From contig CAZYHZ010000012.1 of the NCBI GenBank assembly GCA_964647625.1, positions 1 through 64,000 of the forward strand: 64,000 nucleotides of DNA, written 5' to 3'. The notes beneath the pieces are model-generated. The model made no database searches. It saw only the letters and a list, made by a program, of their open reading frames with translations, and was not told the DNA's origin. The position numbers and the translations under genes were made by a program. Every line of letters begins with the position of its first letter. Position 1 is the stretch's first letter. This stretch comes from an uncultured Acidobacteriota bacterium (GTDB lineage Bacteria; Acidobacteriota; Polarisedimenticolia; Polarisedimenticolales; DASRJG01). Shown one piece after another: positions 1 to 64,000 of this stretch.

Positions 1-202
1 ACGGCACCGGACGCGCTCGCGGTTCCAACCGATCAACAAGCTCGCGGCCACCGTGCCCGGGACGGCGCCGCCTCGGAATCTTCGAATTTCGGCGTTAGTC
101 GACGACGGCGGCATCGTCGGCGTCGGCGGAGCGCTCCGCCTCGCGCGTTACGAAACCCATCGTTGACGCCCTTTCGTTCTCCGCGTACCCCAGAGAGGCC
201 CG

Positions 203-631
203 ATGTCGAACGTCCACCTGGACGCGGAGTCTTCAATGGCCGCACTGGTCTTGATCGTGGATAAGGTTGCGGACCGATTGGTACAGACGCGGCGACTGGT
301 CGAGGGCGAGGGCGCGGAAAGCGTCACGGCCTCCGATCCGCGCGATGCCATGCGGCTGTTCGTCCGACGAAGGCCCGATCTCACGCTCGTCCGGATCGAT
401 GCGCTGGACGACCTCACGATCGAGTTGTGCCGCGACATCAAGCTCCTCAGCGCCGGACGCCAGCGCCGCCTCGTGGCCGTCGGGCGTCAGGCAGTCCGTT
501 CCGTCGCGCTGAGCACGGGTTGCGACGAGTTCATCGGCCGAAAGTCCGAAGGGAGAGCGATCGTCCGAGCCGTTCGTCTGCTTCTGGCGTCTCGCCGGAA
601 GCCGCTCGCGACGGCGGAGCTGCACATATGA
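203..631 (+). CDS. Response regulator receiver-domain protein (CheY-like, stand-alone)
   Basis: 142-aa ORF with an ATG start. The sequence fits the receiver (beta-alpha)5 pattern, with hydrophobic strands ending in Asp: LVLIVDK...LVRIDAL...LVAVGRQ. Its stop overlaps the next start as ATGA. Confidence 0.65.
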   Translation: MSNVHLDAESSMAALVLIVDKVADRLVQTRRLVEGEGAESVTASDPRDAMRLFVRRRPDLTLVRIDALDDLTIELCRDIKLLSAGRQRRLVAVGRQAVRSVALSTGCDEFIGRKSEGRAIVRAVRLLLASRRKPLATAELHI

Positions 632-1701
632 AAGCCCCCATGCATCCCGGAGCCTTCGAAGGCGACCTTCAGGCGCTCAGCTTCGTGGAGCTCCTGCAGA
701 CGCTCAATCTCGGCGGAAAAACCGCGCGCTTGGCGCTGCGTGCGAATTCCGGGACGGGAACCGTGTGGTTCCAGGATGGTGCGGTGGTCCACGCCGATGC
801 GGGACCGCTCCTCGGCGATCTTGCCGTCTACGAGATGGCCGGATGGACGAGTGGTCGCTTCCTCGTCGAGTACGGCATCACCACCGAAATCCGCTCGACC
901 ACGGGCGACACGACTCAACTGCTGCTCGAGGCGCTCCGCCGCATCGACGAGCGGGCCTCGGATCCGACGCCGAAGGCACCCGGCGCCGACACCCCGCTCG
1001 CGCCGCCGGCCGACGTACGGGCGGTTCGTTCGCGCGGAGCTCTTTTCGGCATGTGCGCTCTCGTGTTGATCTGCGCCGCGATCGCAGCGGCGTCCGTGCA
1101 CGACGCAGGCTCGACGTCCACGACGGATTTGACGGCTGCGATTACACGCGCTCCACTCGTTCCCCGCGTGAAGGTCCACGCACCGCCCCGGGCGAAACGG
1201 TCCACACCGGCGCGTCCGAAGCCTACGGAAGCTGCGGTCGTCGTCGAGCCCCAGCCCGTGGTCGCGCCCGAATCGCCGCTCGCGGAAGAGTCGGTGCCGA
1301 TGGTCGAGTCCACCGCGCCGCCCACGGTCTCGAACGAACAAGCCCGCGCGACCGGCGCTCCAGCGGTCCCCTCGCGCCTGCGGATCGCCGGAAAGAGCGG
1401 CGCCGGCGGAGGGACGCTGAAGGTCCTCGTCGACGGCGCGCCGGTGTTCACTCAGGAGCGTCTCGACAAGAACGAGCCTTTCGAGGGCGAGATCGAGCTG
1501 GCGCCGGGCGAGCATCTGATCGTTGCACGCGTCGAGCACGGCGACGATGCGCGCGTCGAGGAAGATTCGGCACGCGCGACATTCGCGGGAGGCGAAATCG
1601 GCCTGCTGCGCGTCAGCGCCAACAGGTTTTTCGGCTCGCGGCTGAAGGTGAAGCTCGACGCACCGTCCCGAACGGCCGGCGAGAGCTCCGCCGTGCAGTA
1701 G
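628..1701 (+). CDS. DUF4388 domain protein with Pro/Ala-rich linker
   Basis: ATG at 628 overlaps the upstream stop (ATGA). The N-terminal GDLQALSFVELLQTLNLGGKTARL...GTVWFQDGAVVHA motif is typical of DUF4388, followed by a TM segment and a low-complexity Pro-rich region. The ORF-track start at 427 is an upstream extension. Confidence 0.65.
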   Translation: MKAPMHPGAFEGDLQALSFVELLQTLNLGGKTARLALRANSGTGTVWFQDGAVVHADAGPLLGDLAVYEMAGWTSGRFLVEYGITTEIRSTTGDTTQLLLEALRRIDERASDPTPKAPGADTPLAPPADVRAVRSRGALFGMCALVLICAAIAAASVHDAGSTSTTDLTAAITRAPLVPRVKVHAPPRAKRSTPARPKPTEAAVVVEPQPVVAPESPLAEESVPMVESTAPPTVSNEQARATGAPAVPSRLRIAGKSGAGGGTLKVLVDGAPVFTQERLDKNEPFEGEIELAPGEHLIVARVEHGDDARVEEDSARATFAGGEIGLLRVSANRFFGSRLKVKLDAPSRTAGESSAVQ

Positions 1702-1734
1702 AGCCTCGCCGCCGGCGCCCGAGTCCACTTGGAC

Positions 1735-2826
1735 TCAGCGTGCCGACCCTCCCGGAATTGAATTTGTAAGAAAAAGGGGACTGTCCCCTATTGCGGCGCC
1801 GACGAGGGCGAGGGGCCCGATGTTGGCGAGGTATTGGAGGTGGTCGGCGACGAAGGAGAAGCGGAAGTAGTACACGTTGAAGACGTCGAGCACGGGGAAC
1901 AGCGTCACGACGAAGTAGGCGAGGGCGAAGGCGATCGGGCGGAGGCGGCCGTTGCGCCCCCGCCATAGGACAACCGCGACGGCGAGCGCCGCTACGAGCG
2001 GGACATAGGCGAGAAGCTGCGCCGGATCGATGGACCAGCGCGGATAGATGAAGATCAGCGGGTGCGGCCACGCGAGCTTGCCGGCGTAGAACCACGGCAC
2101 GCGTGAGGCGACGATCAACCGCTCGGCCCACGTCTGCGCCCATTCGCCGCCCGAGGCGCCGGCGTGAATCCGCTGCTCCCAGATCGTCCACAACGACGCC
2201 GCTCCCGAGACGAACCCGAACGGCACGAGCGGCGCGGCGTCTCGAAAGCGGAACTCTCCCTCGTCCCACCACTGGCACAGTGCCAGGATGACCGGGAGCA
2301 TCACGGTCGACGACTTGCTCGTGATCGCCGCGGCGGCGCAGAGGATCGCGAGCGCGTACACGCCCCAGGCGTGCGACCTGCGCCACCGCAGGAACGCGAG
2401 CACGGCGAGCAGGAAGAACAGGCACGACTGCGTGTTCTTCAGCTCGGTCACCCAGGCGACGGATTCGACTTGCACCGGATGGAGCGACCAGATTGCCGCG
2501 CCGAGCCACGCTCCACGCACACGGAGCCGCTCGAGCACGCGCCACAAGAGCAGCCCGCACGCGGCGTGAACCAGGACGTTGACGAGATGGTAGGGAAGAG
2601 GCGCCAGGCCCCACAGCTTGTGCTCGATCCAGAACGTCGTGAGCACCAGCGGGTAATAGGTCGCCTCGGCGCTCGTCCAGATTCCCTGGAAGCCCAGAGG
2701 TCCGACGACGCACGGGTTGTGCGTCAGATGGAGATCGTCGTCCCAGATGTAGCCCGCATCGAGCACGGGCAGATAGGCCGACGCGACCGCCGCGACGAGG
2801 ATCGCTCCGAGCGCCCACGACTTCAC
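1735..2826 (-). CDS. PMT/GT39-like polytopic membrane protein (dolichyl-phosphate-mannose protein mannosyltransferase-like, DUF1736 type)
   Basis: GTG at 2826 overlaps the TGA of the upstream TPR gene (GTGA). The N-terminus VKSWALGAILVAAVASAYLPVLDAGYIWDDD is the family hallmark, and the protein has multiple TM helices. The ORF-track N-terminal extension to 3363 is in the TPR gene shadow. Confidence 0.65.
   Translation of the reverse strand: MKSWALGAILVAAVASAYLPVLDAGYIWDDDLHLTHNPCVVGPLGFQGIWTSAEATYYPLVLTTFWIEHKLWGLAPLPYHLVNVLVHAACGLLLWRVLERLRVRGAWLGAAIWSLHPVQVESVAWVTELKNTQSCLFFLLAVLAFLRWRRSHAWGVYALAILCAAAAITSKSSTVMLPVILALCQWWDEGEFRFRDAAPLVPFGFVSGAASLWTIWEQRIHAGASGGEWAQTWAERLIVASRVPWFYAGKLAWPHPLIFIYPRWSIDPAQLLAYVPLVAALAVAVVLWRGRNGRLRPIAFALAYFVVTLFPVLDVFNVYYFRFSFVADHLQYLANIGPLALVGAAIGDSPLFLTNSIPGGSAR
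1768..1789 (-). repeat. Second copy (reverse orientation) of the 22-nt hairpin/T-tract element AGGGGACAGTCCCCTTTTTCTT, embedded in the 3' coding end of the PMT-like gene
   Basis: A 22/22-nt identity to 7255..7276 was found by direct comparison. On the minus strand it reads hairpin plus TTTTTCTT, 30 nt upstream of the PMT-like stop codon. Confidence 0.6.
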
Positions 2827-3425
2827 GGCGAGGGGCTCCGCGCGCCGCTCGATTCGAGCCAGCGGAGGCGCTTCGCGACCTCGGGCGCGTCCGCATACTT
2901 CAGGGACTGCCGGTACTCCTCGATCGCCTCGGCCGGCCGCCCGAGCCGCTCGAGCACGAGGCCGAGATTCTGGTGAGCCTTCGCGAACCCGGGCTTGAGC
3001 TGTACGGCCTTGTGGAAGTGCTCGTACGCTTCGTCGTACCGACCGCTTTGCGCGAGCACGATGCCCAGGTTGTTGTGCGCGTCGACAGCGTTCGGGTCCG
3101 CCGCCAGCGCGCGCCGGTAGAACTCGACCGCCTCGTCCACCCGTCCCTGGCGCTCCCGCACGAGGCCCATGTTGTCGAGCGCGTCCGCATCCTGAGGCCG
3201 GATCGCCAGCGTCGCGCGGAACAGGGTCTCCGCCGCGTCGACCTCGCCGCGCAAGAGGAGTAGACCGCCGAGATTGTTGTTCGCGATGAACGCGTGAGGA
3301 TTCTGCCTCAGCGTGTCGCGCCAGATCGATTCTTCGCTCCGGTACGCGTGCGCGCGCTTCCACGTCATGACGCCGAGGCTCACCAGGAGGACGAGCGGGA
3401 TCGCGACCGATCGAGCCGGCTTCAC
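2823..3425 (-). CDS. TPR-repeat protein with N-terminal membrane anchor
   Basis: GTG at 3425 overlaps the TGA of the upstream DUF4838 gene (GTGA). A TM anchor (SVAIPLVLLVSLGVMTW) is followed by about four TPR repeats (AxxNLGxxL, YxxAxxxFxxAxxLxP patterns). Confidence 0.65.
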   Translation of the reverse strand: MKPARSVAIPLVLLVSLGVMTWKRAHAYRSEESIWRDTLRQNPHAFIANNNLGGLLLLRGEVDAAETLFRATLAIRPQDADALDNMGLVRERQGRVDEAVEFYRRALAADPNAVDAHNNLGIVLAQSGRYDEAYEHFHKAVQLKPGFAKAHQNLGLVLERLGRPAEAIEEYRQSLKYADAPEVAKRLRWLESSGARSPSP

Positions 3426-5269
3426 TGGCCGGGCTCCCGTGAGAGAAACGCCGCGACCTCGGAATCGACGGTCGCGCGGAGCTTCTCGCGGTCGGCGGCG
3501 TCGGCGCGCAGGTCGATCTGCTCGTTCCACGTCAGGCGGTAGCGCGAAGCGGCCTCGGACCGGTCGGGGACAGGGGCGCGCGCGCGCCGCGCGGCGGCGG
3601 ACAGGTCGGCCGAACGATCGAGCGTGAGCAGCGCGTAGTCGACGGTGAGGCGGGCGTGGCGCACGCGCCGCAGCCGCACGGGATCCTTTCGCACGGCGGC
3701 CTCGGCGTCGTCGAAGATCCGCTCGGCGCCGACGACGAAATCGGCATCGACGTGCTTGAACGCGGGGGCTTCGGACTCCGCGCCGATGTACCCGGGCTTG
3801 CGATCGGCGGCGCTCTCCAGGAACGACAGATAGCGCCGGATCGGCCCGGCCGCATCCCCGTAATAACCCTCGGTGAAGTCGGCGATCAGACGCGCGAGGT
3901 CCCGGTCGGGGTCTTCCATGAGCTTCACGTAGAGCCAGACCTTGAGGTCGCGGAGGTCCGACGCGATCGGGAACTCGTGCTGCACGAGGATGCCGGAAAC
4001 GCCATGGTCGCGGTAGAAGCGGAGGTCGTCGGCGTAGTACCGGTAGCTGGGAATCGGCAGATTACGGTCGTTTTCGAAGAAGACGACGGCGTAGTCCCAG
4101 ATCCACAGGTGCGTCGCCATCCGGCTCCACGCCTCGACGGCTTCCCGGAACCGCCGGTTTTCCGGCGCGGCGATTCCCCTGGAGAAATCGCGCTTCCCGT
4201 ATCCGGAAAGCCGCACCACGATGCTGTCGGCGGGGCGCACCGTCCCCGGATCGAACGTGTAGGTGTAGGCGAGCGTGGTCAGCAGGACCTCGGGATGATC
4301 CCTGCGCACGCGGGCCGCGACGTCGTTCAAGAAGGTCACGAGCGTCCCCGACTGTCCTCCCGCGCTTTCCGCCTCCGCTTCGCACGCGGAGCACTTGCAC
4401 CAGCCGCCCCAGTCGTTCTGGGAGAAATCGACGAGACGCGGCGCGGGAATCCCAGATTCACGCGATCGCGCCTCCGCCTCGTCGGCATGGCGCGTCAGCG
4501 TCCCGGCGACGAGCGCGGGGAGGTCGGGATTGCTCAGGCACAGCTGCGCCTTTTCGGCGGTACGAGCGCCGTCACGCTCGGAGAAATACTCGGGGTGGGA
4601 TGTGAAGTACGTCTGCGGCGGGACGACGTAATTGAACGAGTGCACGAACCACGGCGTCGCGAACCCCTCGTAGCCGCCGAACCTCCACGTGATGCGCGCG
4701 AGCGCGCCGTTGACCCGGTTCCGGACGAGAAACTCCGCGCGCCCGTCGGCGCCGGACAGATCGCGCTGCCCGAAGGCCGGCTTGCCGCCGTGCGCGATCT
4801 CGCCCACGCGCAGCGTCGCTTGCCTCGGAACGGACTCCTCGAACGCGTTCCACCACCGGACACCGAGGTCGTCCTCGAGGAAGTGATACACGGCGTAGAG
4901 CGTTCCCCGCGGACGCCCGCCCGCGAGAACGATTCCATCGCCCGACGCACGCACCGCCCACTCTTCGCGCCCCAGGCGCTCGGGCCCCAACCCCAGCCGG
5001 CGCGCGAGCCGCGTCGGGCCGACGTAGATTCGCGGGCCGGCGGGCACAGGCCCGGTCTCGGATCGCACCTCGAACTTCGCGCCCGTGATCTTTTCGAGAT
5101 AGAGCGCGAGCTCCGAGGCCGCGGTGGCCTCGGAGGGGATCGTGCTCGCCGCGAGCACGATCGTAGCCCTGGCGGTGCCGCCCCTCGCGAGCACGGCCGC
5201 AGGCAGCGGCGAGACTGCGATCGCCGCGAGGACGATCGCCGGCAAGACGCGTCGCGGTCCCGGGCTCAA
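3422..5269 (-). CDS. DUF4838 family protein (GH20-like fold, secreted)
   Basis: Long ORF; the probable TTG start at 5269 overlaps the TGA of the upstream ankyrin gene (TTGA). The signal-peptide-like N-terminus is MSPGPRRVLPAIVLAAIAVSPLPAAVLA. The overall sequence resembles DUF4838 proteins. The ORF-track start at 5434 (GTG) is an alternative. Confidence 0.65.
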   Translation of the reverse strand: MSPGPRRVLPAIVLAAIAVSPLPAAVLARGGTARATIVLAASTIPSEATAASELALYLEKITGAKFEVRSETGPVPAGPRIYVGPTRLARRLGLGPERLGREEWAVRASGDGIVLAGGRPRGTLYAVYHFLEDDLGVRWWNAFEESVPRQATLRVGEIAHGGKPAFGQRDLSGADGRAEFLVRNRVNGALARITWRFGGYEGFATPWFVHSFNYVVPPQTYFTSHPEYFSERDGARTAEKAQLCLSNPDLPALVAGTLTRHADEAEARSRESGIPAPRLVDFSQNDWGGWCKCSACEAEAESAGGQSGTLVTFLNDVAARVRRDHPEVLLTTLAYTYTFDPGTVRPADSIVVRLSGYGKRDFSRGIAAPENRRFREAVEAWSRMATHLWIWDYAVVFFENDRNLPIPSYRYYADDLRFYRDHGVSGILVQHEFPIASDLRDLKVWLYVKLMEDPDRDLARLIADFTEGYYGDAAGPIRRYLSFLESAADRKPGYIGAESEAPAFKHVDADFVVGAERIFDDAEAAVRKDPVRLRRVRHARLTVDYALLTLDRSADLSAAARRARAPVPDRSEAASRYRLTWNEQIDLRADAADREKLRATVDSEVAAFLSREPGQ

Positions 5270-5931
5270 TGGGACGCGGCGGACGCACGCGAATCGAGGA
5301 TGGCGAAAATCGCGTCCCGGCCGTCCGCCTTCGAGCAATGTTCGGCGAGGTCTCGCGGCGACCGGCCCTCGCCGTCCTTGACCGTGACGTCGGCGCCGGC
5401 CTGCGCGAGCAGCGTGACCATGAGCTTTCGGCACATGTCACACGCGCGCGCCAGCGGCGTGCGGCCGGAATCGTCCTTGCGCTCGAGATCGGCCCTGGCT
5501 GCGATCAGCTTTTGAGCGATGTCGGCCTCGTTGAACGTCGCGGCGCGGTGAAGCGGCGTCGAGCGGTCGCTCGCCGCCGCGTTGACGTCGGCGTGCGCGA
5601 CGATCAGCGCGCCCGCGGCGCCCGCGCGTCCGTCGGAGACCGCCTCCCACAACGGCGTTTGACCGAAGCCCGCCTTGGCGTCGACGTCGGAGCCCGCGGC
5701 GACGAGCACCTCGACGATGTCCTTGGTCGCCGCCTTGTGAAGGGCGGTGCGGCCGAGGCCGTCCTTCGCATTCGCGTACGACGGCTGCGATGCGAGCGCG
5801 GCCTTCACGCGCTCGACGCCGCCGGATTGCGCGGCGCGCATCATGTCGTCGAGACTCCACGTCTGAGCGGACGCCGCTCCCGACGCGGCCAGCGCGACGG
5901 CGACGATCCAGTTGCGCCCGAGTCCGGTCAC
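5266..5931 (-). CDS. Ankyrin-repeat protein with signal peptide
   Basis: GTG start at 5931. A signal peptide (VAVALAASGAASAQ) is followed by about five ANK repeats (GxTALHxAAxxG...). This is the first gene of a four-gene coupled operon. Confidence 0.8.
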   Translation of the reverse strand: MTGLGRNWIVAVALAASGAASAQTWSLDDMMRAAQSGGVERVKAALASQPSYANAKDGLGRTALHKAATKDIVEVLVAAGSDVDAKAGFGQTPLWEAVSDGRAGAAGALIVAHADVNAAASDRSTPLHRAATFNEADIAQKLIAARADLERKDDSGRTPLARACDMCRKLMVTLLAQAGADVTVKDGEGRSPRDLAEHCSKADGRDAIFAILDSRASAASH

Positions 5932-6002
5932 CTTGAGAATCTAGCCTGATTCCACCGCAGGGTAAAGCCGCGGAGGCTCGGGACTTCGCGAGAGGACCGC
6001 TC

Positions 6003-7253
6003 ATGTCGCGCACCGTCGCCGTCCTGCTCTTATCCTCGGCCGCGCTGACGGGAAGCGGCTGCTCGGTATTCACGAGCGCGCAGAGAAGCCACTATGCGCT
6101 CGATACGCCGATCGCAACGGAAGATCCGGCGTTCATCCGCTCGCTGGACAGCTTCGGCAGCGTCATGGTGCGCGGCAACGATGGAGCCGTTCTCGAGGAC
6201 GGCGACGGCGTGTTCGGCGCGATGCTCGACGACATCGCGAAGGCCAAGGTCTCGATCGATCTCGAGATCTACATCTTCATGCCCGACGAGGCGGGACGCT
6301 TGTTCACCGATGCGCTGGCGGGCGCCGCGCGGCGCGGCGTGCAGGTCCGCCTGCTGGTCGACGGGGAGGGGAGCACGCTGAACGAGCTTCGCTTCGAGCT
6401 CGAGAAGGCCGGCGTCAAATGCCGGGACTATCGCCCGGCGTCCCGCTTCGCGATCTACGGGAGGCGCACGCATCGCAAGCTTCTCGTGATCGACGGCGTC
6501 ATCGGCTACACGGGCGGGTTCTGCATCGACCGCCGCTGGCTCGGGAGCGCGCGTGGACCTTCCGAGTGGCACGACGCGTCCGTGCGCGTCACGGGACCCG
6601 TCGTCGCGCAGATGCAGTCGATCTTCAGCGAGGACTGGACGTTCACGACGGGGGAGATCCTCACGGGGGACGTGTTCTATCCGGCGATCGAGCCCAACGG
6701 GTCGATGCTCGCGCAGGCGATCAAGGCCTCGAAAGGGGATTCCTCCTCGCTCCCGAAGATGCTCTACTTCCTGGCGATCCGCTCGGCGCGGCGGAGCATC
6801 CACATCCAGAACCCCTACTTCCTCCCCGACAAGCAGATCCGCGCGGCGCTGACCGACGCGGCCGGCCGGGGCGTCGACGTCAAGGTGATGGTCCCCGGAA
6901 GTCACATCGACGTCCACGCGGTGCGGATGGCCTCACGATCGGATTTCGGAGAGCTTCTGACCGGCGGGGTCAGGATCTTCGAGTACCAGCCCACGATGAT
7001 CCACTCGAAGACGCTCGTGGTCGACGGCGTGTTCGCGACGATCGGCTCGATCAACTTCGACGCGCTGTCGATGTCGAAAAACGCCGAGGTGAGCCTTCTC
7101 GTCTACGACCGTGGTTTCGCCGCCGAGATGGAAGCGATGTTCGAGCGAGATCTCGGCCGCTGCAAGGAAGTCACCTACGACGCCTGGAAGCACCGCGGCG
7201 CCTCCGCCCGCATCGCCGAGACATTTTCGCTGTTGTTCCGGCCGTTGTACTGA
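6003..7253 (+). CDS. cls: Cardiolipin synthase / phospholipase D family lipoprotein
   Basis: ATG start with a lipoprotein signal (LLLSSAALTGSGC). Two HKD motifs are present (HRKLLVIDG and HSKTLVVDG), the PLD superfamily signature. Confidence 0.85.
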   Translation: MSRTVAVLLLSSAALTGSGCSVFTSAQRSHYALDTPIATEDPAFIRSLDSFGSVMVRGNDGAVLEDGDGVFGAMLDDIAKAKVSIDLEIYIFMPDEAGRLFTDALAGAARRGVQVRLLVDGEGSTLNELRFELEKAGVKCRDYRPASRFAIYGRRTHRKLLVIDGVIGYTGGFCIDRRWLGSARGPSEWHDASVRVTGPVVAQMQSIFSEDWTFTTGEILTGDVFYPAIEPNGSMLAQAIKASKGDSSSLPKMLYFLAIRSARRSIHIQNPYFLPDKQIRAALTDAAGRGVDVKVMVPGSHIDVHAVRMASRSDFGELLTGGVRIFEYQPTMIHSKTLVVDGVFATIGSINFDALSMSKNAEVSLLVYDRGFAAEMEAMFERDLGRCKEVTYDAWKHRGASARIAETFSLLFRPLY

Positions 7254-7254
7254 A

Positions 7255-7280
7255 AGGGGACAGTCCCCTTTTTCTTCTAA
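7255..7280 (+). terminator. Rho-independent terminator after cls (hairpin AGGGGACAGTCCCCT followed by TTTTTCTT)
   Basis: Perfect 6-bp GC stem with a 3-nt loop 2 nt after the cls stop, followed by a T-tract. Confidence 0.65.
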
Positions 7281-7372
7281 AGCTTCTGGTCGCCGCCGCC
7301 CCCGCAAGGTTTCGCGTTTGGCGCTACCATCCCAGCGCCTCGGGACCCTATGTCCCGCACAAGGGTTCAATC

Positions 7373-9445
7373 ATGCTCAGCTCGTTGTTGGCGCATCCGG
7401 TTCAGTATTTCCTCGCGGCAGCCGCGACCTTGTTCGTCCTGACCCTGGTTTCGACCTGGATCCGCTACATCCCGAACACGCGCGTCGGAATCGTCGAAAA
7501 GCTCGTCTCCGCCAAGGGCTCGGTGAAGTCCGGACTGATCGCGCTCGACGGGGAGGCCGGCTTTCAACCGTACGTTCTGCGCGGCGGATGGCACTTCCTG
7601 ACGCCGTTTCAATACCGCGTCCATCGGATGCCGCTCGTCACGATCCCCCAGGGAAAGATCGGCTACGTCTTTGCCCGCGACGGCAAGGACCTGCCGCCGA
7701 CGCAGGCCCTGGCCTCGAACGTCGGCGGGAACGACTTCCAGGACGTCGCCGCGTTCATCCGCTCGGAAGGACAGAAGGGCCCGCAGCGCATGATCCTCCG
7801 CGAAGGCACCTACGCGATCAACCTCGCGCAGTTCGTCGTCCTCACGCCCGACCAGATCCTGTATCTGCCGCTCGATCGCTCGGAGGGCGAGACTTTCGTC
7901 AAGATGGCCGCGGTCATCGGGGAGCGCGACGGCTTCCGGCCCAAGGTCATCAAGGGCACCGACGACGAGGTCGGGATCGTGACCGTGCACGACGGCCCGT
8001 CGCTCCAGCCGGGCGAGATCATCGCGCCGATGGTCGGAAACGACGTTCAGAGCAAGGCCACCTACCACAACAACTTCCAGGACGCGGACAAGTTCCTGGC
8101 CGCCGGCGGCCAGCGCGGCCGGCAGCTGCAGGTGCTCGTCGAGGGCACGTACTACATCAACCGCCTGTTCGCGACGATCGAGATGATCCCGAAGACGATC
8201 GTCGAGGTCGGGACCGTCGGCGTCGTCGTGTCCTACACGGGAGAGATCGGCCCGGACATCTCCGGCGCCGAGTACCGCCACGGCGAGCTGGTCGAGAACA
8301 ACCGCCGCGGCGTCTGGCAGGACCCGCTCCTCCCCGGCAAGTACGCCTTCAACACGTTCGCGGGAAAGGTGCTTCACGTCCCGACGACCAACTTCATCCT
8401 GAAGTGGGTGCGCAACGAGCGCGGATCCCACGGATTCGACGAGAACCTGGCCGAGGTCAGCCTCATCACGAAGGACGCCTTCGAGCCCAGCCTCCCGTTG
8501 TCGGTGGTCGTTCACATCGACTACCGCAAGGCTCCGCTCGTCATCCAGCGCTTCGGGGACATCAAGCGGCTGGTCGAGCAGACGCTCGATCCGATGGTCT
8601 CGGCCTACTTCAAGAACATCGGTCAGACCCGGACGCTCATCCAGCTCTTGCAGGACCGCAGCGCGATCCAGCAGATCGCGGGCGAGCAGATGAAGGAGAA
8701 GTTCCAGCAGTACAACCTGGAGCTGCTCGAGGTCCTGATCGGCACGCCGACGGCGGGCGCGGCCGCCGGCGCCGGCGGCACGCAGATCGAGCAGATCCTG
8801 ATCCAGCTCCGCAGCCGCCAGATCGCCGAAGAGCAGGTCGAAACCTACTCGCGCCAGGAGCGCGCGGCGGCGAAGGAGCGCGAGCTGCGCGAGGCGGAGG
8901 CCAGGGCGAAGCAGCAGACGCTGCTCACCGAATCCGAGATCTCGATCAGCGTGCAATCGAACCAAGGAAAAGCCGACTTCGCGCGCGCGCAACAGCAGGC
9001 CGCGCAAATCCAGACCCTGGCCCAGGCCGAGGCCGAGCGCACGCGCATCACCGGCGAGGGCGAAGCCAAGCGTATTCGCGCGCTCGCCGAGTCCGAGGCG
9101 ATGCGCGCCGCCAACGTCGGCATCGCGCAGGCGCTGGCGATCGAAGAGCAGGTCCGCGCCTACGGCGGTCCGCAGTTCCAGCTCGTCCAGCAGGTGATGA
9201 ACCGCTTCGCGGAGGCGGTCGAGAAATCCCAAGTCGACGTCGTCCCCAAGATCACGATGGGCGGAAACGGCGACGGCAAGGGCTCGGGCCTGATCGAAGG
9301 CCTGCTCGGGACGCTCCTGACCGAGAAGCTCCGGAACCTCGCCGTCTCGACTCAGAGCACCCCGCGCGACAAAGAAGCCCAGGCGATTCGAGACGACATC
9401 TTGAAGAGCGTCAAGGACAAGCGGAGCGACCCGCCGAAGGGGTAA
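7373..9445 (+). CDS. Flotillin / SPFH (band-7) family membrane-microdomain protein
   Basis: ATG at 7373. An N-terminal TM is followed by an SPFH domain and a long Ala/Glu/Gln-rich coiled-coil (EAEARAKQQ...AQAEAERTRI), typical of flotillin-like YqiK/FloA proteins. The ORF-track start at 6419 is a shadow extension. Confidence 0.85.
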   Translation: MLSSLLAHPVQYFLAAAATLFVLTLVSTWIRYIPNTRVGIVEKLVSAKGSVKSGLIALDGEAGFQPYVLRGGWHFLTPFQYRVHRMPLVTIPQGKIGYVFARDGKDLPPTQALASNVGGNDFQDVAAFIRSEGQKGPQRMILREGTYAINLAQFVVLTPDQILYLPLDRSEGETFVKMAAVIGERDGFRPKVIKGTDDEVGIVTVHDGPSLQPGEIIAPMVGNDVQSKATYHNNFQDADKFLAAGGQRGRQLQVLVEGTYYINRLFATIEMIPKTIVEVGTVGVVVSYTGEIGPDISGAEYRHGELVENNRRGVWQDPLLPGKYAFNTFAGKVLHVPTTNFILKWVRNERGSHGFDENLAEVSLITKDAFEPSLPLSVVVHIDYRKAPLVIQRFGDIKRLVEQTLDPMVSAYFKNIGQTRTLIQLLQDRSAIQQIAGEQMKEKFQQYNLELLEVLIGTPTAGAAAGAGGTQIEQILIQLRSRQIAEEQVETYSRQERAAAKERELREAEARAKQQTLLTESEISISVQSNQGKADFARAQQQAAQIQTLAQAEAERTRITGEGEAKRIRALAESEAMRAANVGIAQALAIEEQVRAYGGPQFQLVQQVMNRFAEAVEKSQVDVVPKITMGGNGDGKGSGLIEGLLGTLLTEKLRNLAVSTQSTPRDKEAQAIRDDILKSVKDKRSDPPKG

Positions 9446-9452
9446 GCGGCCG

Positions 9453-10136
9453 TCAGGCTTCGACCTCGAGGTAGCGCAGAAACGCCCGGGTCAGCTCGCG
9501 CTTGAGCGCCTGGTCGTCCTTGGGCAGCAGGTCCTTCCATTCCCTCGGGCGGACCGGCATCACGATCAGCTCGTAGATCGTGCTGACCACCATCACCAGG
9601 CCGAGCGACACCGCGATCCGCGGATTCGGATGGCGGATGTCCTTGCGCGAGGCCAGGATGAGATCGACGACGCGCTCGAACGACCGGATCTCGAGCTTCA
9701 CCGCCTTCCGGGCGAACTCCGATTCGAGCCGTGTCTGGGCGAACTGCCGGAACGCCCGCAGCAGGGCGGCGTTGGCCCGGTAGCTCGTCACCATTCCGCC
9801 GATGATCTGCGCCGCGAACACGTCGAGCGGGATCTTCGCGGCCATGTCGGGCGTCATGCCGGCCTTGAGGCGCTCGTCCTGCCGCTCCAGCACCCCCAGG
9901 ATCGCCGCCTCGATCAAGGCGTCCTTGTCCCGGAAGCGGCGATAGATGGCTCCCGGTGTCAGTCCCGCGTGCTGCGCGATCCGGGGGACGGTCGTCCCGT
10001 CGACCCCGCGCTGACCGAGCACCTCGGTGGCCGCCTTGAGCAATTTGCGCAGTGATTCGCGGCTGCGCTCCTGCTGGGGCTCCAAGGAATCCTTCGGCTT
10101 CGGCATCGCTCCCTTATACCGGCTCCCGGCACCCAT
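9453..10136 (-). CDS. TetR/AcrR family transcriptional regulator
   Basis: N-terminal HTH (RESLRKLLKAATEVLGQRGVDGTTVPRIAQHAGLTPGAIYRRFRDKDAL) is the TetR_N signature. An alternative ATG start lies at 10106. The gene is divergent from the MFS gene. Confidence 0.85.
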   Translation of the reverse strand: MGAGSRYKGAMPKPKDSLEPQQERSRESLRKLLKAATEVLGQRGVDGTTVPRIAQHAGLTPGAIYRRFRDKDALIEAAILGVLERQDERLKAGMTPDMAAKIPLDVFAAQIIGGMVTSYRANAALLRAFRQFAQTRLESEFARKAVKLEIRSFERVVDLILASRKDIRHPNPRIAVSLGLVMVVSTIYELIVMPVRPREWKDLLPKDDQALKRELTRAFLRYLEVEA

Positions 10137-10154
10137 CGGGGCCGAAATTTTCGC

Positions 10155-10202
10155 TTGACCGGGTCATAATGTAAATGTAAACTCACATTTGCATATGATG
10201 CA
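10155..10202 (+). promoter_or_regulatory. Sigma70-like promoter (TTGACC, 17 nt spacer, TAAACT) with overlapping palindromic operator AAATGT-N6-ACATTT and a second palindrome TGCAT-ATG-ATGCA; AGGAGG RBS at 10216..10221
   Basis: The sequence was read directly from the TetR/MFS divergent intergenic region. The inverted repeat overlaps the -10 box, typical of a TetR operator. Confidence 0.55.
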
Positions 10203-10227
10203 AGCCCGGGAAAAAGGAGGAGCCCTC

Positions 10228-11466
10228 ATGAACGCCGCAAGCATCCCTGTCCCGCCGAGGCCGGCCGTGACGACCCACCCCCTGCGCAACAGCCAATTCG
10301 TGCTCTGGTGGATCGGCGCGACGACGTCGTTGTTCGGCGACCAGTTCTACATCGTGGCGCTGCCGTGGGTGGTCTTGCAGCTCACCGGCTCGGGCGTGGC
10401 CATGGGGACCGTCGCGATGTGCGCCGGAATCCCGCGCGCCGCGCTGATGCTGATGGGTGGGGCGGTCACCGACCGGGTCTCACCGCGCAAGGTGCTCCTC
10501 ATGACGGCCTCCGCGCGGAGCGTGCTCGTCGCGGCGATCGGGGGTCTCCTCTGGCTGCACGTGGTCCAGCTCTGGCACCTCTACGTGCTCGCGCTGGCGT
10601 TCGGCATCGCGGACGCGTTCGCCATGCCGTCGGCCGGACCGCTGATGCGTTCCTTGGTCAAGCCGGAGCAGCTCCCCGCCGCCAACTCCCTCTGGCAGAG
10701 CAGCGCGCTCCTGACCAGCATCGTCGGGCCGGCGCCCGCCGGCGTGCTGACGAAGGCGCTCGGCGCCGCGTGGGCGTTCTTCCTCGATGCGTTCAGCTTT
10801 CTCTTCGTGATCGCCGCGCTGTGGGTCGTCCCCGATCCGCCCCGCGCGCCTGCGGCGGCGCAGGGGAAGCCGAGCATCTGGGCTTCGATTCGCGAGGGCT
10901 TGAGCTACGTCATGAAAGACGTGTCCCTGAGGTCGCTCCTGCTGCTCGTCGCCGCGCTGAACTTCTGTCTCGCGGGGCCCCTTTCCGTCGGGCTGGCGTA
11001 CCTCGCGAAGACGAGATTCTCATCGCCGACCGCGTTCGGCGGGTGGATCTCGTCCGTCGCCATCGGCACGCTGGCCGGGATGCTGCTCGCCGGCGTCTAC
11101 AAGTCGAAGCGCCGGGGGATTCTGCTGGTCGCGACGGGCGCAATCCTCGGCATGATCATGGCCTGCATGGGACTGCTCGGCGGCTTCTGGCCCGTGGCTC
11201 TCGTGCTCCTCGTGATGGGCGCGTTCAGCGGATTCATCAACGTGCAGATCCAGGCGTGGCTTCAGCAGCGCGTGGACCGCTCGATCCTCGGGCGCGTCAG
11301 CAGCGTCGTGATGCTCTCGTCGTTCGGACTGCTCCCGGTGTCGATGGCGGTCGCCGGAGTCGCGGTGGAATGGAGCGTCCCCGGGCTGTTCGCGATCGGG
11401 GGCGCGGTCGTCACCCTCGTCTCGATCTTCGGCGCGATGCAGCGCGACGTTCGCGCGATCGAATGA
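10228..11466 (+). CDS. MFS transporter (MFS_3 / enterobactin-exporter EntS-like)
   Basis: ATG at 10228, 7 nt after AGGAGG. The protein has twelve predicted TM segments and sits next to the TetR gene. Confidence 0.85.
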   Translation: MNAASIPVPPRPAVTTHPLRNSQFVLWWIGATTSLFGDQFYIVALPWVVLQLTGSGVAMGTVAMCAGIPRAALMLMGGAVTDRVSPRKVLLMTASARSVLVAAIGGLLWLHVVQLWHLYVLALAFGIADAFAMPSAGPLMRSLVKPEQLPAANSLWQSSALLTSIVGPAPAGVLTKALGAAWAFFLDAFSFLFVIAALWVVPDPPRAPAAAQGKPSIWASIREGLSYVMKDVSLRSLLLLVAALNFCLAGPLSVGLAYLAKTRFSSPTAFGGWISSVAIGTLAGMLLAGVYKSKRRGILLVATGAILGMIMACMGLLGGFWPVALVLLVMGAFSGFINVQIQAWLQQRVDRSILGRVSSVVMLSSFGLLPVSMAVAGVAVEWSVPGLFAIGGAVVTLVSIFGAMQRDVRAIE

Positions 11467-11475
11467 CCCGCTGCG

Positions 11476-12249
11476 CTAACGGGTCATCTTCACCGCGCGA
11501 TCGTTCTGCGGCTGCACGGGACGCGCGTTTCCGGGGTAGCGCTTCCCGAACCGGTCGATCTCCGACGTGGAGACCGTCACGGGAGTCTTCATCACGAACC
11601 AGGTCACGCCTTCCGTGCACGGGGGCGTCGTCAGCGAGCCCTCGAACGTGTAGTACCCGCGCTCGCGGGGGAGCAGCCCGGCCGGATCGAGCGTCACCGC
11701 CGGGAAATCCGACGGCTCACCGCCGGCTTGCGGGAGCGAGCCCCACACCAGCTCGACCACGCCGTTGGAATCGCCGGATGTCAGGAGGACGGCGACCACC
11801 GCGAGGTGGCCCTTGTCGTCCTTGTGGACCAGGTGGACGACCATCGGAAACTCTTTGCCGTCGACGTGCTCCTCGCTCGGCTTGTGAAAATGGAACTGCA
11901 CGAGCGCGAATCGCTGCTTGCCCACGAGAATGCTGCTTCCCGGATCGACGTTCACCATGATCGTGTGGCCGTTGTCGACCACGTGCAGTCCGGTTCGCTT
12001 GTAGTCGAACTGGATCGGCGGCAGATCGGCCGGCTTCGCGTTGTGGATGTCGATCGGCGACTGACGATGCCCGTGCGAGCACGCGGCGAAGTCGCTCTCG
12101 AGATCGCCCCAGTGCTCGGGGCCGGTCGCACCGGTGTAACCCCAGTGGGGGGGTGTCGCATCCGCGTGCTCGGCGGCGCGGACGCCGGTCGCGGCGATGA
12201 TCGCGAGCAAGACGACTCCGATCGAGCCGAGCGATCGTACGAGACTCAT
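11476..12249 (-). CDS. cah: Alpha-class carbonic anhydrase, periplasmic
   Basis: Signal peptide plus the alpha-CA motifs QSPIDI, FHFHKPSEEHVDG and GSLTTPPCTEGVTW. Confidence 0.9.
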   Translation of the reverse strand: MSLVRSLGSIGVVLLAIIAATGVRAAEHADATPPHWGYTGATGPEHWGDLESDFAACSHGHRQSPIDIHNAKPADLPPIQFDYKRTGLHVVDNGHTIMVNVDPGSSILVGKQRFALVQFHFHKPSEEHVDGKEFPMVVHLVHKDDKGHLAVVAVLLTSGDSNGVVELVWGSLPQAGGEPSDFPAVTLDPAGLLPRERGYYTFEGSLTTPPCTEGVTWFVMKTPVTVSTSEIDRFGKRYPGNARPVQPQNDRAVKMTR

Positions 12250-12323
12250 GGGCGGGTCCTCCTCGGGCGCGCCATTAGATCACGACCGCCCGCCGCTGAG
12301 ATTTTCGCCGAATCCGAATTAGG

Positions 12324-13433
12324 ATGCTCGCGGGGGGTTGGCGTTTGGAGGGTGCGCACCGGCATGCGACCGTTTTCGCGGTGTTGCTCGCCATCTCGAT
12401 CGCGCCCCCGGCGCGCGCGGCCGAGGTCGATCCGCCGAAGCAGAGCATCCGAGACCTGAAGCTGTTCCGCCTCGAGTTCGACAACGACAACCTGCTGGGC
12501 TCCGACGACGCGTTCACCGCGGGCTTCGGCATCCAGTTCCACTCGGAGCTGAACGACACCTGGCACCGCGGCTATGCCGGCTGGATCGGCAAGCTGCCCG
12601 GCCTCGGCGACGACGGCCCCGGCGGCCGGATCGTGCGCTGGGCGTACAGCATCGGCCAGATCATCCTCACGCCCAAGGACATCACGAATCCCGACCCGCA
12701 GCCCAACGACATCCCGTGGGCGGGGATGCTCGGCATCACCGGCACCTGGTACTCGTACGACAACAAGAGGCTCGCGGCGCTTCAGGTCTACGTCGGATGC
12801 CTGGGACCGTGCTCCCACGCCGAGCAGGTTCAGCGGTTCATTCACGAAGACCTCGGGCTTGGCGATCCTCCCAAGGGATGGCACAACCAGCTCTCGAACG
12901 AAGCGCTCGCGAACTTGAACTACGAGCTCCGTTACAAGCTGGTCGCCTCGCCCCCGGCGGCGTACTGGGATGGAGCGTTCGCCGGTGACATGTCGATCGG
13001 CGCGCAGGGTGCGGTGGGGAACCTCACGACGCGGCTGGTCGCCGAGTTCGAGGCTCGCTGGGGCTGGGCGCTCCCGATGGGATTCGCGAAGGTCTCCGAC
13101 CCGCCGGGGATCGGCATGGCCCTCGACCCGACTTACATCGACCCGAAGCAGACGCCAAGCGACGTGAAGCGTTGGCGCTTCTTCTTCAGCTTCGTCGCCC
13201 GGTACCACTGGATCTCGTATCTGGCGGGCGCCGAAGGCGGGCCGACCGAAAACGGCGGATACCACCCGCCCTTGCGTCCGTATCCCGGGACGAGGGACCT
13301 TCTCTTCGGAATGCACCTCCTCCGATTCCCGTACGGCTTCCACGTCACCTATTACCGCTACGTCGATTCTCCGCCGGCCGGCTACTTGGACAAGCTGGAC
13401 TGGATGAACTTCTCGTTCGAGTATCGTTTCTAG
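12324..13433 (+). CDS. Outer-membrane protein, probably lipid A deacylase LpxR family (DUF2219)
   Basis: ATG start with a signal peptide (VFAVLLAISIAPPARA). The motif LEFDNDNLLGSDDAFTAGFGIQF resembles the conserved LpxR N-terminal block, and the C-terminus ends in aromatic residues (FEYRF). The family assignment is tentative. Confidence 0.7.
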   Translation: MLAGGWRLEGAHRHATVFAVLLAISIAPPARAAEVDPPKQSIRDLKLFRLEFDNDNLLGSDDAFTAGFGIQFHSELNDTWHRGYAGWIGKLPGLGDDGPGGRIVRWAYSIGQIILTPKDITNPDPQPNDIPWAGMLGITGTWYSYDNKRLAALQVYVGCLGPCSHAEQVQRFIHEDLGLGDPPKGWHNQLSNEALANLNYELRYKLVASPPAAYWDGAFAGDMSIGAQGAVGNLTTRLVAEFEARWGWALPMGFAKVSDPPGIGMALDPTYIDPKQTPSDVKRWRFFFSFVARYHWISYLAGAEGGPTENGGYHPPLRPYPGTRDLLFGMHLLRFPYGFHVTYYRYVDSPPAGYLDKLDWMNFSFEYRF

Positions 13434-13438
13434 GCACG

Positions 13439-15046
13439 ATGAGCGGAGCATCCCGGTCGACGTGGAGCCCTCTGGCGCGCCCGCTGTTTCGCGCCTTGTG
13501 GATCGCCTCGACCGCGTCACATGTCGCCTCGTACATGGCGGACCTGGGCCAAGGCTGGCTCATGTCGTCGCTCACCGCGTCGCCGCTCGTCGTCTCGCTG
13601 CTCCTGACAGCGGAGAGCTTGCCCTACGTGCTCCTCGGGTTGCCCGCCGGGGCGCTGGCGGACATCGTCGACCGGCGCCGGCTCTTGGTGGCGACCCAGC
13701 TCGGCCTGGTGGTCGTCGGGGGGACGCTCGCGGTCGTGACGCTCACCGGCGTCGTGAAGCCGTCCGTGCTGCTCGCACTGGCCTTCGCGTCGGGGACCAT
13801 CACCGCTCTCAACGACCCCGCGTGGTATGCGGCGCTGCCGGATCTCCTTCCGGGTGGCGAGCTCGAGGCGGGCGTCACGCTGAGCGCGGTGGCCATCAAC
13901 ATCGCGCGGATGCTCGGTCCGAGCCTGGGCGGATTCATCGTCGCGGCCACGGGACCGGGCGCCGTGTTCGTGCTCGATGCGCTTTCGTTCCTCGGAGTCG
14001 TCGGCGTGCTCGTCTCATGGCGGACGGAGCGGCGACCCTCCGTTCTTCCGGCCGAGCGCGTCCTCCCCGCGATCAAGGCCGGCCTGCGCTTCGCGCTGAA
14101 CGCGCCGGCGCTCCAGCGCGTGCTCGCCGGGTCGTTTCTCTTCATGGTCTGCGGTGTCGGCGTTCTCGCGCTGATGCCGGTGCTCGGTCGAGCGACCGGG
14201 CACGGCGCGGTCGGGTTCGGGCTTCTTCTGGGGTCCCTCGGCGCCGGCGCGGTGACGGGAGCGACGCTCCTTCCCCGCGTCCGCGATCGCGTCTCGCCTA
14301 ACTGGCTGATCGCCGCGGGGTCGCTCGTGTTCGCGGCGGTCGCGATCGGGGCCGCAACCTCGCAGACCCTGGTCGTGCTCTGCCCACTGCTCGTCGCGGG
14401 GGGAGCGGCCTGGATGTCGGTGCTCTCGGTCCTGAACGTCGCCGCCCAGCAGGCGAGCCCGCCGTGGGTCCGGGCGCGCGCGCTGGCGGTGTACCTCATC
14501 GGCTTCCAGGCGGCGGTCGCCGTGGGGAGCGCGCTGTGGGGCCTCGTCGCGTTACGCGCGGGGCTCAGCGCCGCCTACCTCGGGATCGGCGGCGGGCTCG
14601 TCGCCGGGGCGCTGCTCGTTCCTTGGGTGAGGCCCGCCGCACGCGAGGCGGTCGACCATACTCCTTCCCATCACTGGGCCGACCCGGTCGTTTCCGGGAC
14701 GCCGTCGCTCGAAGCGGGGCCGGTCATGATCCAGGTGGAGTACACCGTCGATCCGTCCCACGCGGAAGAGTTCCGGCTCGCCATGGACGAGCTCGGGCGG
14801 AACCGGCGCCGCGACGGCGCGATCCAGTGGTGGCTCTTCCAGGACTCGGCGGAACCGACGCGGTTCGTGGAAACCTGGATCGAGGAGACGTGGGCGGAGC
14901 ACCTCCGCAACCACGATCGCGTTTCCGTCGCCCACAAGGCGCTGGAGGAGCGGGTCGGACGCCTGACTTCAAGCCCCGAGACGATCACGACGCGCCACTT
15001 CATCGCACCCGAGATGCGCCCGTCCACACGAACTCCGATTTCCTGA
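13439..15046 (+). CDS. MFS transporter fused to C-terminal ABM/Dabb-like (antibiotic biosynthesis monooxygenase-type) domain
   Basis: ATG at 13439, 5 nt after the upstream stop. The protein has 12 TM helices plus a C-terminal ~100-aa domain (VMIQVEYTVDPSHAEEFRLAMDEL...WWLFQD...FVETWIEETWAEHLRNHDRVS) with ABM-fold character. The ORF-track start at 13172 is an extension. Confidence 0.8.
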   Translation: MSGASRSTWSPLARPLFRALWIASTASHVASYMADLGQGWLMSSLTASPLVVSLLLTAESLPYVLLGLPAGALADIVDRRRLLVATQLGLVVVGGTLAVVTLTGVVKPSVLLALAFASGTITALNDPAWYAALPDLLPGGELEAGVTLSAVAINIARMLGPSLGGFIVAATGPGAVFVLDALSFLGVVGVLVSWRTERRPSVLPAERVLPAIKAGLRFALNAPALQRVLAGSFLFMVCGVGVLALMPVLGRATGHGAVGFGLLLGSLGAGAVTGATLLPRVRDRVSPNWLIAAGSLVFAAVAIGAATSQTLVVLCPLLVAGGAAWMSVLSVLNVAAQQASPPWVRARALAVYLIGFQAAVAVGSALWGLVALRAGLSAAYLGIGGGLVAGALLVPWVRPAAREAVDHTPSHHWADPVVSGTPSLEAGPVMIQVEYTVDPSHAEEFRLAMDELGRNRRRDGAIQWWLFQDSAEPTRFVETWIEETWAEHLRNHDRVSVAHKALEERVGRLTSSPETITTRHFIAPEMRPSTRTPIS

Positions 15047-15058
15047 GGCGACTCGTCG

Positions 15059-15304
15059 TCATTGCTCGTAGTTCTCGACGATCTCCGGGGGCCGGACCTT
15101 CGCATGGCTCGGATCGTCGCCGAACTCGCGCAGCGCGCGTCTCTGGCGCAGTAGATCCCAGCATTGATCGAGCTCGACCTGGATGTCTTCCAGGCGCTTG
15201 TGCTCGGCATCCGAGCGCGTCTTCCGCTTGTAGAGCGTGTGCTCCTCGCCGACGAGCTGCTCGATGTGTTTCAGGACGGTGCGGTCGCCATCGCTCCCTG
15301 CCAT
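15059..15304 (-). CDS. DUF2630 family small protein
   Basis: ATG at 15304, 7 nt after AGGAGG. The 81-aa sequence MAGSDGDRTVLKHIEQLVGEEHTLY...REFGDDP is typical of DUF2630. The long ORF-track extension to 16174 is spurious. Confidence 0.7.
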   Translation of the reverse strand: MAGSDGDRTVLKHIEQLVGEEHTLYKRKTRSDAEHKRLEDIQVELDQCWDLLRQRRALREFGDDPSHAKVRPPEIVENYEQ

Positions 15305-15348
15305 CGCGATTCCTCCTTTGACCCGTGCCTTTCGTGTATAGCACGAAT

Positions 15349-16233
15349 CTACGGACGGGAGTGCTCCAGCAGGACGATGCCCGACATCCGGCGGCCTTCT
15401 TCGAGGCGCTTTTCCGACATGAACCGGGCCATGAGCTTGTAGATCCATCCGCCCGGCATCATCCGGTCGAGGCGCATGCTGTCTTCCCAGAGCGAGCGCC
15501 ACTCCGCCTCGCGCCAGCCGTGCGGCTCGAAGAACTTCGTCCCCTCGGCGGGTCCGAAGATCATCGGCGCGTTGCCGGCGGCCAGCATCGGCTCCCAGCG
15601 CTTCTTCAACATCGCGAGCAGGCGCGGCGAGGCGAGGTCGGTGATCCAGTAGCGGATCGAGGAGCGCGCGGCGAGAGCGCGTGAGAGAGCGGCGACGTGC
15701 TCGGCGGTCAGGTAGACGAGAAGCCCTTCCGTGACGGCGAGAGCAGGCCCGCCCGCGCGCTCGACGCGATCGAGCACGTCGGCCAGCGCTTGCGGCTGCG
15801 TCAGGTCGGCGGCGACGTACTCGAGCGCGCACACGGGCGTGGCGCCCGACAGCTGCTCGCGGACGTAGGCGGTCATCTCGGGCAGCTCGACGTGAAGCCA
15901 GCGCAGCGCCGGCGGCAGATTCAACCGGTACGCACGGGCGTCGAGCCCCGCAGCGAGATTGACGACGGTCCGGACGCCGTCGCGCGCGACCGCGCGAAGG
16001 ATCAGCTCGTCCATGACCGCGGTGCGCACGACCATCGCCCAGGCCGATGACGGTCCTTTGGGCATCTCGCGGACGATGCGCTCTCCGCGCTCTCCCGCCA
16101 GCCGCCGCGCGAACGGGTCGCTGAAGATCGCGTCGGCGCGCTCCGATTCCATCGCGCGGTAGATCGCGACCCATCGTGCGGTGTCCGAGACGTTCCGGAT
16201 CGACGTGCCGGAAGACGGAGTGTCGTCGCTCAT
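15349..16233 (-). CDS. Class I SAM-dependent O-methyltransferase (LCM/Mycobacterium Omt-like family)
   Basis: ATG at 16233 overlaps the TGA of the upstream rhodanese frame (ATGA). Methyltransferase motifs include VVNLAAGLDARAYRL and LAVTEGLLVYL. Confidence 0.85.
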   Translation of the reverse strand: MSDDTPSSGTSIRNVSDTARWVAIYRAMESERADAIFSDPFARRLAGERGERIVREMPKGPSSAWAMVVRTAVMDELILRAVARDGVRTVVNLAAGLDARAYRLNLPPALRWLHVELPEMTAYVREQLSGATPVCALEYVAADLTQPQALADVLDRVERAGGPALAVTEGLLVYLTAEHVAALSRALAARSSIRYWITDLASPRLLAMLKKRWEPMLAAGNAPMIFGPAEGTKFFEPHGWREAEWRSLWEDSMRLDRMMPGGWIYKLMARFMSEKRLEEGRRMSGIVLLEHSRP

Positions 16234-16367
16234 GCCGGGATTCTAGGCGATTCGAGCGGATATCCCGCCGCGCGCCACGCGTCGAGCCCGCCCTCGAGCG
16301 GATGCACTTGCTTCACGCCGTAGCTTCTGAGGATGAGCGCCGCCCGGGCACTCGAGGCTTCGTTCGG
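16230..16367 (-). CDS. In-frame continuation of the rhodanese domain after the TGA (PNEASSARAALILRSYGVKQVHPLEGGLDAWRAAGYPLESP); possible Sec read-through or pseudogene fragment
   Basis: The same frame stays open for 45 codons and encodes the canonical rhodanese C-terminus. It ends exactly in an ATGA overlap with the methyltransferase start. Confidence 0.45.
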   Translation of the reverse strand, partial: PNEASSARAALILRSYGVKQVHPLEGGLDAWRAAGYPLESPRIPA

Positions 16368-17174
16368 TCACGTGCAGAACAGGACGATCTCGCGATCGAG
16401 CGGAAGCTCGTGCCTCCGTGCATCGATCTCGTCGATCGCCATCCGGATCGCTCCGGGGAGCGTCGAGGGGTCGGCGGTCCACTCCCACGCATGCCGCAGG
16501 TCGACGATGACCACGGACTCTCCCGCGTCGATCCTCTCCTTCAGCTCGGAGGGGGTGATTCGAGCGGTGCGCAGCTCGCGGAGCACGGTCCGGCGGCGGA
16601 CGTATTTCCAAGCGACATATCCGGCGACCATGGCCAGAAAGATCAGCGCGGTTCGCCCTCCGGATCCCGCGAGCCAGTCTCCGAAACGCCGGAACGGCTC
16701 TCTGAGAAGCCAGCCGATCCCGAGGAGCACGGTGGCCTGCACGACGACGCCGATCGAATCGAGCGCGAGGAAGCGGGCGATCCCGATGCCCACCGTGCCC
16801 GCGAGCGGCGGCGTCACGGTGTTCAAGCCGGGCACGAACTTCGAGGTGAGGATCAAGATCGGACCGTTCTGCGAGAATCGATCCCGCGTCTCCCGCACGC
16901 ACGAGTCGGGCACGAGCGACATGCGGCACAAGAACGCGAGGATCCGCGCGCCGTAGCGCTTCCCGAGGACGTACCAGATCGAGTCGGCGAGCAGCGACGC
17001 GAGGAGGATGTCCACGACGGCCGCGCCCGGGTTCATGCGCCCGGTCCCGGCCAGGGTCCCGGCCGCGACGATGACCGGGGCCGACGGCACCGGCACGCCG
17101 ATCTGTTCGGCAAACACGAACAGGAACAGGACCCCGGCCCCGTGCCGGGCGAGTACGTCGAGCGGATCGGTCAT
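16368..17174 (-). CDS. DedA-family membrane protein fused to a rhodanese domain (ORF as called, ends at an in-frame TGA)
   Basis: ATG at 17174. A DedA/SNARE-associated TM core is followed by a C-terminal rhodanese domain start (ITPSELKERIDAGESVVIVDLR...REIVLFCT), then TGA. Confidence 0.8.
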   Translation of the reverse strand: MTDPLDVLARHGAGVLFLFVFAEQIGVPVPSAPVIVAAGTLAGTGRMNPGAAVVDILLASLLADSIWYVLGKRYGARILAFLCRMSLVPDSCVRETRDRFSQNGPILILTSKFVPGLNTVTPPLAGTVGIGIARFLALDSIGVVVQATVLLGIGWLLREPFRRFGDWLAGSGGRTALIFLAMVAGYVAWKYVRRRTVLRELRTARITPSELKERIDAGESVVIVDLRHAWEWTADPSTLPGAIRMAIDEIDARRHELPLDREIVLFCT

Positions 17175-17228
17175 CCGCGGAGTCTACCGCTCCGCTAGAA
17201 TCGCACTTCCGTTTTTCGAGGACGCCGC

Positions 17229-19631
17229 TTGGCCCTGTCTCCCGGAGATCGAATCGGCCCGTACGAGATCGTCGGCACGATCGGCGCCGGCGGGATGGGG
17301 CAGGTGTTCCGCGCGAGGGACACGCGGCTCAACCGCGACGTCGCGATCAAGGGCCTTCCCGCGGCGCTGGCCGCCGACCCGGAGCGCCTCGCACGGTTCA
17401 AGCGCGAGGCGCAGCTTCTGGCCTCGCTCAATCATCCGAACATCGCCGCGATCTACGGGCTCGAGGAGTCGGGCGGCGCTCCGTATCTCGTCCTCGAGCT
17501 GGTGGAGGGACACGATCTCGCGGAGCGGCTCGGCGGCGGCGCGATCCCGGTGGACGAGGCCATCGACATCGCGCGCCAGATCGCCACGGCGCTCGAGGAA
17601 GCGCACGAGAACGGGATCATCCACCGCGATCTCAAGCCGGCCAACGTGAAGGTCACGCCCGCGGGGAAGGTGAAGGTGCTCGACTTCGGGCTGGCGAAGG
17701 CGAGCGCCGGGACGTCCGACGCCGCGGCCTCGGCCGATTCGGGGGACTCCCCGACGATGACGAACGCCGCCACCTCCGCGGGGATGATCCTCGGCACCGC
17801 CGGCTACATGAGCCCCGAGCAGGCGCGCGGAAAGCCTGCCGACCGCCGCGCCGACATCTGGGCGTTCGGCGCGTTTCTCTACGAGATGCTCGCCGGCCGC
17901 CGGCCGTTTTCCGGCGAGTCGGTCGCCGAGCTGCTCGCGTCCGTGCTGCGCGATCCGATCGATTGGTCGAAGCTTCCGCCCGCGACGCCGGATTCAGTCC
18001 GCCGCCTGCTCGCGCGCTGTCTCGATCGCGACCCGAAGACGCGGTTGCAGTCGATCGGCGAGGCGCGCGTCGCGCTGGAAGAGGCGTCGGGTGAAACGAG
18101 AAGCGGCGCGGCGCGCGCGACCACGAATCGTCGCGTGTCCTGGGGGCTCGTATGGGGCGCCCTCGCGGTCGTCGCGGTCCTGGCCTCGGCGTTTCTGTGG
18201 ACTCGCGGCCGAACCGGGTCGTCGACCGCCGCGGCCCCCGCAAGCGCGGGCCGATCCATGGCCGTCTTGCCGTTCGTCAACAGCAGCGGAAGCGCGGATG
18301 ACGACTATCTCGCCGACGGGATGACCGACGAGCTGATCGCCGCGCTCGGCAAGGTGCCCGGGCTGCACGTCGCCGCGCGCAGCTCCGCGTTCGCCTTCAA
18401 GGGGCAGAAGGTCGAGATCCACGACGTCGCCAAGCAGCTCGGCGTCGACTCGATCGTCGAGGGGACCGTAAGGCGTTCGGGCTCGAAGCTGCGCGTCACC
18501 GCCTCGCTGGTCAATGCAGCCGATGGTCTTCAAATGTGGTCCGACACGTTCGAGAGCGAAGGCGGTGATGCGTTCGCGATCCAGGACCAGGTGACGCACG
18601 GCGTCGTCTCGGGCCTGTCGCTTCGGCTCGGAGGCGCGGCGCTGGGCGCCAGCCAGGCGGGACGAACGAAAGACCCCATCGCCCACGACTTGTACTTGCG
18701 CGGCCTCGCGGCGGCGAACGCCGGAAGCGAGGCCGATCTCCGGCGTGCGCTCGCGCTGTACCAGAAAGCGCTCGACCGCGATCCCGACTTCGCGCTCGCA
18801 TACGTCGGCATCTCCTGGGTGTACGCGTTCCTCGCCGACGCGTACATGGCCCCGGTCGACGCCTATCCCAAGGCGAAACAAGCGGCGCTCGAGGCGCTCA
18901 AGCGGGACGATCGCCTCGCCGACGCGCATGCGCTCCTCGGCTACGCGACCTGGGCGTTCGATTGGTTGGACCATGCCACGCCCGACCGTGAGCTTGCGCG
19001 TGCGCTCGAGCTCGATCCGAACTCCGCGAACGCGCTGTTCCTGCGAGGCGGCTACGGATGCTTCTCGAACCGCCTCGATGAGTCGCTGCGGTACCTCGAG
19101 CGCGTGGAGCAGCTCGATCCCCTCTCGCCCTTGGCGCCGATGGCCGTCGAGCTGTGCAACTACATGGGCGGACGCTACGCCGCGGTCATCGAGGCCCATC
19201 GCAAGACCGCCGCGATCGACCCCTCGTTCATCTACATGCAGTCGTGGGCCGCGGCGGCGTACAGGGAGCTGGGGGATTACGCGTCATCGGAGCGCGAATA
19301 CCTGGCGTCGGAGAAGAGCCTCGGCGGCCTGCCGCCGTACGGCCTCGCGCTGACCTACTTCCGCATGGGCCGGCGCGAAGACGGGATCAAGATCATGCGC
19401 GCCCTGGACGAGCAAGTGAACACGCGCTACGTGCCCGCATTCATGCGCGCCGCCGTCCATGCCGCCGCGGGCGACATCGACGGCGCGGTGCCTCTCGTCA
19501 AAGAGGCCGTCAAGAGCAGGGAAGGGCATTTCCTCGGGTCGAGCGTGCTCCCGGAGTTCGCCGCGCTCGCCAACGATCCCCGACTGCGCGACGAGTTCGA
19601 GCTCGCGAACCGTAGCCTGAACCGGCGCTGA
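17229..19631 (+). CDS. Ser/Thr protein kinase with TM segment, periplasmic domain and C-terminal TPR repeats
   Basis: TTG start, 6 nt after AGGA. Hanks kinase motifs are present: GxGxxG (GAGGMGQV), VAIK, HRDLKPAN and DFG. A TM segment (LVWGALAVVAVLASAFLW) and TPR repeats follow. Confidence 0.9.
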   Translation: MALSPGDRIGPYEIVGTIGAGGMGQVFRARDTRLNRDVAIKGLPAALAADPERLARFKREAQLLASLNHPNIAAIYGLEESGGAPYLVLELVEGHDLAERLGGGAIPVDEAIDIARQIATALEEAHENGIIHRDLKPANVKVTPAGKVKVLDFGLAKASAGTSDAAASADSGDSPTMTNAATSAGMILGTAGYMSPEQARGKPADRRADIWAFGAFLYEMLAGRRPFSGESVAELLASVLRDPIDWSKLPPATPDSVRRLLARCLDRDPKTRLQSIGEARVALEEASGETRSGAARATTNRRVSWGLVWGALAVVAVLASAFLWTRGRTGSSTAAAPASAGRSMAVLPFVNSSGSADDDYLADGMTDELIAALGKVPGLHVAARSSAFAFKGQKVEIHDVAKQLGVDSIVEGTVRRSGSKLRVTASLVNAADGLQMWSDTFESEGGDAFAIQDQVTHGVVSGLSLRLGGAALGASQAGRTKDPIAHDLYLRGLAAANAGSEADLRRALALYQKALDRDPDFALAYVGISWVYAFLADAYMAPVDAYPKAKQAALEALKRDDRLADAHALLGYATWAFDWLDHATPDRELARALELDPNSANALFLRGGYGCFSNRLDESLRYLERVEQLDPLSPLAPMAVELCNYMGGRYAAVIEAHRKTAAIDPSFIYMQSWAAAAYRELGDYASSEREYLASEKSLGGLPPYGLALTYFRMGRREDGIKIMRALDEQVNTRYVPAFMRAAVHAAAGDIDGAVPLVKEAVKSREGHFLGSSVLPEFAALANDPRLRDEFELANRSLNRR

Positions 19632-19758
19632 GTCGTCGGGGCGCCGATTACGCCCGTCAGCGGACAAGAAAATCTCGCCGACCGGGGCGGCGGTCGGTAT
19701 ATCTATTCAAGCGCGTCTCCCGCTTTTCGCAAGGCCGAGGCGCGTACGGGAGGTCACG

Positions 19759-22350
19759 ATGAGAGCAGGACGACTCGCGCGCGCGAGCGCATTCGTTCTG
19801 TATTTCGCGGCGTGCATTAACGGAGCGCCCCTCGCCGGCGCGCAATCGGTCCGCGAGGATTTCTACGTCACGAACGGGACCGTGAGCGCGACGGCCCTGT
19901 CGGGGAACACACTTTACATTGGCGGGCAGTTCACGAGGGTCGGTCCCGAGACCGGGGGATTCATCCCGATCGATCGCACGAGCGGAGCCCCTCTGACGGC
20001 GGGCATGGCCAAAGTGCTCGGCGCCGTCTACGCCGCCGCGCCGGACGGCAACGGCGGCTGGTTCGTCGGCGGAGTCTTCAGCGCCGTGAATCGCGTCCCC
20101 CGCTCGAACATCGCTCACATCCTGTTCGATGGCACCCTCTCGCCGTGGAACCCCGGCGCCAACAACGCCGTTCGAGCCTTGATCGTCAGCGGCGGCACGG
20201 TGTACGCGGCAGGGGATTTCGGGACGATCGGTGGGCAAACGCGATTCCGGATCGCGGCGCTCGACGCGTCGACCGGTCTCGCGACCGCGTGGAACCCCAG
20301 CGCCAACGGCAGCGTCGCGGCGCTGGCCTTGAGCGGCGGGACGATGTACGTGGGGGGTGGCTTCACGGCGATCGGAGGACAGTCGCGGAACACCATCGCC
20401 GCGCTTGACGTCTCGACCGGGCTCGCGACGTCGTGGAACCCCGGCACCGACGCGAGCGTCCAATCGCTGGCGGTCGGCGGCGGGATCGTCTACGCGGCCG
20501 GGGGATTCGGGACGATCGGCGGGCAGGCGCGGCACTACATCGCAGCGCTCGACGCCTCGACCGGGCTCGTGACCGGATGGAACCCCGCCGCCAACGGCAG
20601 CGTCTCGGTCATCGCCCTCAGCGGCGGGATCGTCTACGCGGCCGGAGGCTTCTTGACGATCGGCGGGCAGGCGCGGCGTTTCATCGCCGCCCTCGACGCC
20701 TCCACCGGGCTTGCGACCCCGTGGAACCCCGACGCCAACTACGTTGTCGACTCACTCGCCGTCAGCGGCGGAACGGTGTACGCCGGCGGAGCGTTCACGG
20801 CGATCGGCGGGCAGACGCGCAACCGGATCGCGGCGCTCGATGCCTCGACCGGGGTTCCGACGTCCTGGAACCCCGACCCCGACGGCAATTGTGTCTTCTC
20901 CCTTTCCGTGAGCGGCGGGGCGGTTTATGCGGGCGGGGATTTCACGACGACCGGCGCGCGGACTCGGAACAACGTCGCCGCGATCGATGTCTCGACCGGG
21001 CTTGCGACCTCGTGGAACCCCGACGCCAACGGCCTTGTCGACACTCTGTCCGTCATCGGCGGGACGGTGTATGCAGGGGGAGATTTCACGACGATCGGCG
21101 GGCAAACGCGGAACCGGATCGCGGCGATCGACGCGTCGACCGGGCTTCCCACTTCCTGGAATCCCAACGCCGGCGATGTCGTCCGCGCCCTCGATGTGAG
21201 CGGCGGGACCGTCTACGCAGCGGGAAGCTTCGAGAGGATCGGCGGGCAGACTCGAAGGGGGATCGCTGCTCTCGACGTTTCGACCGGGCTCGCGACGTCC
21301 TGGGATCCCGAGGCCAGCCACACGGTCTACGCTCTCAAGGTCGACGGCGGGACGGTGTACGTGGGTGGCTACTTCATCACCATCGGGGGCCAGGCGCGGA
21401 ACCGCATCGCGGCGATCGACGCCTCGACCGGGCTCGCCAACGCCTGGGACCCCAACGCCAACAATTTTGTCTACGCGCTCGATGTAAGTGGCGGGACCGT
21501 CTACGCGGGAGGAGCGTTCGCTTCGATCGGCGGGCAGACGCGAAACCGGATCGCGGCAATCGACGCATCGACCGGGCTCGCGACCGCGTGGGACCCCGAC
21601 GCAAACGACATCGTGAACGCTCTGGCGGTGAGCGGCCCGACTGTGTACGCGGGCGGGGTGTTCACGACGATCGGCGGGCAGGCGCGGAACCGGATCGCGG
21701 CGATCGACGCGTCGACCGGGCTCTCGACGCCCTGGGACCCAAACGCCGATGACGTCGTGCGCGCGCTCGCGGTCGATGGCGGAACGGTGTACGCGGGGGG
21801 AGACTTCACCTGGGCGGAAAGTTCGTACCGGCGCTCGTTGGCCGTGATCGACGGTTGCGTGAACGAGCCGGACGGCTCGCCTTGCATCGACGCGAACACC
21901 TGCACGCAGTCGGACGTGTGCCAGTCGGGTGTATGTACCGGCGGGACGTCGGTGGCCGACGGCACGATCTGCGACGACGGCAATTCGACGACCTGCGGCG
22001 ACTCGTGCGAGCAGGGCGCGTGCGCCGGCACGGTGGTGGCGGAGCCTGCCGAGATCGACGACAGCGTGCGACTCGGCAAGACGCCGACCGGCGCCACGTT
22101 GTCGTGGACCGATCAGCCCGGGCCGTACAACGTCTACCGCGGCTCCAACTCCAGCGGATCCGCGTGGGCGTACGACCAACTGTGCTTGGTGACGGGTACG
22201 TCGCAGCAGACGGTGGCGGACGACTCCGTTCCCGGGGTGGGGCAGCTCTTCTATTACGTGATCTCGCGGGTCAACCCGTGTCGCGAGTCGGCGCTGGCGG
22301 AATCGAGCGCTGCGATCCCGATCCCGAACGAGGCGGCCTGCGGTCCATGA
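19759..22350 (+). CDS. Secreted beta-propeller repeat protein (about 13 tandem ~44-aa GGxVYAGGxFTxIGGQxRNxIAAxDASTGLATxWNP repeats, DUF5122/delta-60-like) with C-terminal Cys-rich and beta-sandwich domains
   Basis: ATG start with a signal peptide, highly regular repeats, and a C-terminal Cys-rich segment similar to the repeats of the 30437..36115 protein. Confidence 0.85.
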   Translation: MRAGRLARASAFVLYFAACINGAPLAGAQSVREDFYVTNGTVSATALSGNTLYIGGQFTRVGPETGGFIPIDRTSGAPLTAGMAKVLGAVYAAAPDGNGGWFVGGVFSAVNRVPRSNIAHILFDGTLSPWNPGANNAVRALIVSGGTVYAAGDFGTIGGQTRFRIAALDASTGLATAWNPSANGSVAALALSGGTMYVGGGFTAIGGQSRNTIAALDVSTGLATSWNPGTDASVQSLAVGGGIVYAAGGFGTIGGQARHYIAALDASTGLVTGWNPAANGSVSVIALSGGIVYAAGGFLTIGGQARRFIAALDASTGLATPWNPDANYVVDSLAVSGGTVYAGGAFTAIGGQTRNRIAALDASTGVPTSWNPDPDGNCVFSLSVSGGAVYAGGDFTTTGARTRNNVAAIDVSTGLATSWNPDANGLVDTLSVIGGTVYAGGDFTTIGGQTRNRIAAIDASTGLPTSWNPNAGDVVRALDVSGGTVYAAGSFERIGGQTRRGIAALDVSTGLATSWDPEASHTVYALKVDGGTVYVGGYFITIGGQARNRIAAIDASTGLANAWDPNANNFVYALDVSGGTVYAGGAFASIGGQTRNRIAAIDASTGLATAWDPDANDIVNALAVSGPTVYAGGVFTTIGGQARNRIAAIDASTGLSTPWDPNADDVVRALAVDGGTVYAGGDFTWAESSYRRSLAVIDGCVNEPDGSPCIDANTCTQSDVCQSGVCTGGTSVADGTICDDGNSTTCGDSCEQGACAGTVVAEPAEIDDSVRLGKTPTGATLSWTDQPGPYNVYRGSNSSGSAWAYDQLCLVTGTSQQTVADDSVPGVGQLFYYVISRVNPCRESALAESSAAIPIPNEAACGP
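20100..21800 (+). repeat. Tandem ~132-bp coding repeats (beta-propeller blades)
   Basis: Periodic reuse of gcgatcgacgcgtcgaccgggctcgcgacg...tggaaccccgacgccaac blocks is visible in the sequence and in the protein. Confidence 0.6.
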
Positions 22351-22353
22351 CGG

Positions 22354-23604
22354 TCACCTCGATCGGCCCGACGCACATTCTCGCGCGCGAGCCAAGAGCA
22401 GCTCGCGCTCGCATCCGTTCTCGGTGAGCGCCGCCGCACGCTCGAACTCCGCGCACGCTTCGCCGGCTCGTCCGAGCTTCGTCAGCAGATCGCCGCGGAC
22501 GCTCGGGAGCAGGTGGTACGACGCGAGCGAAGGCTCGTCGGACAGCTCATCGACGATCTCGAGCGCCTCGGCCGGGCCGAACGCCATCGACACCGCGACC
22601 GCACGGTTCAACGCGACGACCGGCGAGCGGGTGATCTCGACCAGCGCGTCGTAGAGGGCAACGATTCGTCTCCAGTCGGTCGCATCGCCCGTGCCGGCCC
22701 GGGCGTGGCATGCGGCAATCGCCGCCTGGAGCGCGTACGGGCCGAGAGGGCGGCCCAGCCGTTCGGCGCGTGCCAGGGCCGCCAGCCCGCGCTGGATCAG
22801 AAGCCGATCCCAGCGCGATCGGTCCTGGTCGAGGAGGAGGATCGGCTCGCCCGCGGGACCGGTGCGCGCTCGGCTGCGCGACGCGTGCAGCTCCATGAGC
22901 GCGACGAGACCGTGGACCTCGGCGTGCGACGGAACCAGCGCGGCGAGGACGCGCCCCAATCGCAGCGCGTCGTCGCACAGCTCGGTCCTCATCCAATCGT
23001 CGCCGCGCGTCGCGGCGTAGCCTTCGTTGAAGATAAGATAGATGACTTCGAGGATCGAGGGCAGGCGAGCCGACAGGTCGTCGCCGCGCGGAACGTCGAA
23101 CGGCACCTTCGCCTCCGCGAGCGTCCGCTTCGCCCGCACGACGCGCTGCGCGATCGTCGGCTCGGGGACGAGAAACGCCCGCGCGATCTCGTCGGTCGTG
23201 AGCCCGCCCAGCAGCCGCAGCGTCAGTGCCGTGCGCGCCTCGGCCGACAGCACGGGATGGCACGCGATCAGAATCAGGCGCAGCACGTCGTCGCCGACGT
23301 CGTCATCGAGCGACGCGGCGTCGACCGGAGCGGCCCAGCTCGCCGTGTCCGCTCCGATCGCGTCGTGCTTTCGCTCGAGCCTCTGTCGCCGCCGCAGCTG
23401 GTCGAGCGCCCGGTTCTTCGCGGTGGCCATCAGCCACGCGCCCGGATTGTCGGGGATGCCGCTTCCCGGCCACGACTCGAGCGCCGCGAGAAGCGCCTCT
23501 TGCGCCAGGTCCTCCGCGAGATCGACGTCGCGAACGAGACGCACCAGGCCGCCGATGAGCCGCGCGGATTCGATCCGCCAGACGGCTTCGACCGCCCGGT
23601 GCAT
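22354..23604 (-). CDS. ECF-type RNA polymerase sigma factor with C-terminal extension (SigJ-like, DUF6596-containing)
   Basis: ATG at 23604, 416 aa. Sigma-70 regions 2 and 4 (DLAQEALLAA, LTTDEIARAF) are present, the conserved YLIFNEGY block appears once, and a long C-terminal domain follows. The ORF-track start at 24072 overlaps the upstream gene. Confidence 0.85.
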   Translation of the reverse strand: MHRAVEAVWRIESARLIGGLVRLVRDVDLAEDLAQEALLAALESWPGSGIPDNPGAWLMATAKNRALDQLRRRQRLERKHDAIGADTASWAAPVDAASLDDDVGDDVLRLILIACHPVLSAEARTALTLRLLGGLTTDEIARAFLVPEPTIAQRVVRAKRTLAEAKVPFDVPRGDDLSARLPSILEVIYLIFNEGYAATRGDDWMRTELCDDALRLGRVLAALVPSHAEVHGLVALMELHASRSRARTGPAGEPILLLDQDRSRWDRLLIQRGLAALARAERLGRPLGPYALQAAIAACHARAGTGDATDWRRIVALYDALVEITRSPVVALNRAVAVSMAFGPAEALEIVDELSDEPSLASYHLLPSVRGDLLTKLGRAGEACAEFERAAALTENGCERELLLARARECASGRSR

Positions 23605-23618
23605 GCCGGTGACGCCGC

Positions 23619-24110
23619 TCAGGACCGGTACGCTTTCTCGAGCGCCGCGATGTCGAGCTTGATCATCCGCATCATCGCGTCGCTCACGCGTTTCGAGCGG
23701 ACCGGGTCTCTGTCGGCCATCATGTCGATCATTCGCGACGGAATGATCTGCCAGCGCAGTCCGAACCGGTCCATCAGCCAGCCGCACGCCTGCGGCTGCC
23801 CGCCGCCCGCGAGCAGCGCGTTCCAGTACGTGTCCAGCTCGCCCTGATCGTCGCAGATCACCATCATCGAGATCGCGTCGTTGAAGTCGTGGTGCGGACC
23901 GGCGCTCATCGCCTGGAACTTCTGCCCGAAGAGCATGAAGTCCACGACCTTCACCGATCCCGGCGGGCCCGACGGCGACTCGCTCATCATCGACGTCACG
24001 CGCTCGACACGGGAGTCCGGGAAGATCGACGCGTAGAACCTCGCTGCTTCTTCCGCCTCTTTCGCGTACCAAAAGAACGGAACGATCTTCTGCGTCACCT
24101 TGGACACCAT
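23619..24110 (-). CDS. VOC-family protein (glyoxalase/PhnB-like)
   Basis: ATG at 24110, 163 aa. The VPFFWYAKEAEEAARFYASIFPDS block is typical of the PhnB/3-demethylubiquinone-9 methyltransferase-like VOC family. Confidence 0.8.
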   Translation of the reverse strand: MVSKVTQKIVPFFWYAKEAEEAARFYASIFPDSRVERVTSMMSESPSGPPGSVKVVDFMLFGQKFQAMSAGPHHDFNDAISMMVICDDQGELDTYWNALLAGGGQPQACGWLMDRFGLRWQIIPSRMIDMMADRDPVRSKRVSDAMMRMIKLDIAALEKAYRS

Positions 24111-24121
24111 CGCCTCCTTTC

Positions 24122-24556
24122 TCAGCCCTTGTGGCGTCGCTCGATCTCGGCGCGCTGCCGCGCCTCCAGAGCCTGCAGCTCCGGGGTGTAGGCCTCGCCG
24201 AAGTCGGCCGGCTCGAAGACCGGCCGGATCTCGATCTCCGATTCTTCTCCGGGCATCGGATCGGGGCAGCGCCGTAGCCACTCGAGCGCCTCGTCCATCG
24301 ACCGCACCTGCCAGAGCCAGTAGCCCGCGACCAGCTCCTTGGTCTCCGCGAACGGCCCGTCGATGACGGTCTTCTTGCCGTTCGAAAAGCGCACGCGCTT
24401 GCCCCGGCTGCTCGGATGCAACCCTTCGCCGGCCAGCATGATCCCCGCCTTGACCAGCTCGTCGTTGAATTTCGTCATGTCCGTCAGGAGCTTCTCGCTC
24501 GGCATCAACCCGGCCTCGGAGTTCTTCGTCGCCTTCACCATCACCATGACTCGCAT
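24122..24556 (-). CDS. YciI-like (Dabb-fold) protein
   Basis: ATG at 24556, 144 aa. The protein is MRVMVMVKATK...GPFAETKELVAGYWLWQVRSMDEALEWLRRCP. This family is commonly co-operonic with ECF sigma factors. Confidence 0.8.
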   Translation of the reverse strand: MRVMVMVKATKNSEAGLMPSEKLLTDMTKFNDELVKAGIMLAGEGLHPSSRGKRVRFSNGKKTVIDGPFAETKELVAGYWLWQVRSMDEALEWLRRCPDPMPGEESEIEIRPVFEPADFGEAYTPELQALEARQRAEIERRHKG

Positions 24557-24803
24557 CGTCGTCTCCCTTCCGGAAGGTCGGTCGGGGCCAAAATCGGCTC
24601 GAATCGCCTTCCTTCCGTGATGGCGACGAACGAGCCGGCCCCGGATCGACACGTGCCCGAAAATTTTCTCCTGGAGGAACGGGAGCGGCAAGGGCCAGAT
24701 CGAGTTGGGGCTGCCGGGCCTGGGTTGGACGGCCTCGAGCCGCTTCTCGAGCGCGGGTTCCGTAAACTCGCCGCTCGTCTTGGTAAACGAGAAGCCTGCA
24801 GCG

Positions 24804-25106
24804 CTACTTCGCGGCCGGAAGCGACAGGATGTAGGCGGCAACCGCCGAAGCGTCCGCGGCGGAGAGCTTGACCGGCTTCATCTTGCCGATGCCGTGGTGC
24901 ACGACCTTTTCGATCGATGCCGCCGTCGCGGTCTTCTTGAACTCGGGGTCCTTGAAGTTCTTCGAGCCGGCACCGCTCTTCTTCGCGACCCCGTCGCTGC
25001 CGTGGCAGGCGCCGCATTTCTTTTGATACAGCGCTTTTCCGTCGGGCGAGGCGGATACGGAGCCGGCCAGGAGGAGGACGGCGGCAATCGCGGCGATGGT
25101 TTTCAT
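24804..25106 (-). CDS. Monoheme class I cytochrome c, periplasmic
   Basis: ATG at 25106 after an AAGGAG RBS. The protein has a signal peptide, a single CGACH haem motif and a distal Met. Size is 100 aa. Confidence 0.85.
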   Translation of the reverse strand: MKTIAAIAAVLLLAGSVSASPDGKALYQKKCGACHGSDGVAKKSGAGSKNFKDPEFKKTATAASIEKVVHHGIGKMKPVKLSAADASAVAAYILSLPAAK

Positions 25107-25117
25107 CGGAAACTCCT

Positions 25118-27355
25118 TCAGAACGAGTAGTTGAACAGGACTCGCGCCCACGTGAAGTCGTAGCCGGGAATCTGCGCGCCGAGGAACACGCTCTCGCTCG
25201 CGCCGCCGTCGAGAGCGCCCATCCACGGAATCATGACGTCGCGCTGGAAGTTGTCCTCGTTCCAGTTCTCGTGGGTCACGGCGAAGGTGAGACCCATCGA
25301 GGCGCGCATCTTCCACGTCACGCTCCCTTCGACGACGGTCAGGTCCGACCTGATGTCCGGGAACGATGTGGCGTCTCCACCGGGCGCTCCGCCGGGGTTG
25401 AACGACCCGGTTTGCCGTCCGGTCGCGTCGGTCTTGTTGGCGCGGAAGTCGAGAACGACCTTGCTCTTGGCCAGCAGCGCGGTGAGCCCGAGCCCGTAGT
25501 CGTGCGTCGTGTCGTCGGTGTCGATGAACCAGTCGTCCACCGCGTTTTCGATCTGCGCCAGGCGATAGCTCGACGCCATCGACCAACGGAACCGGTCCTG
25601 ACCGTAGTTGCCCGAGACCGTGACGCCCGAGCCGGCGTCCACGGCGAAGTCGACCGCCCAGCCGTCCGACTTGTCGGAGGTCCGGCCGAACGCGGTCGAA
25701 GGATAGTCGTCCTTGATCGTGTGAGCCTGCACCCCGAGATCGAGGCGCTCGACCGGGGTGAACGTCGCCATCAGGCTGTACTTGTCGCGGTCGCGGTTCG
25801 ACTGATCGAAGTTCTGCGTGCCCGCCGGATTGAACGGGGTTTCTTCGTCGTACGAGTCGTAACGGCGCTTTCCGTGGGCGTAAGCGATCCGGATGTTCCC
25901 CCAGGCGGCGGGAACCCAGCCGGCGGAGAGGTCGTAAAGATCTTCGTTGGTCGTCGGCGCGAAACGGAACTTCCGATCCCACGTCTCGCGCCCGGCGCCG
26001 GCCCCGAGCGTGAGCCCGTGTCCCGGACGGAATGCGACGCGGCCGCCGTACGAAAACGTCTTGTAAGCGAACGGTTCGGCGACGACCGCGGATCCCGCCA
26101 GCTCGACGTCCGCATTCACCCAGTCGGGCGTGAGGTACTCCGGCGTGTTGTTGTCGTAGTTGTACTCGTGCGCGAACGCCTCGAATGAAAACCAGCGCAG
26201 CGGCTGGCCGTTGAACCGGGCGTCCCAGCGCGTGATGTCGATCGACCCGTCGTAGGCGGTGACGGGATTCCCGTCCTTCAAGACGACGAGTGGCGTCGCC
26301 GGGACGATCGCGGAGTTCAGCGTGAACGGCAGGAACATCTCGTCCTGACGGTTCTGGCCGATGGAGTACTCGAAGCTCGCGCGCCCCCAGTCGGCGACGC
26401 GCACCCCGGCGTGCAGGTTGAGCCAGGCGGCGCGGCTGTCGGGCGGCGCCGACAGCATGAGCGTCGCGGCCGCAGCCGTCAGGTCGCCGAGTGAGGGCGT
26501 GCCGTCCGTGGATCGCAGCGGATTGTCCACGACGTACGCGTCGTGGAGCGTTCCGCTTCCGGTCTCGCTCGTCAGCCGGTTCGTGAACTGCGACCAGACC
26601 ACGGAGCCCCCGACGTCGAAGCGGTCGCGGGCGTAGTCGAGCCCCACCCGCGCCTCGCGGCTGATGAAGTCGGTCCGGCCGGCGAACTCGGAGACATCGG
26701 CGCCCACGGTGAAGTCCGTCGCCATCGACTGCGGGTGCGTGCCGTTCCGCTGCGCCTGCGTGAACCCCGCGTCGAACGTCAGACCCTGCACGGGCGTCCG
26801 CCAGGTGACGTCGCCCGACGCGGTGTCCCGGCGGCTGCGTAGATTCGGATACGATTGCGCGGCATCGAGAGCGGCCGAGAGGATCCCGCCGCGGGCAAAT
26901 CCGGGAGCGTTCTGGATGTCATCTCGGATCGGTTCCGGGAAGAGCATGCGTCCGCCACCCGCGGACGCGAACAGCGTCTTCGACGTGTTCGAGTACCAGT
27001 CCGGGATCTGATCGTAGCGGACGTGAGCGCGGAAGGCGCCGGGCTTGGCGACATCGAGATCCAGCCGTTGATCTTCTTGCAGCAAGTCGACGGCCGCCAG
27101 TCCGAACGTGACCCCCTTGGCCCCCGCGTCGAACGTCAACCTCTCGAGAAAGAATCCGTTCGGGATCTCGCGAAACTCTTGAGCCTTCGACGACTCGTTG
27201 AGATCGTCCACGGTCCCGAGCCCGATCGCGACGGTTCCTGCCGTCGACGGCGCGGGTGAGGGCGCGGGCGCCGGCTGGGGCGCATCCTCCGCGCGCGCGA
27301 CGATCGCAGCCGCTCCGACGATCAGGGCGAAGAGCCGGCGGCGCGTCTTCATCAT
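25118..27355 (-). CDS. MtrB/PioB/MtoB-family outer-membrane beta-barrel (porin partner of decaheme cytochrome)
   Basis: 745 aa with a signal peptide and Gly/aromatic-rich beta-strand periodicity. The C-terminus is ...VLFNYSF. It lies immediately downstream of the decaheme cytochrome gene. Confidence 0.8.
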   Translation of the reverse strand: MMKTRRRLFALIVGAAAIVARAEDAPQPAPAPSPAPSTAGTVAIGLGTVDDLNESSKAQEFREIPNGFFLERLTFDAGAKGVTFGLAAVDLLQEDQRLDLDVAKPGAFRAHVRYDQIPDWYSNTSKTLFASAGGGRMLFPEPIRDDIQNAPGFARGGILSAALDAAQSYPNLRSRRDTASGDVTWRTPVQGLTFDAGFTQAQRNGTHPQSMATDFTVGADVSEFAGRTDFISREARVGLDYARDRFDVGGSVVWSQFTNRLTSETGSGTLHDAYVVDNPLRSTDGTPSLGDLTAAAATLMLSAPPDSRAAWLNLHAGVRVADWGRASFEYSIGQNRQDEMFLPFTLNSAIVPATPLVVLKDGNPVTAYDGSIDITRWDARFNGQPLRWFSFEAFAHEYNYDNNTPEYLTPDWVNADVELAGSAVVAEPFAYKTFSYGGRVAFRPGHGLTLGAGAGRETWDRKFRFAPTTNEDLYDLSAGWVPAAWGNIRIAYAHGKRRYDSYDEETPFNPAGTQNFDQSNRDRDKYSLMATFTPVERLDLGVQAHTIKDDYPSTAFGRTSDKSDGWAVDFAVDAGSGVTVSGNYGQDRFRWSMASSYRLAQIENAVDDWFIDTDDTTHDYGLGLTALLAKSKVVLDFRANKTDATGRQTGSFNPGGAPGGDATSFPDIRSDLTVVEGSVTWKMRASMGLTFAVTHENWNEDNFQRDVMIPWMGALDGGASESVFLGAQIPGYDFTWARVLFNYSF

Positions 27356-27364
27356 CGCCCTCCG

Positions 27365-28222
27365 CTACCGCATCAACCGGCTGCCGCTCGGGTGATTCGA
27401 TCCGTGGATCGCCGGATGGCAGTTGATGCAGGCCCGATTGAAGACGAATCGGGACTGCGCGGTTTGGGGGATCGTCGGGTGCAAGTACCCGATATGGCAG
27501 CTCTGGCACAGCCGCGGCGCGGCGGCGACGAGCAGGTTGTCGTGAAGCGACCCGTGCGGGTCATGACAGTTCAGGCAGTTCTCCCGCACGGGAGGATGCT
27601 CGAAGAGGTTCGGCCCCCGTTTCTCGTCGTGGCAGCGGACGCAGTTGTCGTTGACCGACGCGTCGACGAGAAGCGCACGAGTCGAGGTGCCGTGCGGGTT
27701 GTGGCAGTCGGTGCACTGGAGCTTGCTCTCCCGAAGCGGCATGTGGCTCGACATCATCGTTCGCGTGCGCTGCATCTTGTGGCAGGTGAAGCAAACGTCG
27801 GATTGATCGGGCCGCTTCAAGAGGCCGGCGTTCCGTCCGTGCTCGTTGTGGATGGCGTGGCACGACAGGCACGACACGTCGTTTCGCTCGTGGACGGATC
27901 CCATCCACCCGCGGACGTGCGCTTGGTTGTGGCAGGCGAGGCACGTCTTGGCGCTCGCCTTCGCGTCGAGCTTCGCGGGATTGACGATCTTCGACGCCTC
28001 GCCGCCGCCGTCGACGTGCGCCTTCCCCGGGCCGTGGCACGACTCGCAATCGGGGACTCCGGGATGGTCCGCGAAGTGGCGAAGCGACTGCGCTTGGACG
28101 TCGTGACAGGTGACGCAGACATCGGCGCCGACGCGAGCGTTCGGGTCGGGACTCTCCGCAAACGCCGGCGCGGCCAGCAGCAGCGCGACGATTCCGGCGA
28201 TGACGAGCGGCCGACGCGTCAC
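27365..28222 (-). CDS. Decaheme c-type cytochrome (MtrA/PioA/MtoA/DmsE family)
   Basis: GTG start with a signal peptide. Ten CxxCH motifs are spread through the 285-aa protein: CVTCH, CESCH, CLACH, CLSCH, CFTCH, CTDCH, CVRCH, CLNCH, CQSCH and CINCH. Confidence 0.9.
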   Translation of the reverse strand: MTRRPLVIAGIVALLLAAPAFAESPDPNARVGADVCVTCHDVQAQSLRHFADHPGVPDCESCHGPGKAHVDGGGEASKIVNPAKLDAKASAKTCLACHNQAHVRGWMGSVHERNDVSCLSCHAIHNEHGRNAGLLKRPDQSDVCFTCHKMQRTRTMMSSHMPLRESKLQCTDCHNPHGTSTRALLVDASVNDNCVRCHDEKRGPNLFEHPPVRENCLNCHDPHGSLHDNLLVAAAPRLCQSCHIGYLHPTIPQTAQSRFVFNRACINCHPAIHGSNHPSGSRLMR

Positions 28223-28288
28223 GAAGCGTCCCCCGGATCCGGCTTTAATACCACCGGCGTCGCGAAAATCAAGAACGTTCTTCGTGGG

Positions 28289-28726
28289 CTACTCGACCAG
28301 CAGCTCACCGCCCCATTCGGCCGGATCGGAGTCGAAGATCGTCTCCGACAGCGTCCAGGGGTGTCCCCACGGGTCGACGAACGAGCACTGGCGCTCGCCG
28401 TACATGTGATCGGTGGGCTCGGCGAGGACGCGCGCACCCGCGGCCTTGGCGCGATCGAAGAGGCTGTCGATGCTCGTCACGCGAAGCATGACGACGTGCG
28501 CCCCCGCAGCCTGCAGCGTCGAGGGATCGGCCTCGGCATGCCCGCCGGGGTTGGCGACGATGAGGGCGCCGCCACCGTGGACGAGCTGGCAGCGATGGTC
28601 GCCGATGCGGAGCCGCGCAACGAACGGCAGCGCCGTCGTGAGCCACTCGACCGCTTTTCGAACGTCGGAGTAGTAGAGCACGGGGATCACGGCGGTGTCG
28701 GGCGCGGCACGGTTCTTCTTGAGCAT
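28289..28726 (-). CDS. VOC-family (glyoxalase/bleomycin-resistance) protein
   Basis: ATG at 28726 overlaps the arsC stop (TGATG). A 145-aa VOC-fold protein. Confidence 0.8.
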   Translation of the reverse strand: MLKKNRAAPDTAVIPVLYYSDVRKAVEWLTTALPFVARLRIGDHRCQLVHGGGALIVANPGGHAEADPSTLQAAGAHVVMLRVTSIDSLFDRAKAAGARVLAEPTDHMYGERQCSFVDPWGHPWTLSETIFDSDPAEWGGELLVE

Positions 28727-29163
28727 CACCGGCCGCCTTTCTCCGCCAGCCAACGGTCGATGCGCGCCGAGATCTCGTCGCGCGCAGCTCGGAACGCGTC
28801 GAGCTTCGCTTCCTCCGTCCCCTCGAACGCCGCCGGGTTTTCGACCGGCCAGAAGTCGCGCGTGATGACGCCCGGGAAGACGGCCGGGCATTTCTCATTC
28901 GCGTCATCGCAGACGATGATGAGGTGCCGAACGGGCAAGCGCCCGAGGTAATCCTTGACGCTTTTCGGCCGCTGGCTCGAGATGTCGATCCCGATCTCGC
29001 GCATCGCGGCCACGGCGAGCGGGTGAACGGAGGGCGCCGGCTCGATCCCGGCGCTGTGAACTTCGAAGTCGGTTCCCGTCTTCTTCCGCATGAGGCCTTC
29101 CGCCATCTGGCTCCGGGCGGAGTTTCCCGTGCACAGGAACAAGACGATGTGATTGAGACTCAT
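28726..29163 (-). CDS. arsC: Arsenate reductase, LMW-PTP (thioredoxin-coupled) type
   Basis: CTGNSARS P-loop in HIVLFLCTGNSARSQMAEG, plus the downstream Cys pattern of this family. Confidence 0.9.
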   Translation of the reverse strand: MSLNHIVLFLCTGNSARSQMAEGLMRKKTGTDFEVHSAGIEPAPSVHPLAVAAMREIGIDISSQRPKSVKDYLGRLPVRHLIIVCDDANEKCPAVFPGVITRDFWPVENPAAFEGTEEAKLDAFRAARDEISARIDRWLAEKGGR

Positions 29164-29215
29164 GCGTCCTCCACAGTCGGTTGCGCTGATTCCATTATTC
29201 TACTACTATCGAAAT

Positions 29216-29599
29216 ATGAAATCCACGGCAGGCGCCAGAACAAGGGCGGATGCGACCGTTCGCTATGCGGAGATGTTCGCGGCCCTCGGAAACGAAAGCC
29301 GGCTCCGCATTCTCAGGGTGCTCCTGTCCGCCCATCCCGATGGAATGGTAGCCGGGGACATCCAGGCCGAGATCGACATCCCGCCTTCGACGCTGTCGCA
29401 CCACCTGGAAAAACTGAGGGTGGAAGGCCTCGCCACGGTGAAACGGGAGAGCACGTTCCTTCGCTACGCCGCGAACACCGAGGCCCTCCAGGAGCTGCTC
29501 GGCTTCCTCTTCGCCGAGTGCTGCTCGAGGAGCAAGGCCGTGAGCGCCGAATCGATCGTGAAGCTTTCCGAGATTCGAACCCACCGGAGGTCATCGTGA
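29216..29599 (+). CDS. arsR: ArsR/SmtB family metalloregulator
   Basis: ATG at 29216. A winged HTH (ESRLRILRVLLSAHPDGMVAGDIQAEIDIPPSTLSHHLEKL) and C-terminal Cys pair (ECC) are present. The stop overlaps the arsM start (GTGA). Confidence 0.9.
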   Translation: MKSTAGARTRADATVRYAEMFAALGNESRLRILRVLLSAHPDGMVAGDIQAEIDIPPSTLSHHLEKLRVEGLATVKRESTFLRYAANTEALQELLGFLFAECCSRSKAVSAESIVKLSEIRTHRRSS

Positions 29600-30444
29600 G
29601 CGGAGACCTCAAAAGCGCAGTCAAAAAGAAGTACGCCGAGGCGGCGACGCTCGCGGCTCAGGGCGAGGCGGCGTCGTGCTGCGGCGAGTCGTGCGGCTGC
29701 GCGAGCGACGCGCAGGCGATCGACCCCATCACCTCCAACCTTTATACCGACCACGAGAAAGACTCCGTCCCCGAAGGCGCGCTCCGCGCGTCGCTCGGCT
29801 GCGGCAACCCGACCGCTCTGGCGGAGCTGCATCCCGGCGAAATCGTCCTCGACCTCGGCTCGGGCGGCGGGATCGACGTCATCCTCTCCGCCCGCCGCGT
29901 CGGGCCGGCAGGAAAGGCCTACGGCCTCGACATGACCGACGAGATGCTGGCGCTCGCAAGGCGAAACCAGGCCGACGCGGGAGTCGAAAACGTCGAGTTC
30001 CTGAAAGGGGAGATCGAAGATATCCCCCTACCGGACGCCGCCGTCGACGTCGTCATCTCGAACTGTGTGATCAATCTATCGGCCGACAAGGACAAGGTGC
30101 TCCGCGAGGCGTTCCGCGTGCTCAAGCCCGGCGGCCGGTTCGCCGTGTCCGACGTCGTCGTTCAGGGCGAGGTGCCGGCCGACATCCGCCGAAGCGTCGA
30201 GCTTTGGGTCGGCTGCGTCGCCGGCGCGCTGGAAGAGAACGAGTACAAGGCCAAGCTCGAGCGCGCCGGGTTCGGATCGGTCTCATTCGAAGCAACCCGC
30301 GTCTACAAGCTCGAGGACGCCCGCGAATTCCTGTCGGCGCGCGGGATCGATGTGGTGGACGCCGCCCCGAAGGTCGAAGGCAAGTTCAGGAGCGCGTTCA
30401 TTCGCGCAGTGAAGCCGGGCCAACGCCCTCGCAGTATTACTTGA
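29596..30444 (+). CDS. arsM: Arsenite S-adenosylmethionine methyltransferase
   Basis: GTG at 29596, 5 nt after GGAGG. A Cys-rich N-terminus ([12 protein letters not shown]) and the SAM motif [12 protein letters not shown] are present, plus a conserved Cys in [10 protein letters not shown]. This is typical of ArsM. Confidence 0.9.
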
Positions 30445-33400
30445 TGATCGCAGTCACCTTGTACTGCCAGTTGTGACCGTCGTTCATGCTCGGGTCGTTC
30501 CAACCCGTCTGAGACTTGTTCAACTCCATCACCATCGTCCAGGCGAGGGTCTCCGGGTCCCGACGATACACATGGAATCGCGTGACGTTGACCGGCGCGC
30601 GTGGTGACGGCATCGACCAAGTGAGCTGGAGGTTGCCGTTTACCTTGTTCAGCTTCAAGTCGCCGACGTCGATTCCGGCGCTCTGCGAGATCTCCATCTC
30701 CGGATCGACATCCGAGTGATCCGCGACGGTGCCGTTCGCGCAAGCGCTGCCGGATCCGCACCCATCGACGTCCGAGTTGTACGTCCCGTTCACGCCGTCG
30801 CGCTGGTCGTTGGTGCCGCCGCGGGCGCCGTAGATCGTGCCGGCCGGCTGGTGAGTGCGATCGTTCCACACCGCGACATCGATCGGATTCGACGTCACGG
30901 CGTTGCCGCACGTATCGGTTGCAATCAAGGTCATCAGATAATCTCGGCCGATCGGGCTGCAGGCACCGTTTCTCTCCGCCCGTAGGTGAACCGCTCCCGG
31001 CTCGTAGACGCAGTCACGCGTCGAGTTGCCGTCGCCGGTCCCGTAGGCGTTTTCCGGCTGGCTCGAAGCGCAGCTCGCGAACGAGATCGACGCGATGCCG
31101 CACTGGGCCTGGGCTTGAGCGCCCGTGTCCTGCACGGTGAAATCAACGTAACCATGATTTGGCGGCCACAGGACGGGGCATGCGCCGAGCGAGGGCTGCG
31201 TCGTGAAAACCGGAGGCGTCAGGTTCGGCGCGTGATGGCAGCCCGTCGCCGGATCGCACGTGTCGGTCGTGCAGCAGTTGCCGTCATCGCAGCTGGTCGG
31301 GGCTCCGGGGCGACACGATCCGCCGCCGCAGACGTCTCCGGTTGTGCAGGCGTTGCCGTCATCACAGGGATTGGTGTTGTTGGTGTGAACGCAGCCGGAA
31401 GCCGGGTTGCAAGAGTCCGACGTACAAACATTGCCGTCGTCGCAGTTGGGCGCGGGTCCGCCGTGGCACGCTCCGCCGCCGCACGTGTCATTCGTCGTGC
31501 ACGCGTTGTCGTCGTCGCAAGAGTTCGAGTTGTTGGTGAAGACGCAGCCTGACGTCGGGTTACAGGAATCGGTGGTGCAGACGTTCCCGTCATCGCAGGC
31601 GTGTGGCGCGCCCGGATTGCAGCTGCCGCCACCGCAAGTGTCGTTGTCCGTGCAGACGTTGCCGTCGTCACAGGGGTTCGTGTTGTTCGCGTGGACGCAG
31701 CCGGAAGTCGGGCTGCACGTATCGGTCGTGCAGACGTTGCCGTCGTCACAGTTGGGCGCAGGTCCGCCGTGGCACGTTCCGCCGCTGCAGACGTCGCCGG
31801 TGGTACAGGCGTTGCCGTCATTGCACGGACTCGTGTTGTTGGCATGGACGCAGCCCGAAGCCGGATTGCAGCTGTCGTCCGTGCACGGGTTCGCGTCATC
31901 GCAGTTGGGCGCAGGTCCACCGTTGCAGGCTCCGCCGCCGCAGCTGTCGTTCGTGGTGCAGGCGTTGCCATCGTCGCACGCGTTCGTGTTGTTTGCGTGA
32001 ACGCAGCCCGAGGTCGGGCTGCATGAGTCGGTGGTGCAGATGTTGCCATCATCGCAATTGGGTGCGGCGCCGCCATGGCAGCTCCCGCCGCCGCAGACGT
32101 CTCCAGTGGTGCAGGCGTTGCCGTCGCTGCACGGGTTCGTGTTGTTGACGTGGACGCAACCCGAAGACGGATTGCAGCTGTCCGTCGTACAAGGATTGCC
32201 GTCGTCGCAGTTGAGCGCAGGCCCACCGTTGCAGGCTCCGCCGCCACAGGTATCGCTCGTTGTGCAGGGATTGCCATCACTACACGGGGCGTCGTTGTAA
32301 ACATGGACGCAGCCCACGGATGGATCGCACGAATCGTCGGTGCAGACGTCGCCGTCGTCGCAGAGTCGCCTCGGGCCAGACTGACAGCTTCCGTTCAGGC
32401 AACTGTCGATCGTGGTGCAGGCGTTGCCGTCGTCGCAGGGATCGGTGTTGTTGACGTGTACGCAGCCCAAATACCGGAGACACAAGTCGGTCGTGCAAGC
32501 GTTGCCGTCGTCGCAGGAGGGCGTGTTGTCGACGTGGACGCACCCCGTGGCCGGGTCGCAGGAATCATCTGTGCACAAATTGCTGTCATCGCAGTTTCGC
32601 GGAGGGCCGCTGTGGCAGGTTCCGGCAGCGCAGGTGTCGTTCGCCGTGCACGCATCGCCGTCATCGCAAGGGGCGGCGTTGTAGGCGTGAGAGCAGCCCG
32701 AGATTCCGTTGCAGACGTCGTCGGTGCAGACATTGCCGTCTGAACAAAGTAGGCTGCCGTTGTCATCTATATTGCCATTGCAATCGTCGTCGATGCCGTT
32801 GCAGGTTTCCGGCACTCCCGGGTGGACCGAACGGTTCGTGTCGTTACAGTCGGCACCGTTCGTCACATACCCCGCGGGAATGATCCCGTCGCAAGCCTCA
32901 ACCGAATCTCCTGAGGTCCCGTAGCCATCTCCATCAGCGTCGCGGTAGCCAATCACGCCGTTCGGACAGGCGCAGTAGATTCCTCCCGTCGGAGTGAGCG
33001 TGTCTGCTCCCCAGACGATCATTTGTGTTCCCGTCCAAACCGCGGTGTGCCCATAGCGCGGCCCGGGAAGGCCCGCGCCCACGGAGGTGGCCGTCCAGGT
33101 ATCCGTTGATGGGTTGTAACGGCCGCCCGTGTTGAATTGGTAAGGGGAGAAGTTAATGTTGTACCCGCCCCAGACGATCATCTCGGTCCCCGTCCAGACC
33201 GCACAGTGGGCGTAGCGTGAGACGGGATCATTCGGTCCGGTCGATGTGGATGTCCACGTGTCCGCTGATGGGTCGTAGCAGCCACCGGTGTTGAAGAATA
33301 CGTGGCTGGTGCCCACGAGCCCACCGTATCCGCCCCAGATAACCATCCGTGTCCCCGTCCAGACCGCGGTTTGGTATGCGCGTTTCTCGGGGGCGTTGAC

Positions 33401-36115
33401 CTGCGTAGACATCGTCCTCCATGTGTCCGTCGACGGGTCGTACAGCCCTCCGGTATTGAAGAACGAGTTGTGGCTCGACCCACCCCAGACGATCATGCGA
33501 GTCCCCGTCCATACAGTCGAATGTCCCGCTCGTGCGTCGGGGACGTTTGGCCCCGTCGAGGTGCGCGTCCATCTGTCAGTGGTCGGCTCGTAGCGGCCGC
33601 CTGTGTTGAAGTAGACGTACGAGGCAGAGGAGTAGTCATAGATGTATCCGCCCCATACGATCATCTGCGCCCCTGTCCACACTGCGGTATGGCCCTCGCG
33701 GGCTTCGGGGACGTCGGAATTCGTCGCAGTCGGAGTCCAGGTATCCGTGGACGGGCTGTAGCGGCCGCCTGAATTGAAGTCGGAGGAGCCCACGGAGGGT
33801 TTTCCACCCCAGATGATCATCTGGGTCCCGGTCCACACCGCGGAGTGTTCAGAACGCGCCGCGGGGACGCCTGTACCGGTCGAAATCGCCGTCCAAGAAT
33901 CCGTCGACGGGTTGTAGCGACCGCCTGTGTTGACGTCGAAGGCGGACGTGCCCGATTGGCCGCCCCAGACGATCATCTCCGTGCCCGTCCACACTGCGGT
34001 GTTCCCGGAAAGCGGCGCGGGAACGAAGGCTCCCGAGGCGGTTGGTGTCCACGTGTCCATCGACGGGTTGTAGCGGCCCCCGGTGTTGTAAGTACTGTAA
34101 GGGTAGTTGGCGGTTCCACCCCAAACGATCATCTCCGTCCCCGTCCAGACCGCGGTCTGGTAGGACCGTGCGCCGGGGGCGTTCGTCCCCGTGGAAGTCG
34201 TCCTCCAGGTATCCGTCGACGGGTTGTATCGGCCGCCTGTGTTCAGCAAGATCGAGTTGGAGCCATTCAATCGGAATCCACCCCAAACGATCATCTCCGC
34301 CCCGGACCAAACTGCGGTGTGCCCGCTTCGTTGGCCTGGGACGTTTGCGCCGGTGGACGTTGCCGCCCATGTGTCCGTCAATGCGTTATAGCGGCCACCG
34401 GTGTTGAGGACAACGTAGGACGACGTCGGGTAGTCGTAGATCCATCCGCCCCAGACGATCATCTCCGTTCCTGTCCAAATTGCGGTGTGTCCCTCGCGCC
34501 CTGGGGGAACGTTGGTGCCCGTGGAGATGGCCGTCCAAGAGTCCGTCGATGGGTTGTAGCGCCCACCGGTGTTCAAGTACGTGGTCGAGGTTCCGGAGTA
34601 GCCTGATCCGCCCCAGACAATCATCTCCGTCCCTGTCCAAATTGCGGTGTGCTCCTCACGCGCTGCGGGGACGTTGCTGCCCGTGGACGTCGGGTTCCAC
34701 GTGTCCGTTGATGGGTTGTATCGCGCGCCGGTGTTGACGGAGGCGCCGAAAGAGGAAGCGGACTCTTGGAACCCGCCCCAGACGATCATCTCCTCCCCGG
34801 TCCACAACGCGCTGTGGCCTGCACGCGCGCCAGGAGCGTTGGTGCCTGTAGAGGTTGGCTTCCAGGTGTCCGTTGCCGGGTTGTAGCAACCGCCCGTGTC
34901 TAGGTAATCGTACGGAGGGGATGCGCCACCGCTCCCGCCCCAGACGATCATCGTAGTACCCGTCCACACCGCCGTGTGATCCAAACGCGCCGATGGGACG
35001 TTGACGTCCATCGAGGTAACCACCCATGAGTTCGTCGAGGGGTTGTAGCGGCCGCCCGTGTTCAAACCTGTATAGCTGTCGTAGGTTCCGCCCCAAACGA
35101 TCATTTCAGTTCCAGTCCACACCGCGGTATGTTGACGGCGCGGATCGGGTTCGTCGATTCGAGTCGGCTCCCAGGTGTCGTTAGTACAAATCGTCGGTGG
35201 GACGGGTGGGGCTTCAAACGGTCCCGTTGACGGTTCGATCGCAAGCGCGATCCCGGTTGCGGTTGTTTCCCACCAGTAATCAAACGTGCGCTTCGGCCAA
35301 ACGACGTTAGCCGTTTCGATCCCTGCATCATTTCGAGCGAGGATCGCGGAAACCACGAACGCGTCGGGTGTTTCCTCGAGCCCGCTGAGCCGGTTCGTCG
35401 GGAGAGATTCGGCGGTCGCATTGAACCGCCTCGCGAGGGCGCGGAGCTGCTCGTGCCATTCGTCAGCGTTGAGCATCAGCGTTCGCTTGTGAGTTTGGTC
35501 CACCTCTGAACTGGTGTCGTGGATTCCGAGCTTGATGCGACCCTCGACAAAGTGTCCGCCCATGGACTTCATGCACTCAACGCCCTTACACGCGGCCAGC
35601 GCTGCCTCGGCCCTTGCCTTCACGTCACCGTGGAATCGAGAGTCAGCGGAATACCAGTCGTGGATCAGTCGGTCGACCAGCGTCTGCCGTGCAAGCGTCT
35701 CTGCGATGACGTACGGGTCGTCGCCGAGAGCGTGGAACAACTCGCGCAGGATCGCGCCGTCGCGCGTCTCGCGCGCCATCCGGTTCAGCTCGGCCTGGAG
35801 ATCGGCCGCCGTCACCGGATGCTGCCAGTACGCCTTCAACGCGTTCGACTTCTTGAGGTAGCCCTCGACCTTCGCTCGGAGTGCCGTGTCGGGCATCACC
35901 GCCGACAGCGGCGGCTTCGGCGTCTTGTTTTCCGCCGGCCAGATGCGATGGTTCCAGTAGACCTGCTCGATGGAGCGCTGGTACTCGACGCGCTCATCGA
36001 TGGTGAGGCTGCGGGCGAAGCTAGGCGGAGCGCTCGCGACGATTGCGAACACAACGCTCGCAAGCAACGGACGCCACGCACCGACGGATCTTTTCATTGG
36101 AAGCTGCCCCCTCAC
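30437..36115 (-). CDS. Giant secreted protein (1892 aa): N-terminal domain, about 20 Kelch/galactose-oxidase-type beta-propeller repeats, about 10 Myxococcus-type cysteine-rich repeats, C-terminal beta-sandwich domain
   Basis: Signal peptide present. Kelch-like repeats follow the pattern HTAVWTGTEMIVWGG...YNPSTDTW. The Cys-rich repeats read CDDGNACTTDSCNPxSGCVHxNNTNPC. The 3' end overlaps the arsM 3' end by 8 nt (convergent). Confidence 0.9.
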   Translation of the reverse strand: MRGQLPMKRSVGAWRPLLASVVFAIVASAPPSFARSLTIDERVEYQRSIEQVYWNHRIWPAENKTPKPPLSAVMPDTALRAKVEGYLKKSNALKAYWQHPVTAADLQAELNRMARETRDGAILRELFHALGDDPYVIAETLARQTLVDRLIHDWYSADSRFHGDVKARAEAALAACKGVECMKSMGGHFVEGRIKLGIHDTSSEVDQTHKRTLMLNADEWHEQLRALARRFNATAESLPTNRLSGLEETPDAFVVSAILARNDAGIETANVVWPKRTFDYWWETTATGIALAIEPSTGPFEAPPVPPTICTNDTWEPTRIDEPDPRRQHTAVWTGTEMIVWGGTYDSYTGLNTGGRYNPSTNSWVVTSMDVNVPSARLDHTAVWTGTTMIVWGGSGGASPPYDYLDTGGCYNPATDTWKPTSTGTNAPGARAGHSALWTGEEMIVWGGFQESASSFGASVNTGARYNPSTDTWNPTSTGSNVPAAREEHTAIWTGTEMIVWGGSGYSGTSTTYLNTGGRYNPSTDSWTAISTGTNVPPGREGHTAIWTGTEMIVWGGWIYDYPTSSYVVLNTGGRYNALTDTWAATSTGANVPGQRSGHTAVWSGAEMIVWGGFRLNGSNSILLNTGGRYNPSTDTWRTTSTGTNAPGARSYQTAVWTGTEMIVWGGTANYPYSTYNTGGRYNPSMDTWTPTASGAFVPAPLSGNTAVWTGTEMIVWGGQSGTSAFDVNTGGRYNPSTDSWTAISTGTGVPAARSEHSAVWTGTQMIIWGGKPSVGSSDFNSGGRYSPSTDTWTPTATNSDVPEAREGHTAVWTGAQMIVWGGYIYDYSSASYVYFNTGGRYEPTTDRWTRTSTGPNVPDARAGHSTVWTGTRMIVWGGSSHNSFFNTGGLYDPSTDTWRTMSTQVNAPEKRAYQTAVWTGTRMVIWGGYGGLVGTSHVFFNTGGCYDPSADTWTSTSTGPNDPVSRYAHCAVWTGTEMIVWGGYNINFSPYQFNTGGRYNPSTDTWTATSVGAGLPGPRYGHTAVWTGTQMIVWGADTLTPTGGIYCACPNGVIGYRDADGDGYGTSGDSVEACDGIIPAGYVTNGADCNDTNRSVHPGVPETCNGIDDDCNGNIDDNGSLLCSDGNVCTDDVCNGISGCSHAYNAAPCDDGDACTANDTCAAGTCHSGPPRNCDDSNLCTDDSCDPATGCVHVDNTPSCDDGNACTTDLCLRYLGCVHVNNTDPCDDGNACTTIDSCLNGSCQSGPRRLCDDGDVCTDDSCDPSVGCVHVYNDAPCSDGNPCTTSDTCGGGACNGGPALNCDDGNPCTTDSCNPSSGCVHVNNTNPCSDGNACTTGDVCGGGSCHGGAAPNCDDGNICTTDSCSPTSGCVHANNTNACDDGNACTTNDSCGGGACNGGPAPNCDDANPCTDDSCNPASGCVHANNTSPCNDGNACTTGDVCSGGTCHGGPAPNCDDGNVCTTDTCSPTSGCVHANNTNPCDDGNVCTDNDTCGGGSCNPGAPHACDDGNVCTTDSCNPTSGCVFTNNSNSCDDDNACTTNDTCGGGACHGGPAPNCDDGNVCTSDSCNPASGCVHTNNTNPCDDGNACTTGDVCGGGSCRPGAPTSCDDGNCCTTDTCDPATGCHHAPNLTPPVFTTQPSLGACPVLWPPNHGYVDFTVQDTGAQAQAQCGIASISFASCASSQPENAYGTGDGNSTRDCVYEPGAVHLRAERNGACSPIGRDYLMTLIATDTCGNAVTSNPIDVAVWNDRTHQPAGTIYGARGGTNDQRDGVNGTYNSDVDGCGSGSACANGTVADHSDVDPEMEISQSAGIDVGDLKLNKVNGNLQLTWSMPSPRAPVNVTRFHVYRRDPETLAWTMVMELNKSQTGWNDPSMNDGHNWQYKVTAIIK
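31200..32780 (-). repeat. Tandem ~150-bp coding repeats (Cys-rich repeat array); all six frames open here
   Basis: Repeated gacgacggcaacgcctgcacc-type blocks are visible, and many overlapping shadow ORFs occur in the ORF track. Confidence 0.6.
33000..35100 (-). repeat. Tandem ~150-bp coding repeats (Kelch blade array)
   Basis: Recurring ccccagacgatcat...gtccagaccgcggtgtg blocks are visible. Confidence 0.6.
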
Positions 36116-36243
36116 TTGAAGCGTCCAGTGAAGTTACGACGGGCGAAAGCGGGGGGCAACGAGATTAAGGGAGTCGGGGTCCACGTGGCCCGCACCCGTC
36201 GTCGCGGCCTACGACGGCGAGTGCGGGCCACCCTTGCTTCGAA

Positions 36244-36552
36244 TCACGCCGCGTTCGGCAGCTTGGCGCCGAGAACCTCGACGCGCTCGATGACCGGGGG
36301 CGACGCCAGCAGCGTCGGGGCCTGCGCCATCAGCGCCTGCGCGATCGGACCGTTGAGATGGGCCTGGCGCCCGGTCTCGTCCTCGAAGGCGTCGAAAACG
36401 CCAAAAGTCGACGGGCCCATGCGCAGCGCGAACCACACCGACGTCGTCCTCTCCTTCCGCGCGAGCTCGAGCGCCTGCTCGAGAAACGCGGCGACCTCGT
36501 TCTCCTTTCCGGGTTTGGCTTCCAATCGGACCAGCAAGCTCAGCTTCGGCAT
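36244..36552 (-). CDS. ABM-domain (antibiotic biosynthesis monooxygenase-like) protein
   Basis: 102-aa protein MPKLSLLVRLEAKPGKENEVAAFLEQALELARKE...VFDAFEDE with the ABM ferredoxin-like pattern. Confidence 0.8.
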   Translation of the reverse strand: MPKLSLLVRLEAKPGKENEVAAFLEQALELARKERTTSVWFALRMGPSTFGVFDAFEDETGRQAHLNGPIAQALMAQAPTLLASPPVIERVEVLGAKLPNAA

Positions 36553-36661
36553 CGTCGTTCTCCTTTCTGCCGCGGCAAATCGCCGAGGCTGCCACTCACG
36601 TTAGGACCGGGACCCCGAAGTCGCTATTGGCACGATTGCCACTAATGATATCGTTATTGCC

Positions 36662-37621
36662 ATGCGGGTCCATGTGCTGGTCGTGGACGGTGTATTCGAT
36701 CTGGGCCTGTCGGCCGTGCTCGACGTTTTTCAAACGGCCAACGAGCTGATCGACGTCTCGGGCCTCGACGTCGAGCGTTTCCAGGTTCGGACCGTCGCCG
36801 TCCGTCGTCGCGTGCGCACGTCGCAGGGCTTGCTCGTACCTGTCCATTCGCTGGACCGGCGAGCGCCGGACTGCGTCGTCGTCCCGGCCATCGGCACGAA
36901 GATGCCGGACCCGCTCGAGACGGCTTTGGCGCGATCCGATGTGCAAGAGGCGGCGCAGCTGCTGCGCGACTACGCAAAGCGCGGCGCGACCGTGACGGCC
37001 GCCTGCATCGGAACGTTCATCATGGCGGAGTCGGGTCTGCTCGACGCCCAGCGGGCGACGACGACTTGGTGGCTCGCTCCGCTCTTCCGCCGGCGCTACC
37101 CGGACGTCGTGCTCGAGGATTCGAGCATGATCGTGGAGTCCGGTCGTTTCGTCACGGCGGGTGCCGCGCTCGGTCACATGGACCTCGCGCTCTGGCTCGT
37201 CCGGCGCGTGAGCCCCCAGCTCGCGTCGCTGACGGCTCAATACCTCATCGTCGATTCCCGTCCGTCGCAGTCGGCATACGCGCTGACCGACCACCTCGTT
37301 CACTCGGATCCGCTCGTCCAGAGATTCGAGTCGTGGGTCCGAGCGAATCTCGCGAAGGGGTTCTCGCTCCGCGATGCAGCGAAAGCGGTCGGGGCCAGCA
37401 AGCGCACGCTGGCGCGCAAGCTCCATGCGGTTCTCGGTAAATCGCCGCTCGAGTACTTCCAGAGCGTGCGGGTCGAGCGGGCAGTCCATCTCCTGAAGAC
37501 GACGCCGGCGACCGTCGACGAGATCGCCTCCCGCGTCGGCTACGCCGACGGCGTCACGCTGAGGTCGTTGCTACGGCGACGACTGCACCGCGGCGTGCGG
37601 GAGATTCGAGTTTCCGGCTAG
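36662..37621 (+). CDS. AraC-family transcriptional regulator with N-terminal DJ-1/PfpI (GlxA-type) domain
   Basis: The N-terminus reads MRVHVLVVDGVFDLGLSAVLDVF (DJ-1/PfpI fold). The C-terminal AraC HTH reads LRDAAKAVGASKRTLARKL...VDEIASRVGYAD. Confidence 0.9.
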   Translation: MRVHVLVVDGVFDLGLSAVLDVFQTANELIDVSGLDVERFQVRTVAVRRRVRTSQGLLVPVHSLDRRAPDCVVVPAIGTKMPDPLETALARSDVQEAAQLLRDYAKRGATVTAACIGTFIMAESGLLDAQRATTTWWLAPLFRRRYPDVVLEDSSMIVESGRFVTAGAALGHMDLALWLVRRVSPQLASLTAQYLIVDSRPSQSAYALTDHLVHSDPLVQRFESWVRANLAKGFSLRDAAKAVGASKRTLARKLHAVLGKSPLEYFQSVRVERAVHLLKTTPATVDEIASRVGYADGVTLRSLLRRRLHRGVREIRVSG

Positions 37622-37662
37622 CCCGCCGGACACGCGCCCGGCGGGCAGCCACGGTGCAGCTC

Positions 37663-37983
37663 CTAGTTCGTGGAGATGGGCTCCGGCCCGTCGCTGATGC
37701 TGACGACTTGACCGGCGGCAGACACCGACACCGAGACCGTCGCTCCGCCTGCGACCCCGAATTTTGCGCTGGTGAGAACCTGCGTCGTCCCATCGTCCAG
37801 CTGAACCGTCATTTGAACGCGCGCGACCTCGGTTTGAAGTCCCGAGTTGTGCACGGCGACGGTCACGACGGTGTTGTTTACTCCGGCGACCGTCGCCTGG
37901 ACGTCCGACAAGCTCGCGAGCATCGGCGTGGCTGAAATGGCGAGTGCGCAAAGAACGGCGAGAGACTTGTGAGTGGTCGACAT
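37663..37983 (-). CDS. Small secreted hypothetical protein (106 aa)
   Basis: ATG at 37983 with a signal peptide (KSLAVLCALAISATPMLASL), followed by a Thr/Val/Ser-rich beta region. The ORF-track start at 38052 is an extension. Confidence 0.5.
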   Translation of the reverse strand: MSTTHKSLAVLCALAISATPMLASLSDVQATVAGVNNTVVTVAVHNSGLQTEVARVQMTVQLDDGTTQVLTSAKFGVAGGATVSVSVSAAGQVVSISDGPEPISTN

Positions 37984-38254
37984 GTTGGGCTCCAAATGGA
38001 AAGAGTTGAACGGACCGATCGGTTGCCGACGGAACTGGTGCTGCGTTGTCACATCGATATGGACGGGTCGACCGCGCAGAATTCGCAGGGCGGATCGCGT
38101 GTCCGAATCAACTCATCGACGGGCCAGGCGGGAGATGAGTCCGTACGACGCCCCCACCGGGGCGAGCGGCGCGAAGACTTGAGGAGAACGGTGCGACGCC
38201 TTTACGTCGCCGGTGGGCCGATCGATCGCGATCGGCGGGTGCGTGGTGGTCGCG

Positions 38255-39400
38255 CTACTTCAGCTGCAAGAGTCCCCTCAGCTCTTTCGCTTCCTGGCTC
38301 GCCTCATCGATGAATTGCAGGTAGTACCCTGCGTTGTCGCGCTCGTGGATTGCTTGGACCGCCGCGCCGACTCCCAAGTACGCTTTCCACAGGTAGAAGT
38401 GCGCGTAAAAGCGCGCGACGTTGTCGGACGACGTGACGGCGTCGGCCAGGACCGACCGGAGGATGACCAGCGCAGGCTCGTACGTTTTCGCGGTCAGCTG
38501 CGCTCGCGCCTGTTCGACCGATGCGAGCAATCGAATCCGCGCATATCCATTCTTGCTCGCGATTGCGATGGCGCGGCGTGCGGCGAACGCCGCACTCTTC
38601 GCGTCGGACATTTCCACGTAGAGTCGTGCGAGCGTCGTGAGGCACATCGCCTCGTCGTATGGACGGCGCGCCGCTCGAAACGCTTTGATCGCCGACTGCA
38701 GATTGGCTTCCGCGCGTCCGAAGTCGTTGGTCGCGATCTCGATGCACGCCCTCAGGTGGAGCACCCAACCGCGCTCTACGTGCGACGACGCGGTGAGACG
38801 CCGCTCCGCGCGGTCGAGGTATGCATGCGCGGATTCCGGAGAACCGAGCGAATTCCACGACAAAGCGAGCTGAATCAGGATCCCGACGAGCAGCGATGCA
38901 TCGGGGCTTTCGGTCAGGACCTCTTCGAGCATCTGGCGCGACAGGTGGTGCTTCCCCAGCTTTCCGGCAAGGACGGCGAGGGACAGCGTCGATTCGTGCC
39001 GCTCTTTCGTCAGCGCAGGATCATCGGAGGTCATCCGGCGTACGGCGAAGAAGGTTGCGACCGCAAGGTCGGTCTTACCTTCCTGCCACGCCTTGTGCGC
39101 GATCTCCCGGAGCTGCTTCGCGCTCTTCTCTTCGGGGAGGCCCGTCGCCAACGATTCCATTTCGAGCAGGTCGCCCGCGGCCTGGATCGGAAGCCCGTAG
39201 AGCTGAAGAAGGGCATGGAGGCGCCTGAGGCCGGGGTCGACCGCGCCGGATTCGATCTTCCCGAGCGTCGTGAATGGAATCGGGCTTCCCGCCTGGGATG
39301 CCCGCCGATCGACGTCCCTCAGCGTCCATCCCAGACGCTTGCGCCGCGCGCGGAGGAAGTCCGCGACCGCGGGAGAGGGCCGAATCGCGACGCGAGCCAT
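38255..39400 (-). CDS. XRE-family HTH transcriptional regulator with C-terminal TPR-like domain
   Basis: N-terminal HTH (LRARRKRLGWTLRDVDRRASQAGSPIPFTTLGKIESG), then a long helical repeat domain. Confidence 0.8.
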   Translation of the reverse strand: MARVAIRPSPAVADFLRARRKRLGWTLRDVDRRASQAGSPIPFTTLGKIESGAVDPGLRRLHALLQLYGLPIQAAGDLLEMESLATGLPEEKSAKQLREIAHKAWQEGKTDLAVATFFAVRRMTSDDPALTKERHESTLSLAVLAGKLGKHHLSRQMLEEVLTESPDASLLVGILIQLALSWNSLGSPESAHAYLDRAERRLTASSHVERGWVLHLRACIEIATNDFGRAEANLQSAIKAFRAARRPYDEAMCLTTLARLYVEMSDAKSAAFAARRAIAIASKNGYARIRLLASVEQARAQLTAKTYEPALVILRSVLADAVTSSDNVARFYAHFYLWKAYLGVGAAVQAIHERDNAGYYLQFIDEASQEAKELRGLLQLK

Positions 39401-39824
39401 GAACTAAGCATACGCAAAATTTCTCTTGACGGGGACACTTTGTGTCTGTATTTAGCTACACAGCATAAAGGGTTGGGTAGGGTGGGAAAAAAGTCGTGGG
39501 AGTCATTCACGACGCCGTGTGCGGCCCCGCGGACATTCCGCGGGGCCGCTTGCGGCTACTCAGCGATCTCGCCCGAGGAAGGTGGGAGGATCCGGTGAAG
39601 CGAACGATTCTCGGAGTCACGGCCGCCGGCCCTTCGGGCAAAACGATTCGTGTGACGACTCGTTACTGCTCGTGCCCGACCGACGCGTGCGGCAGGTATG
39701 GATCGTGGTCTTGTCTGTAGGCAAAAACACCAGGTAGCGCGCCGACGGGCCACGGTTGTCGCGACCAGTCGGCGCTTAGAAAACGCGCGTAACGCTCGGT
39801 GCCGATGAGATCGATAGCGTACCG

Positions 39825-40895
39825 TCATCCCTCCCGCCACCGCTCCCAGTCCGTCACGATGGCGCCTTCGAGGCCTTTCAACGCCACGACGAACTTTGAC
39901 CCCTTGATCCGCTGTAGTGCGGCCAAGAGTCGCTTTCGACCGAGGCCGCCGAGATGGATGTTCGCGGTCTCGGCGCCCATGCTGTGGAGCACGCTGCCGA
40001 TGTCGCCTCGCCGGGAAACGTATGCCAGCTCGATACGCCCATTTGACGGCGACAGTCGGCGGCCGACCCAGCGCTTGCGACAGATGAGGAATGGATCGGG
40101 GCAGCGCACGGCACGCCCAAGGACCGTCGAGTACCGGATCGACCTGGATCGAGGATCGCTCGCCCAGGCTGACGCCGCAGGAACGAGCTCTTTCACCTCT
40201 CGCGCGATCAGGCCGCCGGCCAGCTCGCCGACCGCGGTGAACCGTCGCCTGCCGAGACTGCCGAGACCCGCAATGCGACACACCACTCTCGTGCCGCGCA
40301 CGCCGTCCGGAGACAATTCCTCGAGCAACCGCCTCGCCGGCTTCGGCGGTGGCGATTCGACCGTCTCGAGGCTCTGCAGCTTTTTCCAGAACTTGGTCGC
40401 GTCTTTCAATCGCTCTTCGGCGATCGCGCGAAGTGCGGGATGACGCTCTTCGAGGACGAACGGTTGCCCGTGCCCCTTGATGCCTTCGTGATAGCCTTCG
40501 AGGATGGCGAGCGCCGTTCTGCGCGGGCCGAACCGCCGCCCACCGGCATGCAGGGCGATGAGAGCGCTCACCCCGAGGCGCAGCAGGTCCGAGGCGAACG
40601 GCAGCTCGTCCGCCTCATCGAAATCGTTGACACCCCACACGAGCCGGCCCTCGGCGTCACGCCACGTGCCGAAGTTCTCGACGTGGAGATCACCGACCGC
40701 CGGAACGGAAGGCGTGCTCGCAAGCCCTCCGGCCGGCTCCGACCAAATCTGCGACCAACGATAGTAAGTCGCGCACAGGAACTCGAACGGTCCTCGAGAC
40801 ATCTCGCGGTGCTTCAGCTCGAGGTGTTCGGGAATCAGCGGGGCTTGACCGCGAACCCACTGCTCATAGCTTTCGGTCGCGTCGAAGATATTCAC
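39825..40895 (-). CDS. DUF2252 family protein
   Basis: Strong overall resemblance to DUF2252, for example GDLHVENFGTWRDAEGRLVWGVNDFDEA and GLGSLGRRRF. Confidence 0.85.
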   Translation of the reverse strand: MNIFDATESYEQWVRGQAPLIPEHLELKHREMSRGPFEFLCATYYRWSQIWSEPAGGLASTPSVPAVGDLHVENFGTWRDAEGRLVWGVNDFDEADELPFASDLLRLGVSALIALHAGGRRFGPRRTALAILEGYHEGIKGHGQPFVLEERHPALRAIAEERLKDATKFWKKLQSLETVESPPPKPARRLLEELSPDGVRGTRVVCRIAGLGSLGRRRFTAVGELAGGLIAREVKELVPAASAWASDPRSRSIRYSTVLGRAVRCPDPFLICRKRWVGRRLSPSNGRIELAYVSRRGDIGSVLHSMGAETANIHLGGLGRKRLLAALQRIKGSKFVVALKGLEGAIVTDWERWREG

Positions 40896-40985
40896 GACTC
40901 ACTCGCCCTCGGTGGCGGGAACTCTAGCGCAACCCCCTGCGCGCGGACACTCGATCAGATGTTCTGGTCCTAGCGGAGAAAGCGA

Positions 40986-42416
40986 ATGAACTCCCATGTT
41001 CCGTCCCAGACACCCCATGCCGATCAGGCGCCCGACCATCCCCCACATCACGCGAAGGCGAACCCTCCGACGCGGCGGATCAGACGTTGGTTGAGGCACC
41101 ACAAGGTCGAAATCATCCTGGCGGTGATATTCGCGGTCCCATTCGCCTTTCTCGCGGAGCGCCTCGTGGGGGTTCATGAGCACGACCCCTACAAAATCCA
41201 CGTCGTCGAATCGACCGATACCGACAAGGAAACGAAGGAGCTATTCGACGACCTGGCAAACCATTCGCCGCTGCGAGTTCAATCGATGGGCGACGTGCCG
41301 GTCAAGCTCGAGGTCAGCATTCTGCCCAATGACGACATCGCCACCGCGCAGAAACTGGCGGCCGACTTGGCGACCGCGCCGGATACGCTGATGATCATCG
41401 GCCATCTACCGAGCGGAATCACAGAAGCCATTCTGCCGATCGTCATGAAGGAGCGTCCACAGATCCCATACATTTCGACGTCGGCGAGCGCGGATGAGCT
41501 GTTGGCGAATTGCGACCCAAAGGACGTCGCCGTCAATGGATTCGTTCCACTGATTCAGCCGTCGCCTCGAAATTGTGATGAAGCCGCAGCCGCGGTGAAG
41601 TATGCGCTACAAGAGAAGAAGCAACGCTTCCTGCTCGTCACGGACAAACCTCCGGAAAAGGACCCGTATCTCGCCTCGCTCAGCAGCGCTTGGGAGAAAG
41701 AAATCGTCAAAGGGCACGCCTCCGTCGTCGGCAACCACGCGATGGATCTGCCGCTCTCGGACGAGCAGCTCAAGAATTGGAACCCCGACTGTATTCTCTA
41801 CGCGGGTGGGGTCGGCGTGGCCCAAACGCTGATGAACTCGCTGGCAAGCTCCGAGTCCCTCGCCAAAGCTTTGATGGCATCCGAGGTGAAGCTTCTCGCG
41901 ATTTTCGCCGATTCCGTGATTGAGTCTCGCGACAAGGACACAAATCTCATCAGTCTGTCCACCGCCCCGCGGGGGAAAGTGACGAACCTCAACGGGCTTA
42001 CGGACCTACGGTTCACGTACGCCGCCAACGCGGATGACTATAACGTGCACGACAACGAGTACGCGCAGGATGCGCTCAGGATCGCGACACAGCTGATCGC
42101 CGACCTCAGCGAGCGCGGAGGAGATCTTCGTTACCGGCTACGATCTCTCTTGCACTTGGAGACCGTCAAGGACGCACGGCGGAACCTGATTCAGATCATG
42201 GCGCAAAACGCCCACCTGAGATCCTGGTACGAATGCAACGGCGGAGAACCGTGTGTCTTCACGAAGTTCTACGGCTCCGAAGGAATGTTTCACTCGAGAC
42301 GAATCAACGGAATGTTTCACGTGTGGGAGGCGGACAGCGGGACCGCGAAGATGAAGGATGTCGACTACTGGCACCCGCCCAAGAGCGCGCTCCTTTACGC
42401 GTCCGCGATCAAATGA
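40986..42416 (+). CDS. Membrane-anchored periplasmic-binding-protein type 1 (LivJ/ANF-receptor-like) domain protein
   Basis: N-terminal TM (VEIILAVIFAVPFAFLA), then a PBP1-like domain (MIIGHLPSGITEAILPIVMKERPQIPYISTSAS). GC drops to ~57% here. Confidence 0.75.
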   Translation: MNSHVPSQTPHADQAPDHPPHHAKANPPTRRIRRWLRHHKVEIILAVIFAVPFAFLAERLVGVHEHDPYKIHVVESTDTDKETKELFDDLANHSPLRVQSMGDVPVKLEVSILPNDDIATAQKLAADLATAPDTLMIIGHLPSGITEAILPIVMKERPQIPYISTSASADELLANCDPKDVAVNGFVPLIQPSPRNCDEAAAAVKYALQEKKQRFLLVTDKPPEKDPYLASLSSAWEKEIVKGHASVVGNHAMDLPLSDEQLKNWNPDCILYAGGVGVAQTLMNSLASSESLAKALMASEVKLLAIFADSVIESRDKDTNLISLSTAPRGKVTNLNGLTDLRFTYAANADDYNVHDNEYAQDALRIATQLIADLSERGGDLRYRLRSLLHLETVKDARRNLIQIMAQNAHLRSWYECNGGEPCVFTKFYGSEGMFHSRRINGMFHVWEADSGTAKMKDVDYWHPPKSALLYASAIK

Positions 42417-42448
42417 CCAAGCGATGACCGTCGAGAGCGTGGCTCGGG

Positions 42449-44326
42449 CTATTTGTCCGACGGGTTCGTCGCGACGCGACGTGGGTCCGCTTCTCGAAGG
42501 GCGGTGAACTTCCACAGGCTGGCGGCCGCCGAATGACGCACACCCGGATCCCGGTCGTTCAGCAACGCCTTCAGCTGGGGCGTGAACTGCCTGACGGCAG
42601 CGGGTCCCATGGCCCCCACCTTCTCGGCCGCCCCACGCCTGATCTGTGCGCTGGAGTCGTTCAGCTCCTCCAAGATGCTCTGAACGGCCGACTTGTCGTT
42701 GTCGCTGAAATAGCCGATCGCACTGAGCGCATCGACGGTCTTGAGGCGAACCGACTGGTCGGGGTCGTTCAGCAGGGGCGAAATCTCGGTGCTGAACTTC
42801 GCGGCGCTCGAGGGATCATGAGCGGCGGCGTAGGTAAACGCGGCGAGCGCGCTCCCGCGAACGGCGCTGTTCGAGTCTCTCAGGAGTCCGGTCACCTCGG
42901 TCAGACGTGGAATGGTCGACGAAGTGCCGAGGCTTCCGAAGGCCGTTGCCGCGCTTCCACGGACCGAGGCGTCCGGATCCCGAAGCAGCGAGACGAATTC
43001 CGATGCGTAAGGCGCGGCCGCCTGGTCGCCCAGGGACGAGAGGTCGGTGACCGCCTTCGCGCGCACCACTGGGCTGGGCGATTTCATGAGCGACGCGAGC
43101 GTGTCTGCGCTCGGGTGCGTCACTTGCCACCACCGGAGGGCCCCCAGACCTAACATGACGAATAGAACACTGGCTGATCCGAGCCAGGCTCGCCGCCTGA
43201 GGCGCGTTGACTTGGACTTGAGCGTCTCGATGTGCAGCTGAGCTTCACGGGCCGACTGTTCCGCTTGCTCGGCGCGGACCGCGGCCTCCCGAGCCACTTC
43301 CCGGGCGTGGGAAAGCTCGACTCGCTGGTTCGCGACCTCTGCGTGCGTGGCCGTTTCTTCGAGGGCGGTCCAGTCCAGGCGATTCGACAGAAGCGTTGCC
43401 AGCCTGGCGTACGCCGCGCCGAGCGATGTCGGATCCAGTCGCTCCCGCTCGCTCTCCAGGACGGGGATTCGCTCACCGAAGCTCCAGCCGGCGACGTAGG
43501 GGATGAAGAGCCGGTTCAACGCGTCCGACGGGGCGACGTCATGGGGCAGCCACTCCCGGTAGAGATCGCTGAATTCCTCCGCGAAGATGCGCTGCCATTC
43601 GAGCGACTTGTCGTACTCCTTGTCCCGTTCGTCCCTCGCCGGAACGGGCACCCCCAGCAATTTGTTACGGTTCACCGGCAGCTTGGAGCGCGCACTGATT
43701 GCACGTGCCATCACGTTCTTGATTCCGGCGATGTTTTGGAAATTCGTCACGAAAAGGAGGACCAGCACATCCGGCAGGATCACCGTGCAAACGTCGCCGA
43801 TGTCCGTGATTCCCGTCCGGCTGTCGACCAGGATGAAGTCGTACGATTCACGCCATTCGTTCCGCAATGCGTCGATGTGGTTCCCGATGTTGTGATGGCG
43901 GTACAACGTGTCCCAGTCGAGTTGCTGGATGCGCTGCCGGTAGTCATCGCCGCGGCGCCCCGCCGAGATGATGTCGATCGGGTGGCCGAACACATCCGCC
44001 GTCAAGCGGCAGTTTCGCCAGTCGAGTGGCGCGCCCTTGCCGTACCCCTCGACGACGTCGACGACGCCGGGCGTTTTCGCCGGGTCGCCCACGAGCCGGC
44101 CGGACTTCTCGAAATAAATCTCGAGACCCGGCGCCTCGAGATCCCAATCGATGAGCAGGACACGATGACCTGCGGCCGCCATGACCGCACCGACGTTGGC
44201 GAGCGCCATCGAGCGGCCCACGCCGCCCTTGTAGGAATAGAACGTATAAACGAGGCCGAGGGGGTTCTCGGTAGATCCATCAATCACCGGCAGGCCTCCT
44301 GATCGGCTGTTCCGGTGTGACTCCAT
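42449..44326 (-). CDS. KGGVGR-motif ParA/MinD-like P-loop ATPase, then coiled-coil, TM and C-terminal HEAT/PBS-lyase repeats
   Basis: Deviant Walker A (YSYKGGVGRSMALANVGAVMA), coiled-coil, TM (AWLGSASVLFVMLGLGAL) and HEAT repeats (VRAKAVTDLSSLGD...). An alternative GTG start at 44287 overlaps the TIR stop (GTGATTGA). Confidence 0.85.
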   Translation of the reverse strand: MESHRNSRSGGLPVIDGSTENPLGLVYTFYSYKGGVGRSMALANVGAVMAAAGHRVLLIDWDLEAPGLEIYFEKSGRLVGDPAKTPGVVDVVEGYGKGAPLDWRNCRLTADVFGHPIDIISAGRRGDDYRQRIQQLDWDTLYRHHNIGNHIDALRNEWRESYDFILVDSRTGITDIGDVCTVILPDVLVLLFVTNFQNIAGIKNVMARAISARSKLPVNRNKLLGVPVPARDERDKEYDKSLEWQRIFAEEFSDLYREWLPHDVAPSDALNRLFIPYVAGWSFGERIPVLESERERLDPTSLGAAYARLATLLSNRLDWTALEETATHAEVANQRVELSHAREVAREAAVRAEQAEQSAREAQLHIETLKSKSTRLRRRAWLGSASVLFVMLGLGALRWWQVTHPSADTLASLMKSPSPVVRAKAVTDLSSLGDQAAAPYASEFVSLLRDPDASVRGSAATAFGSLGTSSTIPRLTEVTGLLRDSNSAVRGSALAAFTYAAAHDPSSAAKFSTEISPLLNDPDQSVRLKTVDALSAIGYFSDNDKSAVQSILEELNDSSAQIRRGAAEKVGAMGPAAVRQFTPQLKALLNDRDPGVRHSAAASLWKFTALREADPRRVATNPSDK

Positions 44327-44861
44327 CCTCGGGGACTTCGACGACGGGGAACCCGTCGTCGTAGGGAGGCGCGTTGAGGATCGTCTGGGCGAGCTCGTGC
44401 GCGAACGGCTTCAGGATCTGATTCTCGAAATCGACGGCGGATTCCGTCTTCCAAAACATCGGCAGAGTCGATGTGAACTGACTGAAGTCCCGAGAATGCT
44501 TCGCCGTGGCGAGCGCCGGGAAGGATTCGCCGTCAAAGTACCGCACCGGGACCACGAGGTCGCAATGAGCAACACGCTCGCGCTCGACGAAGGTCATCCA
44601 CTCCGAAACGCACCAGCGGGATCGGAAGTACAGGGGCGACCAGACGCACAGGATGCAGCGTGACCGCTTGAGCGAATCCGCCATCTTCTTTCGCCAGTCG
44701 ACGCCTGTCTTGATGTCCTCGGTATCGAAGAATATCTGGACGTCCTGGCGCTGAAGCTCCAGCTTCAACCAATAGTGCAGCTTGGTCTTGACGGTCTCAT
44801 GCCACGCGTCGCTTTCCCGGTCGCGCTTGTAGCTGAAGAAAACGTCGTACAGATAGTCCAA
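44280..44861 (-). CDS. TIR-domain protein
   Basis: TTG start, 5 nt after GAGGTG. TIR motifs are YDVFFSYKRD and SRCILCVWSPLYFRSRWCVSEW. Confidence 0.88.
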   Translation of the reverse strand: MDYLYDVFFSYKRDRESDAWHETVKTKLHYWLKLELQRQDVQIFFDTEDIKTGVDWRKKMADSLKRSRCILCVWSPLYFRSRWCVSEWMTFVERERVAHCDLVVPVRYFDGESFPALATAKHSRDFSQFTSTLPMFWKTESAVDFENQILKPFAHELAQTILNAPPYDDGFPVVEVPEDGVTPEQPIRRPAGD

Positions 44862-44997
44862 CGCTCACCTCGCCGATCGAACCCGCTTGAATCGCGAGCG
44901 AAGAGATGTCGCCGTCGAATCTCAGCCTGGCTATGGGGCCAGCGAGCCGATTCTAACCCCGAACGTTCTGCCGAGGCACCACTTCTTGTCGCCGTCC

Positions 44998-45873
44998 CTA
45001 GACTCGCCGGGCCACCCACGATCGATGCTCCCGGGAAACGACGGCCTCGACGTCATTGACCAATCGCGCCAGATCGGCCTCGCTCTGAACTCCTTGGGCG
45101 CGCGATTTCAGCTCGTTGAGGTCGCTGTGCGCGGCGCTGTAGGCGCCCGCCAGCTCCGAGAACTTCTTGGCCTGGGACCACGCCAAAAGGCAGGCCGATA
45201 GGGCCGCCACGGCCCCGGTCGGGTTGTATTCGCGGATGACGAACATACGGGACGCCGCGGCGATGATCGCGAGGACCTCGAGCACGGTGATCGCCCGGAA
45301 CGAAATTGAATCCGCAACCGCGTTCGCCTTCGCGCTCTCGCGGTACCAGTCGATCTGGTCCTGGAGGCGGTGCGTCGAATAGACGTCCGTCCGCTCCGCC
45401 AGCGTCATCGACCGGAGCCGCAGCATCGCGGGAGTGATCTCGTCCCCGGAGACGCCGAACCGCGCGATGTGTGCGTCCATCCGGGGAAAGCGCCGCCGCA
45501 GTTGGTGAAGCTCATCCAAGAAACTCTCGGCGTCTTCGGCTCCGCCCGGCCTCATCACGAATCGCCACGTTGCGGCCTTGACGCTCTCGGCGATCGCCCT
45601 CGTGCGGAACCATCTGTCGTCCAGCGCGGCCAATTTGAGCGTCAACGTCAACACCAACGCGAAAAACATCAAAATCGCAATCAGCCCGTCGACCCGATGC
45701 GCGAGCGGCAGGTCGCGTGGTGACCAGGCCGACAGGAATGCCGTCGCGCCCAGCAGCAGAAGGTGCGCTCCGAGCCAACGTAGATAGGAGCGCTGATAGG
45801 CCCGCGCGGCCGCAGAGCTCGACTGCAAGATCGCGGGGCCACCCTGCAGCGGGCTTACAGACGCCTTGGGCAT
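44998..45873 (-). CDS. SLATT-domain (DUF4231) membrane protein
   Basis: ATG at 45873, 6 nt after GGAGAA. The conserved block is YQRSYLRWLGAHLL...2TM...LDDRWFRTRAIAESVKAATWRF. The ORF-track start at 46086 is an extension. Confidence 0.75.
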   Translation of the reverse strand: MPKASVSPLQGGPAILQSSSAAARAYQRSYLRWLGAHLLLLGATAFLSAWSPRDLPLAHRVDGLIAILMFFALVLTLTLKLAALDDRWFRTRAIAESVKAATWRFVMRPGGAEDAESFLDELHQLRRRFPRMDAHIARFGVSGDEITPAMLRLRSMTLAERTDVYSTHRLQDQIDWYRESAKANAVADSISFRAITVLEVLAIIAAASRMFVIREYNPTGAVAALSACLLAWSQAKKFSELAGAYSAAHSDLNELKSRAQGVQSEADLARLVNDVEAVVSREHRSWVARRV

Positions 45874-45993
45874 ACATTCTCCGAACCGATTGCGCTCTGA
45901 TGCGGTATGATCCCGGTCAGATAGCCACCCGAGGAATCGGGCATCCCGCCCAATTCGAAACGGTGCACGTCTTACCACAGCGGGGTCACCATC

Positions 45994-48246
45994 GTGTACG
46001 TCCTCAGCAAAGATCCAAGATTCAACAGCCTCTCCGTGGCGGATCTTCTCGAAGCGCGTGATCTCTATCACACGCATCTGATCCACAAGAGGAACGTCGT
46101 CGGCACGGCGATCGGCCGGTACCTCATCCGGAAGGACGACAGTGCGCGGCGCAGCGACGGCTCCAAGCCCGAGCGCCGTTTCGACAACTCAGAGATCAAA
46201 GATTGGTCGTGGCCCTGCGTGATCGTACTCGTCGACCAATGGGAGGACTCGGCGGCGCCCTACGACCTGGTTCCCAAGACGCTCTATCTGCCTGACGGAC
46301 GAAGCGTGCCCGTCTGCCTCGTCCTCGTGGATCGACAACCCCACGATGGATCGAAGATCCCGCATTGGGTCTGGCCCGACGGTTTGTGGGGCGGGGGCAT
46401 GCCTCTCATCGTCGATGCTCAACGCATCGAGCGAGTCGCAAGCTCCGGCTGCCTCGTGAGCGACGGTCACACCCTCTACGTGTTGACCAACCGGCATGTG
46501 TGCGGAAACCCGGGCCAGGCCGTGTACACCCTGCAATCGGGGCGACGCAAGCTCGTTGGTCACGCCAGCGACAAGCAGCTGACCCGGAGGGCGTTCAAGA
46601 AGGTGTACACGGGTTACGTTGGCCGCCAGACGTGGCTGAACCTCGACGTCGGTCTGGTCGAGCTCGACGACGCCAGTGCGTGGACGTCGCAGGTGTACGG
46701 GCTTGGCCCTGTGGGCCAGCTCGCCGACCTCAGCGAGATCAACATCAGCCTGCGTCTCATCGACGAGCCCGTGGTGGCACACGGAGCGGCCTCCGGTCAG
46801 CTCGATGGAAAGATCATGGCGTTGTTCTATCGGTATCGGTCCGTGGGCGGGTTCGAGTACGTGGCCGATCTCTTGATCGCTCCTCCCGGTCGCGGAAAGC
46901 TCCAAACGCAACCGGGAGACTCGGGAACGATTTGGCATCTTCGAGACACCGATACCAAGAAGCTGCTGCCTCTCGCCATCGAGTGGGGCGGCCAGACGAT
47001 CGCCGATCCGCAAGCCGGGGGCCTCGTCAATTTCGCGCTCGCCACCAACCTGAGCACCGTGTGCCGTCTCCTCGATGTCGACGTCGTGGGCGACCACAAC
47101 GTCGGCGTTGCGCCCTACTGGGGGCAAACGGGTCACTACAGCATCGGATCGCTTGCGTGCGACCTCGTATCGTCGAAGAACCTTTCTCAGCTCATGACTT
47201 CGAATCGTGATCGGATCGCGTTCGCTACCGCCGAGCTGAATCCGGCGGACATCGGGGACGCGATCAAGACCGCGAAAACGGACGCCGGATTCATTCCGCT
47301 CGCGGACGTTCCCGATCTCGTCTGGAAGACGCTCGTCGGAAAAGTTGCCGGCGGCCGAGATCCGTACCGTGGCGCCAAGGGGCGCTCGAACGGCCCGGAG
47401 CATCCGACCCATTACGCCGACATCGACGAGGAGCGCGAGAGCGACGGCAAGACCCTGCGTCAGTTGTGTATGGAAGATCCGTCGAACGTCGACGTGGAGG
47501 TGTGGAAAAAGTTCTACACCGACCTTGGCCACACAGAGTACGGGAAACGCGGTCTCCTTCCATTCCGGGTGTGGCAGTTCTACGACGCGATGATCGCCGC
47601 GGTGAAGTCCAAGAAGCTCGATGAGTTCGTTTGCGCGGCCGGTCTCGTCTCGCACTACGTCGGCGACGCCTGTCAACCGCTCCACGGCTCGAAGCTGGCC
47701 GACGGATACGCCGATCAGCCAACCACGGTGGAGCACACCCGAAGGGCGACGGGCGAGACCTACGAGGAGGACTCGCACGTCGGTGCGGGAGTGCATTCCG
47801 CGTACGAGACGAACATGGTCGACCGGTTCGCATCGGAGCTGGTGGCCGGTCTGACAAAGGCGATCAAGGAGCCTTCGAAGGGGCCCAAGCCGGTCGCATC
47901 GGGGCATGAAGCGGCCGCGGCCATCGTCGCTCTGATGGATCGCACTGCGAAACGCCTTCCGCCGGAACAGCTCATACAGACGTATCTCAAGGCCGGCGGA
48001 AAGAAGGCCGTCGCCGTTTACGAAGCGCTCTGGGATGCGTATGGCGACGCGACCATCGAGACGATGCTCGATGGGTCGCAGGTCCTGGCGATGATTTGGG
48101 ACAGCGCGTGGTCGGCAGGGAAGGGCGATTCGATTCCCCAGGGGTCGTTGGCGGCGATCAAGAAGGAGACGTTGCAGGAGCTGTACGAGAACACGGAGTT
48201 CGTCCCGTCGCTCGACCTGGATCACATCGGCGCCGTCCTGAAATGA
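45994..48246 (+). CDS. Fusion protein: N-terminal trypsin-like serine protease domain plus C-terminal S1/P1-nuclease (Zn-dependent PLC/nuclease) domain
   Basis: GTG start. Trypsin catalytic elements are TNRHV (His), DVGLVEL (Asp) and GDSGTIWH (Ser). The C-terminal SHYVGDACQPLH matches the S1-P1 nuclease HxxGDxxQPxH signature. Confidence 0.85.
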   Translation: MYVLSKDPRFNSLSVADLLEARDLYHTHLIHKRNVVGTAIGRYLIRKDDSARRSDGSKPERRFDNSEIKDWSWPCVIVLVDQWEDSAAPYDLVPKTLYLPDGRSVPVCLVLVDRQPHDGSKIPHWVWPDGLWGGGMPLIVDAQRIERVASSGCLVSDGHTLYVLTNRHVCGNPGQAVYTLQSGRRKLVGHASDKQLTRRAFKKVYTGYVGRQTWLNLDVGLVELDDASAWTSQVYGLGPVGQLADLSEINISLRLIDEPVVAHGAASGQLDGKIMALFYRYRSVGGFEYVADLLIAPPGRGKLQTQPGDSGTIWHLRDTDTKKLLPLAIEWGGQTIADPQAGGLVNFALATNLSTVCRLLDVDVVGDHNVGVAPYWGQTGHYSIGSLACDLVSSKNLSQLMTSNRDRIAFATAELNPADIGDAIKTAKTDAGFIPLADVPDLVWKTLVGKVAGGRDPYRGAKGRSNGPEHPTHYADIDEERESDGKTLRQLCMEDPSNVDVEVWKKFYTDLGHTEYGKRGLLPFRVWQFYDAMIAAVKSKKLDEFVCAAGLVSHYVGDACQPLHGSKLADGYADQPTTVEHTRRATGETYEEDSHVGAGVHSAYETNMVDRFASELVAGLTKAIKEPSKGPKPVASGHEAAAAIVALMDRTAKRLPPEQLIQTYLKAGGKKAVAVYEALWDAYGDATIETMLDGSQVLAMIWDSAWSAGKGDSIPQGSLAAIKKETLQELYENTEFVPSLDLDHIGAVLK

Positions 48247-48271
48247 CGGCGCTCGAACAGGAGACGCGACG

Positions 48272-49159
48272 ATGACGCGTGGCGCATTCGGTTTCGAAGT
48301 GAACGACGAGGGGGACCTCCTCAACTCGGTACGGAACGTCGAGACGCTGCGACGATTGTTCCTGGATCACACGTTGATCACGGGCGACGATCTCGGCCCG
48401 GGCGATCGAGGGGACTTCGACGTCGGGGCGTGGCACGTGAGCTGCCACTTGGCGGGCGCCGGCGGCGTCCGGAAGAGTCGAACCGGTAAGCTGCTCTGGC
48501 TCGAGATCTCGCACGATCACGACCGCGATTCGTACTATGCGAGCGTTTCCTTGCGCGACGGTGGATCCGTTCGCACCGTCCGGATCGAGACGGCGGAAGG
48601 CCGGTCGATTCTGAGCGGCTCGCGGCTCCTCGGGTTCGTGGAGGGAACCTCGATCGGTCCCATCTCCGCGCACGGCGTGCAGGACCCTCCCGATCTCTTC
48701 AATCTCTGGCGGAGGCAAGATTTCGACCAGCCGATCGGCGAGACGATCGAAGGCGGGAAGGTCTGGGAGCACTGGTGCACGCTCCGCGATATCCGGCCGA
48801 CGCATCGCATCGGGACCGTCACCTTGAGCGCGTACGTCGCCCTCGCCGCGGCGCTCGGAGATCGGTTTGCCGCGACGGTGGCTCGTGGCCGCAGAGAGTA
48901 CGGGCACCCGGTCCAGCTCGCAGCGTTCGTCTGGTCGGGATTCGTCGGACGTCGTTCCGCGACGTGGGACACGAAACCGGCCCCGATCCCAGCCGCTGCG
49001 GAACCCTTGCTGCTGAGCGCCGATCCCGCTCAGGCGCTCGAGGCCGTCGAGCGCTTGGACTGGCCGTCGCTGCGCTACTACATGTACCGCCGAAAGATCA
49101 AAGGCTGGAGCGCGGCCGCCCATGTGAGCAAAGACATCAAAGCGTTCAAGCCGGCGTGA
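48272..49159 (+). CDS. Hypothetical protein (no recognisable domain)
   Basis: ATG 7 nt after AGGAGA and 25 nt after the upstream stop. Coding-like composition. Confidence 0.7.
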   Translation: MTRGAFGFEVNDEGDLLNSVRNVETLRRLFLDHTLITGDDLGPGDRGDFDVGAWHVSCHLAGAGGVRKSRTGKLLWLEISHDHDRDSYYASVSLRDGGSVRTVRIETAEGRSILSGSRLLGFVEGTSIGPISAHGVQDPPDLFNLWRRQDFDQPIGETIEGGKVWEHWCTLRDIRPTHRIGTVTLSAYVALAAALGDRFAATVARGRREYGHPVQLAAFVWSGFVGRRSATWDTKPAPIPAAAEPLLLSADPAQALEAVERLDWPSLRYYMYRRKIKGWSAAAHVSKDIKAFKPA

Positions 49160-49176
49160 CGAGCCAGAGGACAACG

Positions 49177-50358
49177 ATGCCGAAACATCTCATTGTTCGC
49201 GACGCCGCGGCCGTCAAGGCCGTCGAAGCGATCGGCGACCACACGGATAGCTGGAAGGCAGGCTGGGCCGCAATCAAGTCCGGTGGCGAGGTCATCGCAG
49301 AGATCCAGTCGATCGCGCGCGCCCGGTCCTGGACCTCGCTCACGGACGCGACGCCGTTTCTCAACGATCACGCACAGCGCCTCCTCGAGATGCGCCTCGA
49401 AGCGATCCACAAGTTCAAGATCGCTCCGCATCACCGTCGCGGTTTCAGGATGAATGTGCGTTCGGGAGCTCGGAAGCCGCGAAGCGTTCGGGCGCTGTGT
49501 CTGATCAGCGGGTACGAAGGCCAGGAAATCCCCGGCCTCGTCGATGCCGAAAGGGTCGTGGTCGACGCCGAGCACATGGAGCAGGCGCTGGGTCCCGCAG
49601 CGATCGCGGAGATCTTCAAGATCCGGAAGCGCATCGGGGAGAACGTCCTGATCTCCACCAACGTCTCCGAGTCACCGCAAATCGTGAGGTCGGCCCAGAC
49701 GGGCGCCGTCGATGTCCGCTCGACCGCGGCACTCTCCGCGTCCAAGGTGATTGCAGCCATCAGCGCGGGAGCCGACGTCGTCAAGGTCGGCTTCGCCAAT
49801 CCAAACCCGTTCAAGGGAGATCTCGGCTTCGAGGTGATCCTGAGTCAGATGAAGCTGATCCGTTCGATGATCGACGACGTCGTCAAGGAGAGACTGGTCG
49901 TCTTCCCGCTCAGCCGCACGGAAGGACAATTTCCGCTGATCAGCGTTTTTTTCCCCGAGATGGGGATCGACAGCGCGGGCGAGCGGCCGGTCGAAATCGC
50001 ACAGAAGGGAATCGAGCTGACCAAGAAAGCCGGCTGGCAGGGGATGCTGATCGATACGTTCGAGAAGTACACGGGCCGCCGGTACCCGGATTTCTACTCG
50101 CTGGCTGATACGGCGGCGCTTGCAAGCGCCGCGCACGAGTCGAAGCTCGAGTTATGGATCGCCGGCTCCATCCTCCAAGCGGAGGTTGCCGCTTATCTGA
50201 AATGCGGCGTCGACCTCATCTGCTTCGGCGGGGCTGCCCGTCATGCGGAGGGAATCCGCGTCACGTCGAAGGGGGCCAAGCGGGACGAGTCCATCAAGCG
50301 GCCTCTCGTCGAAAAGCTCGTCGCGACGTTCAACAAGCTCGATCCCAAGGGCCGCTGA
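49177..50358 (+). CDS. Hypothetical protein, possibly aldolase-type TIM-barrel-like (AISAGADVVKVGFANP block)
   Basis: ATG at 49177 after AGAGGA, 17 nt after the upstream stop. The stop overlaps the next ATG (TGATG). The fold assignment is speculative. Confidence 0.7.
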   Translation: MPKHLIVRDAAAVKAVEAIGDHTDSWKAGWAAIKSGGEVIAEIQSIARARSWTSLTDATPFLNDHAQRLLEMRLEAIHKFKIAPHHRRGFRMNVRSGARKPRSVRALCLISGYEGQEIPGLVDAERVVVDAEHMEQALGPAAIAEIFKIRKRIGENVLISTNVSESPQIVRSAQTGAVDVRSTAALSASKVIAAISAGADVVKVGFANPNPFKGDLGFEVILSQMKLIRSMIDDVVKERLVVFPLSRTEGQFPLISVFFPEMGIDSAGERPVEIAQKGIELTKKAGWQGMLIDTFEKYTGRRYPDFYSLADTAALASAAHESKLELWIAGSILQAEVAAYLKCGVDLICFGGAARHAEGIRVTSKGAKRDESIKRPLVEKLVATFNKLDPKGR

Positions 50359-51242
50359 TGCCCCAACGCGCCAAACGTCGCGGGCTCCTCTCGGACGCTC
50401 GCGTCTATCTTTCGGGGCCCATGGATTTCGTCGCGTCGCGCGCCGACGAAAAGACGCACGGGTGGCGCAATAGGGTCGGAGAGTTCCTGCGGGCTCTCGG
50501 AGTGACGGTATTCGACCCGTGGTTCAAGCCGGAGGTCCGCGGGCTTCATCAATACGGCATCGAATCCGAATCCACCGTCAATGCCCGCGAGAGCTGGACG
50601 TTCGCTCGTGGGAAGCTCGGCGGTCGCGCCAGGGCCAAATGCGTGGCGCAGTACTGGCAGACTCTTCACACGGATCTCAGGATGGTCGACACCAGCGATT
50701 TCATCGTTGCCTACGTTCCCACCAATATTTACAGCGTGGGCACGCCGCACGAGATTGCGCTCGCTCGCCAGCAGCGCAAACCCGTGCTCTTCGTGAGTCC
50801 CGCGGTGGAGATTCCTGCGCTCGACGAGCTGAAGCGTCATCTGGAAGACCGCAACGATGCACGAGGCCGAAAACTGCTCGAAGATCTCTGCAACGAGACG
50901 CCGATCAAGCCGAACCCAAGGGGCATTCCCAGCCTCTGGTACATGCCTCTCGTCGGCGGACAAAATTTTTTCGACGGTTTCGGTTTCCACCAATACGCCA
51001 GGCTATTCCCGGACTGGAAACCGATCTCTATCGACGGCCAAGAAGCGAAGAAGCGGCCTGTCCGACCGCTGCTGCCGTTTCTCGAGCGGGTCAATCGAGA
51101 GCTTCCTCTCAAGTGGGACGCGGCAGGCAGGCGTCCTCGACCCGACGACGACTGGCTTCTCTGGGACCTCCGACGCGCCGGTCGTCGAAAGGCAGGGGCA
51201 CAACTCAAGGGCGTTCGAAGCTCGACCGAGTCCCTGGGCTGA
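50358..51242 (+). CDS. Nucleoside 2-deoxyribosyltransferase-like (NDT/DNPH1-fold) domain protein
   Basis: ATG at 50358. VYLSGPMDF corresponds to the NDT YFGAGWF-type strand. The DFIVAYVPTNIYSVGTPHEIALA block carries a Glu at the NDT catalytic-Glu position. Confidence 0.75.
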   Translation: MPQRAKRRGLLSDARVYLSGPMDFVASRADEKTHGWRNRVGEFLRALGVTVFDPWFKPEVRGLHQYGIESESTVNARESWTFARGKLGGRARAKCVAQYWQTLHTDLRMVDTSDFIVAYVPTNIYSVGTPHEIALARQQRKPVLFVSPAVEIPALDELKRHLEDRNDARGRKLLEDLCNETPIKPNPRGIPSLWYMPLVGGQNFFDGFGFHQYARLFPDWKPISIDGQEAKKRPVRPLLPFLERVNRELPLKWDAAGRRPRPDDDWLLWDLRRAGRRKAGAQLKGVRSSTESLG

Positions 51243-51254
51243 CGATTCGGTCGG

Positions 51255-54200
51255 CTACTTTTCGAGGACCGCCTCGCGTGCGGCCTTTTGAATGGCCAGG
51301 ATGGAAATCCCTTCGTTCGCCTGATAGGGGTTTCCCGAGCCGTCGATCGCCGTCATTCGGTCTTTCCCGCTGTGGTGCAGCGCGACTGCGCGCCACCCGT
51401 TCGGCTCGAAAACCGGACTGCCGGAGCTTCCGCCCTCGGTCGGCGATCGGTAGTGCAGGCGGGTCTCGTTGAACGCGACGAGACGATTGTCGTGGAGCGA
51501 GATCTCCAGATCCCTCCCGCCGGGACACCCGATCACGTACATCCGGGGAGCGGGTGTGGTCATCTTCATCGGCGCGGGGCACAGAGGAATCGGGACGGAG
51601 TTCGGTAGAACGCCCTCCAGCTCGAGGAAGCTGGCGTCGAGCTGGTCGACCGGAGAGCTCCAAACGACCCTTCGGACTCCCAGCATGCTTCCGCCGTTGG
51701 GACCGCCGAGGAAGTGGATCTGGGCCTCCCACGGAAGAAGAGGCGGTACGCCGACGCCACCGCCTTTGGCCGGCGGGTTGGCGATCACGTGCGCATTGGT
51801 CAGCAGCACGATCTCTCCATCCGGGCGCGACGGGAAGAAGTCGCGTGCGCGAACGAGCCACCCGGTTCCGACCCCGCGCCCCGCCTGCTCGATCCGTGCC
51901 ACGCTCTTGCTTCGCTCAATGGCCATCAAGAGCCAAGCGATGCTCTGAGAACCTTCCGCTCCGAACCGGCGTTGCAGGCCAGCAGTGTCGGGGTTCAGCG
52001 CATCTCGACTCAAGTTGATTCGTCCGGCCGGTCGCTTCGCGAGCGCGTCGCGAATCAGCGGAAGGATCTGTTTGCCCGGATCGGAACCGTCGCTGAGTCG
52101 CCAGATTTCTTCGAGCTGTCGCCGCGTTCCCTCGAGCGCAAAGGACGTGATGCCGGCGGCACGGAAATACTCCCGCGCCGCGTTGACGGCCTCGTCGTTT
52201 CGGCCGAGGGCGATGTAGGCCTCCATCTGGCTCGCGATGACCCACAAGTCATCGTCCGTGGCCATTGCGCCGTGGGTTTTTCGGTCCAGGCTCTCGAGGA
52301 TCTTCGCGGCGAGATCGGACGCCGACGCTCGGTCGCCTTTCCGGGACAGCAACGCCGCCGCGTTGACTCCCTGCCAGTGGTTGGACTCCGCGTTCCGGGA
52401 ATATGCGGCCGAGTAGTAGTCGATCGCCTTTTGCAGGTCTTCCGGCCGGCCCTCGCCGAACTGTTTTTCGACGTTCACGAAGGCCTGCTTGTGCAGCCGG
52501 CCCATCAAGCCCGTGGCCTCGTCTCGTTCCTCGGCCGGTGCGCCCTGATCGGCGATGAGCCTTTCCAGGATGAACTGCGCTTCGGGAAACCGACCGACGT
52601 CGAGGAAGGCCTGAGCGGTCAAGCGCTTGATCTTTGCGCTGTGGAGGCCGGACTTTTCGATCGCGCCGGAAAGTCGAACCAAAGCATCGAAACGCCGATA
52701 ATCCCGCAGCGCACCGACCGTATGTTTCGCGAGTTGCTCTTCAACCGGCTGCCCGAGGGCAGAGATCGCACGGATCAGCTCATCGACGATCGAATCGACT
52801 CCCACCCAGTCGTATTCGCTCAGCCGGTCTTTGAGTCGTTTCTCGAGCTTCTCGAGCGGTGTCCTCGACGTGGAGTCGTTGTCGAGGACGACGTCTACCC
52901 AGCCGTTGATGGGCGTGTAGATCTGCTCCGCGGATTCGAATCCGGCCTCGGAGGGCTTCTTCGGATCGAACTCTCTCAAACTTCCGAAGTCCAGATGCGT
53001 CAGCTTCTCGAGCGTGACGATCGGAAGCTGGTACGTACGAAACTCGCCGAACGCGAATTCCAGGCCGGAGATCATGTCCGCTTGGCTCAAAATATACGCG
53101 GTCGCGGAAAGGCGGCCGGCGTCTCCGATAATGCTGACCACCTTCCAGAACTGAAGCGGGATTTTCGCGCCCCGGTATGGCATGTCCTCGTCGCTGAACA
53201 CCGGTCCCGTGAAAACATTGACCTTGAGATTCTCTTGCCCCGCATTCCGGTAGATGTACTCTTCGAGATCGTTCCAAATTTTCTGATTCAGGTCTTTGTG
53301 TTGTGGGCACGAGTTCGTGTAGTGGAAAGTGTCGGAATTTGCGCCCTCGGCGTCGTCCCCCCAAACGGGATCCAGTCTCCTGACCATGTGCCCGCGGTCG
53401 AGGTCGTTGTCGACGTAAAGTGCGTTGTCGAACTGGGCCTCGTCGGCGAGGCGCGGATCCAAGCGCCAGGGGACCCCGTCCCTGCCGAGACTCTGGAGCG
53501 AAGTTCCGAGGATGTTCACTGCGGTGAACATGCTCAGCCGACGTGAGCGACTCATGACGACCGAAAAATGGGTGTACGGAAGGACGGTCGAGGTCGTGTT
53601 CTTCGTCGTCATGTATGAAAGAACGTCGCCGGCGAGCGGTCCTGTCGGCGTGGGCAGCGGGACGGCAATGCCGATGAAGTTCTCGTCGTACCCTGTGCGA
53701 TCGTCGTATTCCGAGGGATCAACGCGTCGTTCGAGGCCCTCGAGCGATTCCGCGAGCCTGATTGCGGTTCGGCCCGGCGGGAGGCTCAATCCGAGTTCCT
53801 CGGCCAGCGCCGCGATTCGCGAGACTGGGATCACCCCGCCGCCGTCCGCCACGAGACCGATGGCTTCGCCGGAAGATAGGGAAACGATCGGCGCGCCCAG
53901 GGCGCCATTCGGGAACGGTCCATCCGCGTCGAGCCGGGACAAAGGCTGTCCGGGGGAGAATCGTCCGAATCCAATCCACGAGCTCGCGCGCGAGCCCAGC
54001 ACGGCGGCATCGTCGTCGGTAGCCGTCCGAGCGACGGGGATGTGAGCAGGCAACGAACCGTCCACCTCCACGATGGCGAGATCGGGATCGTTGCGGCTTC
54101 GAAGCACCGCGCGCACGCGCACCGACTCTCCCGACCTGAGGCGAACCACTGACCCGACAGTGGGGTCCGTGCGGAAGGCGATCACACGTCCGGGTGCGAT

Positions 54201-54380
54201 GACCCACCCGGCGGCGAGGACACTCGACGCCGGCTCGAATTCGCAGACGGCCGCAGCGGCTCGGCGCAGGTCGTTGACCGCGAACGCCGCGCAGCGATAC
54301 CAACGCTTCGATGCGTCCTTTGCCAGGACGTCGAGCACGCTGCCGGGATCGGCGGTCGAAGTCAACGTCACGAATGGCAT
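51255..54380 (-). CDS. Giant multidomain protein (1041 aa): protease-like N-domain, DNA/RNA non-specific endonuclease (NUC, DRGH motif), TPR-like helical region, C-terminal trypsin-like serine protease
   Basis: ATG at 54380, 7 nt after GGGAG. The NUC motif reads DRGHMVRRLDP...N...FHYTN. The C-terminal S1 peptidase shows LLTNAHVI (His) and EGGSSGSPVF (Ser). The ORF-track start at 54629 is an extension. Confidence 0.85.
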   Translation of the reverse strand: MPFVTLTSTADPGSVLDVLAKDASKRWYRCAAFAVNDLRRAAAAVCEFEPASSVLAAGWVIAPGRVIAFRTDPTVGSVVRLRSGESVRVRAVLRSRNDPDLAIVEVDGSLPAHIPVARTATDDDAAVLGSRASSWIGFGRFSPGQPLSRLDADGPFPNGALGAPIVSLSSGEAIGLVADGGGVIPVSRIAALAEELGLSLPPGRTAIRLAESLEGLERRVDPSEYDDRTGYDENFIGIAVPLPTPTGPLAGDVLSYMTTKNTTSTVLPYTHFSVVMSRSRRLSMFTAVNILGTSLQSLGRDGVPWRLDPRLADEAQFDNALYVDNDLDRGHMVRRLDPVWGDDAEGANSDTFHYTNSCPQHKDLNQKIWNDLEEYIYRNAGQENLKVNVFTGPVFSDEDMPYRGAKIPLQFWKVVSIIGDAGRLSATAYILSQADMISGLEFAFGEFRTYQLPIVTLEKLTHLDFGSLREFDPKKPSEAGFESAEQIYTPINGWVDVVLDNDSTSRTPLEKLEKRLKDRLSEYDWVGVDSIVDELIRAISALGQPVEEQLAKHTVGALRDYRRFDALVRLSGAIEKSGLHSAKIKRLTAQAFLDVGRFPEAQFILERLIADQGAPAEERDEATGLMGRLHKQAFVNVEKQFGEGRPEDLQKAIDYYSAAYSRNAESNHWQGVNAAALLSRKGDRASASDLAAKILESLDRKTHGAMATDDDLWVIASQMEAYIALGRNDEAVNAAREYFRAAGITSFALEGTRRQLEEIWRLSDGSDPGKQILPLIRDALAKRPAGRINLSRDALNPDTAGLQRRFGAEGSQSIAWLLMAIERSKSVARIEQAGRGVGTGWLVRARDFFPSRPDGEIVLLTNAHVIANPPAKGGGVGVPPLLPWEAQIHFLGGPNGGSMLGVRRVVWSSPVDQLDASFLELEGVLPNSVPIPLCPAPMKMTTPAPRMYVIGCPGGRDLEISLHDNRLVAFNETRLHYRSPTEGGSSGSPVFEPNGWRAVALHHSGKDRMTAIDGSGNPYQANEGISILAIQKAAREAVLEK

Positions 54381-54399
54381 TGCTCGCTCCCTCGTCGCG

Positions 54400-54960
54400 T
54401 CATCCTCGTCTTCCGCCGCGACCGCCGCCTGTTCCGCGACCTCCGCCTCCGCCTCGCCCACCAGGCGACCTTCCGGCGCCGCCGCCCGATCGGCCGCTCG
54501 AGCGGGCACTCGGTGATCTGGGCGAGGGGCGGCTCGCGCGCGAGGCGGGGGATCCCCGGCGGGTTTGCGCTGCGACGCGGGCTTGTCCTCTCCCGGCCGT
54601 TGAAGTCGGCCCTCGCAAGACGGGTGCACTCATGCGCGCAGCGTTGCGTAGGATCGACTTGACGTACTTTTGGGTCTCTTTGAACGGTGGGACTGAGTTT
54701 CCCGCCTTCTTGACGTTGCCGGGGCCCGCGTTATAGGCGGCCAGTGCGAGGGCGTAGTTTCCCTTGAAAGTCTTGAGCTGTCGCGCGAGGTACTTCATCC
54801 CACCTTTGATGTTCTGCTCGACGTTCGTAGGATCGACTTTCAGCTCTTTCGCTGTCTTGGGCATCAGCTGCATGACGCCGATCGCTCCGACACGGCTCTT
54901 GGCGCTTTGCAGTCCGCGTCTTTCTTGCCAGGCCTGCTCTTTGGCGATACCGGTATGCAC
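54400..54960 (-). CDS. Lytic transglycosylase (SLT domain) with Arg/Gly-rich C-terminal tail; possibly N-terminally truncated/pseudogene
   Basis: The SLT core reads E...VGAIGVMQLMPKTA...AYNAGPGNV. GTG start at 54960. An in-frame TAA lies 11 codons upstream, preceded by ATG with a GGAGG RBS. Confidence 0.7.
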   Translation of the reverse strand: MHTGIAKEQAWQERRGLQSAKSRVGAIGVMQLMPKTAKELKVDPTNVEQNIKGGMKYLARQLKTFKGNYALALAAYNAGPGNVKKAGNSVPPFKETQKYVKSILRNAARMSAPVLRGPTSTAGRGQARVAAQTRRGSPASRASRPSPRSPSARSSGRSGGGAGRSPGGRGGGGGRGTGGGRGGRRG

Positions 54961-55117
54961 GCGCTGCCCCTTACGCCAGCTTTCGATGTACCGTTAGACG
55001 TTCTTGGGGAGCTGCGGAGTGCGTGGGTTTCGATCGGGCATGAAATCCTCCAAGAGTAGGAGCGACCGGCGAAGCTGAACGGATCATAGGCGATGTCCGT
55101 CACCGAACGAAGCAGAA

Positions 55118-56548
55118 TTACTTGGCCTGCAGACGACGAATGCCGGCCATGACATCGGGCGCGATTCGACTCTGCAGCTTGTGGGTGGTCAATTCATCGA
55201 GTGCGGATCGATAGGAATCCAATGCACCCGTGGTTTGTCCCGCGAGTTCTTGAAGCTGCGCCAACATGAAATGGAACGTCGGTCGCTTTTCTTCCGGAAC
55301 GACGTGTATCGGGAAGAGCCACGAGAAGGTCCGCAAGTGGTCGGCCGGTGGGACGATCTTCAGAAACACCGCCCGATCGCGCTGAGCAACGAGGCGGTCG
55401 TAGTAGACGTTCCAAATGTCCCACAGCGAAGTATCCGTCTCGTTCGAGATCGGGAACGGAAAGTCCTCGGCGTTGGCGCTCATCTCTGAGAGCACGCGCA
55501 CCAAGCCGGCTTGCAGCGGCAAATCGGCGGTCAGCAGATGCCCGCGAAGCTCCATACGTCGGACGTAGGTCCGCTCCCGCTCGGAGGCCACCGCTCTAGA
55601 AAAATGAACCTCGGCATCTGCGATCGAGCCATTCGACGTTAGGATGAAGTAGCCCCACATCGCATGCGCGAACGGATTGTCGGCGTCTCGCTCGATCGCT
55701 CGCTCGTAGTACACCGTCGGATCGATCCGCGTGACCACGTCCTTCGACCGGAGATACGCCGCCCAACCTAGATGCGCGAGCGCGTCCGCCGCGCGCTTGG
55801 CGTCTTTCGCTCCCGCCGCTCGAACGAGCGTCGGTTCCACCTTGGCGGCGACGTCCGTGAACGTTTCGGTTCGGACGATCGCGTGGACGTTGTCGAGCCA
55901 ATCCATCGCCACGCCCTCACAGCCGAGTCGCACCACATCGCTTTCCCCGTCGAGGGCGAGCGCGGTGGAGCAACGATCCCACGCCGCGGTGTAGTTCGAC
56001 GACTTCCGGTCGAGATCCGCATGGGCGACGAGCCGCGCCGCCTCCTGGCGGGACTCCAGTCGGAGGTACCCGCGCCACAGCCCGAGTCCCCCGGCGATCG
56101 CGAGGACCGTCAGGATTAGGGCGACGCGAACCGATCTGCCGAGCGACCAGCGCGAGTGCCCGAATCGGCGGACCGCGTCCCCAACCTCGGCCGCGACGTT
56201 TCCCTGCGGTTCCAGAATCACGACCGCGCGCAGGTAGGGAGGGATGGCGGTGCGATCGACGTGCCGCACGACTACGGGTAGGACTCGTCCCGCGGGATTG
56301 GGCCACTTTTCCTCGGCAAATCGAATCTCGCTGAGGGTATAGCGACCCGCCGCCACGGCTTCCGGGCTCAGCAGGAACACGAACAGGTCGGCGTCTCGGA
56401 TCGCATCGCAGATTCGCTCGTCGTAGGCGCCGCCTTCGGTGAGATCCGAGGCATCGAGGAAGACTTCATCGCCGTCCTCGCGGAGGGCCAGCGCGATTTC
56501 CTCGGCGATCGTGCGCTGCTCCGAAGCGTGGGACAGGAAGATCTTCAA
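55118..56548 (-). CDS. TIR-domain membrane protein (N-terminal TIR, one TM, C-terminal domain of unknown function)
   Basis: TTG start, 6 nt after GAGG. The TIR reads KIFLSHASEQRTIAEEIALALREDGDEVFLDASDL...DADLFVFLLSPEAVAAGRYTLSEIRFA. The TM is VALILTVLAIAGGLGLW. Confidence 0.85.
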   Translation of the reverse strand: MKIFLSHASEQRTIAEEIALALREDGDEVFLDASDLTEGGAYDERICDAIRDADLFVFLLSPEAVAAGRYTLSEIRFAEEKWPNPAGRVLPVVVRHVDRTAIPPYLRAVVILEPQGNVAAEVGDAVRRFGHSRWSLGRSVRVALILTVLAIAGGLGLWRGYLRLESRQEAARLVAHADLDRKSSNYTAAWDRCSTALALDGESDVVRLGCEGVAMDWLDNVHAIVRTETFTDVAAKVEPTLVRAAGAKDAKRAADALAHLGWAAYLRSKDVVTRIDPTVYYERAIERDADNPFAHAMWGYFILTSNGSIADAEVHFSRAVASERERTYVRRMELRGHLLTADLPLQAGLVRVLSEMSANAEDFPFPISNETDTSLWDIWNVYYDRLVAQRDRAVFLKIVPPADHLRTFSWLFPIHVVPEEKRPTFHFMLAQLQELAGQTTGALDSYRSALDELTTHKLQSRIAPDVMAGIRRLQAK

Positions 56549-56680
56549 GGCGAGCCTCGTGCTGCCAATCCAGGGCAGCTATAGCTGGAGGCAGTCTAGT
56601 CGAAAGTTCGTTGAATGTTCACCCCTGTTTTCGTGTAATCTTGCTGGCAGATACGCGTTCCGACCTCATCCGGACGCAGA

Positions 56681-57265
56681 GTGATCGTCGCCCTGGAGCG
56701 ACGAGGAGGGTTCCCAACGTTGAGCGTCGTCGCGCTGGCCGGTCGCCGGATCGACGCGATGGGAGCGTCCCCGCGCTTCGCCGAGTCGCGGATCGCTATC
56801 GTTCGAATCCGGATTCGCTCCATGCTGGTGTCGCAACGGGCGCGAGCGCTCGTGTGCTCGGCAGCCTGCGGCGCAGACCTGCTCGCACTCGAAGCCGCCG
56901 GCGAGATCGGCCTCAGGCGCCGTGTCGTGTTGCCGTTCGACGCCGAGCGGTTTCGGGAGACGTCCGTCATCGACCGCGGCGGGGATTGGGGCGGACGTTT
57001 CAAGCGCATCATCGATGCGGTCGAGGCCACGGATGATCTGATCGTGCTCGATGCGGAGGCGGGTGACGAGGAAGCCTACGCCAGCGCGAGCTTGGCCATC
57101 TTGAACGAGGCCGAATCGCTTGCCGCGGCAAGCGACCCCCCCGACAAACTGGTCGCGGCGATCGTGTGGGAGGGGGCCGCTCGCGGTGAAGACGATTTGA
57201 CCGGCTATTTCGCGACGCAGGCGCGCGGTCGCGGATTCGAGTTGATTGAAATCTCAACCAGGTGA
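56681..57265 (+). CDS. SLOG-like (DprA/LOG-type Rossmann) domain protein
   Basis: GTG start. ALVCSAACGADLLALEAAGEIGLRRRVVLPF resembles the DprA/LOG vVSGxAxGIDxxAHxxAL strand-helix motif. The stop overlaps the next start (GTGA). The family call is tentative. Confidence 0.65.
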   Translation: MIVALERRGGFPTLSVVALAGRRIDAMGASPRFAESRIAIVRIRIRSMLVSQRARALVCSAACGADLLALEAAGEIGLRRRVVLPFDAERFRETSVIDRGGDWGGRFKRIIDAVEATDDLIVLDAEAGDEEAYASASLAILNEAESLAAASDPPDKLVAAIVWEGAARGEDDLTGYFATQARGRGFELIEISTR

Positions 57266-58548
57266 CACCGATGCCCACGGATTACGAGAAGACTTGTTTT
57301 GTCATCATGCCGTTCGGGAAGAAACCGGTAGACGGCACACTCGTCGACTTCGACGAGATCTACACGCGCATTCTGGAGCCCGCCGTTCGCGGAGCCACGC
57401 TTCCGGAGGGCGGATCGTTGGAGCCCTATCGAACCGACAAGGACTTTGCCTCGGGAGACATTGACGTCGAGATGTTCGGCGCGCTCGAGCACGCACGCAT
57501 CGCGATGGCGGACATCACGGGGCTGAATCCGAACGTGTTCTACGAGCTGGGCACCCGGCATCGCGCACGCGCGAGCGGAACCGTCATCCTTCGCCAAGTC
57601 GGTGCCGCGCTCCCGTTCGACATCAACAAGATCAAGGCCTTCTCCTACGACCCGGACCCCTTGAAGACTCAGGACGCCCGGACTCTGATTCGAAACGTTC
57701 TCGACGCGTCACTCGCCGAGAACCGTCTCGACAGCCCCGTCCGTGTGGCGCTTGCCTCGACGAGCGTGTCGCACGAACCCGCAGACGACCTGGTTCGCGA
57801 GGCCGTGAACGCGCTCCGTGTCGGAGACAAGGCCAATGCAGTGGTAAAGCTCCGCGCTGCGGTGGCCGCCGATCCGTCCAACCCGGGAACGCGCGTTCGC
57901 CTCGGGATCATCCTTCGAGATTCCGGACGCTGGCAAGAAGCGCTCGAGCAGTTCGCGGCCGCGACCGCGGCCTCGCCCGGCTACGCCGAAGCTTGGCGAG
58001 AGCGAGGGATCGCCGAGAACAAGCTCGACCCGAGCCGGGGCGAAGCTTCTCTCCGGCGCGCCATCGTCCTCCAAGGCGACGATTTCGACGCCTTATCGTC
58101 GCTCGGAGGAATCCTCAAGCGTGCCGGACGGCTCGACGACGCCCTCGAGATGTACCGGCGCGCCGCCGATACGTCGGACAACCACCCGTATCCGCTCCTC
58201 AACGCGATCACGCTCTCCGTGCGCCTCACCCGAAAGCTAGACCTCGACGTCAGGACGAATCTCCTGCTGGCGAGAAATGAGCGGTCGCTCCGGGCTCAAG
58301 TTGCACAGAGTCCGCCTTACAACGCGCCCTGGAGCTTCTTTGACCTCGCGCAGACCCGGCTCTTCTGCAAGGACCGATCGGGATTCTTGTCCGGCATCAC
58401 GGACGGCGCGTCGAGCTGCGACGCCGCATGGCAGCCCAAGACGTTCCGCGAGACGCTCGCGCTAATGGATGGCGCGGACATCGCACTCGACGGCCTCGCG
58501 GAAGGGCTCGCGCAGCTGAATGAGGTGATCGCGGCGCTGGGGAGTTGA
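57262..58548 (+). CDS. NDT-like (nucleoside 2-deoxyribosyltransferase-fold) domain fused to TPR repeats
   Basis: The N-terminal CFVIMPFGKK...DITGLNPNVFYELGTRH mirrors the NDT strand and catalytic-Glu blocks. The C-terminal half has TPR repeats (AWRERGIAENKLD..., LSSLGGILKRAGRLDDALEMYRRA). Confidence 0.8.
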   Translation: MTPMPTDYEKTCFVIMPFGKKPVDGTLVDFDEIYTRILEPAVRGATLPEGGSLEPYRTDKDFASGDIDVEMFGALEHARIAMADITGLNPNVFYELGTRHRARASGTVILRQVGAALPFDINKIKAFSYDPDPLKTQDARTLIRNVLDASLAENRLDSPVRVALASTSVSHEPADDLVREAVNALRVGDKANAVVKLRAAVAADPSNPGTRVRLGIILRDSGRWQEALEQFAAATAASPGYAEAWRERGIAENKLDPSRGEASLRRAIVLQGDDFDALSSLGGILKRAGRLDDALEMYRRAADTSDNHPYPLLNAITLSVRLTRKLDLDVRTNLLLARNERSLRAQVAQSPPYNAPWSFFDLAQTRLFCKDRSGFLSGITDGASSCDAAWQPKTFRETLALMDGADIALDGLAEGLAQLNEVIAALGS

Positions 58549-58751
58549 ACGGGCGCACGCGCACAGACCTAGGAATCAATAATGCTTAATGACGTTGTTC
58601 GACCAGCTTTGCCGGCGCCGTCGCGACCGTCCTGACGCCTTCTGGAGATGTGGTTTCAGCGGTGTTCTCGCGCGACGACCGGCACATTCTCACGAACTGA
58701 TCCGACGGGACGGCCAAGCCCTGTTCGCGCGACGGCGCGCTCGAAGCGGAG

Positions 58752-59000
58752 ATGAGAACTCAACCATCAGTCAGCCGCGCGCTGTCGTCCAACGACCTTC
58801 GGTTCATTGCGACGGCTTCCAGTGACGGCAAGGTCCGCTTGTGGGATGCCTCAGGCACGCTCCTGGCGACGCTGCCTGCGGGCGAAGGAAGCATCAGTTC
58901 GATCGCGCTTTCGGATCAAGCCTGGAGACATCTCCAAGGCGTGGCGGGAGCGCTCCTTGAGCGGGTCGATTTCACCAATTGCGCTCATTTGGCTCAATGA
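58752..59000 (+). pseudogene. Remnant of a WD40-repeat gene (single WD repeat, frame decays)
   Basis: NDLRFIATASSDGKVRLWDASGTLLATLPAGEGSISSIALS is a canonical WD40 blade. There is no start context and no full gene in a ~680-bp otherwise non-coding gap. Confidence 0.35.
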
Positions 59001-59240
59001 GGCGCGCGGCCTTCGCTTGCTTCGCAACGCTAGAGCGCCTGCTTGATGGCGACGCGGATCAGCCGCCGACGGTGAGCGTGGGCTTCGGCTGAATGACGTT
59101 CCTATATGGCGGGGCGCCTCGACTGACAGCATTCACTCCGCGAAGCAATGAACGCTCGATCATCGGCGCAAATCACGAGCTTGTGTGGTAGTCTTTTCTC
59201 AGCTTCAGCTATCTCGGGGCCTTCCCGGAGGTACTCATCC

Positions 59241-60578
59241 GTGGCCGAGCTTGCACTACGAGTGCGCGTATTCATCGCCTCCCCTAGCGACGTCAAACCG
59301 GAGCGCGACATCGCTGAGGAAGAGATCCGCGGTCTTGCGGATGAGGCCGCGCGGAGCGGCCTGCTCATCTCTCCCGACCGCTGGGAGCGCCTACGTCCGA
59401 CATTCGCGCCAGGACAGCCGACCCTGAACGAGGAATTGGAAAAAGCGGACCTGACCATTGCAATTTTCTGGTCGAGACTTGGCAAGGCGGTAGAGGGCGC
59501 TGAAACCGGCTCAATGCAGGAAGTCAGAATCGCGGGCGAGCGAGTCACACGCGGTCTTTCGGACGACCTGATCGTCTACTTTCGCACCTCGCCTGCTCCC
59601 GCAAACTCGTCTGCCGAACAAGTCGAAGCAGTCGCAGCATTTCGTCGCCGGCTCCACGAAGGGCACTTCCTTGCGACGACGGAGTACGAAAGCGTTGACG
59701 AGTTCAGGTCCTTGATTCAGCGCCACTTGCGCGAATGGCTCGAGCGCTGGAAGCCGGTGCCGAGGATTTGCGAATATGCGCTCAGTCGCTCCAGTCCGTC
59801 CGTAGACGCTCGCCAGCCTCTCGGAGAGAACCGCGTTCAGAGAGTGCTCAATCTATTCGACGCCTTCGAGAGGAAGTCGGTTGCAACCCATTTAGGCCGC
59901 CTGGCCGTAACGCGATACCAGCAAGATGGGCCCATGGCGATGCGGCGCCCGTTCTCTCAGCGCGAGACGGGTCTACCTCACGACAATTGGAATGAAGTGT
60001 CGGCGATGGCCCGAGAGAATGGTGAAGCGGTCACCGACGTTGCGGATATTCTTCAGGTTTACCATCTCTCTCCGGCGCCGTTCCTTAAGCACAACCGTGA
60101 CCAGTACCGTTTCTCTTGCGCGGAATGGTTCTACTTCTTTTGCGCCTGGGGGTTAATAGCGGAGATAACCGAGGGCAACGTCGAAGCGGTCGAAAGACGA
60201 CCGTACATCAATCCCGTACACCAGTACATCAAGGGTCTGACTCGGCGCCGAGCGGCGAACGTAAGTACGAATCTGATCGCGTGGCTTCTCAACGAGACTG
60301 GAATCACCGATGGTAAGCCGATTGCGCGCAACTTCGCCGCCTACGTTCTCGGCATGATCGGAGCGCGCGAGGCCGAGGATGCGCTCGCGCGCGCCCTCAA
60401 GGAGGACGACGGTGATGACGTACGGTTGTATTGCCTGACGTCGCTCGGAAAGCTACGGTCCCGCCGCTACCTGTCGTTGGTCGTCGACTTCTACGACGCC
60501 GCCCCTTCGGACGAGTTTCGTCTCGACGTTGCGAGGGCGGTCAGCCGGATTACCGGCGTTGCGATGTTTGAATTGTAG
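59241..60578 (+). CDS. DUF4062 (TIR-like) domain protein with C-terminal HEAT repeats
   Basis: GTG at 59241 downstream of GGAGG. RVFIASPSDVKPERDIAEEEI...LTIAIFWSRLG matches the DUF4062 signature. The C-terminal HEAT/PBS-lyase repeats read ARNFAAYVLGMIGAREAEDALARAL and DVRLYCLTSLGKL. Confidence 0.8.
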   Translation: MAELALRVRVFIASPSDVKPERDIAEEEIRGLADEAARSGLLISPDRWERLRPTFAPGQPTLNEELEKADLTIAIFWSRLGKAVEGAETGSMQEVRIAGERVTRGLSDDLIVYFRTSPAPANSSAEQVEAVAAFRRRLHEGHFLATTEYESVDEFRSLIQRHLREWLERWKPVPRICEYALSRSSPSVDARQPLGENRVQRVLNLFDAFERKSVATHLGRLAVTRYQQDGPMAMRRPFSQRETGLPHDNWNEVSAMARENGEAVTDVADILQVYHLSPAPFLKHNRDQYRFSCAEWFYFFCAWGLIAEITEGNVEAVERRPYINPVHQYIKGLTRRRAANVSTNLIAWLLNETGITDGKPIARNFAAYVLGMIGAREAEDALARALKEDDGDDVRLYCLTSLGKLRSRRYLSLVVDFYDAAPSDEFRLDVARAVSRITGVAMFEL

Positions 60579-60600
60579 AGCTTCACAGGAGGTTGATGAG

Positions 60601-62535
60601 ATGCGAGTTCAGATCACGGTACTGAAGCGGGCATTCATCGCAGTCGTGCATTGCCTTCTGGTCGGTGCCCCGTTCTCCGCCAAGGCAACGAGCCCACAAT
60701 CGGCGGAGCCGGACATGCTAGTGCTCTCACTAGGCACCCTCGACAACGCCACCGAGGACCATAGGGCCCATATCCGTGAGCGCCTGACCAACGACCCAGA
60801 TCTGGCCGTGGATCTCGATAAGCGACTCCTCGAAATCCAGATGGAGATCGCGCGGAAGACCGCTCCATTCGGGCCAGTGCTTCTGGTCGCTCCCGATGAA
60901 GCGACGAAGAACGCGATCTACGCTCGATGCGCAGAGTTTCAGATTTGCGATCTTATTCGACAGGACAACATGCGTTTGAAAGTGGTGGAGCACACCGGCG
61001 TCTGGGTGCGGGACTACGGCCCCCATGTTCAACTGGTAAATGGCGCGGCACGAGTCACGCATTGGAGATACTTCGATAATCGATCCGAAGAAGGAAAGAA
61101 TCAAGACATCAAGCAGCTCAACATGTACCTCCTCTCGCTGATCGAGACCCGCCTGAGACTCATCAACCCCGACGGATTGCTCGACGAGTCCAGCGATTTC
61201 TCGCTGGGCAATGCGGTCGCTGAGCTGGATTCCCAAATCAACCTCGTGCGCGAACTCACACAGACCCTCTCCGAAATGTCGCCCCAACGAAATGAAGACG
61301 ACAGTTCCGCATTCGACATCGCCGATGCGGCGCTTGCAAGTCCGGGATTCAGTTACGCAACGTCCAAGGTCGCGCTCGATGGTGGAAACTTATTGAAGCT
61401 GGAGGGAGATAGATGCCTGACGACACGTGCACTCCTCTCCAGAAACAAGGACCAACAGGTCGATGTCTACAAGGAGCTTCGGGACGTTGAAGGATGCAAG
61501 GAAGTCGTGTTCCTAGACCCCTTGCCCGGCCCAGTGATCGAACACATCGACATGTTTGCTCTTCCGCTCGGCCCAAAGAAGCTATTGTTGGCTTCCTATG
61601 ACTTAACGGATCCGCTTGTGCACGCACATTGGAGGGAGCTTAGCGACCCGGAGCGTTTCATGATGTTCGGCGCAGCTCTAGCGATGGACCGAAATGCCGA
61701 TCGGCTGAAGCAACTCGGATATGAAGTCATCCGTGTGCCCTCGCCGGCTCCCAGAATTCCTCGCCACGGCGATCCGTACTATCCAACTGTTCTCAATGCG
61801 GTCGTGCGAACGAACCGGGACAACCACCACCAGCTCCTCGTTCCCTTCTACAAAGGGTATCAGGAAGACATACAGGCGGCCGCACGATCGGTAATCAAAT
61901 CGGCGTACGGTCGAGACGCGGACGTCGTTACGATCGAGTCGAGCGAAGCCGCCAAGGCACAAGGCGCGATCCACTGCCTGACGCTGACGATTCCTTTGGA
62001 GATCTCGATATTCGGAGATCGAGCCGAAGCAGAGCGACGAGGGCAGTACTTGGCCCAAAAAGAAAAACTGGACCGCGACATCGCGACCGAGATTGCTGCG
62101 AGGATCCCTCCAACGGGCGTTGACGGTGTCTGGGCGATCCTGGACGAGGAGGACCAGCAGTTCAGCGCGGACATTACCGACCCGTCGCCGATGAGGATCT
62201 ACTTTGGTCGAGGCCGCCTCGAGCTCGGCAGTTTGAACACGCGGCTAATGTCCGGGACGTACGAAGTCGAGAACGAGAACCTGGACTCATGGTCATTGCG
62301 TATCAAGTTTGAAGATGATGACGAAAAGGCAGCAGCGCTCAAGTGGATGGGCAAAGACGAGGCCACGCTCCAATTGGGCGACGAGGATACCTGGGTGTTG
62401 AAGCGCTTGAATTACGGCGCGGCGTCACCGTTTGAAGACACGATCGTTGGGGAGGCCGTGGCACCGGAAACACTCAAGGGATCACGCATTCAAGAATCGG
62501 CCCCACACCACCGAAGGACGGGAACGGTGAAATAA
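60601..62535 (+). CDS. Secreted agmatine deiminase / porphyromonas-type peptidylarginine deiminase family protein with ~230-aa C-terminal extension
   Basis: ATG at 60601, 8 nt after AGGAGG, with a signal peptide. Guanidino-modifying-enzyme motifs are GVWVRDYGP, DGGNL, EHIDMF and GAIHCLT (catalytic Cys). Confidence 0.85.
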   Translation: MRVQITVLKRAFIAVVHCLLVGAPFSAKATSPQSAEPDMLVLSLGTLDNATEDHRAHIRERLTNDPDLAVDLDKRLLEIQMEIARKTAPFGPVLLVAPDEATKNAIYARCAEFQICDLIRQDNMRLKVVEHTGVWVRDYGPHVQLVNGAARVTHWRYFDNRSEEGKNQDIKQLNMYLLSLIETRLRLINPDGLLDESSDFSLGNAVAELDSQINLVRELTQTLSEMSPQRNEDDSSAFDIADAALASPGFSYATSKVALDGGNLLKLEGDRCLTTRALLSRNKDQQVDVYKELRDVEGCKEVVFLDPLPGPVIEHIDMFALPLGPKKLLLASYDLTDPLVHAHWRELSDPERFMMFGAALAMDRNADRLKQLGYEVIRVPSPAPRIPRHGDPYYPTVLNAVVRTNRDNHHQLLVPFYKGYQEDIQAAARSVIKSAYGRDADVVTIESSEAAKAQGAIHCLTLTIPLEISIFGDRAEAERRGQYLAQKEKLDRDIATEIAARIPPTGVDGVWAILDEEDQQFSADITDPSPMRIYFGRGRLELGSLNTRLMSGTYEVENENLDSWSLRIKFEDDDEKAAALKWMGKDEATLQLGDEDTWVLKRLNYGAASPFEDTIVGEAVAPETLKGSRIQESAPHHRRTGTVK

Positions 62536-62817
62536 GAGTATGGACGGCGGGCAAGCCGAACGACGGGATTAGGAGGCCACGCTGAATGACGGGATCGCTG
62601 ACTGCGTTGCCCACAGCTCAGAATTGGGTCGCTTTTCGCGCGCCGCATAACGGAAGCGCGTACTTTGCACATCTGGGAACAACGAGCCGAACGCCACATT
62701 CGGAAATGAATCTGCCGCTTGCGACGCGAGCGGTCGAGTGGAACCTCAAGTTGCGGACAAAGGCAGCAATAGGAACGCTAGCACCCGCAACCGTACGCCA
62801 GCGAAAAGGAGCAGCCC

Positions 62818-62994
62818 ATGATCAAGAACGATCCGTTCGGCAAGAAGTCGCCATTCCCCGCTATCCCCACGGTGACGGCGAGAGATCCGAAAACCGGCAT
62901 GAAAGCTACGGCGCTCACACGGGGAGGAGCGCAATTCAAACTGGAGTTCAAGACGGGAAAGAAGGTCCCGAATCCCACGTTCAAGAGGAGCTAG
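62818..62994 (+). CDS. Small hypothetical ORF (58 aa, Lys-rich; below ORF-track cutoff)
   Basis: ATG 8 nt after AAGGAG, giving MIKNDPFGKKSPFPAIPTVTARDPKTGMKATALTRGGAQFKLEFKTGKKVPNPTFKRS. It lies in a lower-GC region and is speculative. Confidence 0.3.
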   Translation: MIKNDPFGKKSPFPAIPTVTARDPKTGMKATALTRGGAQFKLEFKTGKKVPNPTFKRS

Positions 62995-63045
62995 GCAAGC
63001 AGAGTTGCGCGTCGGACCTCCGGGTCCGGTGCGCAGCTTCGTTCG

Positions 63046-63435
63046 TCACCCCTTCAAATACGCCACCACCTTCAGCTCCACGCTGATCGGCGTCGGCAGC
63101 GCGCCCACCTCGACGGTCGTCCTCGTCGGCCGATTCGTCGCGAAGTGCTCGGCGTAGAGCTTGTTGAAGGCGGGGAAGTCGGCGTGCATGTCGGTCAAGA
63201 AGACGGTGACGTCGACGATGTCGTCCCACGACGCGCCGGCGTCCTCGAGCACGGTGCGCACGTTGCGAAAGACGGCGAGCGTCTGCGCTTCGATGCCTTC
63301 GGGGATCTCCTTCGTGCCGCGCGAGCGCGGGCCGATTCCCGACAAGAACAGAAAATCGCCGACGCGCTTGGCGTGCGGGAAGGCGCCGACGGGCTCGGGG
63401 GCGCGCGAGCTGATGACGTCCTTGGGCTCGGTCAT
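63046..63435 (-). CDS. RidA/YjgF/L-PSP family protein (possibly 2-aminomuconate deaminase-type)
   Basis: ATG at 63435 overlaps the upstream ALDH stop (ATGA). RidA motifs are FLFLSGIGP, VFLTDMHADFPAFNKLYAEHF and TRTTVEVGALP. Confidence 0.85.
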   Translation of the reverse strand: MTEPKDVISSRAPEPVGAFPHAKRVGDFLFLSGIGPRSRGTKEIPEGIEAQTLAVFRNVRTVLEDAGASWDDIVDVTVFLTDMHADFPAFNKLYAEHFATNRPTRTTVEVGALPTPISVELKVVAYLKG

Positions 63436-64000
63436 GTCTTCACGCACACGTTCTTGGGCTCGGTGAAGAAGCGCATCGAATCGTCGCCGCCTTCGCGGCC
63501 CATCCCCGAGCCTTTGACGCCGCCGAAGGGGACGCGCAGGTCGCGCACCATCCAGCAGTTGACCCACACGGTGCCGGCTTCGATGCGGTCGGCGACGCGG
63601 TGGCCGCGCGCGAGGTTCTGCGTCCATACCGAGGCCGACAGGCCGTAGGTCGTGGCGTTGGCCAGCGCGACCGCGTCGTCTTCCGTCTCGAACGGCGTGA
63701 CGGTGGCGACGGGGCCGAAGATCTCTTCTTGATTGGTGCGGCAGTTCATCGGCAGGCCGGTGATGACGGTCGGCTGGATGAAGTAACCGTTCTTGCAGCG
63801 CGGATCGTCGGGCGAGACGGCACGGCCGCCGCACTGGATCGTTCCGCCTTCGGTCTTCGCAAGCTCGATGTGGCCCATGATCTTCTCGAAGTGCTGCTTC
63901 GAGACGACGGCGCCTTGCTCGGTCGCCGGGTCGAGCGGGTCGCCCTGGCGCAGCGTCTGCGCGGCGGCGACGAAGCGTTCGAGGAACGGCTCGTAGGCGC
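63432..64000 (-). CDS. NAD(P)-dependent aldehyde dehydrogenase, C-terminal part (gene continues beyond window end)
   Basis: ALDH motifs are EEIFGPVATV, GLSASVWT and VWVNCW. The N-terminus lies outside the window. Confidence 0.85.
   Translation of the reverse strand, partial: AYEPFLERFVAAAQTLRQGDPLDPATEQGAVVSKQHFEKIMGHIELAKTEGGTIQCGGRAVSPDDPRCKNGYFIQPTVITGLPMNCRTNQEEIFGPVATVTPFETEDDAVALANATTYGLSASVWTQNLARGHRVADRIEAGTVWVNCWMVRDLRVPFGGVKGSGMGREGGDDSMRFFTEPKNVCVKT

Follow-up and report, generated by a model that had tools for sequence, protein, structure and literature searches.

The window, by which we mean the whole 64,000-nucleotide stretch of DNA analysed here, carries on its minus strand an open reading frame that starts with the ATG at 17174 and encodes 268 amino acids, the last of them being ...REIVLFCT, before it meets a TGA at 16370..16368. 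Past this TGA the frame runs on for 45 further codons (PNEASSARAALILRSYGVKQVHPLEGGLDAWRAAGYPLESPRIPA) until a second TGA at 16232..16230, which overlaps the ATG (16233) of a methyltransferase gene as ATGA, an arrangement that fits ribosomes translating the 45 codons beyond the first TGA. An earlier, sequence-only reading of this DNA had described the end of the first ORF, the open rhodanese tail and the 4-nt overlap, all of which are present in the sequence, and had taken the gene for a DedA-rhodanese fusion, in agreement with the Pfam domains that we find on both sides of the TGA. The features of the locus are listed below, each with the evidence on which it rests.

16230..17174, minus strand: complete recoded coding sequence, predicted 314 aa with DedA/VTT membrane and rhodanese domains and selenocysteine (Sec) as putative residue 269 (sequence, translation, Pfam, architecture in 80 genomes)
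16710..17090, minus strand: VTT/DedA domain, aa 29-155 (PF09335, 43.9 bits against a cut-off of 33.9)
16899..16928, minus strand: C-x8-C motif in the DedA domain, Cys83...Cys92, 'LCRMSLVPDSCVRE' (homologue conservation)
16269..16556, minus strand: rhodanese domain, aa 207-302, spanning the TGA (PF00581, 49.1 bits against a cut-off of 22.2, E = 8e-13)
16374..16376, minus strand: codon of Cys267, the invariant Cys of C-x-U (sequence and homologue alignments)
16368..16370, minus strand: in-frame UGA, predicted to be read as selenocysteine, residue 269 (TGA/Cys codon comparison, two assemblies)
16335..16353, minus strand: SECIS-type hairpin with stems 16353-16347 and 16341-16335 and loop CGGGC 16346-16342 (fold, conservation, SECIS criteria)
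16232..16230, minus strand: terminal stop TGA of the recoded coding sequence (sequence)
16230..16233, minus strand: ATGA overlap of the true stop with the start of the downstream gene (sequence)
15349..16233, minus strand: LCM/TIGR00027-family SAM methyltransferase, the downstream neighbour, outside the conserved unit (family profile)

A scan of the window for other genes with an in-frame TGA and coding-like flanks gave no further credible candidate.

The internal TGA in related genomes

We compared the aligned codon in the 80 closest species-level genomes (Acidobacteriota, Methylomirabilota, Binatia and others), a check of orthologues that the sequence-only reading had itself proposed. Of these genomes, 67 have TGA at this position, eight TGT and five TGC, and the frame downstream of it is open and conserved in all 80 (...PNEATSARVALLLR...RPLxGG...W). 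The loci include relatives in Korobacter/Koribacter and some complete genomes, e.g. OY969786.1. The aligned Cys is kept without exception in 62 Cys forms, and 19 independently called homologues, 47-62% identical, terminate at the same residue as the ORF of the window. Since the position alternates only with Cys, we infer a Sec/Cys pair. In a neighbour-joining tree the Cys forms lie dispersed among the Sec forms, with at least seven switches between the two states, and one Cys form (L039) retains a perfect hairpin of the type described below. The window has the active-site motif L-F-C-T-U, its relatives L-[FY]-C-[TSA]-U, and the base after the UGA is always C, i.e. a weak termination context. 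Close relatives from forest-soil metagenomes have both the TGA and the hairpin, and two independent assemblies, each from its own run (SRR12313479 and SRR12313477), contain an identical gene with the TGA. The genetic code has not been reassigned, because TGA also terminates about half of the Sec-form genes, serving as the terminal stop in the gene of the window and in 39 of 74 Sec-form homologues.

A conserved hairpin downstream of the UGA

Fourteen nucleotides past the UGA begins a hairpin (GAGUGCC / CGGGC / GGCGCUC) of 7 bp, one of them a G-U pair. Taken by itself it is not unusual in GC-rich sequence (z = 0.37, with 117 of 200 shuffles folding at least as well), so its significance has to be sought in comparative data only. 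Such data are available from 64 distinct Sec-form sequences, 63 of which retain a hairpin of 7 bp whose loop reads CGKGY, 96.9% of all hairpin cells being paired. Compensatory changes occur at three pairs; the outer pair is CG in 43 sequences, GC in eight, UG in three and AU in one, and two inner stem pairs each show one change from C-G to U-A. The observed values for pairing and covariation were reached in none of 500 shuffles. The third codon positions of the Sec forms have an entropy of 0.12-0.27 bit in the stem, as against 1.2-1.9 bit in the neighbouring codons of these genes, whereas the entropy at the stem codons of the Cys forms is 0.8-1.8 bit. Likewise, the Ala codon at position 7 is GCC in 62/64 Sec forms but in only 2/13 Cys forms, and at least six of the seven base pairs are formed in 98% of Sec forms versus 38% of Cys forms. 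The Cys forms pair at 76% of the hairpin cells, because the encoded peptide S-A-R-x-A-L favours part of the hairpin.

Published criteria for bacterial SECIS elements include a loop of 3-9 nt, a stem of 4-16 bp, a G in the first two loop positions, a UGA-to-loop distance of 16-37 nt and a folding energy of at most -7.5 kcal/mol (PMC13188914). The hairpin of the window agrees with every one of them, having a 5-nt loop, a 7-bp stem, a G at loop position 2 followed by another G, a spacing of 21 nt and a fold energy of -12 kcal/mol. With the fdhF-type SECIS of Escherichia coli and the bSECIS model it shares its place in the coding region immediately behind the UGA, the small G-containing loop and the permitted distance and stability, but its sequence is unrelated, the bulged U is not seen, the loop consensus is CGKGY and no Rfam model corresponds to it. 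Rfam searches gave no SECIS-type match in the whole window (at the gathering score) or in 16200..16450 (by E-value), returning two chance matches only. The hairpin had been put forward from the sequence as SECIS-like and as fitting the loose bacterial model; its geometry and its agreement with the published criteria hold, and it is conserved with covariation, but the fold alone is no better than chance.

Decoding of the UGA

From these comparisons we consider it very probable that the gene is an intact selenoprotein gene whose internal TGA encodes selenocysteine. By analogy with the workings of known bacterial selenoprotein genes, the Sec-specific elongation factor SelB, carrying Sec-tRNA(Sec), would bind the hairpin when the UGA enters the ribosome, selenocysteine would be inserted in place of termination, and translation would go on to the real stop. 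The product would be a 314-aa inner-membrane protein with an N-terminal DedA/VTT transporter-like domain and a cytoplasmic C-terminal rhodanese domain, whose active-site loop would be Cys267-Thr-Sec269-Pro-Asn-Glu. The candidate selenoprotein recognized earlier is backed by the Sec/Cys pair, the covarying hairpin, the SECIS criteria and the match to the curated family NF041203 (see below).

Concerning the Sec machinery, ARAGORN finds no tRNA gene in the 64-kb window and no tRNA-Sec in the flanks of 60 related loci, and Pfam scans find no SelA, SelB or SelD among the 30 long ORFs of the window. A tblastn search with E. coli SelA, SelB and SelD sequences gave no match in the window or in 87 loci, which is a weak negative. 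The contig of one relative (L083) carries, 4 kb away, a second candidate selenoprotein, which is ResA/TlpA-like and reads WTYG-TGA-INC.

It seems very unlikely that the UGA is read through or recoded without Sec, be it by near-cognate insertion of Trp or Cys at a leaky UGA-C, by Cys carried on tRNA(Sec), or with two products being made, a 268-aa DedA-only protein and a minor full-length one. Such decoding would be in keeping with the invariable C after the UGA and with the lack of Sec machinery within the 64-kb window; moreover, Sec insertion in bacteria is usually inefficient, and a truncated product therefore likely coexists with the full-length one. However, an alternation with Cys alone is the signature of a Sec/Cys pair, a hairpin with a G-containing loop at SECIS distance is maintained only in TGA forms, the closest curated family consists of C-x-U rhodanese selenoproteins, and the relative's contig mentioned above offers a second candidate with a thioredoxin fold and a UxxC motif. 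The chance that we are dealing with a pseudogene, i.e. a Cys-type DedA-rhodanese gene truncated by a recent nonsense mutation in this organism, is practically nil: an in-frame stop followed by an open tail in one genome could look alike, and annotation pipelines do give a 268-aa protein, but the same TGA recurs in 67 of 80 species genomes across several phyla, in all of which purifying selection acts on the tail, the hairpin covaries, and a truncated rhodanese without the active-site loop and the C-terminal half is not expected to be so conserved. A TGC or TGT misread as TGA in sequencing or assembly, possible a priori, has an equally negligible chance, given the identical gene from two runs and the TGA at the aligned codon in dozens of unrelated assemblies. 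Both of these alternatives had been left standing by the sequence-only reading, and the conserved TGA (67/80), the hairpin and the two assemblies exclude them.

Domain architecture and the active-site loop

The protein of the window exceeds the Pfam gathering scores of both PF00581 and PF09335. The Cys-form homologue P0006, modelled with AlphaFold2, has a rhodanese fold (rmsd of 1.5 A over 105 columns against 3tp9, TM of 0.89 against 3gk5), in which C-T-C makes up a three-residue coil joining a strand and a helix. The last transmembrane helix is followed by a strongly basic linker (KYVRRRTVLRELRTAR), which by the positive-inside rule would place the rhodanese domain in the cytoplasm. In the DedA domain, Cys83 and Cys92 are both invariant in 62 Cys-form homologues, and 77 of the 88 loci have the C-x8-C motif that they form. 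Matches to the UptA and DedA equivalogs are weak and below the cut-offs (34 bits against 250 for NF052604, 33.8 against 236 for PRK10847), and in the stretch KFVPGLNT the second of the two basic residues of the second re-entrant helix, putative ligands of undecaprenyl phosphate, has presumably been replaced, judging from the motif of YghB.

The loop of the read-through protein is F-C-T-U-P-N-E, with the invariant Cys267 two residues before the position of the TGA. Both residues of C-x-C/U, as well as the loop Pro and Glu, are invariant in 62 Cys-form homologues; the loop carries this Glu and no Arg, unlike that of thiosulfate-binding rhodaneses. The TGA had initially been thought to sit exactly at the catalytic residue. 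It does lie inside the active-site loop, but its exact position varies with the alignment register, Cys267 being the competing residue: the catalytic Cys of solved rhodaneses aligns to Cys267 (3tp9), to residue 269 (6mxv, both domains) or between the two (1yt8), and the canonical position is residue 269 when counted from the helix side and Cys267 when counted from the beta-strand side. We describe the predicted motif as C-x-U, with the alignment deciding which of Cys267 and residue 269 would take the canonical catalytic place.

Comparison with known proteins

The rhodanese domain has its best NCBIfam match in NF041203 ('rhodanese_LYCAU', the rhodanese-like selenoprotein 'form 3' or COG0607 form 2), at 84.1 bits and under the 115-bit cut-off. 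The two share the fold, the L-[YF]-C-x-U motif and the Sec/Cys alternation, and the link to a rhodanese selenoprotein family that had been suspected from the sequence thereby finds its closest curated counterpart. NF041203 is, however, a stand-alone domain of ~126 aa, whereas in the window the domain forms the C-terminal part of a polytopic membrane protein. Two reviews, PMC9312934 and PMC13188914, include the C-x-U rhodanese family among the predicted selenoprotein families, and neither mentions a fusion to DedA, VTT or PF09335. Conversely, DedA (COG0586)-rhodanese fusions, e.g. PA1209 of Pseudomonas aeruginosa (311 aa), have the same two-domain architecture and size as the protein of the window; the fusion has been noted, with its function stated to be unclear, in PMC10127716 and PMC12893004, which contain no mention of selenocysteine. 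Compared with the Cys-form homologues (PA1209 lies outside this comparison), the protein of the window and most of its soil relatives differ in having UGA/Sec at the second Cys of C-x-C.

Two further proteins combine a rhodanese with a membrane module. TsoB (NF045694, rhodanese/DsbD fusion-like) likewise has a Sec rhodanese in such a combination, but its membrane partner is DsbD-like, it has two Sec in a UxxxxU motif, and its match to the domain of the window is weak (21 bits against a cut-off of 805 bits). YgaP of E. coli resembles our protein in tethering one rhodanese domain to the inner membrane, and the fold of the P0006 model matches 5hbo and 5hbl, but YgaP has the opposite domain order, an anchor of two transmembrane helices, a single catalytic Cys and no Sec. 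A literature search found no paper joining a DedA-rhodanese or VTT domain with a selenoprotein. Hence, while C-x-U rhodanese selenoproteins and DedA-rhodanese fusions are each known, the Sec-containing fusion appears to be undescribed.

Gene neighbourhood and possible function

Clustering of flanking ORFs from 81 loci revealed no neighbours conserved across lineages. The methyltransferase gene adjoins only in two assemblies of this organism among about 85 related loci. It had earlier been linked to the function of the gene, with methylation of a chalcogen as its possible role; we dropped this idea because the neighbour is unique to this organism and absent from the related loci of others. A gene for a pyridine-nucleotide disulfide oxidoreductase adjoins in at least five distinct loci of different lineages, a minority of the loci. 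Sixteen loci have an upstream ORF that resembles SCO1/SenC, by motif inspection only.

As to the chemistry of the C-x-U centre, the most likely scheme, to which we would give about an even chance, is one in which Sec269 acts as a nucleophile and Cys267 as the resolving residue, with subsequent re-reduction, in the service of DedA transport or its gating. Sec269 would either carry sulfane sulfur or selenium, as a Se-S or Se-Se adduct, or attack an oxidized substrate; Cys267 would resolve the adduct, giving a selenenylsulfide, which a thiol or a flavoprotein disulfide reductase would re-reduce. These reactions would serve, or gate, the movement of the DedA domain's substrate across the membrane. 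The invariant residues of the C-x-C/U loop, the rhodanese fold and the adjoining oxidoreductase genes speak for this scheme, and the mostly unconserved neighbourhoods and a loop with Glu but no Arg speak against it.

A competing proposal, which we regard as unlikely, is that C-x-U and the C-x8-C of the DedA domain together form a site that binds or reduces soft metals or metalloids (Hg, Cu, As, or oxyanions of Se and Te) and does not transfer sulfur, making the protein a detoxification or uptake device. Four invariant Cys/Sec residues would suit such a site, as would the mercuric-reductase-like flavoprotein genes that adjoin in several loci and the SCO1/SenC-like ORF found in 16 loci by motif inspection, and arsenate reductases with a rhodanese fold exist. 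A reported effect on selenite uptake in a DedA mutant of Ralstonia metallidurans, as cited in PMC11422209, also counts in its favour. On the other hand, the neighbourhoods are lineage-specific and mostly unconserved, and Pfam scans of the 30 long ORFs of the window place no metal-resistance operon around the gene.

The protein might also represent a new class of membrane selenoenzymes, predominant in soil Acidobacteriota, Methylomirabilota and Binatia and acting as a chalcogen transporter or a redox-gated flippase; we consider this quite unlikely. As a transporter, it would use the C-x-U centre for covalent catalysis to move a chalcogen species, namely persulfide, selenide or Se derived from selenite. 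As a flippase, it would translocate a lipid carrier under the control of a selenol/thiol switch that would communicate with the invariant C-x8-C pair of the membrane domain.

Implications

Gene callers stop at 268 aa in the window and in the related assemblies examined, where the product is named plain DedA and the catalytic loop is lost. With the Sec form present in so large a share of the closest species genomes, truncated calls would concern dozens of species of soil bacteria. The gene would also add a polytopic membrane protein to a prokaryotic selenoprotein list dominated by soluble redox proteins, and it comes from soil phyla little covered in the selenoprotein reviews PMC9312934 and PMC13188914. 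The purpose of the DedA-rhodanese fusion is an acknowledged unknown (PMC10127716). The strong selection for Sec at C-x-U, as read from the sequence comparisons, suggests that nucleophilic or redox chemistry at the loop may be central to it. Either the transporter or the flippase, if true, would provide a chemistry for the unexplained DedA-rhodanese fusions and would tie the DedA family directly to the trafficking of selenium or sulfur.

Probable recoding of an in-frame TGA

The UGA at 16370..16368 is very probably a genuine site of selenocysteine (Sec) recoding, a conclusion drawn from sequence comparison: a Sec/Cys pair among homologues, a conserved SECIS-type hairpin and an open, conserved tail all support the candidate selenoprotein proposed from the sequence-only reading. 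The minus-strand ORF runs from the ATG at 17174 over 268 codons (C-terminal end ...REIVLFCT) to this TGA, past which the frame remains open for 45 more codons, PNEASSARAALILRSYGVKQVHPLEGGLDAWRAAGYPLESPRIPA, up to a TGA at 16232..16230 that shares an ATGA overlap with the ATG of the next gene; interruption, tail and overlap were all confirmed in the window sequence. With the first TGA taken as a sense codon, Pfam recognizes two domains in the window protein:

aa 29-155, minus strand: VTT/DedA domain
aa 207-302, minus strand: rhodanese domain, spanning the TGA (E = 8e-13)

The downstream gene encodes a SAM methyltransferase (LCM/TIGR00027-type), for which a role in methylating a chalcogen had been envisaged; the idea is without support, because the gene adjoins no other family member.

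A protein search retrieved one product identical to the 268-aa protein and 18 others (261-309 aa, 47-62% identity) from ENA, JGI and Logan assemblies. The truncated products all terminate at the same residue (...[FY]C[TA]); in full-length homologues (305-357 aa) the next residues are C-P-N-E-A-[TS]-S-A-R. Scanning one genome per species gave 80 loci, with hosts including Acidobacteriota (Terriglobia, Blastocatellia, Thermoanaerobaculia), Methylomirabilota, Binatia, Nitrospinota and Limisphaerales. At the aligned codon, 67 have TGA (Sec forms) and 13 have TGT or TGC (Cys forms); Cys forms are dispersed among Sec forms in a neighbour-joining tree, with at least seven switches. TGA is likewise present in the nearest relatives, which come from forest-soil metagenomes. 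The comparison excludes both alternatives considered at the outset: a truncating mutation leaving a pseudogene is contradicted by a TGA shared across so many species and by a downstream frame that is open and conserved in 80/80 loci, and a sequencing error by the same recurrence and by the identical gene, TGA included, in two independent assemblies from different runs. TGA is also the genuine terminator of the window gene and of 39/74 Sec-form homologues, and is therefore not reassigned genome-wide.

A SECIS-type hairpin after the UGA

16353..16335, minus strand: SECIS-type hairpin, GAGUGCC-CGGGC-GGCGCUC, 7 bp including one G-U pair

Stem, G-U pair, loop and the 14-nt offset from the UGA are as originally described. 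The published bacterial SECIS model (PMC13188914) has a loop of 3-9 nt with a G within its first two positions, a stem of 4-16 bp, a UGA-to-loop distance of 16-37 nt and an energy of at most -7.5 kcal/mol; the window hairpin agrees with it on every count, having a 5-nt loop with G at position 2 and again thereafter, 7 bp, 21 nt and -12 kcal/mol. No Rfam model matches the hairpin. Taken singly, it is unexceptional for sequence of 65-69% G+C (z = 0.37), and its meaning therefore comes only from comparison. Among 64 distinct Sec-form sequences, aligned without gaps from the TGA onward, 96.9% of cells in the 7-bp helix are paired; at the outer pair, 43 have CG, eight GC, three UG and one AU, and a single double change from C-G to U-A occurs at each of two inner pairs. 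The observed pairing or covariation was reached by 0/500 shuffles, pairing drops to 18-63% in slid registers, and RNAalifold recovers the core 5 bp. The loop consensus is C-G-K-G-Y, with C25, G26 and G28 invariant.

The strongest control is the contrast of Sec and Cys forms within the family.

Constraint on the hairpin region in Sec forms and Cys forms (n = 13)
Third-position entropy, four stem codons: Sec forms 0.12-0.27 bit; Cys forms 0.8-1.8 bit
Third-position entropy, flanking codons of the same genes: Sec forms 1.2-1.9 bit
Ala codon 7 = GCC: Sec forms 62/64; Cys forms 2/13
At least 6/7 bp formed: Sec forms 98%; Cys forms 38%

Cys forms still pair 76% of helix cells, because encoding the peptide S-A-R-x-A-L already tends to produce a partial palindrome; what argues for the hairpin is the excess constraint in Sec forms over Cys forms. 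Two loci with TGT, L039 and L006, retain all 7 bp after the Cys codon (L039 with the exact Sec-type stem sequence), which looks like a fossil SECIS after a recent Sec-to-Cys change.

Position within the rhodanese active site

Residue 269, encoded by the TGA, lies two residues past the invariant Cys267 in the loop C-T-U-P-N-E-A-S-S-A-R, where C267, C/U269, P270 and E272 are invariant. The claim that the TGA falls exactly on the catalytic Cys holds when counting from the following helix and with both domains of 6mxv, whose catalytic Cys aligns ungapped with residue 269; it fails when counting from the preceding strand (IVLFC), which makes Cys267 canonical, and with 3tp9, which aligns to Cys267 with a 2-residue loop insertion. 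The catalytic Cys of 1yt8 falls between the two. The AlphaFold2 model of a Cys-form homologue, P0006 (mean pLDDT 83.6), has a strand at 262-266, a C267-T268-C269 coil and a helix from 270; its C-terminal domain superposes on 3tp9 with an rmsd of 1.5 A over 105 columns and reaches a TM of 0.89 against 3gk5. A C-x-U motif within the active-site loop is the safe description.

Selenocysteine machinery

The window (64 kb of an 86.6-kb contig) contains no tRNA gene of any kind, and no SelA, SelB or SelD domain occurs among its 30 long ORFs; approximate E. coli SelA, SelB and SelD queries had no match in the window and 87 loci, and the flanks of 60 related loci hold no tRNA-Sec. Sec-decoding organisms have been reported among the Acidobacteria (PMC1794560). 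On L083, the contig of a relative with 59% identity, a second candidate selenoprotein is encoded 4 kb downstream of the DedA-rhodanese gene:

L083:12727-13350, minus strand: ResA/TlpA-like thioredoxin-fold candidate, WTYG-TGA-INC (UxxC), TGA at 13071..13069, hairpin after the UGA

Gene callers divide this candidate, which has the classic UxxC arrangement, into 93-aa and 104-aa ORFs. Together with the Sec-decoding Acidobacteria, it lends indirect support to Sec decoding.

Other features of the window

An MtrB/PioB-type outer-membrane porin gene adjoins a gene for an NrfB-like multihaem cytochrome with paired CXXCH, and the two resemble a module for extracellular electron transfer. Elsewhere, MtrB/PioB is listed as a selenoprotein family; this copy has no in-frame TGA. 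A cluster resembling an anti-phage defence island lies at about 42000..58600, in a stretch of about 0.62-0.65 G+C (the first 30 kb have about 0.65-0.70). The 506-aa ORF may have an over-extended start, because its first 300 residues match nothing.

11476..12249, minus: eukaryotic-type (alpha) carbonic anhydrase, signal-peptide-like N-terminus, between two MFS_3 transporter genes
25118..28222, minus: MtrB/PioB-type porin beside multihaem cytochrome
28924..30444, plus: 506-aa ORF, SAM methyltransferase domain (Methyltransf_31/11/25) only at residues 300-450
30437..36115, minus: giant ORF, 1892 aa, many Kelch/beta-propeller and Dictyostelium-type CTDC repeats
42449..44326, minus: ParA/MinD-like ATPase with HEAT repeats
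44280..44861, minus: TIR-like N-terminus
50154..51242, plus: nucleoside deoxyribosyltransferase-like ORF
51255..54629, minus: Endonuclease_NS, TPR-S and trypsin protein, 1124 aa
55118..56548, minus: TIR_2 protein
57262..58548, plus: TPR/TPR-S protein

Possible function and relation to known families

By the established bacterial mechanism, SelB carrying Sec-tRNA(Sec) would bind the hairpin and direct Sec into position 269, and the 268-aa termination product probably coexists. In the P0006 model the DedA part forms nine helices, followed by the rhodanese domain; the basic residues that follow the last membrane helix, KYVRRRTVLRELRTAR, suggest by the positive-inside rule that this domain is cytoplasmic. 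Sec269 would act as the nucleophile and Cys267 as the resolving residue, via a selenenylsulfide or a Se-S/Se-Se adduct cycle, with re-reduction by a thiol or flavoprotein reductase and coupling of the cycle to the DedA transport module; we give this chemistry as a whole an even chance. Its main functional rival, metal or metalloid handling, appears unlikely. An invariant C-x8-C pair inside the DedA domain (Cys83 and Cys92, 'LCRxSLEPDSCVR', window 16899..16928, minus strand), present in 77/88 loci, is suggestive of a further redox or metal site, perhaps in communication with the C-x-U loop. A gene for a pyridine-nucleotide disulfide oxidoreductase (Pyr_redox_2 and dimerisation domain) is directly adjacent in at least five distinct loci of separate lineages:

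L083:9229-10626
L084:6360-7787 (L084/L085)
flanks of L036 and L071, and partly L076

It does not lie beside the window gene, and other neighbours are not conserved among related loci.

Among curated families, NCBIfam NF041203 ('rhodanese_LYCAU, rhodanese-related (seleno)protein') matches best, at 84.1 bits, below the 115-bit cut-off; NCBIfam has no full-length model for the DedA-rhodanese architecture, and against undecaprenyl-phosphate flippase equivalogs the DedA part scores 34 bits, far below 250. Two reviews count this C-x-U rhodanese among the predicted selenoprotein families, as 'COG0607 form 2' (PMC9312934) and as 'form 3' (PMC13188914), and neither review mentions DedA, VTT, PF09335 or TVP38. 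Conversely, DedA-rhodanese fusions of the same architecture are known in the COG0586 subfamily (e.g. P. aeruginosa PA1209); the papers that note them call their purpose unclear and make no mention of Sec (PMC10127716, PMC12893004). Our literature search found no paper pairing DedA or VTT with a selenoprotein. Sec motif, fold and fusion architecture are thus each known, and their combination is apparently undescribed. For selenoprotein specialists the result is not conceptually surprising; it means a widespread membrane selenoprotein that has been systematically mis-annotated, and it gives the DedA-rhodanese fusions a testable chemistry.

Follow-up and report, generated by a model that had tools for sequence, protein, structure and literature searches.

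Porin-cytochrome conduits let bacteria breathe or feed on minerals and underpin iron cycling and bioelectrochemistry. The question raised by the locus described here is whether three neighbouring genes of an uncultured acidobacterial lineage encode such a conduit, which partner would serve it in the periplasm, and in which direction electrons would flow through it. Our analysis covers a stretch of 64 kb, referred to below as the window, and follows an original prediction of a porin-cytochrome electron-transfer module at this position.

A three-gene operon

The gene content proved to be as predicted: a 285-aa protein with ten CxxCH motifs, a large outer-membrane protein with the expected ...NYSF terminus (...LFNYSF), and a 100-aa class I cytochrome c with one CxxCH as the third gene (Table 1). 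These three genes form one operon. The TAG stop of the decahaem gene (ending at 27365) and the ATG of the barrel gene (27355) are separated by 9 nt with GGAGGG inside, and the barrel stop is separated from the ATG of the cytochrome c gene by 11 nt with GGAG inside. The GC3 of all three genes is 0.85-0.88, the coding signature of this genome, each product carries a signal peptide, and public assemblies contain identical proteins. Of all ORFs of 50 aa or longer in the six frames of the window, only four others bear CxxCH, each with two motifs at most and all of them low-GC3 shadow ORFs, so the motif count of the decahaem protein is far above chance. A consensus scan of 24000-29400 found no promoter-like site, and the candidate promoter listed in Table 1 is thus a lead and no more.

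Table 1. Features of the porin-cytochrome operon, with positions in the window.
Feature	Coordinates	Strand	Remarks
Decahaem c-type cytochrome, MtrA/MtoA/PioA/DmsE family, periplasmic/trans-barrel	27365..28222	-	285 aa; GTG start
MtrB/PioB-family outer-membrane beta-barrel sheath	25118..27355	-	745 aa; C-terminal ...NYSF beta-signal; no cysteine
Monohaem class I cytochrome c, periplasmic	24804..25106	-	100 aa; lysine-rich; CGACH and GxGKMKP
RBS GGAGGG of barrel gene, within 9-nt gap	27358..27363	-	read from sequence
RBS GGAG of cytochrome c gene, within 11-nt gap	25113..25116	-	read from sequence
RBS GGGGGA of decahaem gene, 6 nt upstream of GTG	28229..28234	-	read from sequence
Candidate promoter TTGATT-16 nt-TATTAA, weak	28245..28272	-	by eye; in 66-nt AT-richer gap upstream of decahaem gene

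The decahaem cytochrome

The 285-aa protein belongs to the DmsE/MtrA family described by the NCBIfam model TIGR03508, which it matches at 238.3 bits (cut-off 192.2) over profile positions 1-258 of 258. Its CxxCH motifs are at residues 36, 59, 94, 118, 144, 170, 194, 216, 239 and 265, and every one of its 20 cysteines lies inside them. Three matches to PF09699 (Paired_CXXCH_1) were also found, and the Geobacter-named GSU2203 decahaem model scores 227, under its cut-off of 325. Residues 31-285 align with MtrA of S. baltica (6r2q_A) at 41% identity (E 2e-53), and the two proteins agree in each of the ten haem motifs and in the distal histidines. Outside the motifs, histidines 69, 111, 160, 177, 209, 223, 248 and 273 show 97-100% conservation across 118 sequences; H125 and H277 likewise match MtrA. 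In the signal peptide, MTRRPLVIAGIVALLLAAPAFA/ESP, an n-region, an h-region and an AxA region can be read from the sequence. In an NJ tree the protein groups in a clade made up mostly of Acidobacteriota, from which the PioA-like alphaproteobacterial loci are separate and Shewanella MtrA is distant. In this tree a proxy, the alphaproteobacterial clade with Rhodovulum sp. PH10 and Bradyrhizobium, stands in for canonical PioA, and canonical MtoA is not represented.

Two other readings of the locus have to be weighed against these results. The first is that there is no conduit, and that the cytochrome is an NrfB-like periplasmic multihaem protein beside a generic porin, or the locus a decaying remnant. 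Weak secondary matches of the decahaem to NrfB-like, c3 and c7 Pfam models lean this way, but the protein has ten haems and not five, is collinear with MtrA over its full length, and falls in the TIGR03508 decahaem family, not in a pentahaem family, as the original prediction expected. The second is a DmsEF-like conduit that serves an extracellular non-metal terminal reductase (a surface DMSO reductase or other molybdo-enzyme) and not minerals. The best NCBIfam model does carry the DmsE name, and MtrAB-type cores serve DmsAB in Shewanella (PMC8805035). However, no molybdopterin oxidoreductase or Fe-S subunit gene was found in the operon, in the 64 kb window or adjacent to the module in the closest relatives, and we regard this second reading as highly improbable.

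The outer-membrane barrel

The barrel protein matches the Pfam model PF11854 (MtrB_PioB) end to end (residues 73-745, profile positions 24-635 of 635) at 236 bits, far above the cut-off of 23. It stays under the cut-off of the NCBIfam model TIGR03509 (171.7 bits against 240), which has to be counted against the conduit reading and gives the reading without a conduit a second point in its favor. The fold speaks against that reading. The AF2 model (pLDDT 79.5, pTM 0.75) has about 26 long strands, and our parsing of its DSSP string gives 26 transmembrane strands, or 28 when residues 260-306 are counted; MtrB has 26 (PMC10654088). The best Foldseek match of the model is MtrB (6r2q_B, E 7.9e-36, TM 0.76/0.87, 720 columns), and the next are TonB-dependent receptors with TM of 0.40 or less. 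The protein is a large beta-barrel, as had been predicted, and in the modelled structure MtrB is its sole strong match.

In sequence the barrel is far more distant. It is only 16% identical to MtrB, and although an exhaustive search returned 959 cluster-50 representatives at E <= 1e-3, only 3 of them are full-length at 39% identity or more; judged by sequence it appears to sit in a small divergent sub-branch of the MtrB/PioB family. The signal peptide reads ...AAIVARA/ED. Since the barrel has no cysteine at all, it is without the N-terminal CXXC of Shewanella MtrB; S. oneidensis needs C42 of this motif to reduce Fe(III) (PMC12175506). The motif is also absent from 21 of 21 aligned relatives.

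The small cytochrome c

The third protein matches PF13442 (49 bits) and PF00034 (36 bits), and its signal peptide reads ...AGSVSA/SPDG. The AF2 model (pLDDT 84) finds its best folds in Kuenenia c-552 and Bacillus pasteurii c-553 (TMt 0.80-0.82), and the family profile matches 7o38 in the PDB (E 9e-14). The family is small, of about 21 clusters, and C31, C34, H35 and M76 are invariant in 21 members; CGACH is the haem site and GxGKMKP, with M76, the Met-ligand motif. The gene arrangement had been called MtoD-like, and this part of the original prediction did not hold. MtoD is a bis-His class I monohaem cytochrome and mtoD lies upstream of mtoA (PMC4412085); in the cytochrome described here a Met ligand is invariant, its gene follows that of the barrel, and no similarity to MtoD was detectable. 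MtoD (4XXL) was absent from the phmmer matches at E <= 10, from the 60 of 144 profile matches listed, and from the top 50 Foldseek matches. PmcA of Sideroxydans (Slit_2494) is, by its description, closer than MtoD both in its Met axial ligand motif and in its position downstream of the barrel (PMC13390432).

The genomic context was examined for six of the 21 family members, and all six adjoin genes for haem-based electron transfer. Four of them (P0149, P0154, P0155 and P0157) are on the same contigs as a porin-cytochrome gene of the clade found in the window. The remaining two adjoin NapC/NirT-like or NrfHA cytochromes, one of the two also being divergent from a porin-cytochrome pair, and in L090 a family member is operonic with NrfHA. 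Together with PmcA, which is a His/Met monohaem cytochrome of the mto cluster and binds both MtoA and the NapC/NirT protein ImoA (PMC13390432), this context supports a role as a shuttle.

Conservation of the neighbourhood

In 66 of 80 related genome loci the decahaem gene is directly followed by a barrel gene, and the triad is a conserved unit. A cytochrome c follows the barrel in L087 (70% identity for both barrel and cytochrome c) and in L082 (62% for the barrel, 64% for the cytochrome c). The three ORFs are intact and conserved at 62-80% identity in other metagenomes. Intact genes with signal peptides and ribosome binding sites, conserved elsewhere and kept adjacent, are not what a decaying remnant or a chance pairing with a generic porin would look like, and we consider the reading without a conduit essentially refuted.

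The relatives, both close and more distant ones, also offer candidates for an inner-membrane partner. A hexahaem NapC/NirT-like membrane protein adjoins the module or its cytochrome c in L082 (475 aa), L089 (382 aa) and the P0130 contig (464 aa). In some relatives a cytochrome b and an NNT-like protein adjoin it, and in many proteobacterial relatives a gene for a ~208-aa tetrahaem CymA-like protein comes after the barrel. No gene of CymA/MtoC-like type or for another NapC/NirT-family inner-membrane cytochrome was found within the 64 kb window; such genes were seen in the relatives.

Comparison with known systems

As in the Mto system of the neutrophilic Fe(II) oxidiser Sideroxydans lithotrophicus ES-1, the decahaem and an MtrB/PioB-family barrel are adjacent and in the same order, MtrC is lacking, and the cluster includes a gene for a small class I cytochrome with one haem. 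Relatives of the module, like Sideroxydans with its ImoA, also have a membrane cytochrome of NapC/NirT type, but theirs is a hexahaem protein of 382-475 aa and not a tetrahaem one of ~200 aa. Unlike the mto cluster, the operon in the window has no NapC/NirT gene and the window has no bis-His MtoD-type cytochrome upstream, and the host is acidobacterial and not betaproteobacterial. The PioABC system of Rhodopseudomonas palustris TIE-1 (phototrophic Fe(II) oxidation) also combines a decahaem, a barrel and then a small soluble carrier without MtrC. However, the third gene here encodes a c-type cytochrome and not a HiPIP, and no HiPIP (PioC) gene was found in the 64 kb window, every flanking gene being assigned to some other family. 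In PioA a long stretch without haem, of roughly 200-270 aa, extends the N-terminus (PMC10654088). The decahaem lacks this extension, its first haem motif being at residue 36 of 285, and stands apart from the PioA-like proxy clade of the NJ tree.

With MtrCAB of Shewanella (6R2Q) the module shares the MtrA-like decahaem and, in the modelled structure, a barrel that superposes on MtrB. It differs from MtrCAB, beyond the divergent barrel, in having no MtrC/OmcA surface decahaem in the window, a monohaem periplasmic partner where Shewanella has tetrahaem STC/FccA, and no CymA nearby. In the Geobacter Pcc conduit (OmbB-OmaB-OmcB) a porin likewise sheathes a periplasmic multihaem cytochrome, but its families are unrelated (octahaem OmaB, a smaller porin and a dodecahaem surface lipoprotein) and the proteins described here match Mtr-type models.

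A proposed conduit

With TIGR03508 above its cut-off, PF11854 matched end to end and the MtrB fold, the module reading of the original prediction is borne out. We are highly confident that the three genes together encode, as one operon, an electron conduit across the outer membrane (MtrAB/MtoAB/PioAB type) and a periplasmic partner. Sec signal peptides would export all three proteins, and the 745-aa protein would form a barrel of ~26 strands in the outer membrane. The 285-aa cytochrome would thread this barrel, its ten bis-His c-haems spanning the distance from the periplasm to the cell surface. The lysine-rich 100-aa His/Met cytochrome c may then act as a diffusible periplasmic shuttle that joins the inner end of this wire to an inner-membrane or periplasmic redox enzyme encoded outside the window. 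By analogy with the relatives, the enzyme could be a NapC/NirT-like hexahaem protein, a cytochrome b or Rieske/b complex, or NrfHA.

Direction of electron flow

The original prediction held that direction cannot be read from sequence, which agrees with the literature (PMC8805035). Our preference, at somewhat better than an even chance, is for electron uptake by oxidation of Fe(II) or minerals. It is based on the lack of MtrC in the window, the lack of the MtrB CXXC motif in the barrel and the monohaem partner. Further, where a two-component module that has no extracellular cytochrome has been characterised (PioAB and MtoAB), it acts in uptake (PMC8805035).

Several points count against uptake. 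MtoA and PioA form no function-specific clades and MtrCAB can run in reverse (PMC8805035). His/Met ligation leaves the potential of the small cytochrome unfixed, given that PmcA has a potential of -143 mV (PMC13390432). The window has no gene for an inner-membrane partner, an oxidase, carbon fixation or a photosystem. The NapC/NirT-like and cytochrome b modules of the relatives are equally typical of outward quinol-oxidising chains (CymA, CbcL-like). To our knowledge, the cultured Acidobacteriota noted for exchanging electrons with the outside, Geothrix among them, reduce Fe(III).

The last two points also favor a less probable but still credible alternative, in which the same conduit runs outward. 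Quinol electrons would pass through an unlinked quinol dehydrogenase of NapC/NirT or b/c type and the small cytochrome to the decahaem, which would reduce extracellular Fe(III), Mn(IV), humics or soluble shuttles. The CymA-like gene after the barrel in proteobacterial relatives fits this alternative, as does MtrA being the closest solved structure. Set against it, no MtrC/OmcA-type or other multihaem gene was found elsewhere in the 64 kb window (one elsewhere in the genome is possible), and the barrel is without CXXC. The periplasmic shuttles of Shewanella (STC/FccA) and Geobacter, whose PpcA is of this kind, are multihaem and not monohaem class I proteins. A NapC/NirT partner is found in the mto cluster of an Fe(II) oxidiser as well (ImoA, PMC13390432). 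Condition-dependent use in both directions takes up the small remaining share of probability.

Implications

The module is a two-component conduit of the MtoAB/PioAB type with a putative periplasmic shuttle. PioA/MtoA homologues have already been reported in Acidobacteria, so the overall picture is unchanged. What the locus adds is a well-resolved, intact example from an uncultured acidobacterial lineage, and a small family of cytochromes c, not characterised before, that accompanies porin-cytochrome conduits as well as NapC/NirT-like or Nrf cytochromes. This family is a candidate for the poorly known periplasmic step outside Proteobacteria.

A bolder and rather doubtful extension of the uptake reading is that the triad of decahaem, divergent barrel without cysteine and dedicated lysine-rich His/Met cytochrome c is a distinct acidobacterial electron-uptake system of three parts. 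In it the cytochrome c would pass electrons from extracellular Fe(II) straight to periplasmic sinks such as NrfHA, which is operonic with the family member in L090. If true, soil or sediment Acidobacteriota would couple the oxidation of Fe(II) to nitrite ammonification, and we know of no demonstrated Fe(II) oxidation in this phylum.

On this same bolder reading, the ars island that adjoins the module could hint at a connection with habitats of Fe/As redox chemistry.

The operon and its decahaem cytochrome

The three minus-strand open reading frames listed at the head of the table have exactly the lengths, spacing and NYSF ending that the original prediction described, and they form an operon. 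They are separated by gaps of 9 and 11 nt, the first holding a Shine-Dalgarno-like GGAGGG and the second a GGAG, with GGGGGA before the GTG start of the decahaem gene. The GC3 of the three genes (0.85-0.88) is typical of real genes here. All three proteins carry export signals, namely Sec-like signal peptides with cleavage at AFA/E, ARA/E and VSA/S, as read by eye from the sequence. A consensus scan of positions 24000-29400 returned no promoter-like sites and no minus-strand terminators; a candidate TTGATT-N16-TATTAA upstream of the decahaem gene, inside the 66-nt gap, was spotted by eye only.

Features in the 64,000-nt window, with coordinates on the forward strand
Feature	Position	Strand	Remarks
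Decahaem cytochrome, 285 aa	27365-28222	-	ten CxxCH motifs
Outer-membrane barrel, 745 aa	25118-27355	-	C-terminus ...LFNYSF
Small cytochrome c, 100 aa	24804-25106	-	one CGACH
Glyoxalase-fold protein	28289-28720	-	directly upstream of operon
ArsC-like LMW phosphatase	28726-29163	-	ars cluster
ArsR	29153-29599	+	ars cluster
ArsM	29608-30444	+	NF008823, 360 bits (cut-off 263)
ParA/HEAT protein	42449-44326		PDC-M28B match
TIR protein	44280-44861		
SLATT_1/SLATT_3 protein	44998-46086		
PADLOC 'trypsin-like' protein, 750 aa	45994-48246		
Endonuclease_NS + TPR-S + Trypsin_2 protein, 1124 aa	51255-54629		
TIR protein	55118-56548		
TPR protein	57262-58548		TIR-effector match
Secreted protein, 1892 aa	30437-36115		
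Secreted protein, 863 aa	19759-22350		
Carbonic anhydrase	11476-12249		

Ten haem motifs within 285 residues cannot be chance. They use all 20 cysteines of the protein, and in a six-frame scan of the 64 kb CxxCH occurs in only four other ORFs, at most twice in each, all of them low-GC3 shadow ORFs. The decahaem cytochrome covers the whole of the TIGR03508 profile (DmsE-family decahaem) at 238 bits, above the cut-off of 192, and from residue 31 to its C-terminal end it aligns with Shewanella baltica MtrA (chain A of the MtrCAB structure 6r2q; E 2e-53). Identity to MtrA is 41% in a 118-sequence alignment, where all ten haem motifs coincide and the non-motif histidines 69, 111, 160, 177, 209, 223, 248 and 273 are 97-100% conserved. 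The protein carries an intact ten-haem, bis-His ligand set. A place in an unrelated multihaem family (e.g. NrfB-like), which would have spoken against the original prediction, is ruled out by the number of haems, the TIGR03508 score and the collinearity with MtrA. The Geobacter-named GSU2203 and GSU2204 families were also rejected, both matches falling below cut-off (227 against 325 and 30 against 350).

An NJ tree without bootstraps, in which canonical MtoA, PioA and DmsE were represented by loci of labelled taxonomy and by an MtrA sequence reconstructed from the 6r2q alignment, places the decahaem within an Acidobacteriota-dominated clade. This clade is apart from the Rhodanobacteraceae and from an alphaproteobacterial clade (Rhodovulum sp. 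PH10, Bradyrhizobium) that we took as PioA-like, and Shewanella MtrA is its distant outgroup.

The barrel

The barrel matches the Pfam MtrB_PioB family end to end (236 bits) but stays below the cut-off of the stricter NCBIfam model (171.7 against 240), and its sequence match to MtrB is marginal (E 2e-8, N-terminus only). The AlphaFold2 model, made from a 22-sequence alignment, is a large barrel (pLDDT 79.5, pTM 0.75). By our reading of the DSSP string it has 26 transmembrane strands joined by short turns on the periplasmic side, and 28 when the poorly modelled residues 260-306 are included. In Foldseek its sole strong match is MtrB (6r2q_B; E 8e-36, TM 0.76/0.87 over 720 columns at 16% identity), and all others, which are TonB-dependent receptors, have a TM of at most 0.40. 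The protein is therefore an MtrB-like barrel, and the predicted beta-barrel topology stands. The Foldseek table titles 6r2q 'Structure of the Mtr complex', while the sequence table names its chains A and B 'Cystathionine beta-synthase' and 'Uncharacterized protein', which are depositor or UniProt label artefacts.

Of 959 cluster-50 representatives in the barrel family (E <= 1e-3), only three full-length ones are at least 39% identical to the barrel of the window, which makes it a small divergent sub-branch. It has no cysteine at all and thus no CXXC motif; in S. oneidensis, Fe(III) reduction depends on C42 of this motif in MtrB (PMC12175506).

Comparison with known systems and relatives

The module belongs to the porin-cytochrome systems of the MtrAB/MtoAB/PioAB kind. 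It differs from MtrCAB in having neither MtrC nor a CXXC in the barrel, from PioABC in having no HiPIP and a decahaem without the N-terminal extension of PioA, and from the full Mto cluster in lacking a NapC/NirT gene and an MtoD-type cytochrome. A haem-motif scan and Pfam, NCBIfam and PADLOC searches on about 45 ORFs found no CymA/NapC, MtrC, HiPIP, bc1, oxidase or Cyc2 in the 64 kb, nor any further c-type cytochrome or quinol dehydrogenase. Homologues of PioA/MtoA in Acidobacteria have been reported before (PMC10654088), so the module was correctly identified at the outset but is of a kind already known.

The triad is conserved. Among the NCBI and Logan assemblies that contain proteins identical to those of the window is an 86.5-kb contig. 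The nearest named relatives are in Ca. Polarisedimenticolaceae, with 70% identity for the decahaem and 55% for the barrel, together with other Acidobacteriota MAGs; the Acidobacteriota-like affiliation is based on these named homologues, and the best match within the GTDB representative set is 61% identical. Of 80 genome loci, 66 keep the order decahaem then barrel. In many alphaproteobacterial relatives the barrel gene is followed by one for a tetrahaem protein of about 208 aa, which is the classical mtoAB-cymA layout. Beside acidobacterial porin-cytochrome pairs there recurs a membrane-anchored hexahaem NapC/NirT-like protein with five CxxCH and one Cx3CH (382-475 aa, far larger than CymA or ImoA), found for example at L082 7581-9008 and L089 3131-4279, loci between which it is 59% identical. 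It appears to be uncharacterised so far. In another relative, with a barrel at 53% identity (L088, 2216-9987), genes for a Fer4/Pyr_redox oxidoreductase, a Rieske protein, a cytochrome b, a 669-aa octahaem cytochrome and a monohaem cytochrome c immediately precede the pair, and this cluster may be a complete quinone-to-surface chain.

The small cytochrome c

By its Pfam matches (PF13442, PF00034) the third protein belongs to the class I cytochromes c. In its AlphaFold2 model (pLDDT 84) the fold is similar to those of Kuenenia c-552 and of Bacillus pasteurii c-553 (TMt 0.80-0.82). The arrangement had been called MtoD-like, but no similarity to MtoD was detected by phmmer at E <= 10, among the matches listed in a profile search against the PDB, or in the top 50 Foldseek matches of the model, and this part of the original prediction is not borne out. 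The family is small, with 21 clusters at 44-100% identity that without exception share C31, C34, H35 and a G-x-G-K-M-K-P motif; many lysines are conserved as well. The Met of this motif aligns with that of GKNKMP in Kuenenia c-552, where the distal ligand is Met (PMC10654088), so the haem is His/Met ligated, whereas MtoD is bis-His with a potential of +155 mV (PMC4412085).

Only the closest relatives, L087 (barrel 70%, cytochrome 70% identical) and L082 (62% and 64%), have the gene 3' of the barrel; it is absent from this position in L084, L088 and L002, with barrels 51-55% identical to that of the window. Genomic context was checked for six of the 21 family members, and all six have an electron-transfer setting. 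Four share a contig with a porin-cytochrome gene of the window's clade: P0155 with decahaem P0002, and P0149, P0154 and P0157 with barrels P0122, P0123 and P0124. This placement comes from gene tables for P0154 (L087) and P0157 (L082) and, for P0149 and P0155, from contigs of equal length. On a JGI contig the genes ahead of the small cytochrome encode a cytochrome b (Ni_hydr_CYTB) and a NapC/NirT-like protein of 470 aa. At L090 (565-2811) a cytochrome 60% identical to ours is followed immediately and in the same orientation by nrfH and a CxxCH-type nrfA, with an Rrf2 regulator and a fragment of a decahaem alongside. L089 3131-8318 is syntenic with L090, and there the same cytochrome is divergent from an operon that encodes the hexahaem protein together with a more distant pair of decahaem (45%) and barrel (25%). 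The arrangement at these two loci suggests a periplasmic link between conduit and nitrite ammonification. This small conserved family of His/Met cytochromes co-travelling with such conduits is a modest addition to what is known of them.

Mechanism and direction of electron flow

By analogy with the 6R2Q paradigm and PMC10654088, the barrel would sheathe the decahaem, which would span the outer membrane. The small cytochrome may shuttle electrons between the periplasmic end of this wire and a redox partner, in the inner membrane or the periplasm, that is encoded elsewhere. We propose this role because of its genomic association and because PmcA, a His/Met monohaem cytochrome of the Sideroxydans mto cluster, binds MtoA as well as ImoA, a NapC/NirT protein (PMC13390432).

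The original prediction held that the direction of flow cannot be told from sequence, which agrees with the literature: MtoA and PioA form no function-specific clades and MtrCAB is reversible (PMC8805035). We lean slightly towards electron uptake, given the absence of MtrC from the 64 kb, the cysteine-free barrel without CXXC, the link of one small cytochrome family member to the periplasmic electron sink NrfHA, and the monohaem class I partner, which is as in Fe(II)-oxidiser clusters and unlike the multihaem shuttles of metal reducers. Against uptake, His/Met ligation is no predictor of potential (PmcA is at -143 mV), and the NapC/NirT-like and cytochrome b modules of relatives are as in outward, quinol-oxidising chains. 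To our knowledge, moreover, the cultured Fe-active Acidobacteriota are reducers. We consider it rather unlikely that the conduit works outward, and the small remaining probability falls to a conditional use in both directions.

Surroundings of the operon

The operon is immediately preceded by an arsenic-resistance cluster, whose glyoxalase-fold protein could be a candidate ArsI-like C-As lyase. The ars genes are not conserved beside the operon in relatives, and their being part of the module is unsupported. On the downstream side are YCII, a PF06983 protein (3-demethylubiquinone-9 3-methyltransferase family) and an ECF sigma factor with DUF6596. Conflict-system domains are densely packed between 42449 and 58548, which gives this region the appearance of a defence island. 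The window also encodes two giant secreted repeat proteins. In the larger, a Kelch propeller array precedes numerous Cys-rich 'Dicty_CTDC' repeats (CDDGNxCTxDxC), and the other is a beta-propeller protein (DUF5122) whose tail is Cys-rich. The carbonic anhydrase is of the eukaryotic type (alpha; Pfam E 7e-41) and adjoins LpxR and MFS_3 genes.

Follow-up and report, generated by a model that had tools for sequence, protein, structure and literature searches.

In the window, by which we mean the whole 64,000-nucleotide stretch of DNA analyzed here, a TIR-domain gene overlaps the gene of a ParA-like ATPase with a KGGVGR motif, and on balance we lean towards reading these two as the functional unit of a translationally coupled, widespread TIR-based conflict module, most likely one of anti-phage defense or abortive infection. 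The SLATT gene that precedes them in this conflict-gene island is a local neighbor and not a conserved member of the module, and it may have been co-opted here as a partner of the pair. TIR enzymes are common to plant, animal, and bacterial immunity, and to our knowledge the activation of bacterial TIRs is understood in only a few systems. The locus belongs to a large TIR clade that is obligately coupled to a ParA-like protein with an unusual arginine P-loop and, in the majority of members, a receptor-like membrane topology. The boundary of the system is thereby corrected: it takes in the TIR and ATPase genes, and SLATT only as an option.

An earlier note on this DNA had described three co-directional genes, and a check of the sequence returned the same three minus-strand ORFs, SLATT, TIR, and KGGVGR ATPase, at the same coordinates (Table 1). 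Identical public contigs, gene-called independently, give the same three products of 291, 193, and 612 aa. The TTG start of the TIR gene with a good ribosome-binding site (GAGGTGA precedes the TTG) and the overlap of the TIR stop with the GTG start of the ATPase also proved correct. This overlap measures 8 nt, versus the 136 nt that separate SLATT from TIR. In the 136-nt spacer neither a terminator-like nor a sigma-70-like site was found, its RNA structure is not unusual (z = 0.21), and no conservation of the sequence upstream of TIR was found among homologous loci; these data are compatible with co-transcription of SLATT and TIR and also with its absence.

Table 1. Features of the SLATT-TIR-ATPase locus, in window positions
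Feature	Position	Strand	Details
SLATT protein	44998..45873	(-)	291 aa from ATG; SLATT_3 + SLATT_1/DUF4231 modules
SLATT-TIR spacer	44862..44997	(-)	136 nt
TIR-domain protein	44280..44861	(-)	193 aa; TTG start; Glu87 in WCxxE motif
TIR stop/ATPase GTG start overlap	44280..44287	(-)	GTGATTGA; AGGAGG 6 nt upstream of GTG
KGGVGR ParA-like ATPase	42449..44287	(-)	612 aa; GTG start
ParA/MinD-like P-loop domain	43385..44254	(-)	aa 12-301; switch I DWDLEAPG; Walker B DSRTG
KGGVGR motif	44213-44230	(-)	aa 20-25
Long helix, coiled-coil-like stalk	43217..43372	(-)	aa 306-357, 52 residues; AlphaFold2
Single TM helix	43118..43186	(-)	aa 368-390; basic stretch KSKSTRLRRR before; AlphaFold2
HEAT-repeat solenoid	42473..43108	(-)	aa 394-605; Pfam + AlphaFold2; predicted extracytoplasmic

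The TIR protein matches Pfam TIR_2 (1.4e-18), and the codon homologous to its TTG start is ATG in locus L085 and GTG in L086. Aligned with plant TIR domains, its SRWCVSEW stands opposite SSWCLDEL, and the catalytic Glu87 is invariant in all 66 partner TIRs. Pfam places the protein in TIR_2 and not in ThsB_TIR, and its similarity to two ThsB domains of type VII Thoeris is not significant (E > 0.6; Table S1 of bioRxiv 10.64898/2025.12.03.692087). It also has a weak match to FxsC_Nterm. The SLATT protein matches Pfam SLATT_3 (1.2e-16), SLATT_1 (5.9e-29), and DUF4231 (3e-07), and in NCBIfam it scores 103 bits for SLATT_1 (cut-off 41) and 94 bits for SLATT_3 (cut-off 45). The E-values of the domain matches are far beyond chance, and profile searches uphold both the TIR assignment (Pfam) and the SLATT assignment (Pfam and NCBIfam); one refinement is that the SLATT protein is not a single 2TM unit, since it holds two modules, SLATT_3 and SLATT_1.

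The build proposed for the ATPase, a KGGVGR Walker A followed by a coiled coil, a TM helix, and a HEAT tail, is recovered by NCBIfam, Pfam, and an AlphaFold2 model with an overall pLDDT of 81.7 and about 90 in the P-loop domain. The protein scores 145 bits against NCBIfam AAA_KGGVGR (NF047398; cut-off 90, 3.2e-42), and its C-terminal part matches several HEAT families, including Pfam HEAT and HEAT_2. In Foldseek searches, the ATPase domain matches pNOB8 ParA and BchL, and the best matches of the solenoid are alphaRep/HEAT proteins. Profile alignment to MinD 4V03 reveals GKT changed to GRS at the P-loop, while the signature lysine, the switch I and switch II aspartates, and the ParA/MinD fold are kept (profile alignment, Foldseek). 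The canonical Walker-A lysine of GK[ST] is absent from the ATPase, and the GRS replacement is invariant across the family, with KGGVGR present in all 104 N-terminus-retaining sequences among the 120 best homologues. Given this replacement of the P-loop lysine by arginine, nucleotide binding is expected and hydrolysis is expected to be poor.

The family varies at the other end of the protein. A common N-terminal domain (50-73% identical, KGGVGR invariant) is joined to HEAT, TPR, LRR, WD40, pentapeptide, FGE-sulfatase, OmpA, or cytochrome c tails, and among HEAT-type homologues the ATPase domains are 55-74% identical but the HEAT parts only 24-47%, a divergence about twice as fast. Among the 117 TM-bearing members, 110 have exactly one TM helix and 101 have an excess of K/R before it compared with after it (4.6 and 2.0 residues, respectively), as in the positive-inside rule. 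TM parity points the same way: members with a C-terminal TIR have 0 (12 cases) or 2 (16 cases) TM helices in the linker, never 1. As the majority carry an inserted TM helix, an extracytoplasmic position is predicted for the repeats; periplasmic HEAT repeats are unusual. About a quarter of the members (41 of 158, including all those of Pseudonocardiaceae) have no TM helix, so membrane sensing is not universal. With its conserved P-loop domain, variable C-terminus, and predicted N-in, C-out orientation, the ATPase resembles a receptor.

At all of the 66 loci examined, the ORF immediately upstream of the ATPase gene encodes a TIR protein; these loci come from Acidobacteriota, Actinomycetota, Bacteroidota, Planctomycetota, Chloroflexota, Cyanobacteria, and Pseudomonadota. 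In 60 of these loci, the KGGVGR motif starts 17-55 nt past the TIR stop, a distance that forces the stop and start codons to overlap or abut. Moreover, pairwise identities of the TIR and ATPase proteins correlate (r = 0.82), with none of 999 permutations as high. The ATPase family comprises 4,333 clusters at 50% identity (E <= 1e-30) and, in a set of bacteria with one genome per species, at least 595 loci. The earlier note, which had called KGGVGR ATPases frequent TIR neighbors, thus understated the association, since within this clade the gene immediately before the ATPase is without exception a TIR gene coupled to it in translation. The stop and start codons overlap obligately, which suggests a stoichiometric complex, and from this gene coupling we infer that the two proteins probably touch. 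In Agrobacterium (L036), a single operon encodes ThsA, TIR, KGGVGR ATPase, and ThsB in this order, and next to distant KGGVGR ATPases the same coupled upstream slot is occupied by MqsA-like or Crp-like HTH genes. On the basis of that operon and of these HTH genes, we propose that the ATPase is a regulator rather than an effector.

The SLATT protein may be placed through a homologue, P0123, to which it is 48% identical and whose gene overlaps a preceding ThsB-type TIR gene by 4 nt; the TIR encoded there in turn shares 38% identity with the ThsB of Pseudohongiella, a validated type VII protein. Through these two, the window SLATT is predicted to be a ThsH-like pore-forming effector. No SMODS cyclase or SLOG sensor was matched among the SLATT neighbors scanned with Pfam or PADLOC. 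Similar SLATT genes are often orphans near STAND genes.

Under the reading we favor, the ATPase would act as a receptor-like switch, in which a ParA/MinD-type P-loop domain in the cytoplasm is linked by a coiled-coil stalk and one TM helix to a C-terminal domain that diversifies rapidly and that here consists of HEAT repeats predicted to face the periplasm. A cue at the variable domain would lead to nucleotide-dependent dimerization or oligomerization of the P-loop domains, and in these assemblies the bound TIR proteins would become active and cleave NAD+. As output, a pair acting by itself would deplete NAD+, and one accompanied by a Thoeris-type effector would yield a signal derived from ADP-ribose. 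At this locus the TIR product might open the neighboring ThsH-like SLATT and permeabilize the membrane, a step to which we give slightly less than even weight. The arginine in the P-loop also speaks against the favored reading, as it could mean an inactive domain or a ligand other than ATP; Aravind's group described related domains of the MinD/ParA-like kind, from conflict systems, as inactive (PMC7159879). If the model is true, the pair represents a new class of NTPase switch in TIR immunity, SIMIBI instead of STAND, offers a test case for sensing outside the cytoplasm, and gives biology to the NCBI label “KGGVGR-motif variant AAA ATPase”, so far without any. A bolder version, which we consider a long way from probable, is an outside-in immune receptor: the extracytoplasmic diversifying repeats (HEAT here; LRR, TPR, and WD40 elsewhere) would detect a cue at the envelope, for instance an adsorbing or injecting phage or an attacking competitor, and relay it across the single TM helix to a hydrolysis-impaired ParA-like dimerization switch and from there to the cytoplasmic TIR enzyme, which here would feed the ThsH-like SLATT pore. 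Such a pathway would be a functional analogue of Toll-like-receptor signaling built from unrelated parts.

How much of the three-gene operon of the earlier note stands depends on the SLATT gene. A dedicated nucleotide-signaling system, in which the TIR makes the signal, SLATT is the pore effector, the ATPase is integral, and all three are co-transcribed, is in our judgment somewhat unlikely. The gene content, shared strand, and adjacency hold and agree with it, as do the lack of a terminator-like site in the SLATT-TIR gap, three ATPase-SLATT fusions (P0083, P0220, and P0322), the recurrence of an effector-TIR-ATPase order with ThsA in L036, and the existence of a validated Thoeris type made of TIR and SLATT (bioRxiv 10.64898/2025.12.03.692087), which also bears out the claim that SLATT and TIR are known partners. 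The triad, however, when sought in other genomes, was found only on this contig: SLATT was not found at any of the 65 other genomic TIR-ATPase loci examined, nor beside the three closest HEAT-type homologues, and the window TIR is not of the ThsB_TIR type that pairs with SLATT in type VII. Moreover, L088, the best syntenic homologue of the SLATT gene, shares its flanks on either side and has no TIR-ATPase, a layout that comes near to the unrelated conserved neighbors which the earlier note had named as counting against its operon. Functional coupling of SLATT at this locus is still plausible, given the fusions and the Thoeris effector in the same position in the Agrobacterium locus. L088 also underlies an unlikely reading in which SLATT belongs functionally to the divergent four-gene operon nearby (trypsin-like/nuclease-like, a 295-aa protein, 4HFCP-synthase-like, and nucleoside-deoxyribosyltransferase-like) and TIR-ATPase, a module unrelated to it, came to lie next to it within a defense island. 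In L088, synteny extends over SLATT, this operon, and, on the opposite flank, DUF2252, with the pair absent; the 750-aa protein of the operon matches the PADLOC “trypsin-like” model (2.3e-57), and the deoxyribosyltransferase-like enzyme might handle nucleotide signals. However, the genomes compared are relatives (about 70% nucleotide identity, with 70-80% amino-acid identity in the operon proteins), so the synteny may be mere inheritance, and the operon is missing beside four other SLATT homologues and its partners occur in no PADLOC system.

The roles within the pair could also be reversed, as a new Thoeris type in which infection is sensed by the TIR itself, which produces a signal derived from ADPR. 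The KGGVGR domain would then be the receptor, binding this nucleotide with its altered P-loop, and the effector would be the TM or C-terminal part, for instance by disrupting the membrane on oligomerization. Thoeris TIRs do sense phage directly, their effectors join a sensor domain to an enzyme or to TM helices, and Table S1 of the same study holds a candidate “ATPase” partner class (bioRxiv 10.64898/2025.12.03.692087); the lysine-to-arginine change hints at altered ligand handling, and some C-terminal parts (SLATT, a second TIR) are effector-like. We nonetheless hold this to be distinctly unlikely, since the C-terminal domains are mostly ligand-binding repeats and not toxic, the effector in L036 is already ThsA, relatives pair with HTH proteins, which produce no nucleotide signal, and the obligate overlap points to a stoichiometric complex. 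Nor are the Table S1 TIRs close: those of the “ATPase” class score 27-58 bits against a profile of the 66 partner TIRs, versus 200 bits for the window TIR, itself a member of the profile. That the pair serves housekeeping or developmental membrane signaling, such as envelope surveillance or regulated NAD turnover, rather than immunity is very improbable. Many loci do lie among housekeeping genes (alaS, pheS, nuoN, typA, and gltB), positioning work is usual for ParA/MinD relatives, and the family is common in developmentally complex Actinomycetota, but the pair is patchily distributed, with an indel distinguishing related genomes, its C-termini are hypervariable, it occurs within Thoeris (L036) and within islands rich in TIR, STAND, and trypsin genes, and its catalytic TIR is typical of conflict systems.

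Among known systems, a PADLOC run on the window matched the ATPase to component B of the candidate PDC-M28 (1.5e-23), with coverage of only positions 131-366 of the 438 in the profile; like the surrounding conflict-gene island, this match speaks for a defense setting. L041, L036, and P0083 match PDC-M28B as well, and since PADLOC detected no PDC-M28A in the window or related loci and the B-like matches are partial, the complete A plus B system is not what these loci hold; a description of PDC-M28 composition was not found in the searchable literature. VMAP-ternary and Fxs-type systems contain inactive MinD/ParA-like domains and resemble the locus in the predicted loss of normal ATPase chemistry and in being TIR-containing conflict systems, but there the domain is one of many fused in the effector position of vWA or AP-ATPase proteins (Kaur et al. 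2020, PMC7159879), whereas at the present locus it forms the conserved center of a module of two genes. That paper contains no description of the TIR-KGGVGR pair. With deviant-Walker-A ATPases of the ParA/MinD type, the protein shares the fold, the signature lysine, the switch I/II aspartates, and a small partner encoded alongside, and differs in its arginine P-loop, in a TM anchor in place of an amphipathic helix or DNA binding, and in having a TIR as the partner.

Type VII Thoeris consists of a ThsB TIR and a ThsH SLATT (Yirmiya et al., bioRxiv 10.64898/2025.12.03.692087). As in that type, the window TIR gene adjoins a SLATT_3/SLATT_1 membrane protein and its product has the catalytic glutamate; unlike in that type, the TIR is plant-like, SLATT comes before it with the 136-nt gap, the pairing is not conserved across genomes, and the TIR has an obligate third protein, the KGGVGR ATPase. 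The likeness to type I Thoeris (ThsA SIR2-SLOG plus ThsB) lies in L036, where the pair sits inside a canonical ThsA...ThsB operon, suggesting that it may serve as a ThsB-like signal source, but the window lacks a ThsA or SLOG protein and ThsB proteins work without an ATPase partner. Plant TNLs and bacterial TIR-STAND/Avs-type NLR-like proteins likewise combine a TIR output and a P-loop switch with variable, fast-evolving repeats (LRR, TPR, WD40, HEAT). This likeness is in logic only, since the NTPase here is a SIMIBI-class ParA/MinD-like protein with no STAND (NACHT/NB-ARC) core, its TIR is a separate, translationally coupled gene, and most members carry a TM helix.

The three minus-strand open reading frames described in an earlier note, for a SLATT protein, a TIR protein and an ATPase, are present in the sequence as stated, and profile searches uphold the SLATT and TIR assignments, with both NCBIfam SLATT models exceeding their cut-offs (see table). 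The GTG start of the ATPase gene and the TIR stop overlap in GTGATTGA, as also read there, and AGGAGG lies 6 nt 5' of this GTG. Where the TIR gene starts with TTG, two other loci have ATG (L085) and GTG (L086). The same three products were called independently on identical contigs in public data (a Logan soil assembly and GCA_016853205.1), and an identical contig was the sole match in a metagenome scan with the full-length ATPase. Neither a terminator nor a promoter nor any special fold is predicted in the 136-nt spacer between the SLATT and TIR genes, and no conserved promoter or leader was found 5' of TIR genes.

Features of the SLATT-TIR-ATPase locus and its surroundings, in window coordinates
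Feature	Position	Strand	Start codon	Matches or domains
SLATT protein, 291 aa	44998-45873	-	ATG at 45873	SLATT_3, SLATT_1/DUF4231
TIR protein, 193 aa	44280-44861	-	TTG	TIR_2, 1.4e-18
ATPase, 612 aa	42449-44287	-	GTG at 44287	NCBIfam 'KGGVGR-motif variant AAA ATPase', 145 bits (cut-off 90)
Four-gene operon divergent from SLATT	45994-51242	+		
1124-aa protein	51255-54629	-		Endonuclease_NS, TPR-S, MAP3K_TRAF_bd, Trypsin_2
Second TIR_2 protein, 476 aa	55118-56548	-		TIR_2
TPR/TPR-S protein near second TIR_2 protein	57262-58548	+		TPR/TPR-S
476-aa protein	40986-42416	+		N-terminal TM helix, weak periplasmic-binding-protein match
Giant 1892-aa protein	30437-36115	-		Kelch beta-propellers, Dictyostelium-type CTDC repeats

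The unit at this locus is almost certainly the TIR-ATPase pair. The window ATPase has more than 5,000 matches in a homologue search; among the best 120 of these, the N-terminal domain is 50-73% identical and KGGVGR is present in all 104 sequences that retain the N terminus, the other 16 being N-terminally truncated. The C-terminal part varies, carrying HEAT, TPR, LRR, WD40, pentapeptide, FGE-sulfatase, OmpA or cytochrome c domains, or none recognizable. Searching 1.84 billion representatives with a profile of the N-terminal domain gave 4,333 clusters (50% identity level, E <= 1e-30), and the same profile located at least 595 loci from many phyla among bacteria sampled at one genome per species. 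In all 66 loci whose ATPase ORF could be delimited, a TIR ORF lies directly 5' of the ATPase on the same strand, and in 60 of them only 17-55 nt separate the TIR stop from the start of the KGGVGR motif, so that the stop and start are forced to overlap or abut as in the window. Pairwise identities of the TIR and ATPase proteins are correlated (r = 0.82, a value reached by 0 of 999 permutations). In the three closest HEAT-type homologues, the neighbouring genes are unrelated, but the 193-aa TIR and its 8-nt overlap with the ATPase are retained. The catalytic Glu87 of the TIR (WCxxE), which matches the plant TIR motif in alignment, is invariant in the 66 partner TIRs. Outside the TIR core, a C-terminal motif, AP.W...WP (aa 164-172 of the window TIR), is conserved at all 66 loci and is a candidate ATPase contact site.

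The earlier proposal of a dedicated SLATT-TIR-ATPase triad was not supported by comparison with other genomes: no SLATT gene was found within 8 kb of 65 other TIR-ATPase genome loci by iterative search, by SLATT profile or by a Pfam scan of 82 same-strand neighbours, in which further TIR genes were the sole recurrent family. A partial gene upstream in L086, considered as a possible SLATT, encodes a dehydrogenase-like protein. Homologues of the window SLATT number 4 by single-sequence search and 93 by profile search, and the four of these 93 whose contexts were examined are orphans near STAND, WD40 or CHAT genes, settings that carry no information on the TIR-ATPase pair. The best homologue on a long contig (P0122, 51% identity) lies in L088, a locus of a related genome, where one flank holds a counterpart, 70-80% identical, of the divergent four-gene operon beside the window SLATT and the other flank holds the same DUF2252 gene (59% identical). 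The TIR, the ATPase and the convergent 476-aa gene are missing from L088; together with the shared flanks, this indicates that a 4.1-kb segment separates the two related genomes, and no convincing repeats flank the indel. A 252-aa TIR and a 592-aa gene in L088 were considered as a divergent TIR-KGGVGR pair and rejected, because the 592-aa product lacks a P-loop and resembles a lipoprotein.

Other comparisons concern Thoeris-type effectors. Three family members (P0083, P0220 and P0322) are ATPase-SLATT fusions; in P0083, the SLATT part can be aligned with the window SLATT over its full length. The window SLATT also shares 48% identity with P0123, whose gene overlaps by 4 nt the ThsB_TIR gene that precedes it. 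The TIR encoded by this preceding gene and the Pseudohongiella ThsB, a type VII Thoeris protein validated by experiment, are 38% identical (E = 4e-27; bioRxiv 10.64898/2025.12.03.692087, Tables S1 and S2). The window SLATT, its L088 homologue and P0123 are roughly equidistant (48-53% pairwise). In Agrobacterium sp. SOY23 (L036, 5908-10787), the gene order is ThsA (PADLOC 9.8e-184), TIR, KGGVGR ATPase and ThsB (7.3e-57), and the intergenic gaps of 5-40 nt indicate one operon. The fusions, this operon and the likeness of the window SLATT to P0123 suggest that the TIR-ATPase pair can work with Thoeris-type effectors. At the window locus itself, coupling of SLATT to the pair is a serious possibility, falling just short of an even call. 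A dedicated triad, which the fusions would favour and the 65 loci speak against, is doubtful, and it is unlikely that the SLATT gene belongs functionally with the divergent operon that it adjoins in both the window and L088. With canonical ThsA and ThsB genes on either side of the pair, the Agrobacterium operon is a naturally occurring Thoeris variant of four genes.

The architecture ascribed earlier to the ATPase appears in its AlphaFold2 model (pLDDT 81.7), which has a P-loop domain (12-301), a 52-residue helix (306-357), a TM helix (368-390) and a HEAT solenoid (394-605). Foldseek relates the tail to alphaRep/HEAT proteins and the head to ParA and BchL, and several HEAT families match the window ATPase. 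In alignment with MinD, the signature Lys, switch I (DWDLEAPG) and Walker B (DSRTG) are retained, and the P-loop GKT of MinD is GRS. Walker-A Lys-to-Arg mutants, such as RecA K72R and Rad51 K191R, bind nucleotide and hydrolyze it poorly. Based on the GRS P-loop and these mutants, the KGGVGR domain is predicted to bind nucleotide with poor hydrolysis and to act as a switch rather than a motor.

A hydrophobic helix lies about 85 residues past the WSFGE motif in 117 of 158 members (as a single helix in 110 of the 117); K/R residues average 4.6 before this helix versus 2.0 after it, and 101 of the 117 obey the positive-inside rule for an N-in, C-out topology. Members with a second C-terminal TIR provide an independent check, since that domain must be cytoplasmic: it is preceded by no TM helix (12 cases) or a two-TM hairpin (16 cases), never by one. 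This second TIR occurs in about 10-15% of family members (loci L010, L011, L059, L069 and L077; proteins P0288, P0264 and others). The OmpA, cytochrome c and pilin-like tails fit a periplasmic site. HEAT-type homologues share 55-74% identity in the ATPase domain versus just 24-47% in the HEAT domain. The ATPases of Pseudonocardiaceae are soluble, without a TM helix, and have two extra downstream genes. These are conserved in L023-L078 (e.g., L041 1394-7436); the shorter product (about 205 aa) matches no Pfam family, and the longer (about 1040 aa) contains two P-loops (AAA_22 and HerA/DUF87; PADLOC mad8 2.4e-17).

As a whole, we lean modestly toward a receptor-like ATPase switch governing the TIR. 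The variable C-terminal domain of the ATPase would sense a cue, nucleotide binding would let the P-loop domains dimerize or oligomerize, and the bound TIRs would then form an active NADase or cyclase assembly, with an output of NAD+ depletion or a signal to the adjoining effector (SLATT in the window, ThsA in L036). A conflict or defence role of the pair is probable, and a non-immune role for it would be very unlikely. That the ATPase is the sensor or switch is evenly balanced in our judgement. The roles could be reversed, with the TIR as sensor and the P-loop as signal receiver, which we regard as quite unlikely: a regulator is favoured over an effector because ThsA already serves as effector in L036 and because HTH genes occupy the upstream slot of distant KGGVGR[ST] ATPases. 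These distant ATPases (31-41% identical), found on IMG/VR viral contigs (L096-L107) and rhizobial plasmids (H3-H5), have in their tightly coupled upstream slot an MqsA-like Zn-ribbon/HTH or Crp-like wHTH gene rather than a TIR, and PGAP labels such loci 'ParA family protein' beside 'type II TA system antitoxin MqsA family protein'. From these gene neighbourhoods, the ATPase looks like a general switch serving different output proteins.

The pair would work much like a split TIR-NTPase-repeat (NLR/TNL-like) receptor or a Thoeris signal source, but it belongs to neither: its NTPase is not STAND, the window TIR falls outside the ThsB type, and TIR and SLATT do not form a conserved pairing. An NCBIfam model exists for the KGGVGR domain, which also resembles the B component of the PADLOC candidate system PDC-M28 (PDC-M28B), but searches for an A component found none. 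Literature searches found no paper describing the TIR-KGGVGR pair and nothing relevant for 'KGGVGR' and 'PDC-M28'. Inactive MinD/ParA-like domains have been mentioned in TIR-containing systems (Kaur et al., PMC7159879), and an untested 'ATPase' partner class is listed by Yirmiya et al. (bioRxiv 10.64898/2025.12.03.692087); the 'ATPase'-partnered TIRs of their Table S1 are only distant relatives of the pair's TIR clade (27-58 bits against 200 for the window TIR). The main interest lies in the obligate TIR-ParA-like coupling and receptor-like topology rather than in a SLATT triad.

The surrounding 42-58 kb of the window is a dense conflict-gene island. The gene for the 476-aa TM protein, convergent with the ATPase gene and within the 4.1-kb segment absent from L088, has no homologue adjoining L085 or homologous TIR-ATPase pairs. 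The divergent operon, possibly a separate conflict system, encodes first a 750-aa trypsin-like/Nal1_C protein with weak S1-P1 nuclease/PLC matches (PADLOC 'trypsin-like' 2.3e-57) and then a 295-aa protein without match, a 4HFCP-synthase-like protein and a nucleoside-2-deoxyribosyltransferase-like protein. The 1124-aa protein has an Aravind-type TPR-S/trypsin conflict architecture and a partial homologue in L088, and the TPR/TPR-S protein partially matches a PADLOC CBASS 'Effector TIR' model.
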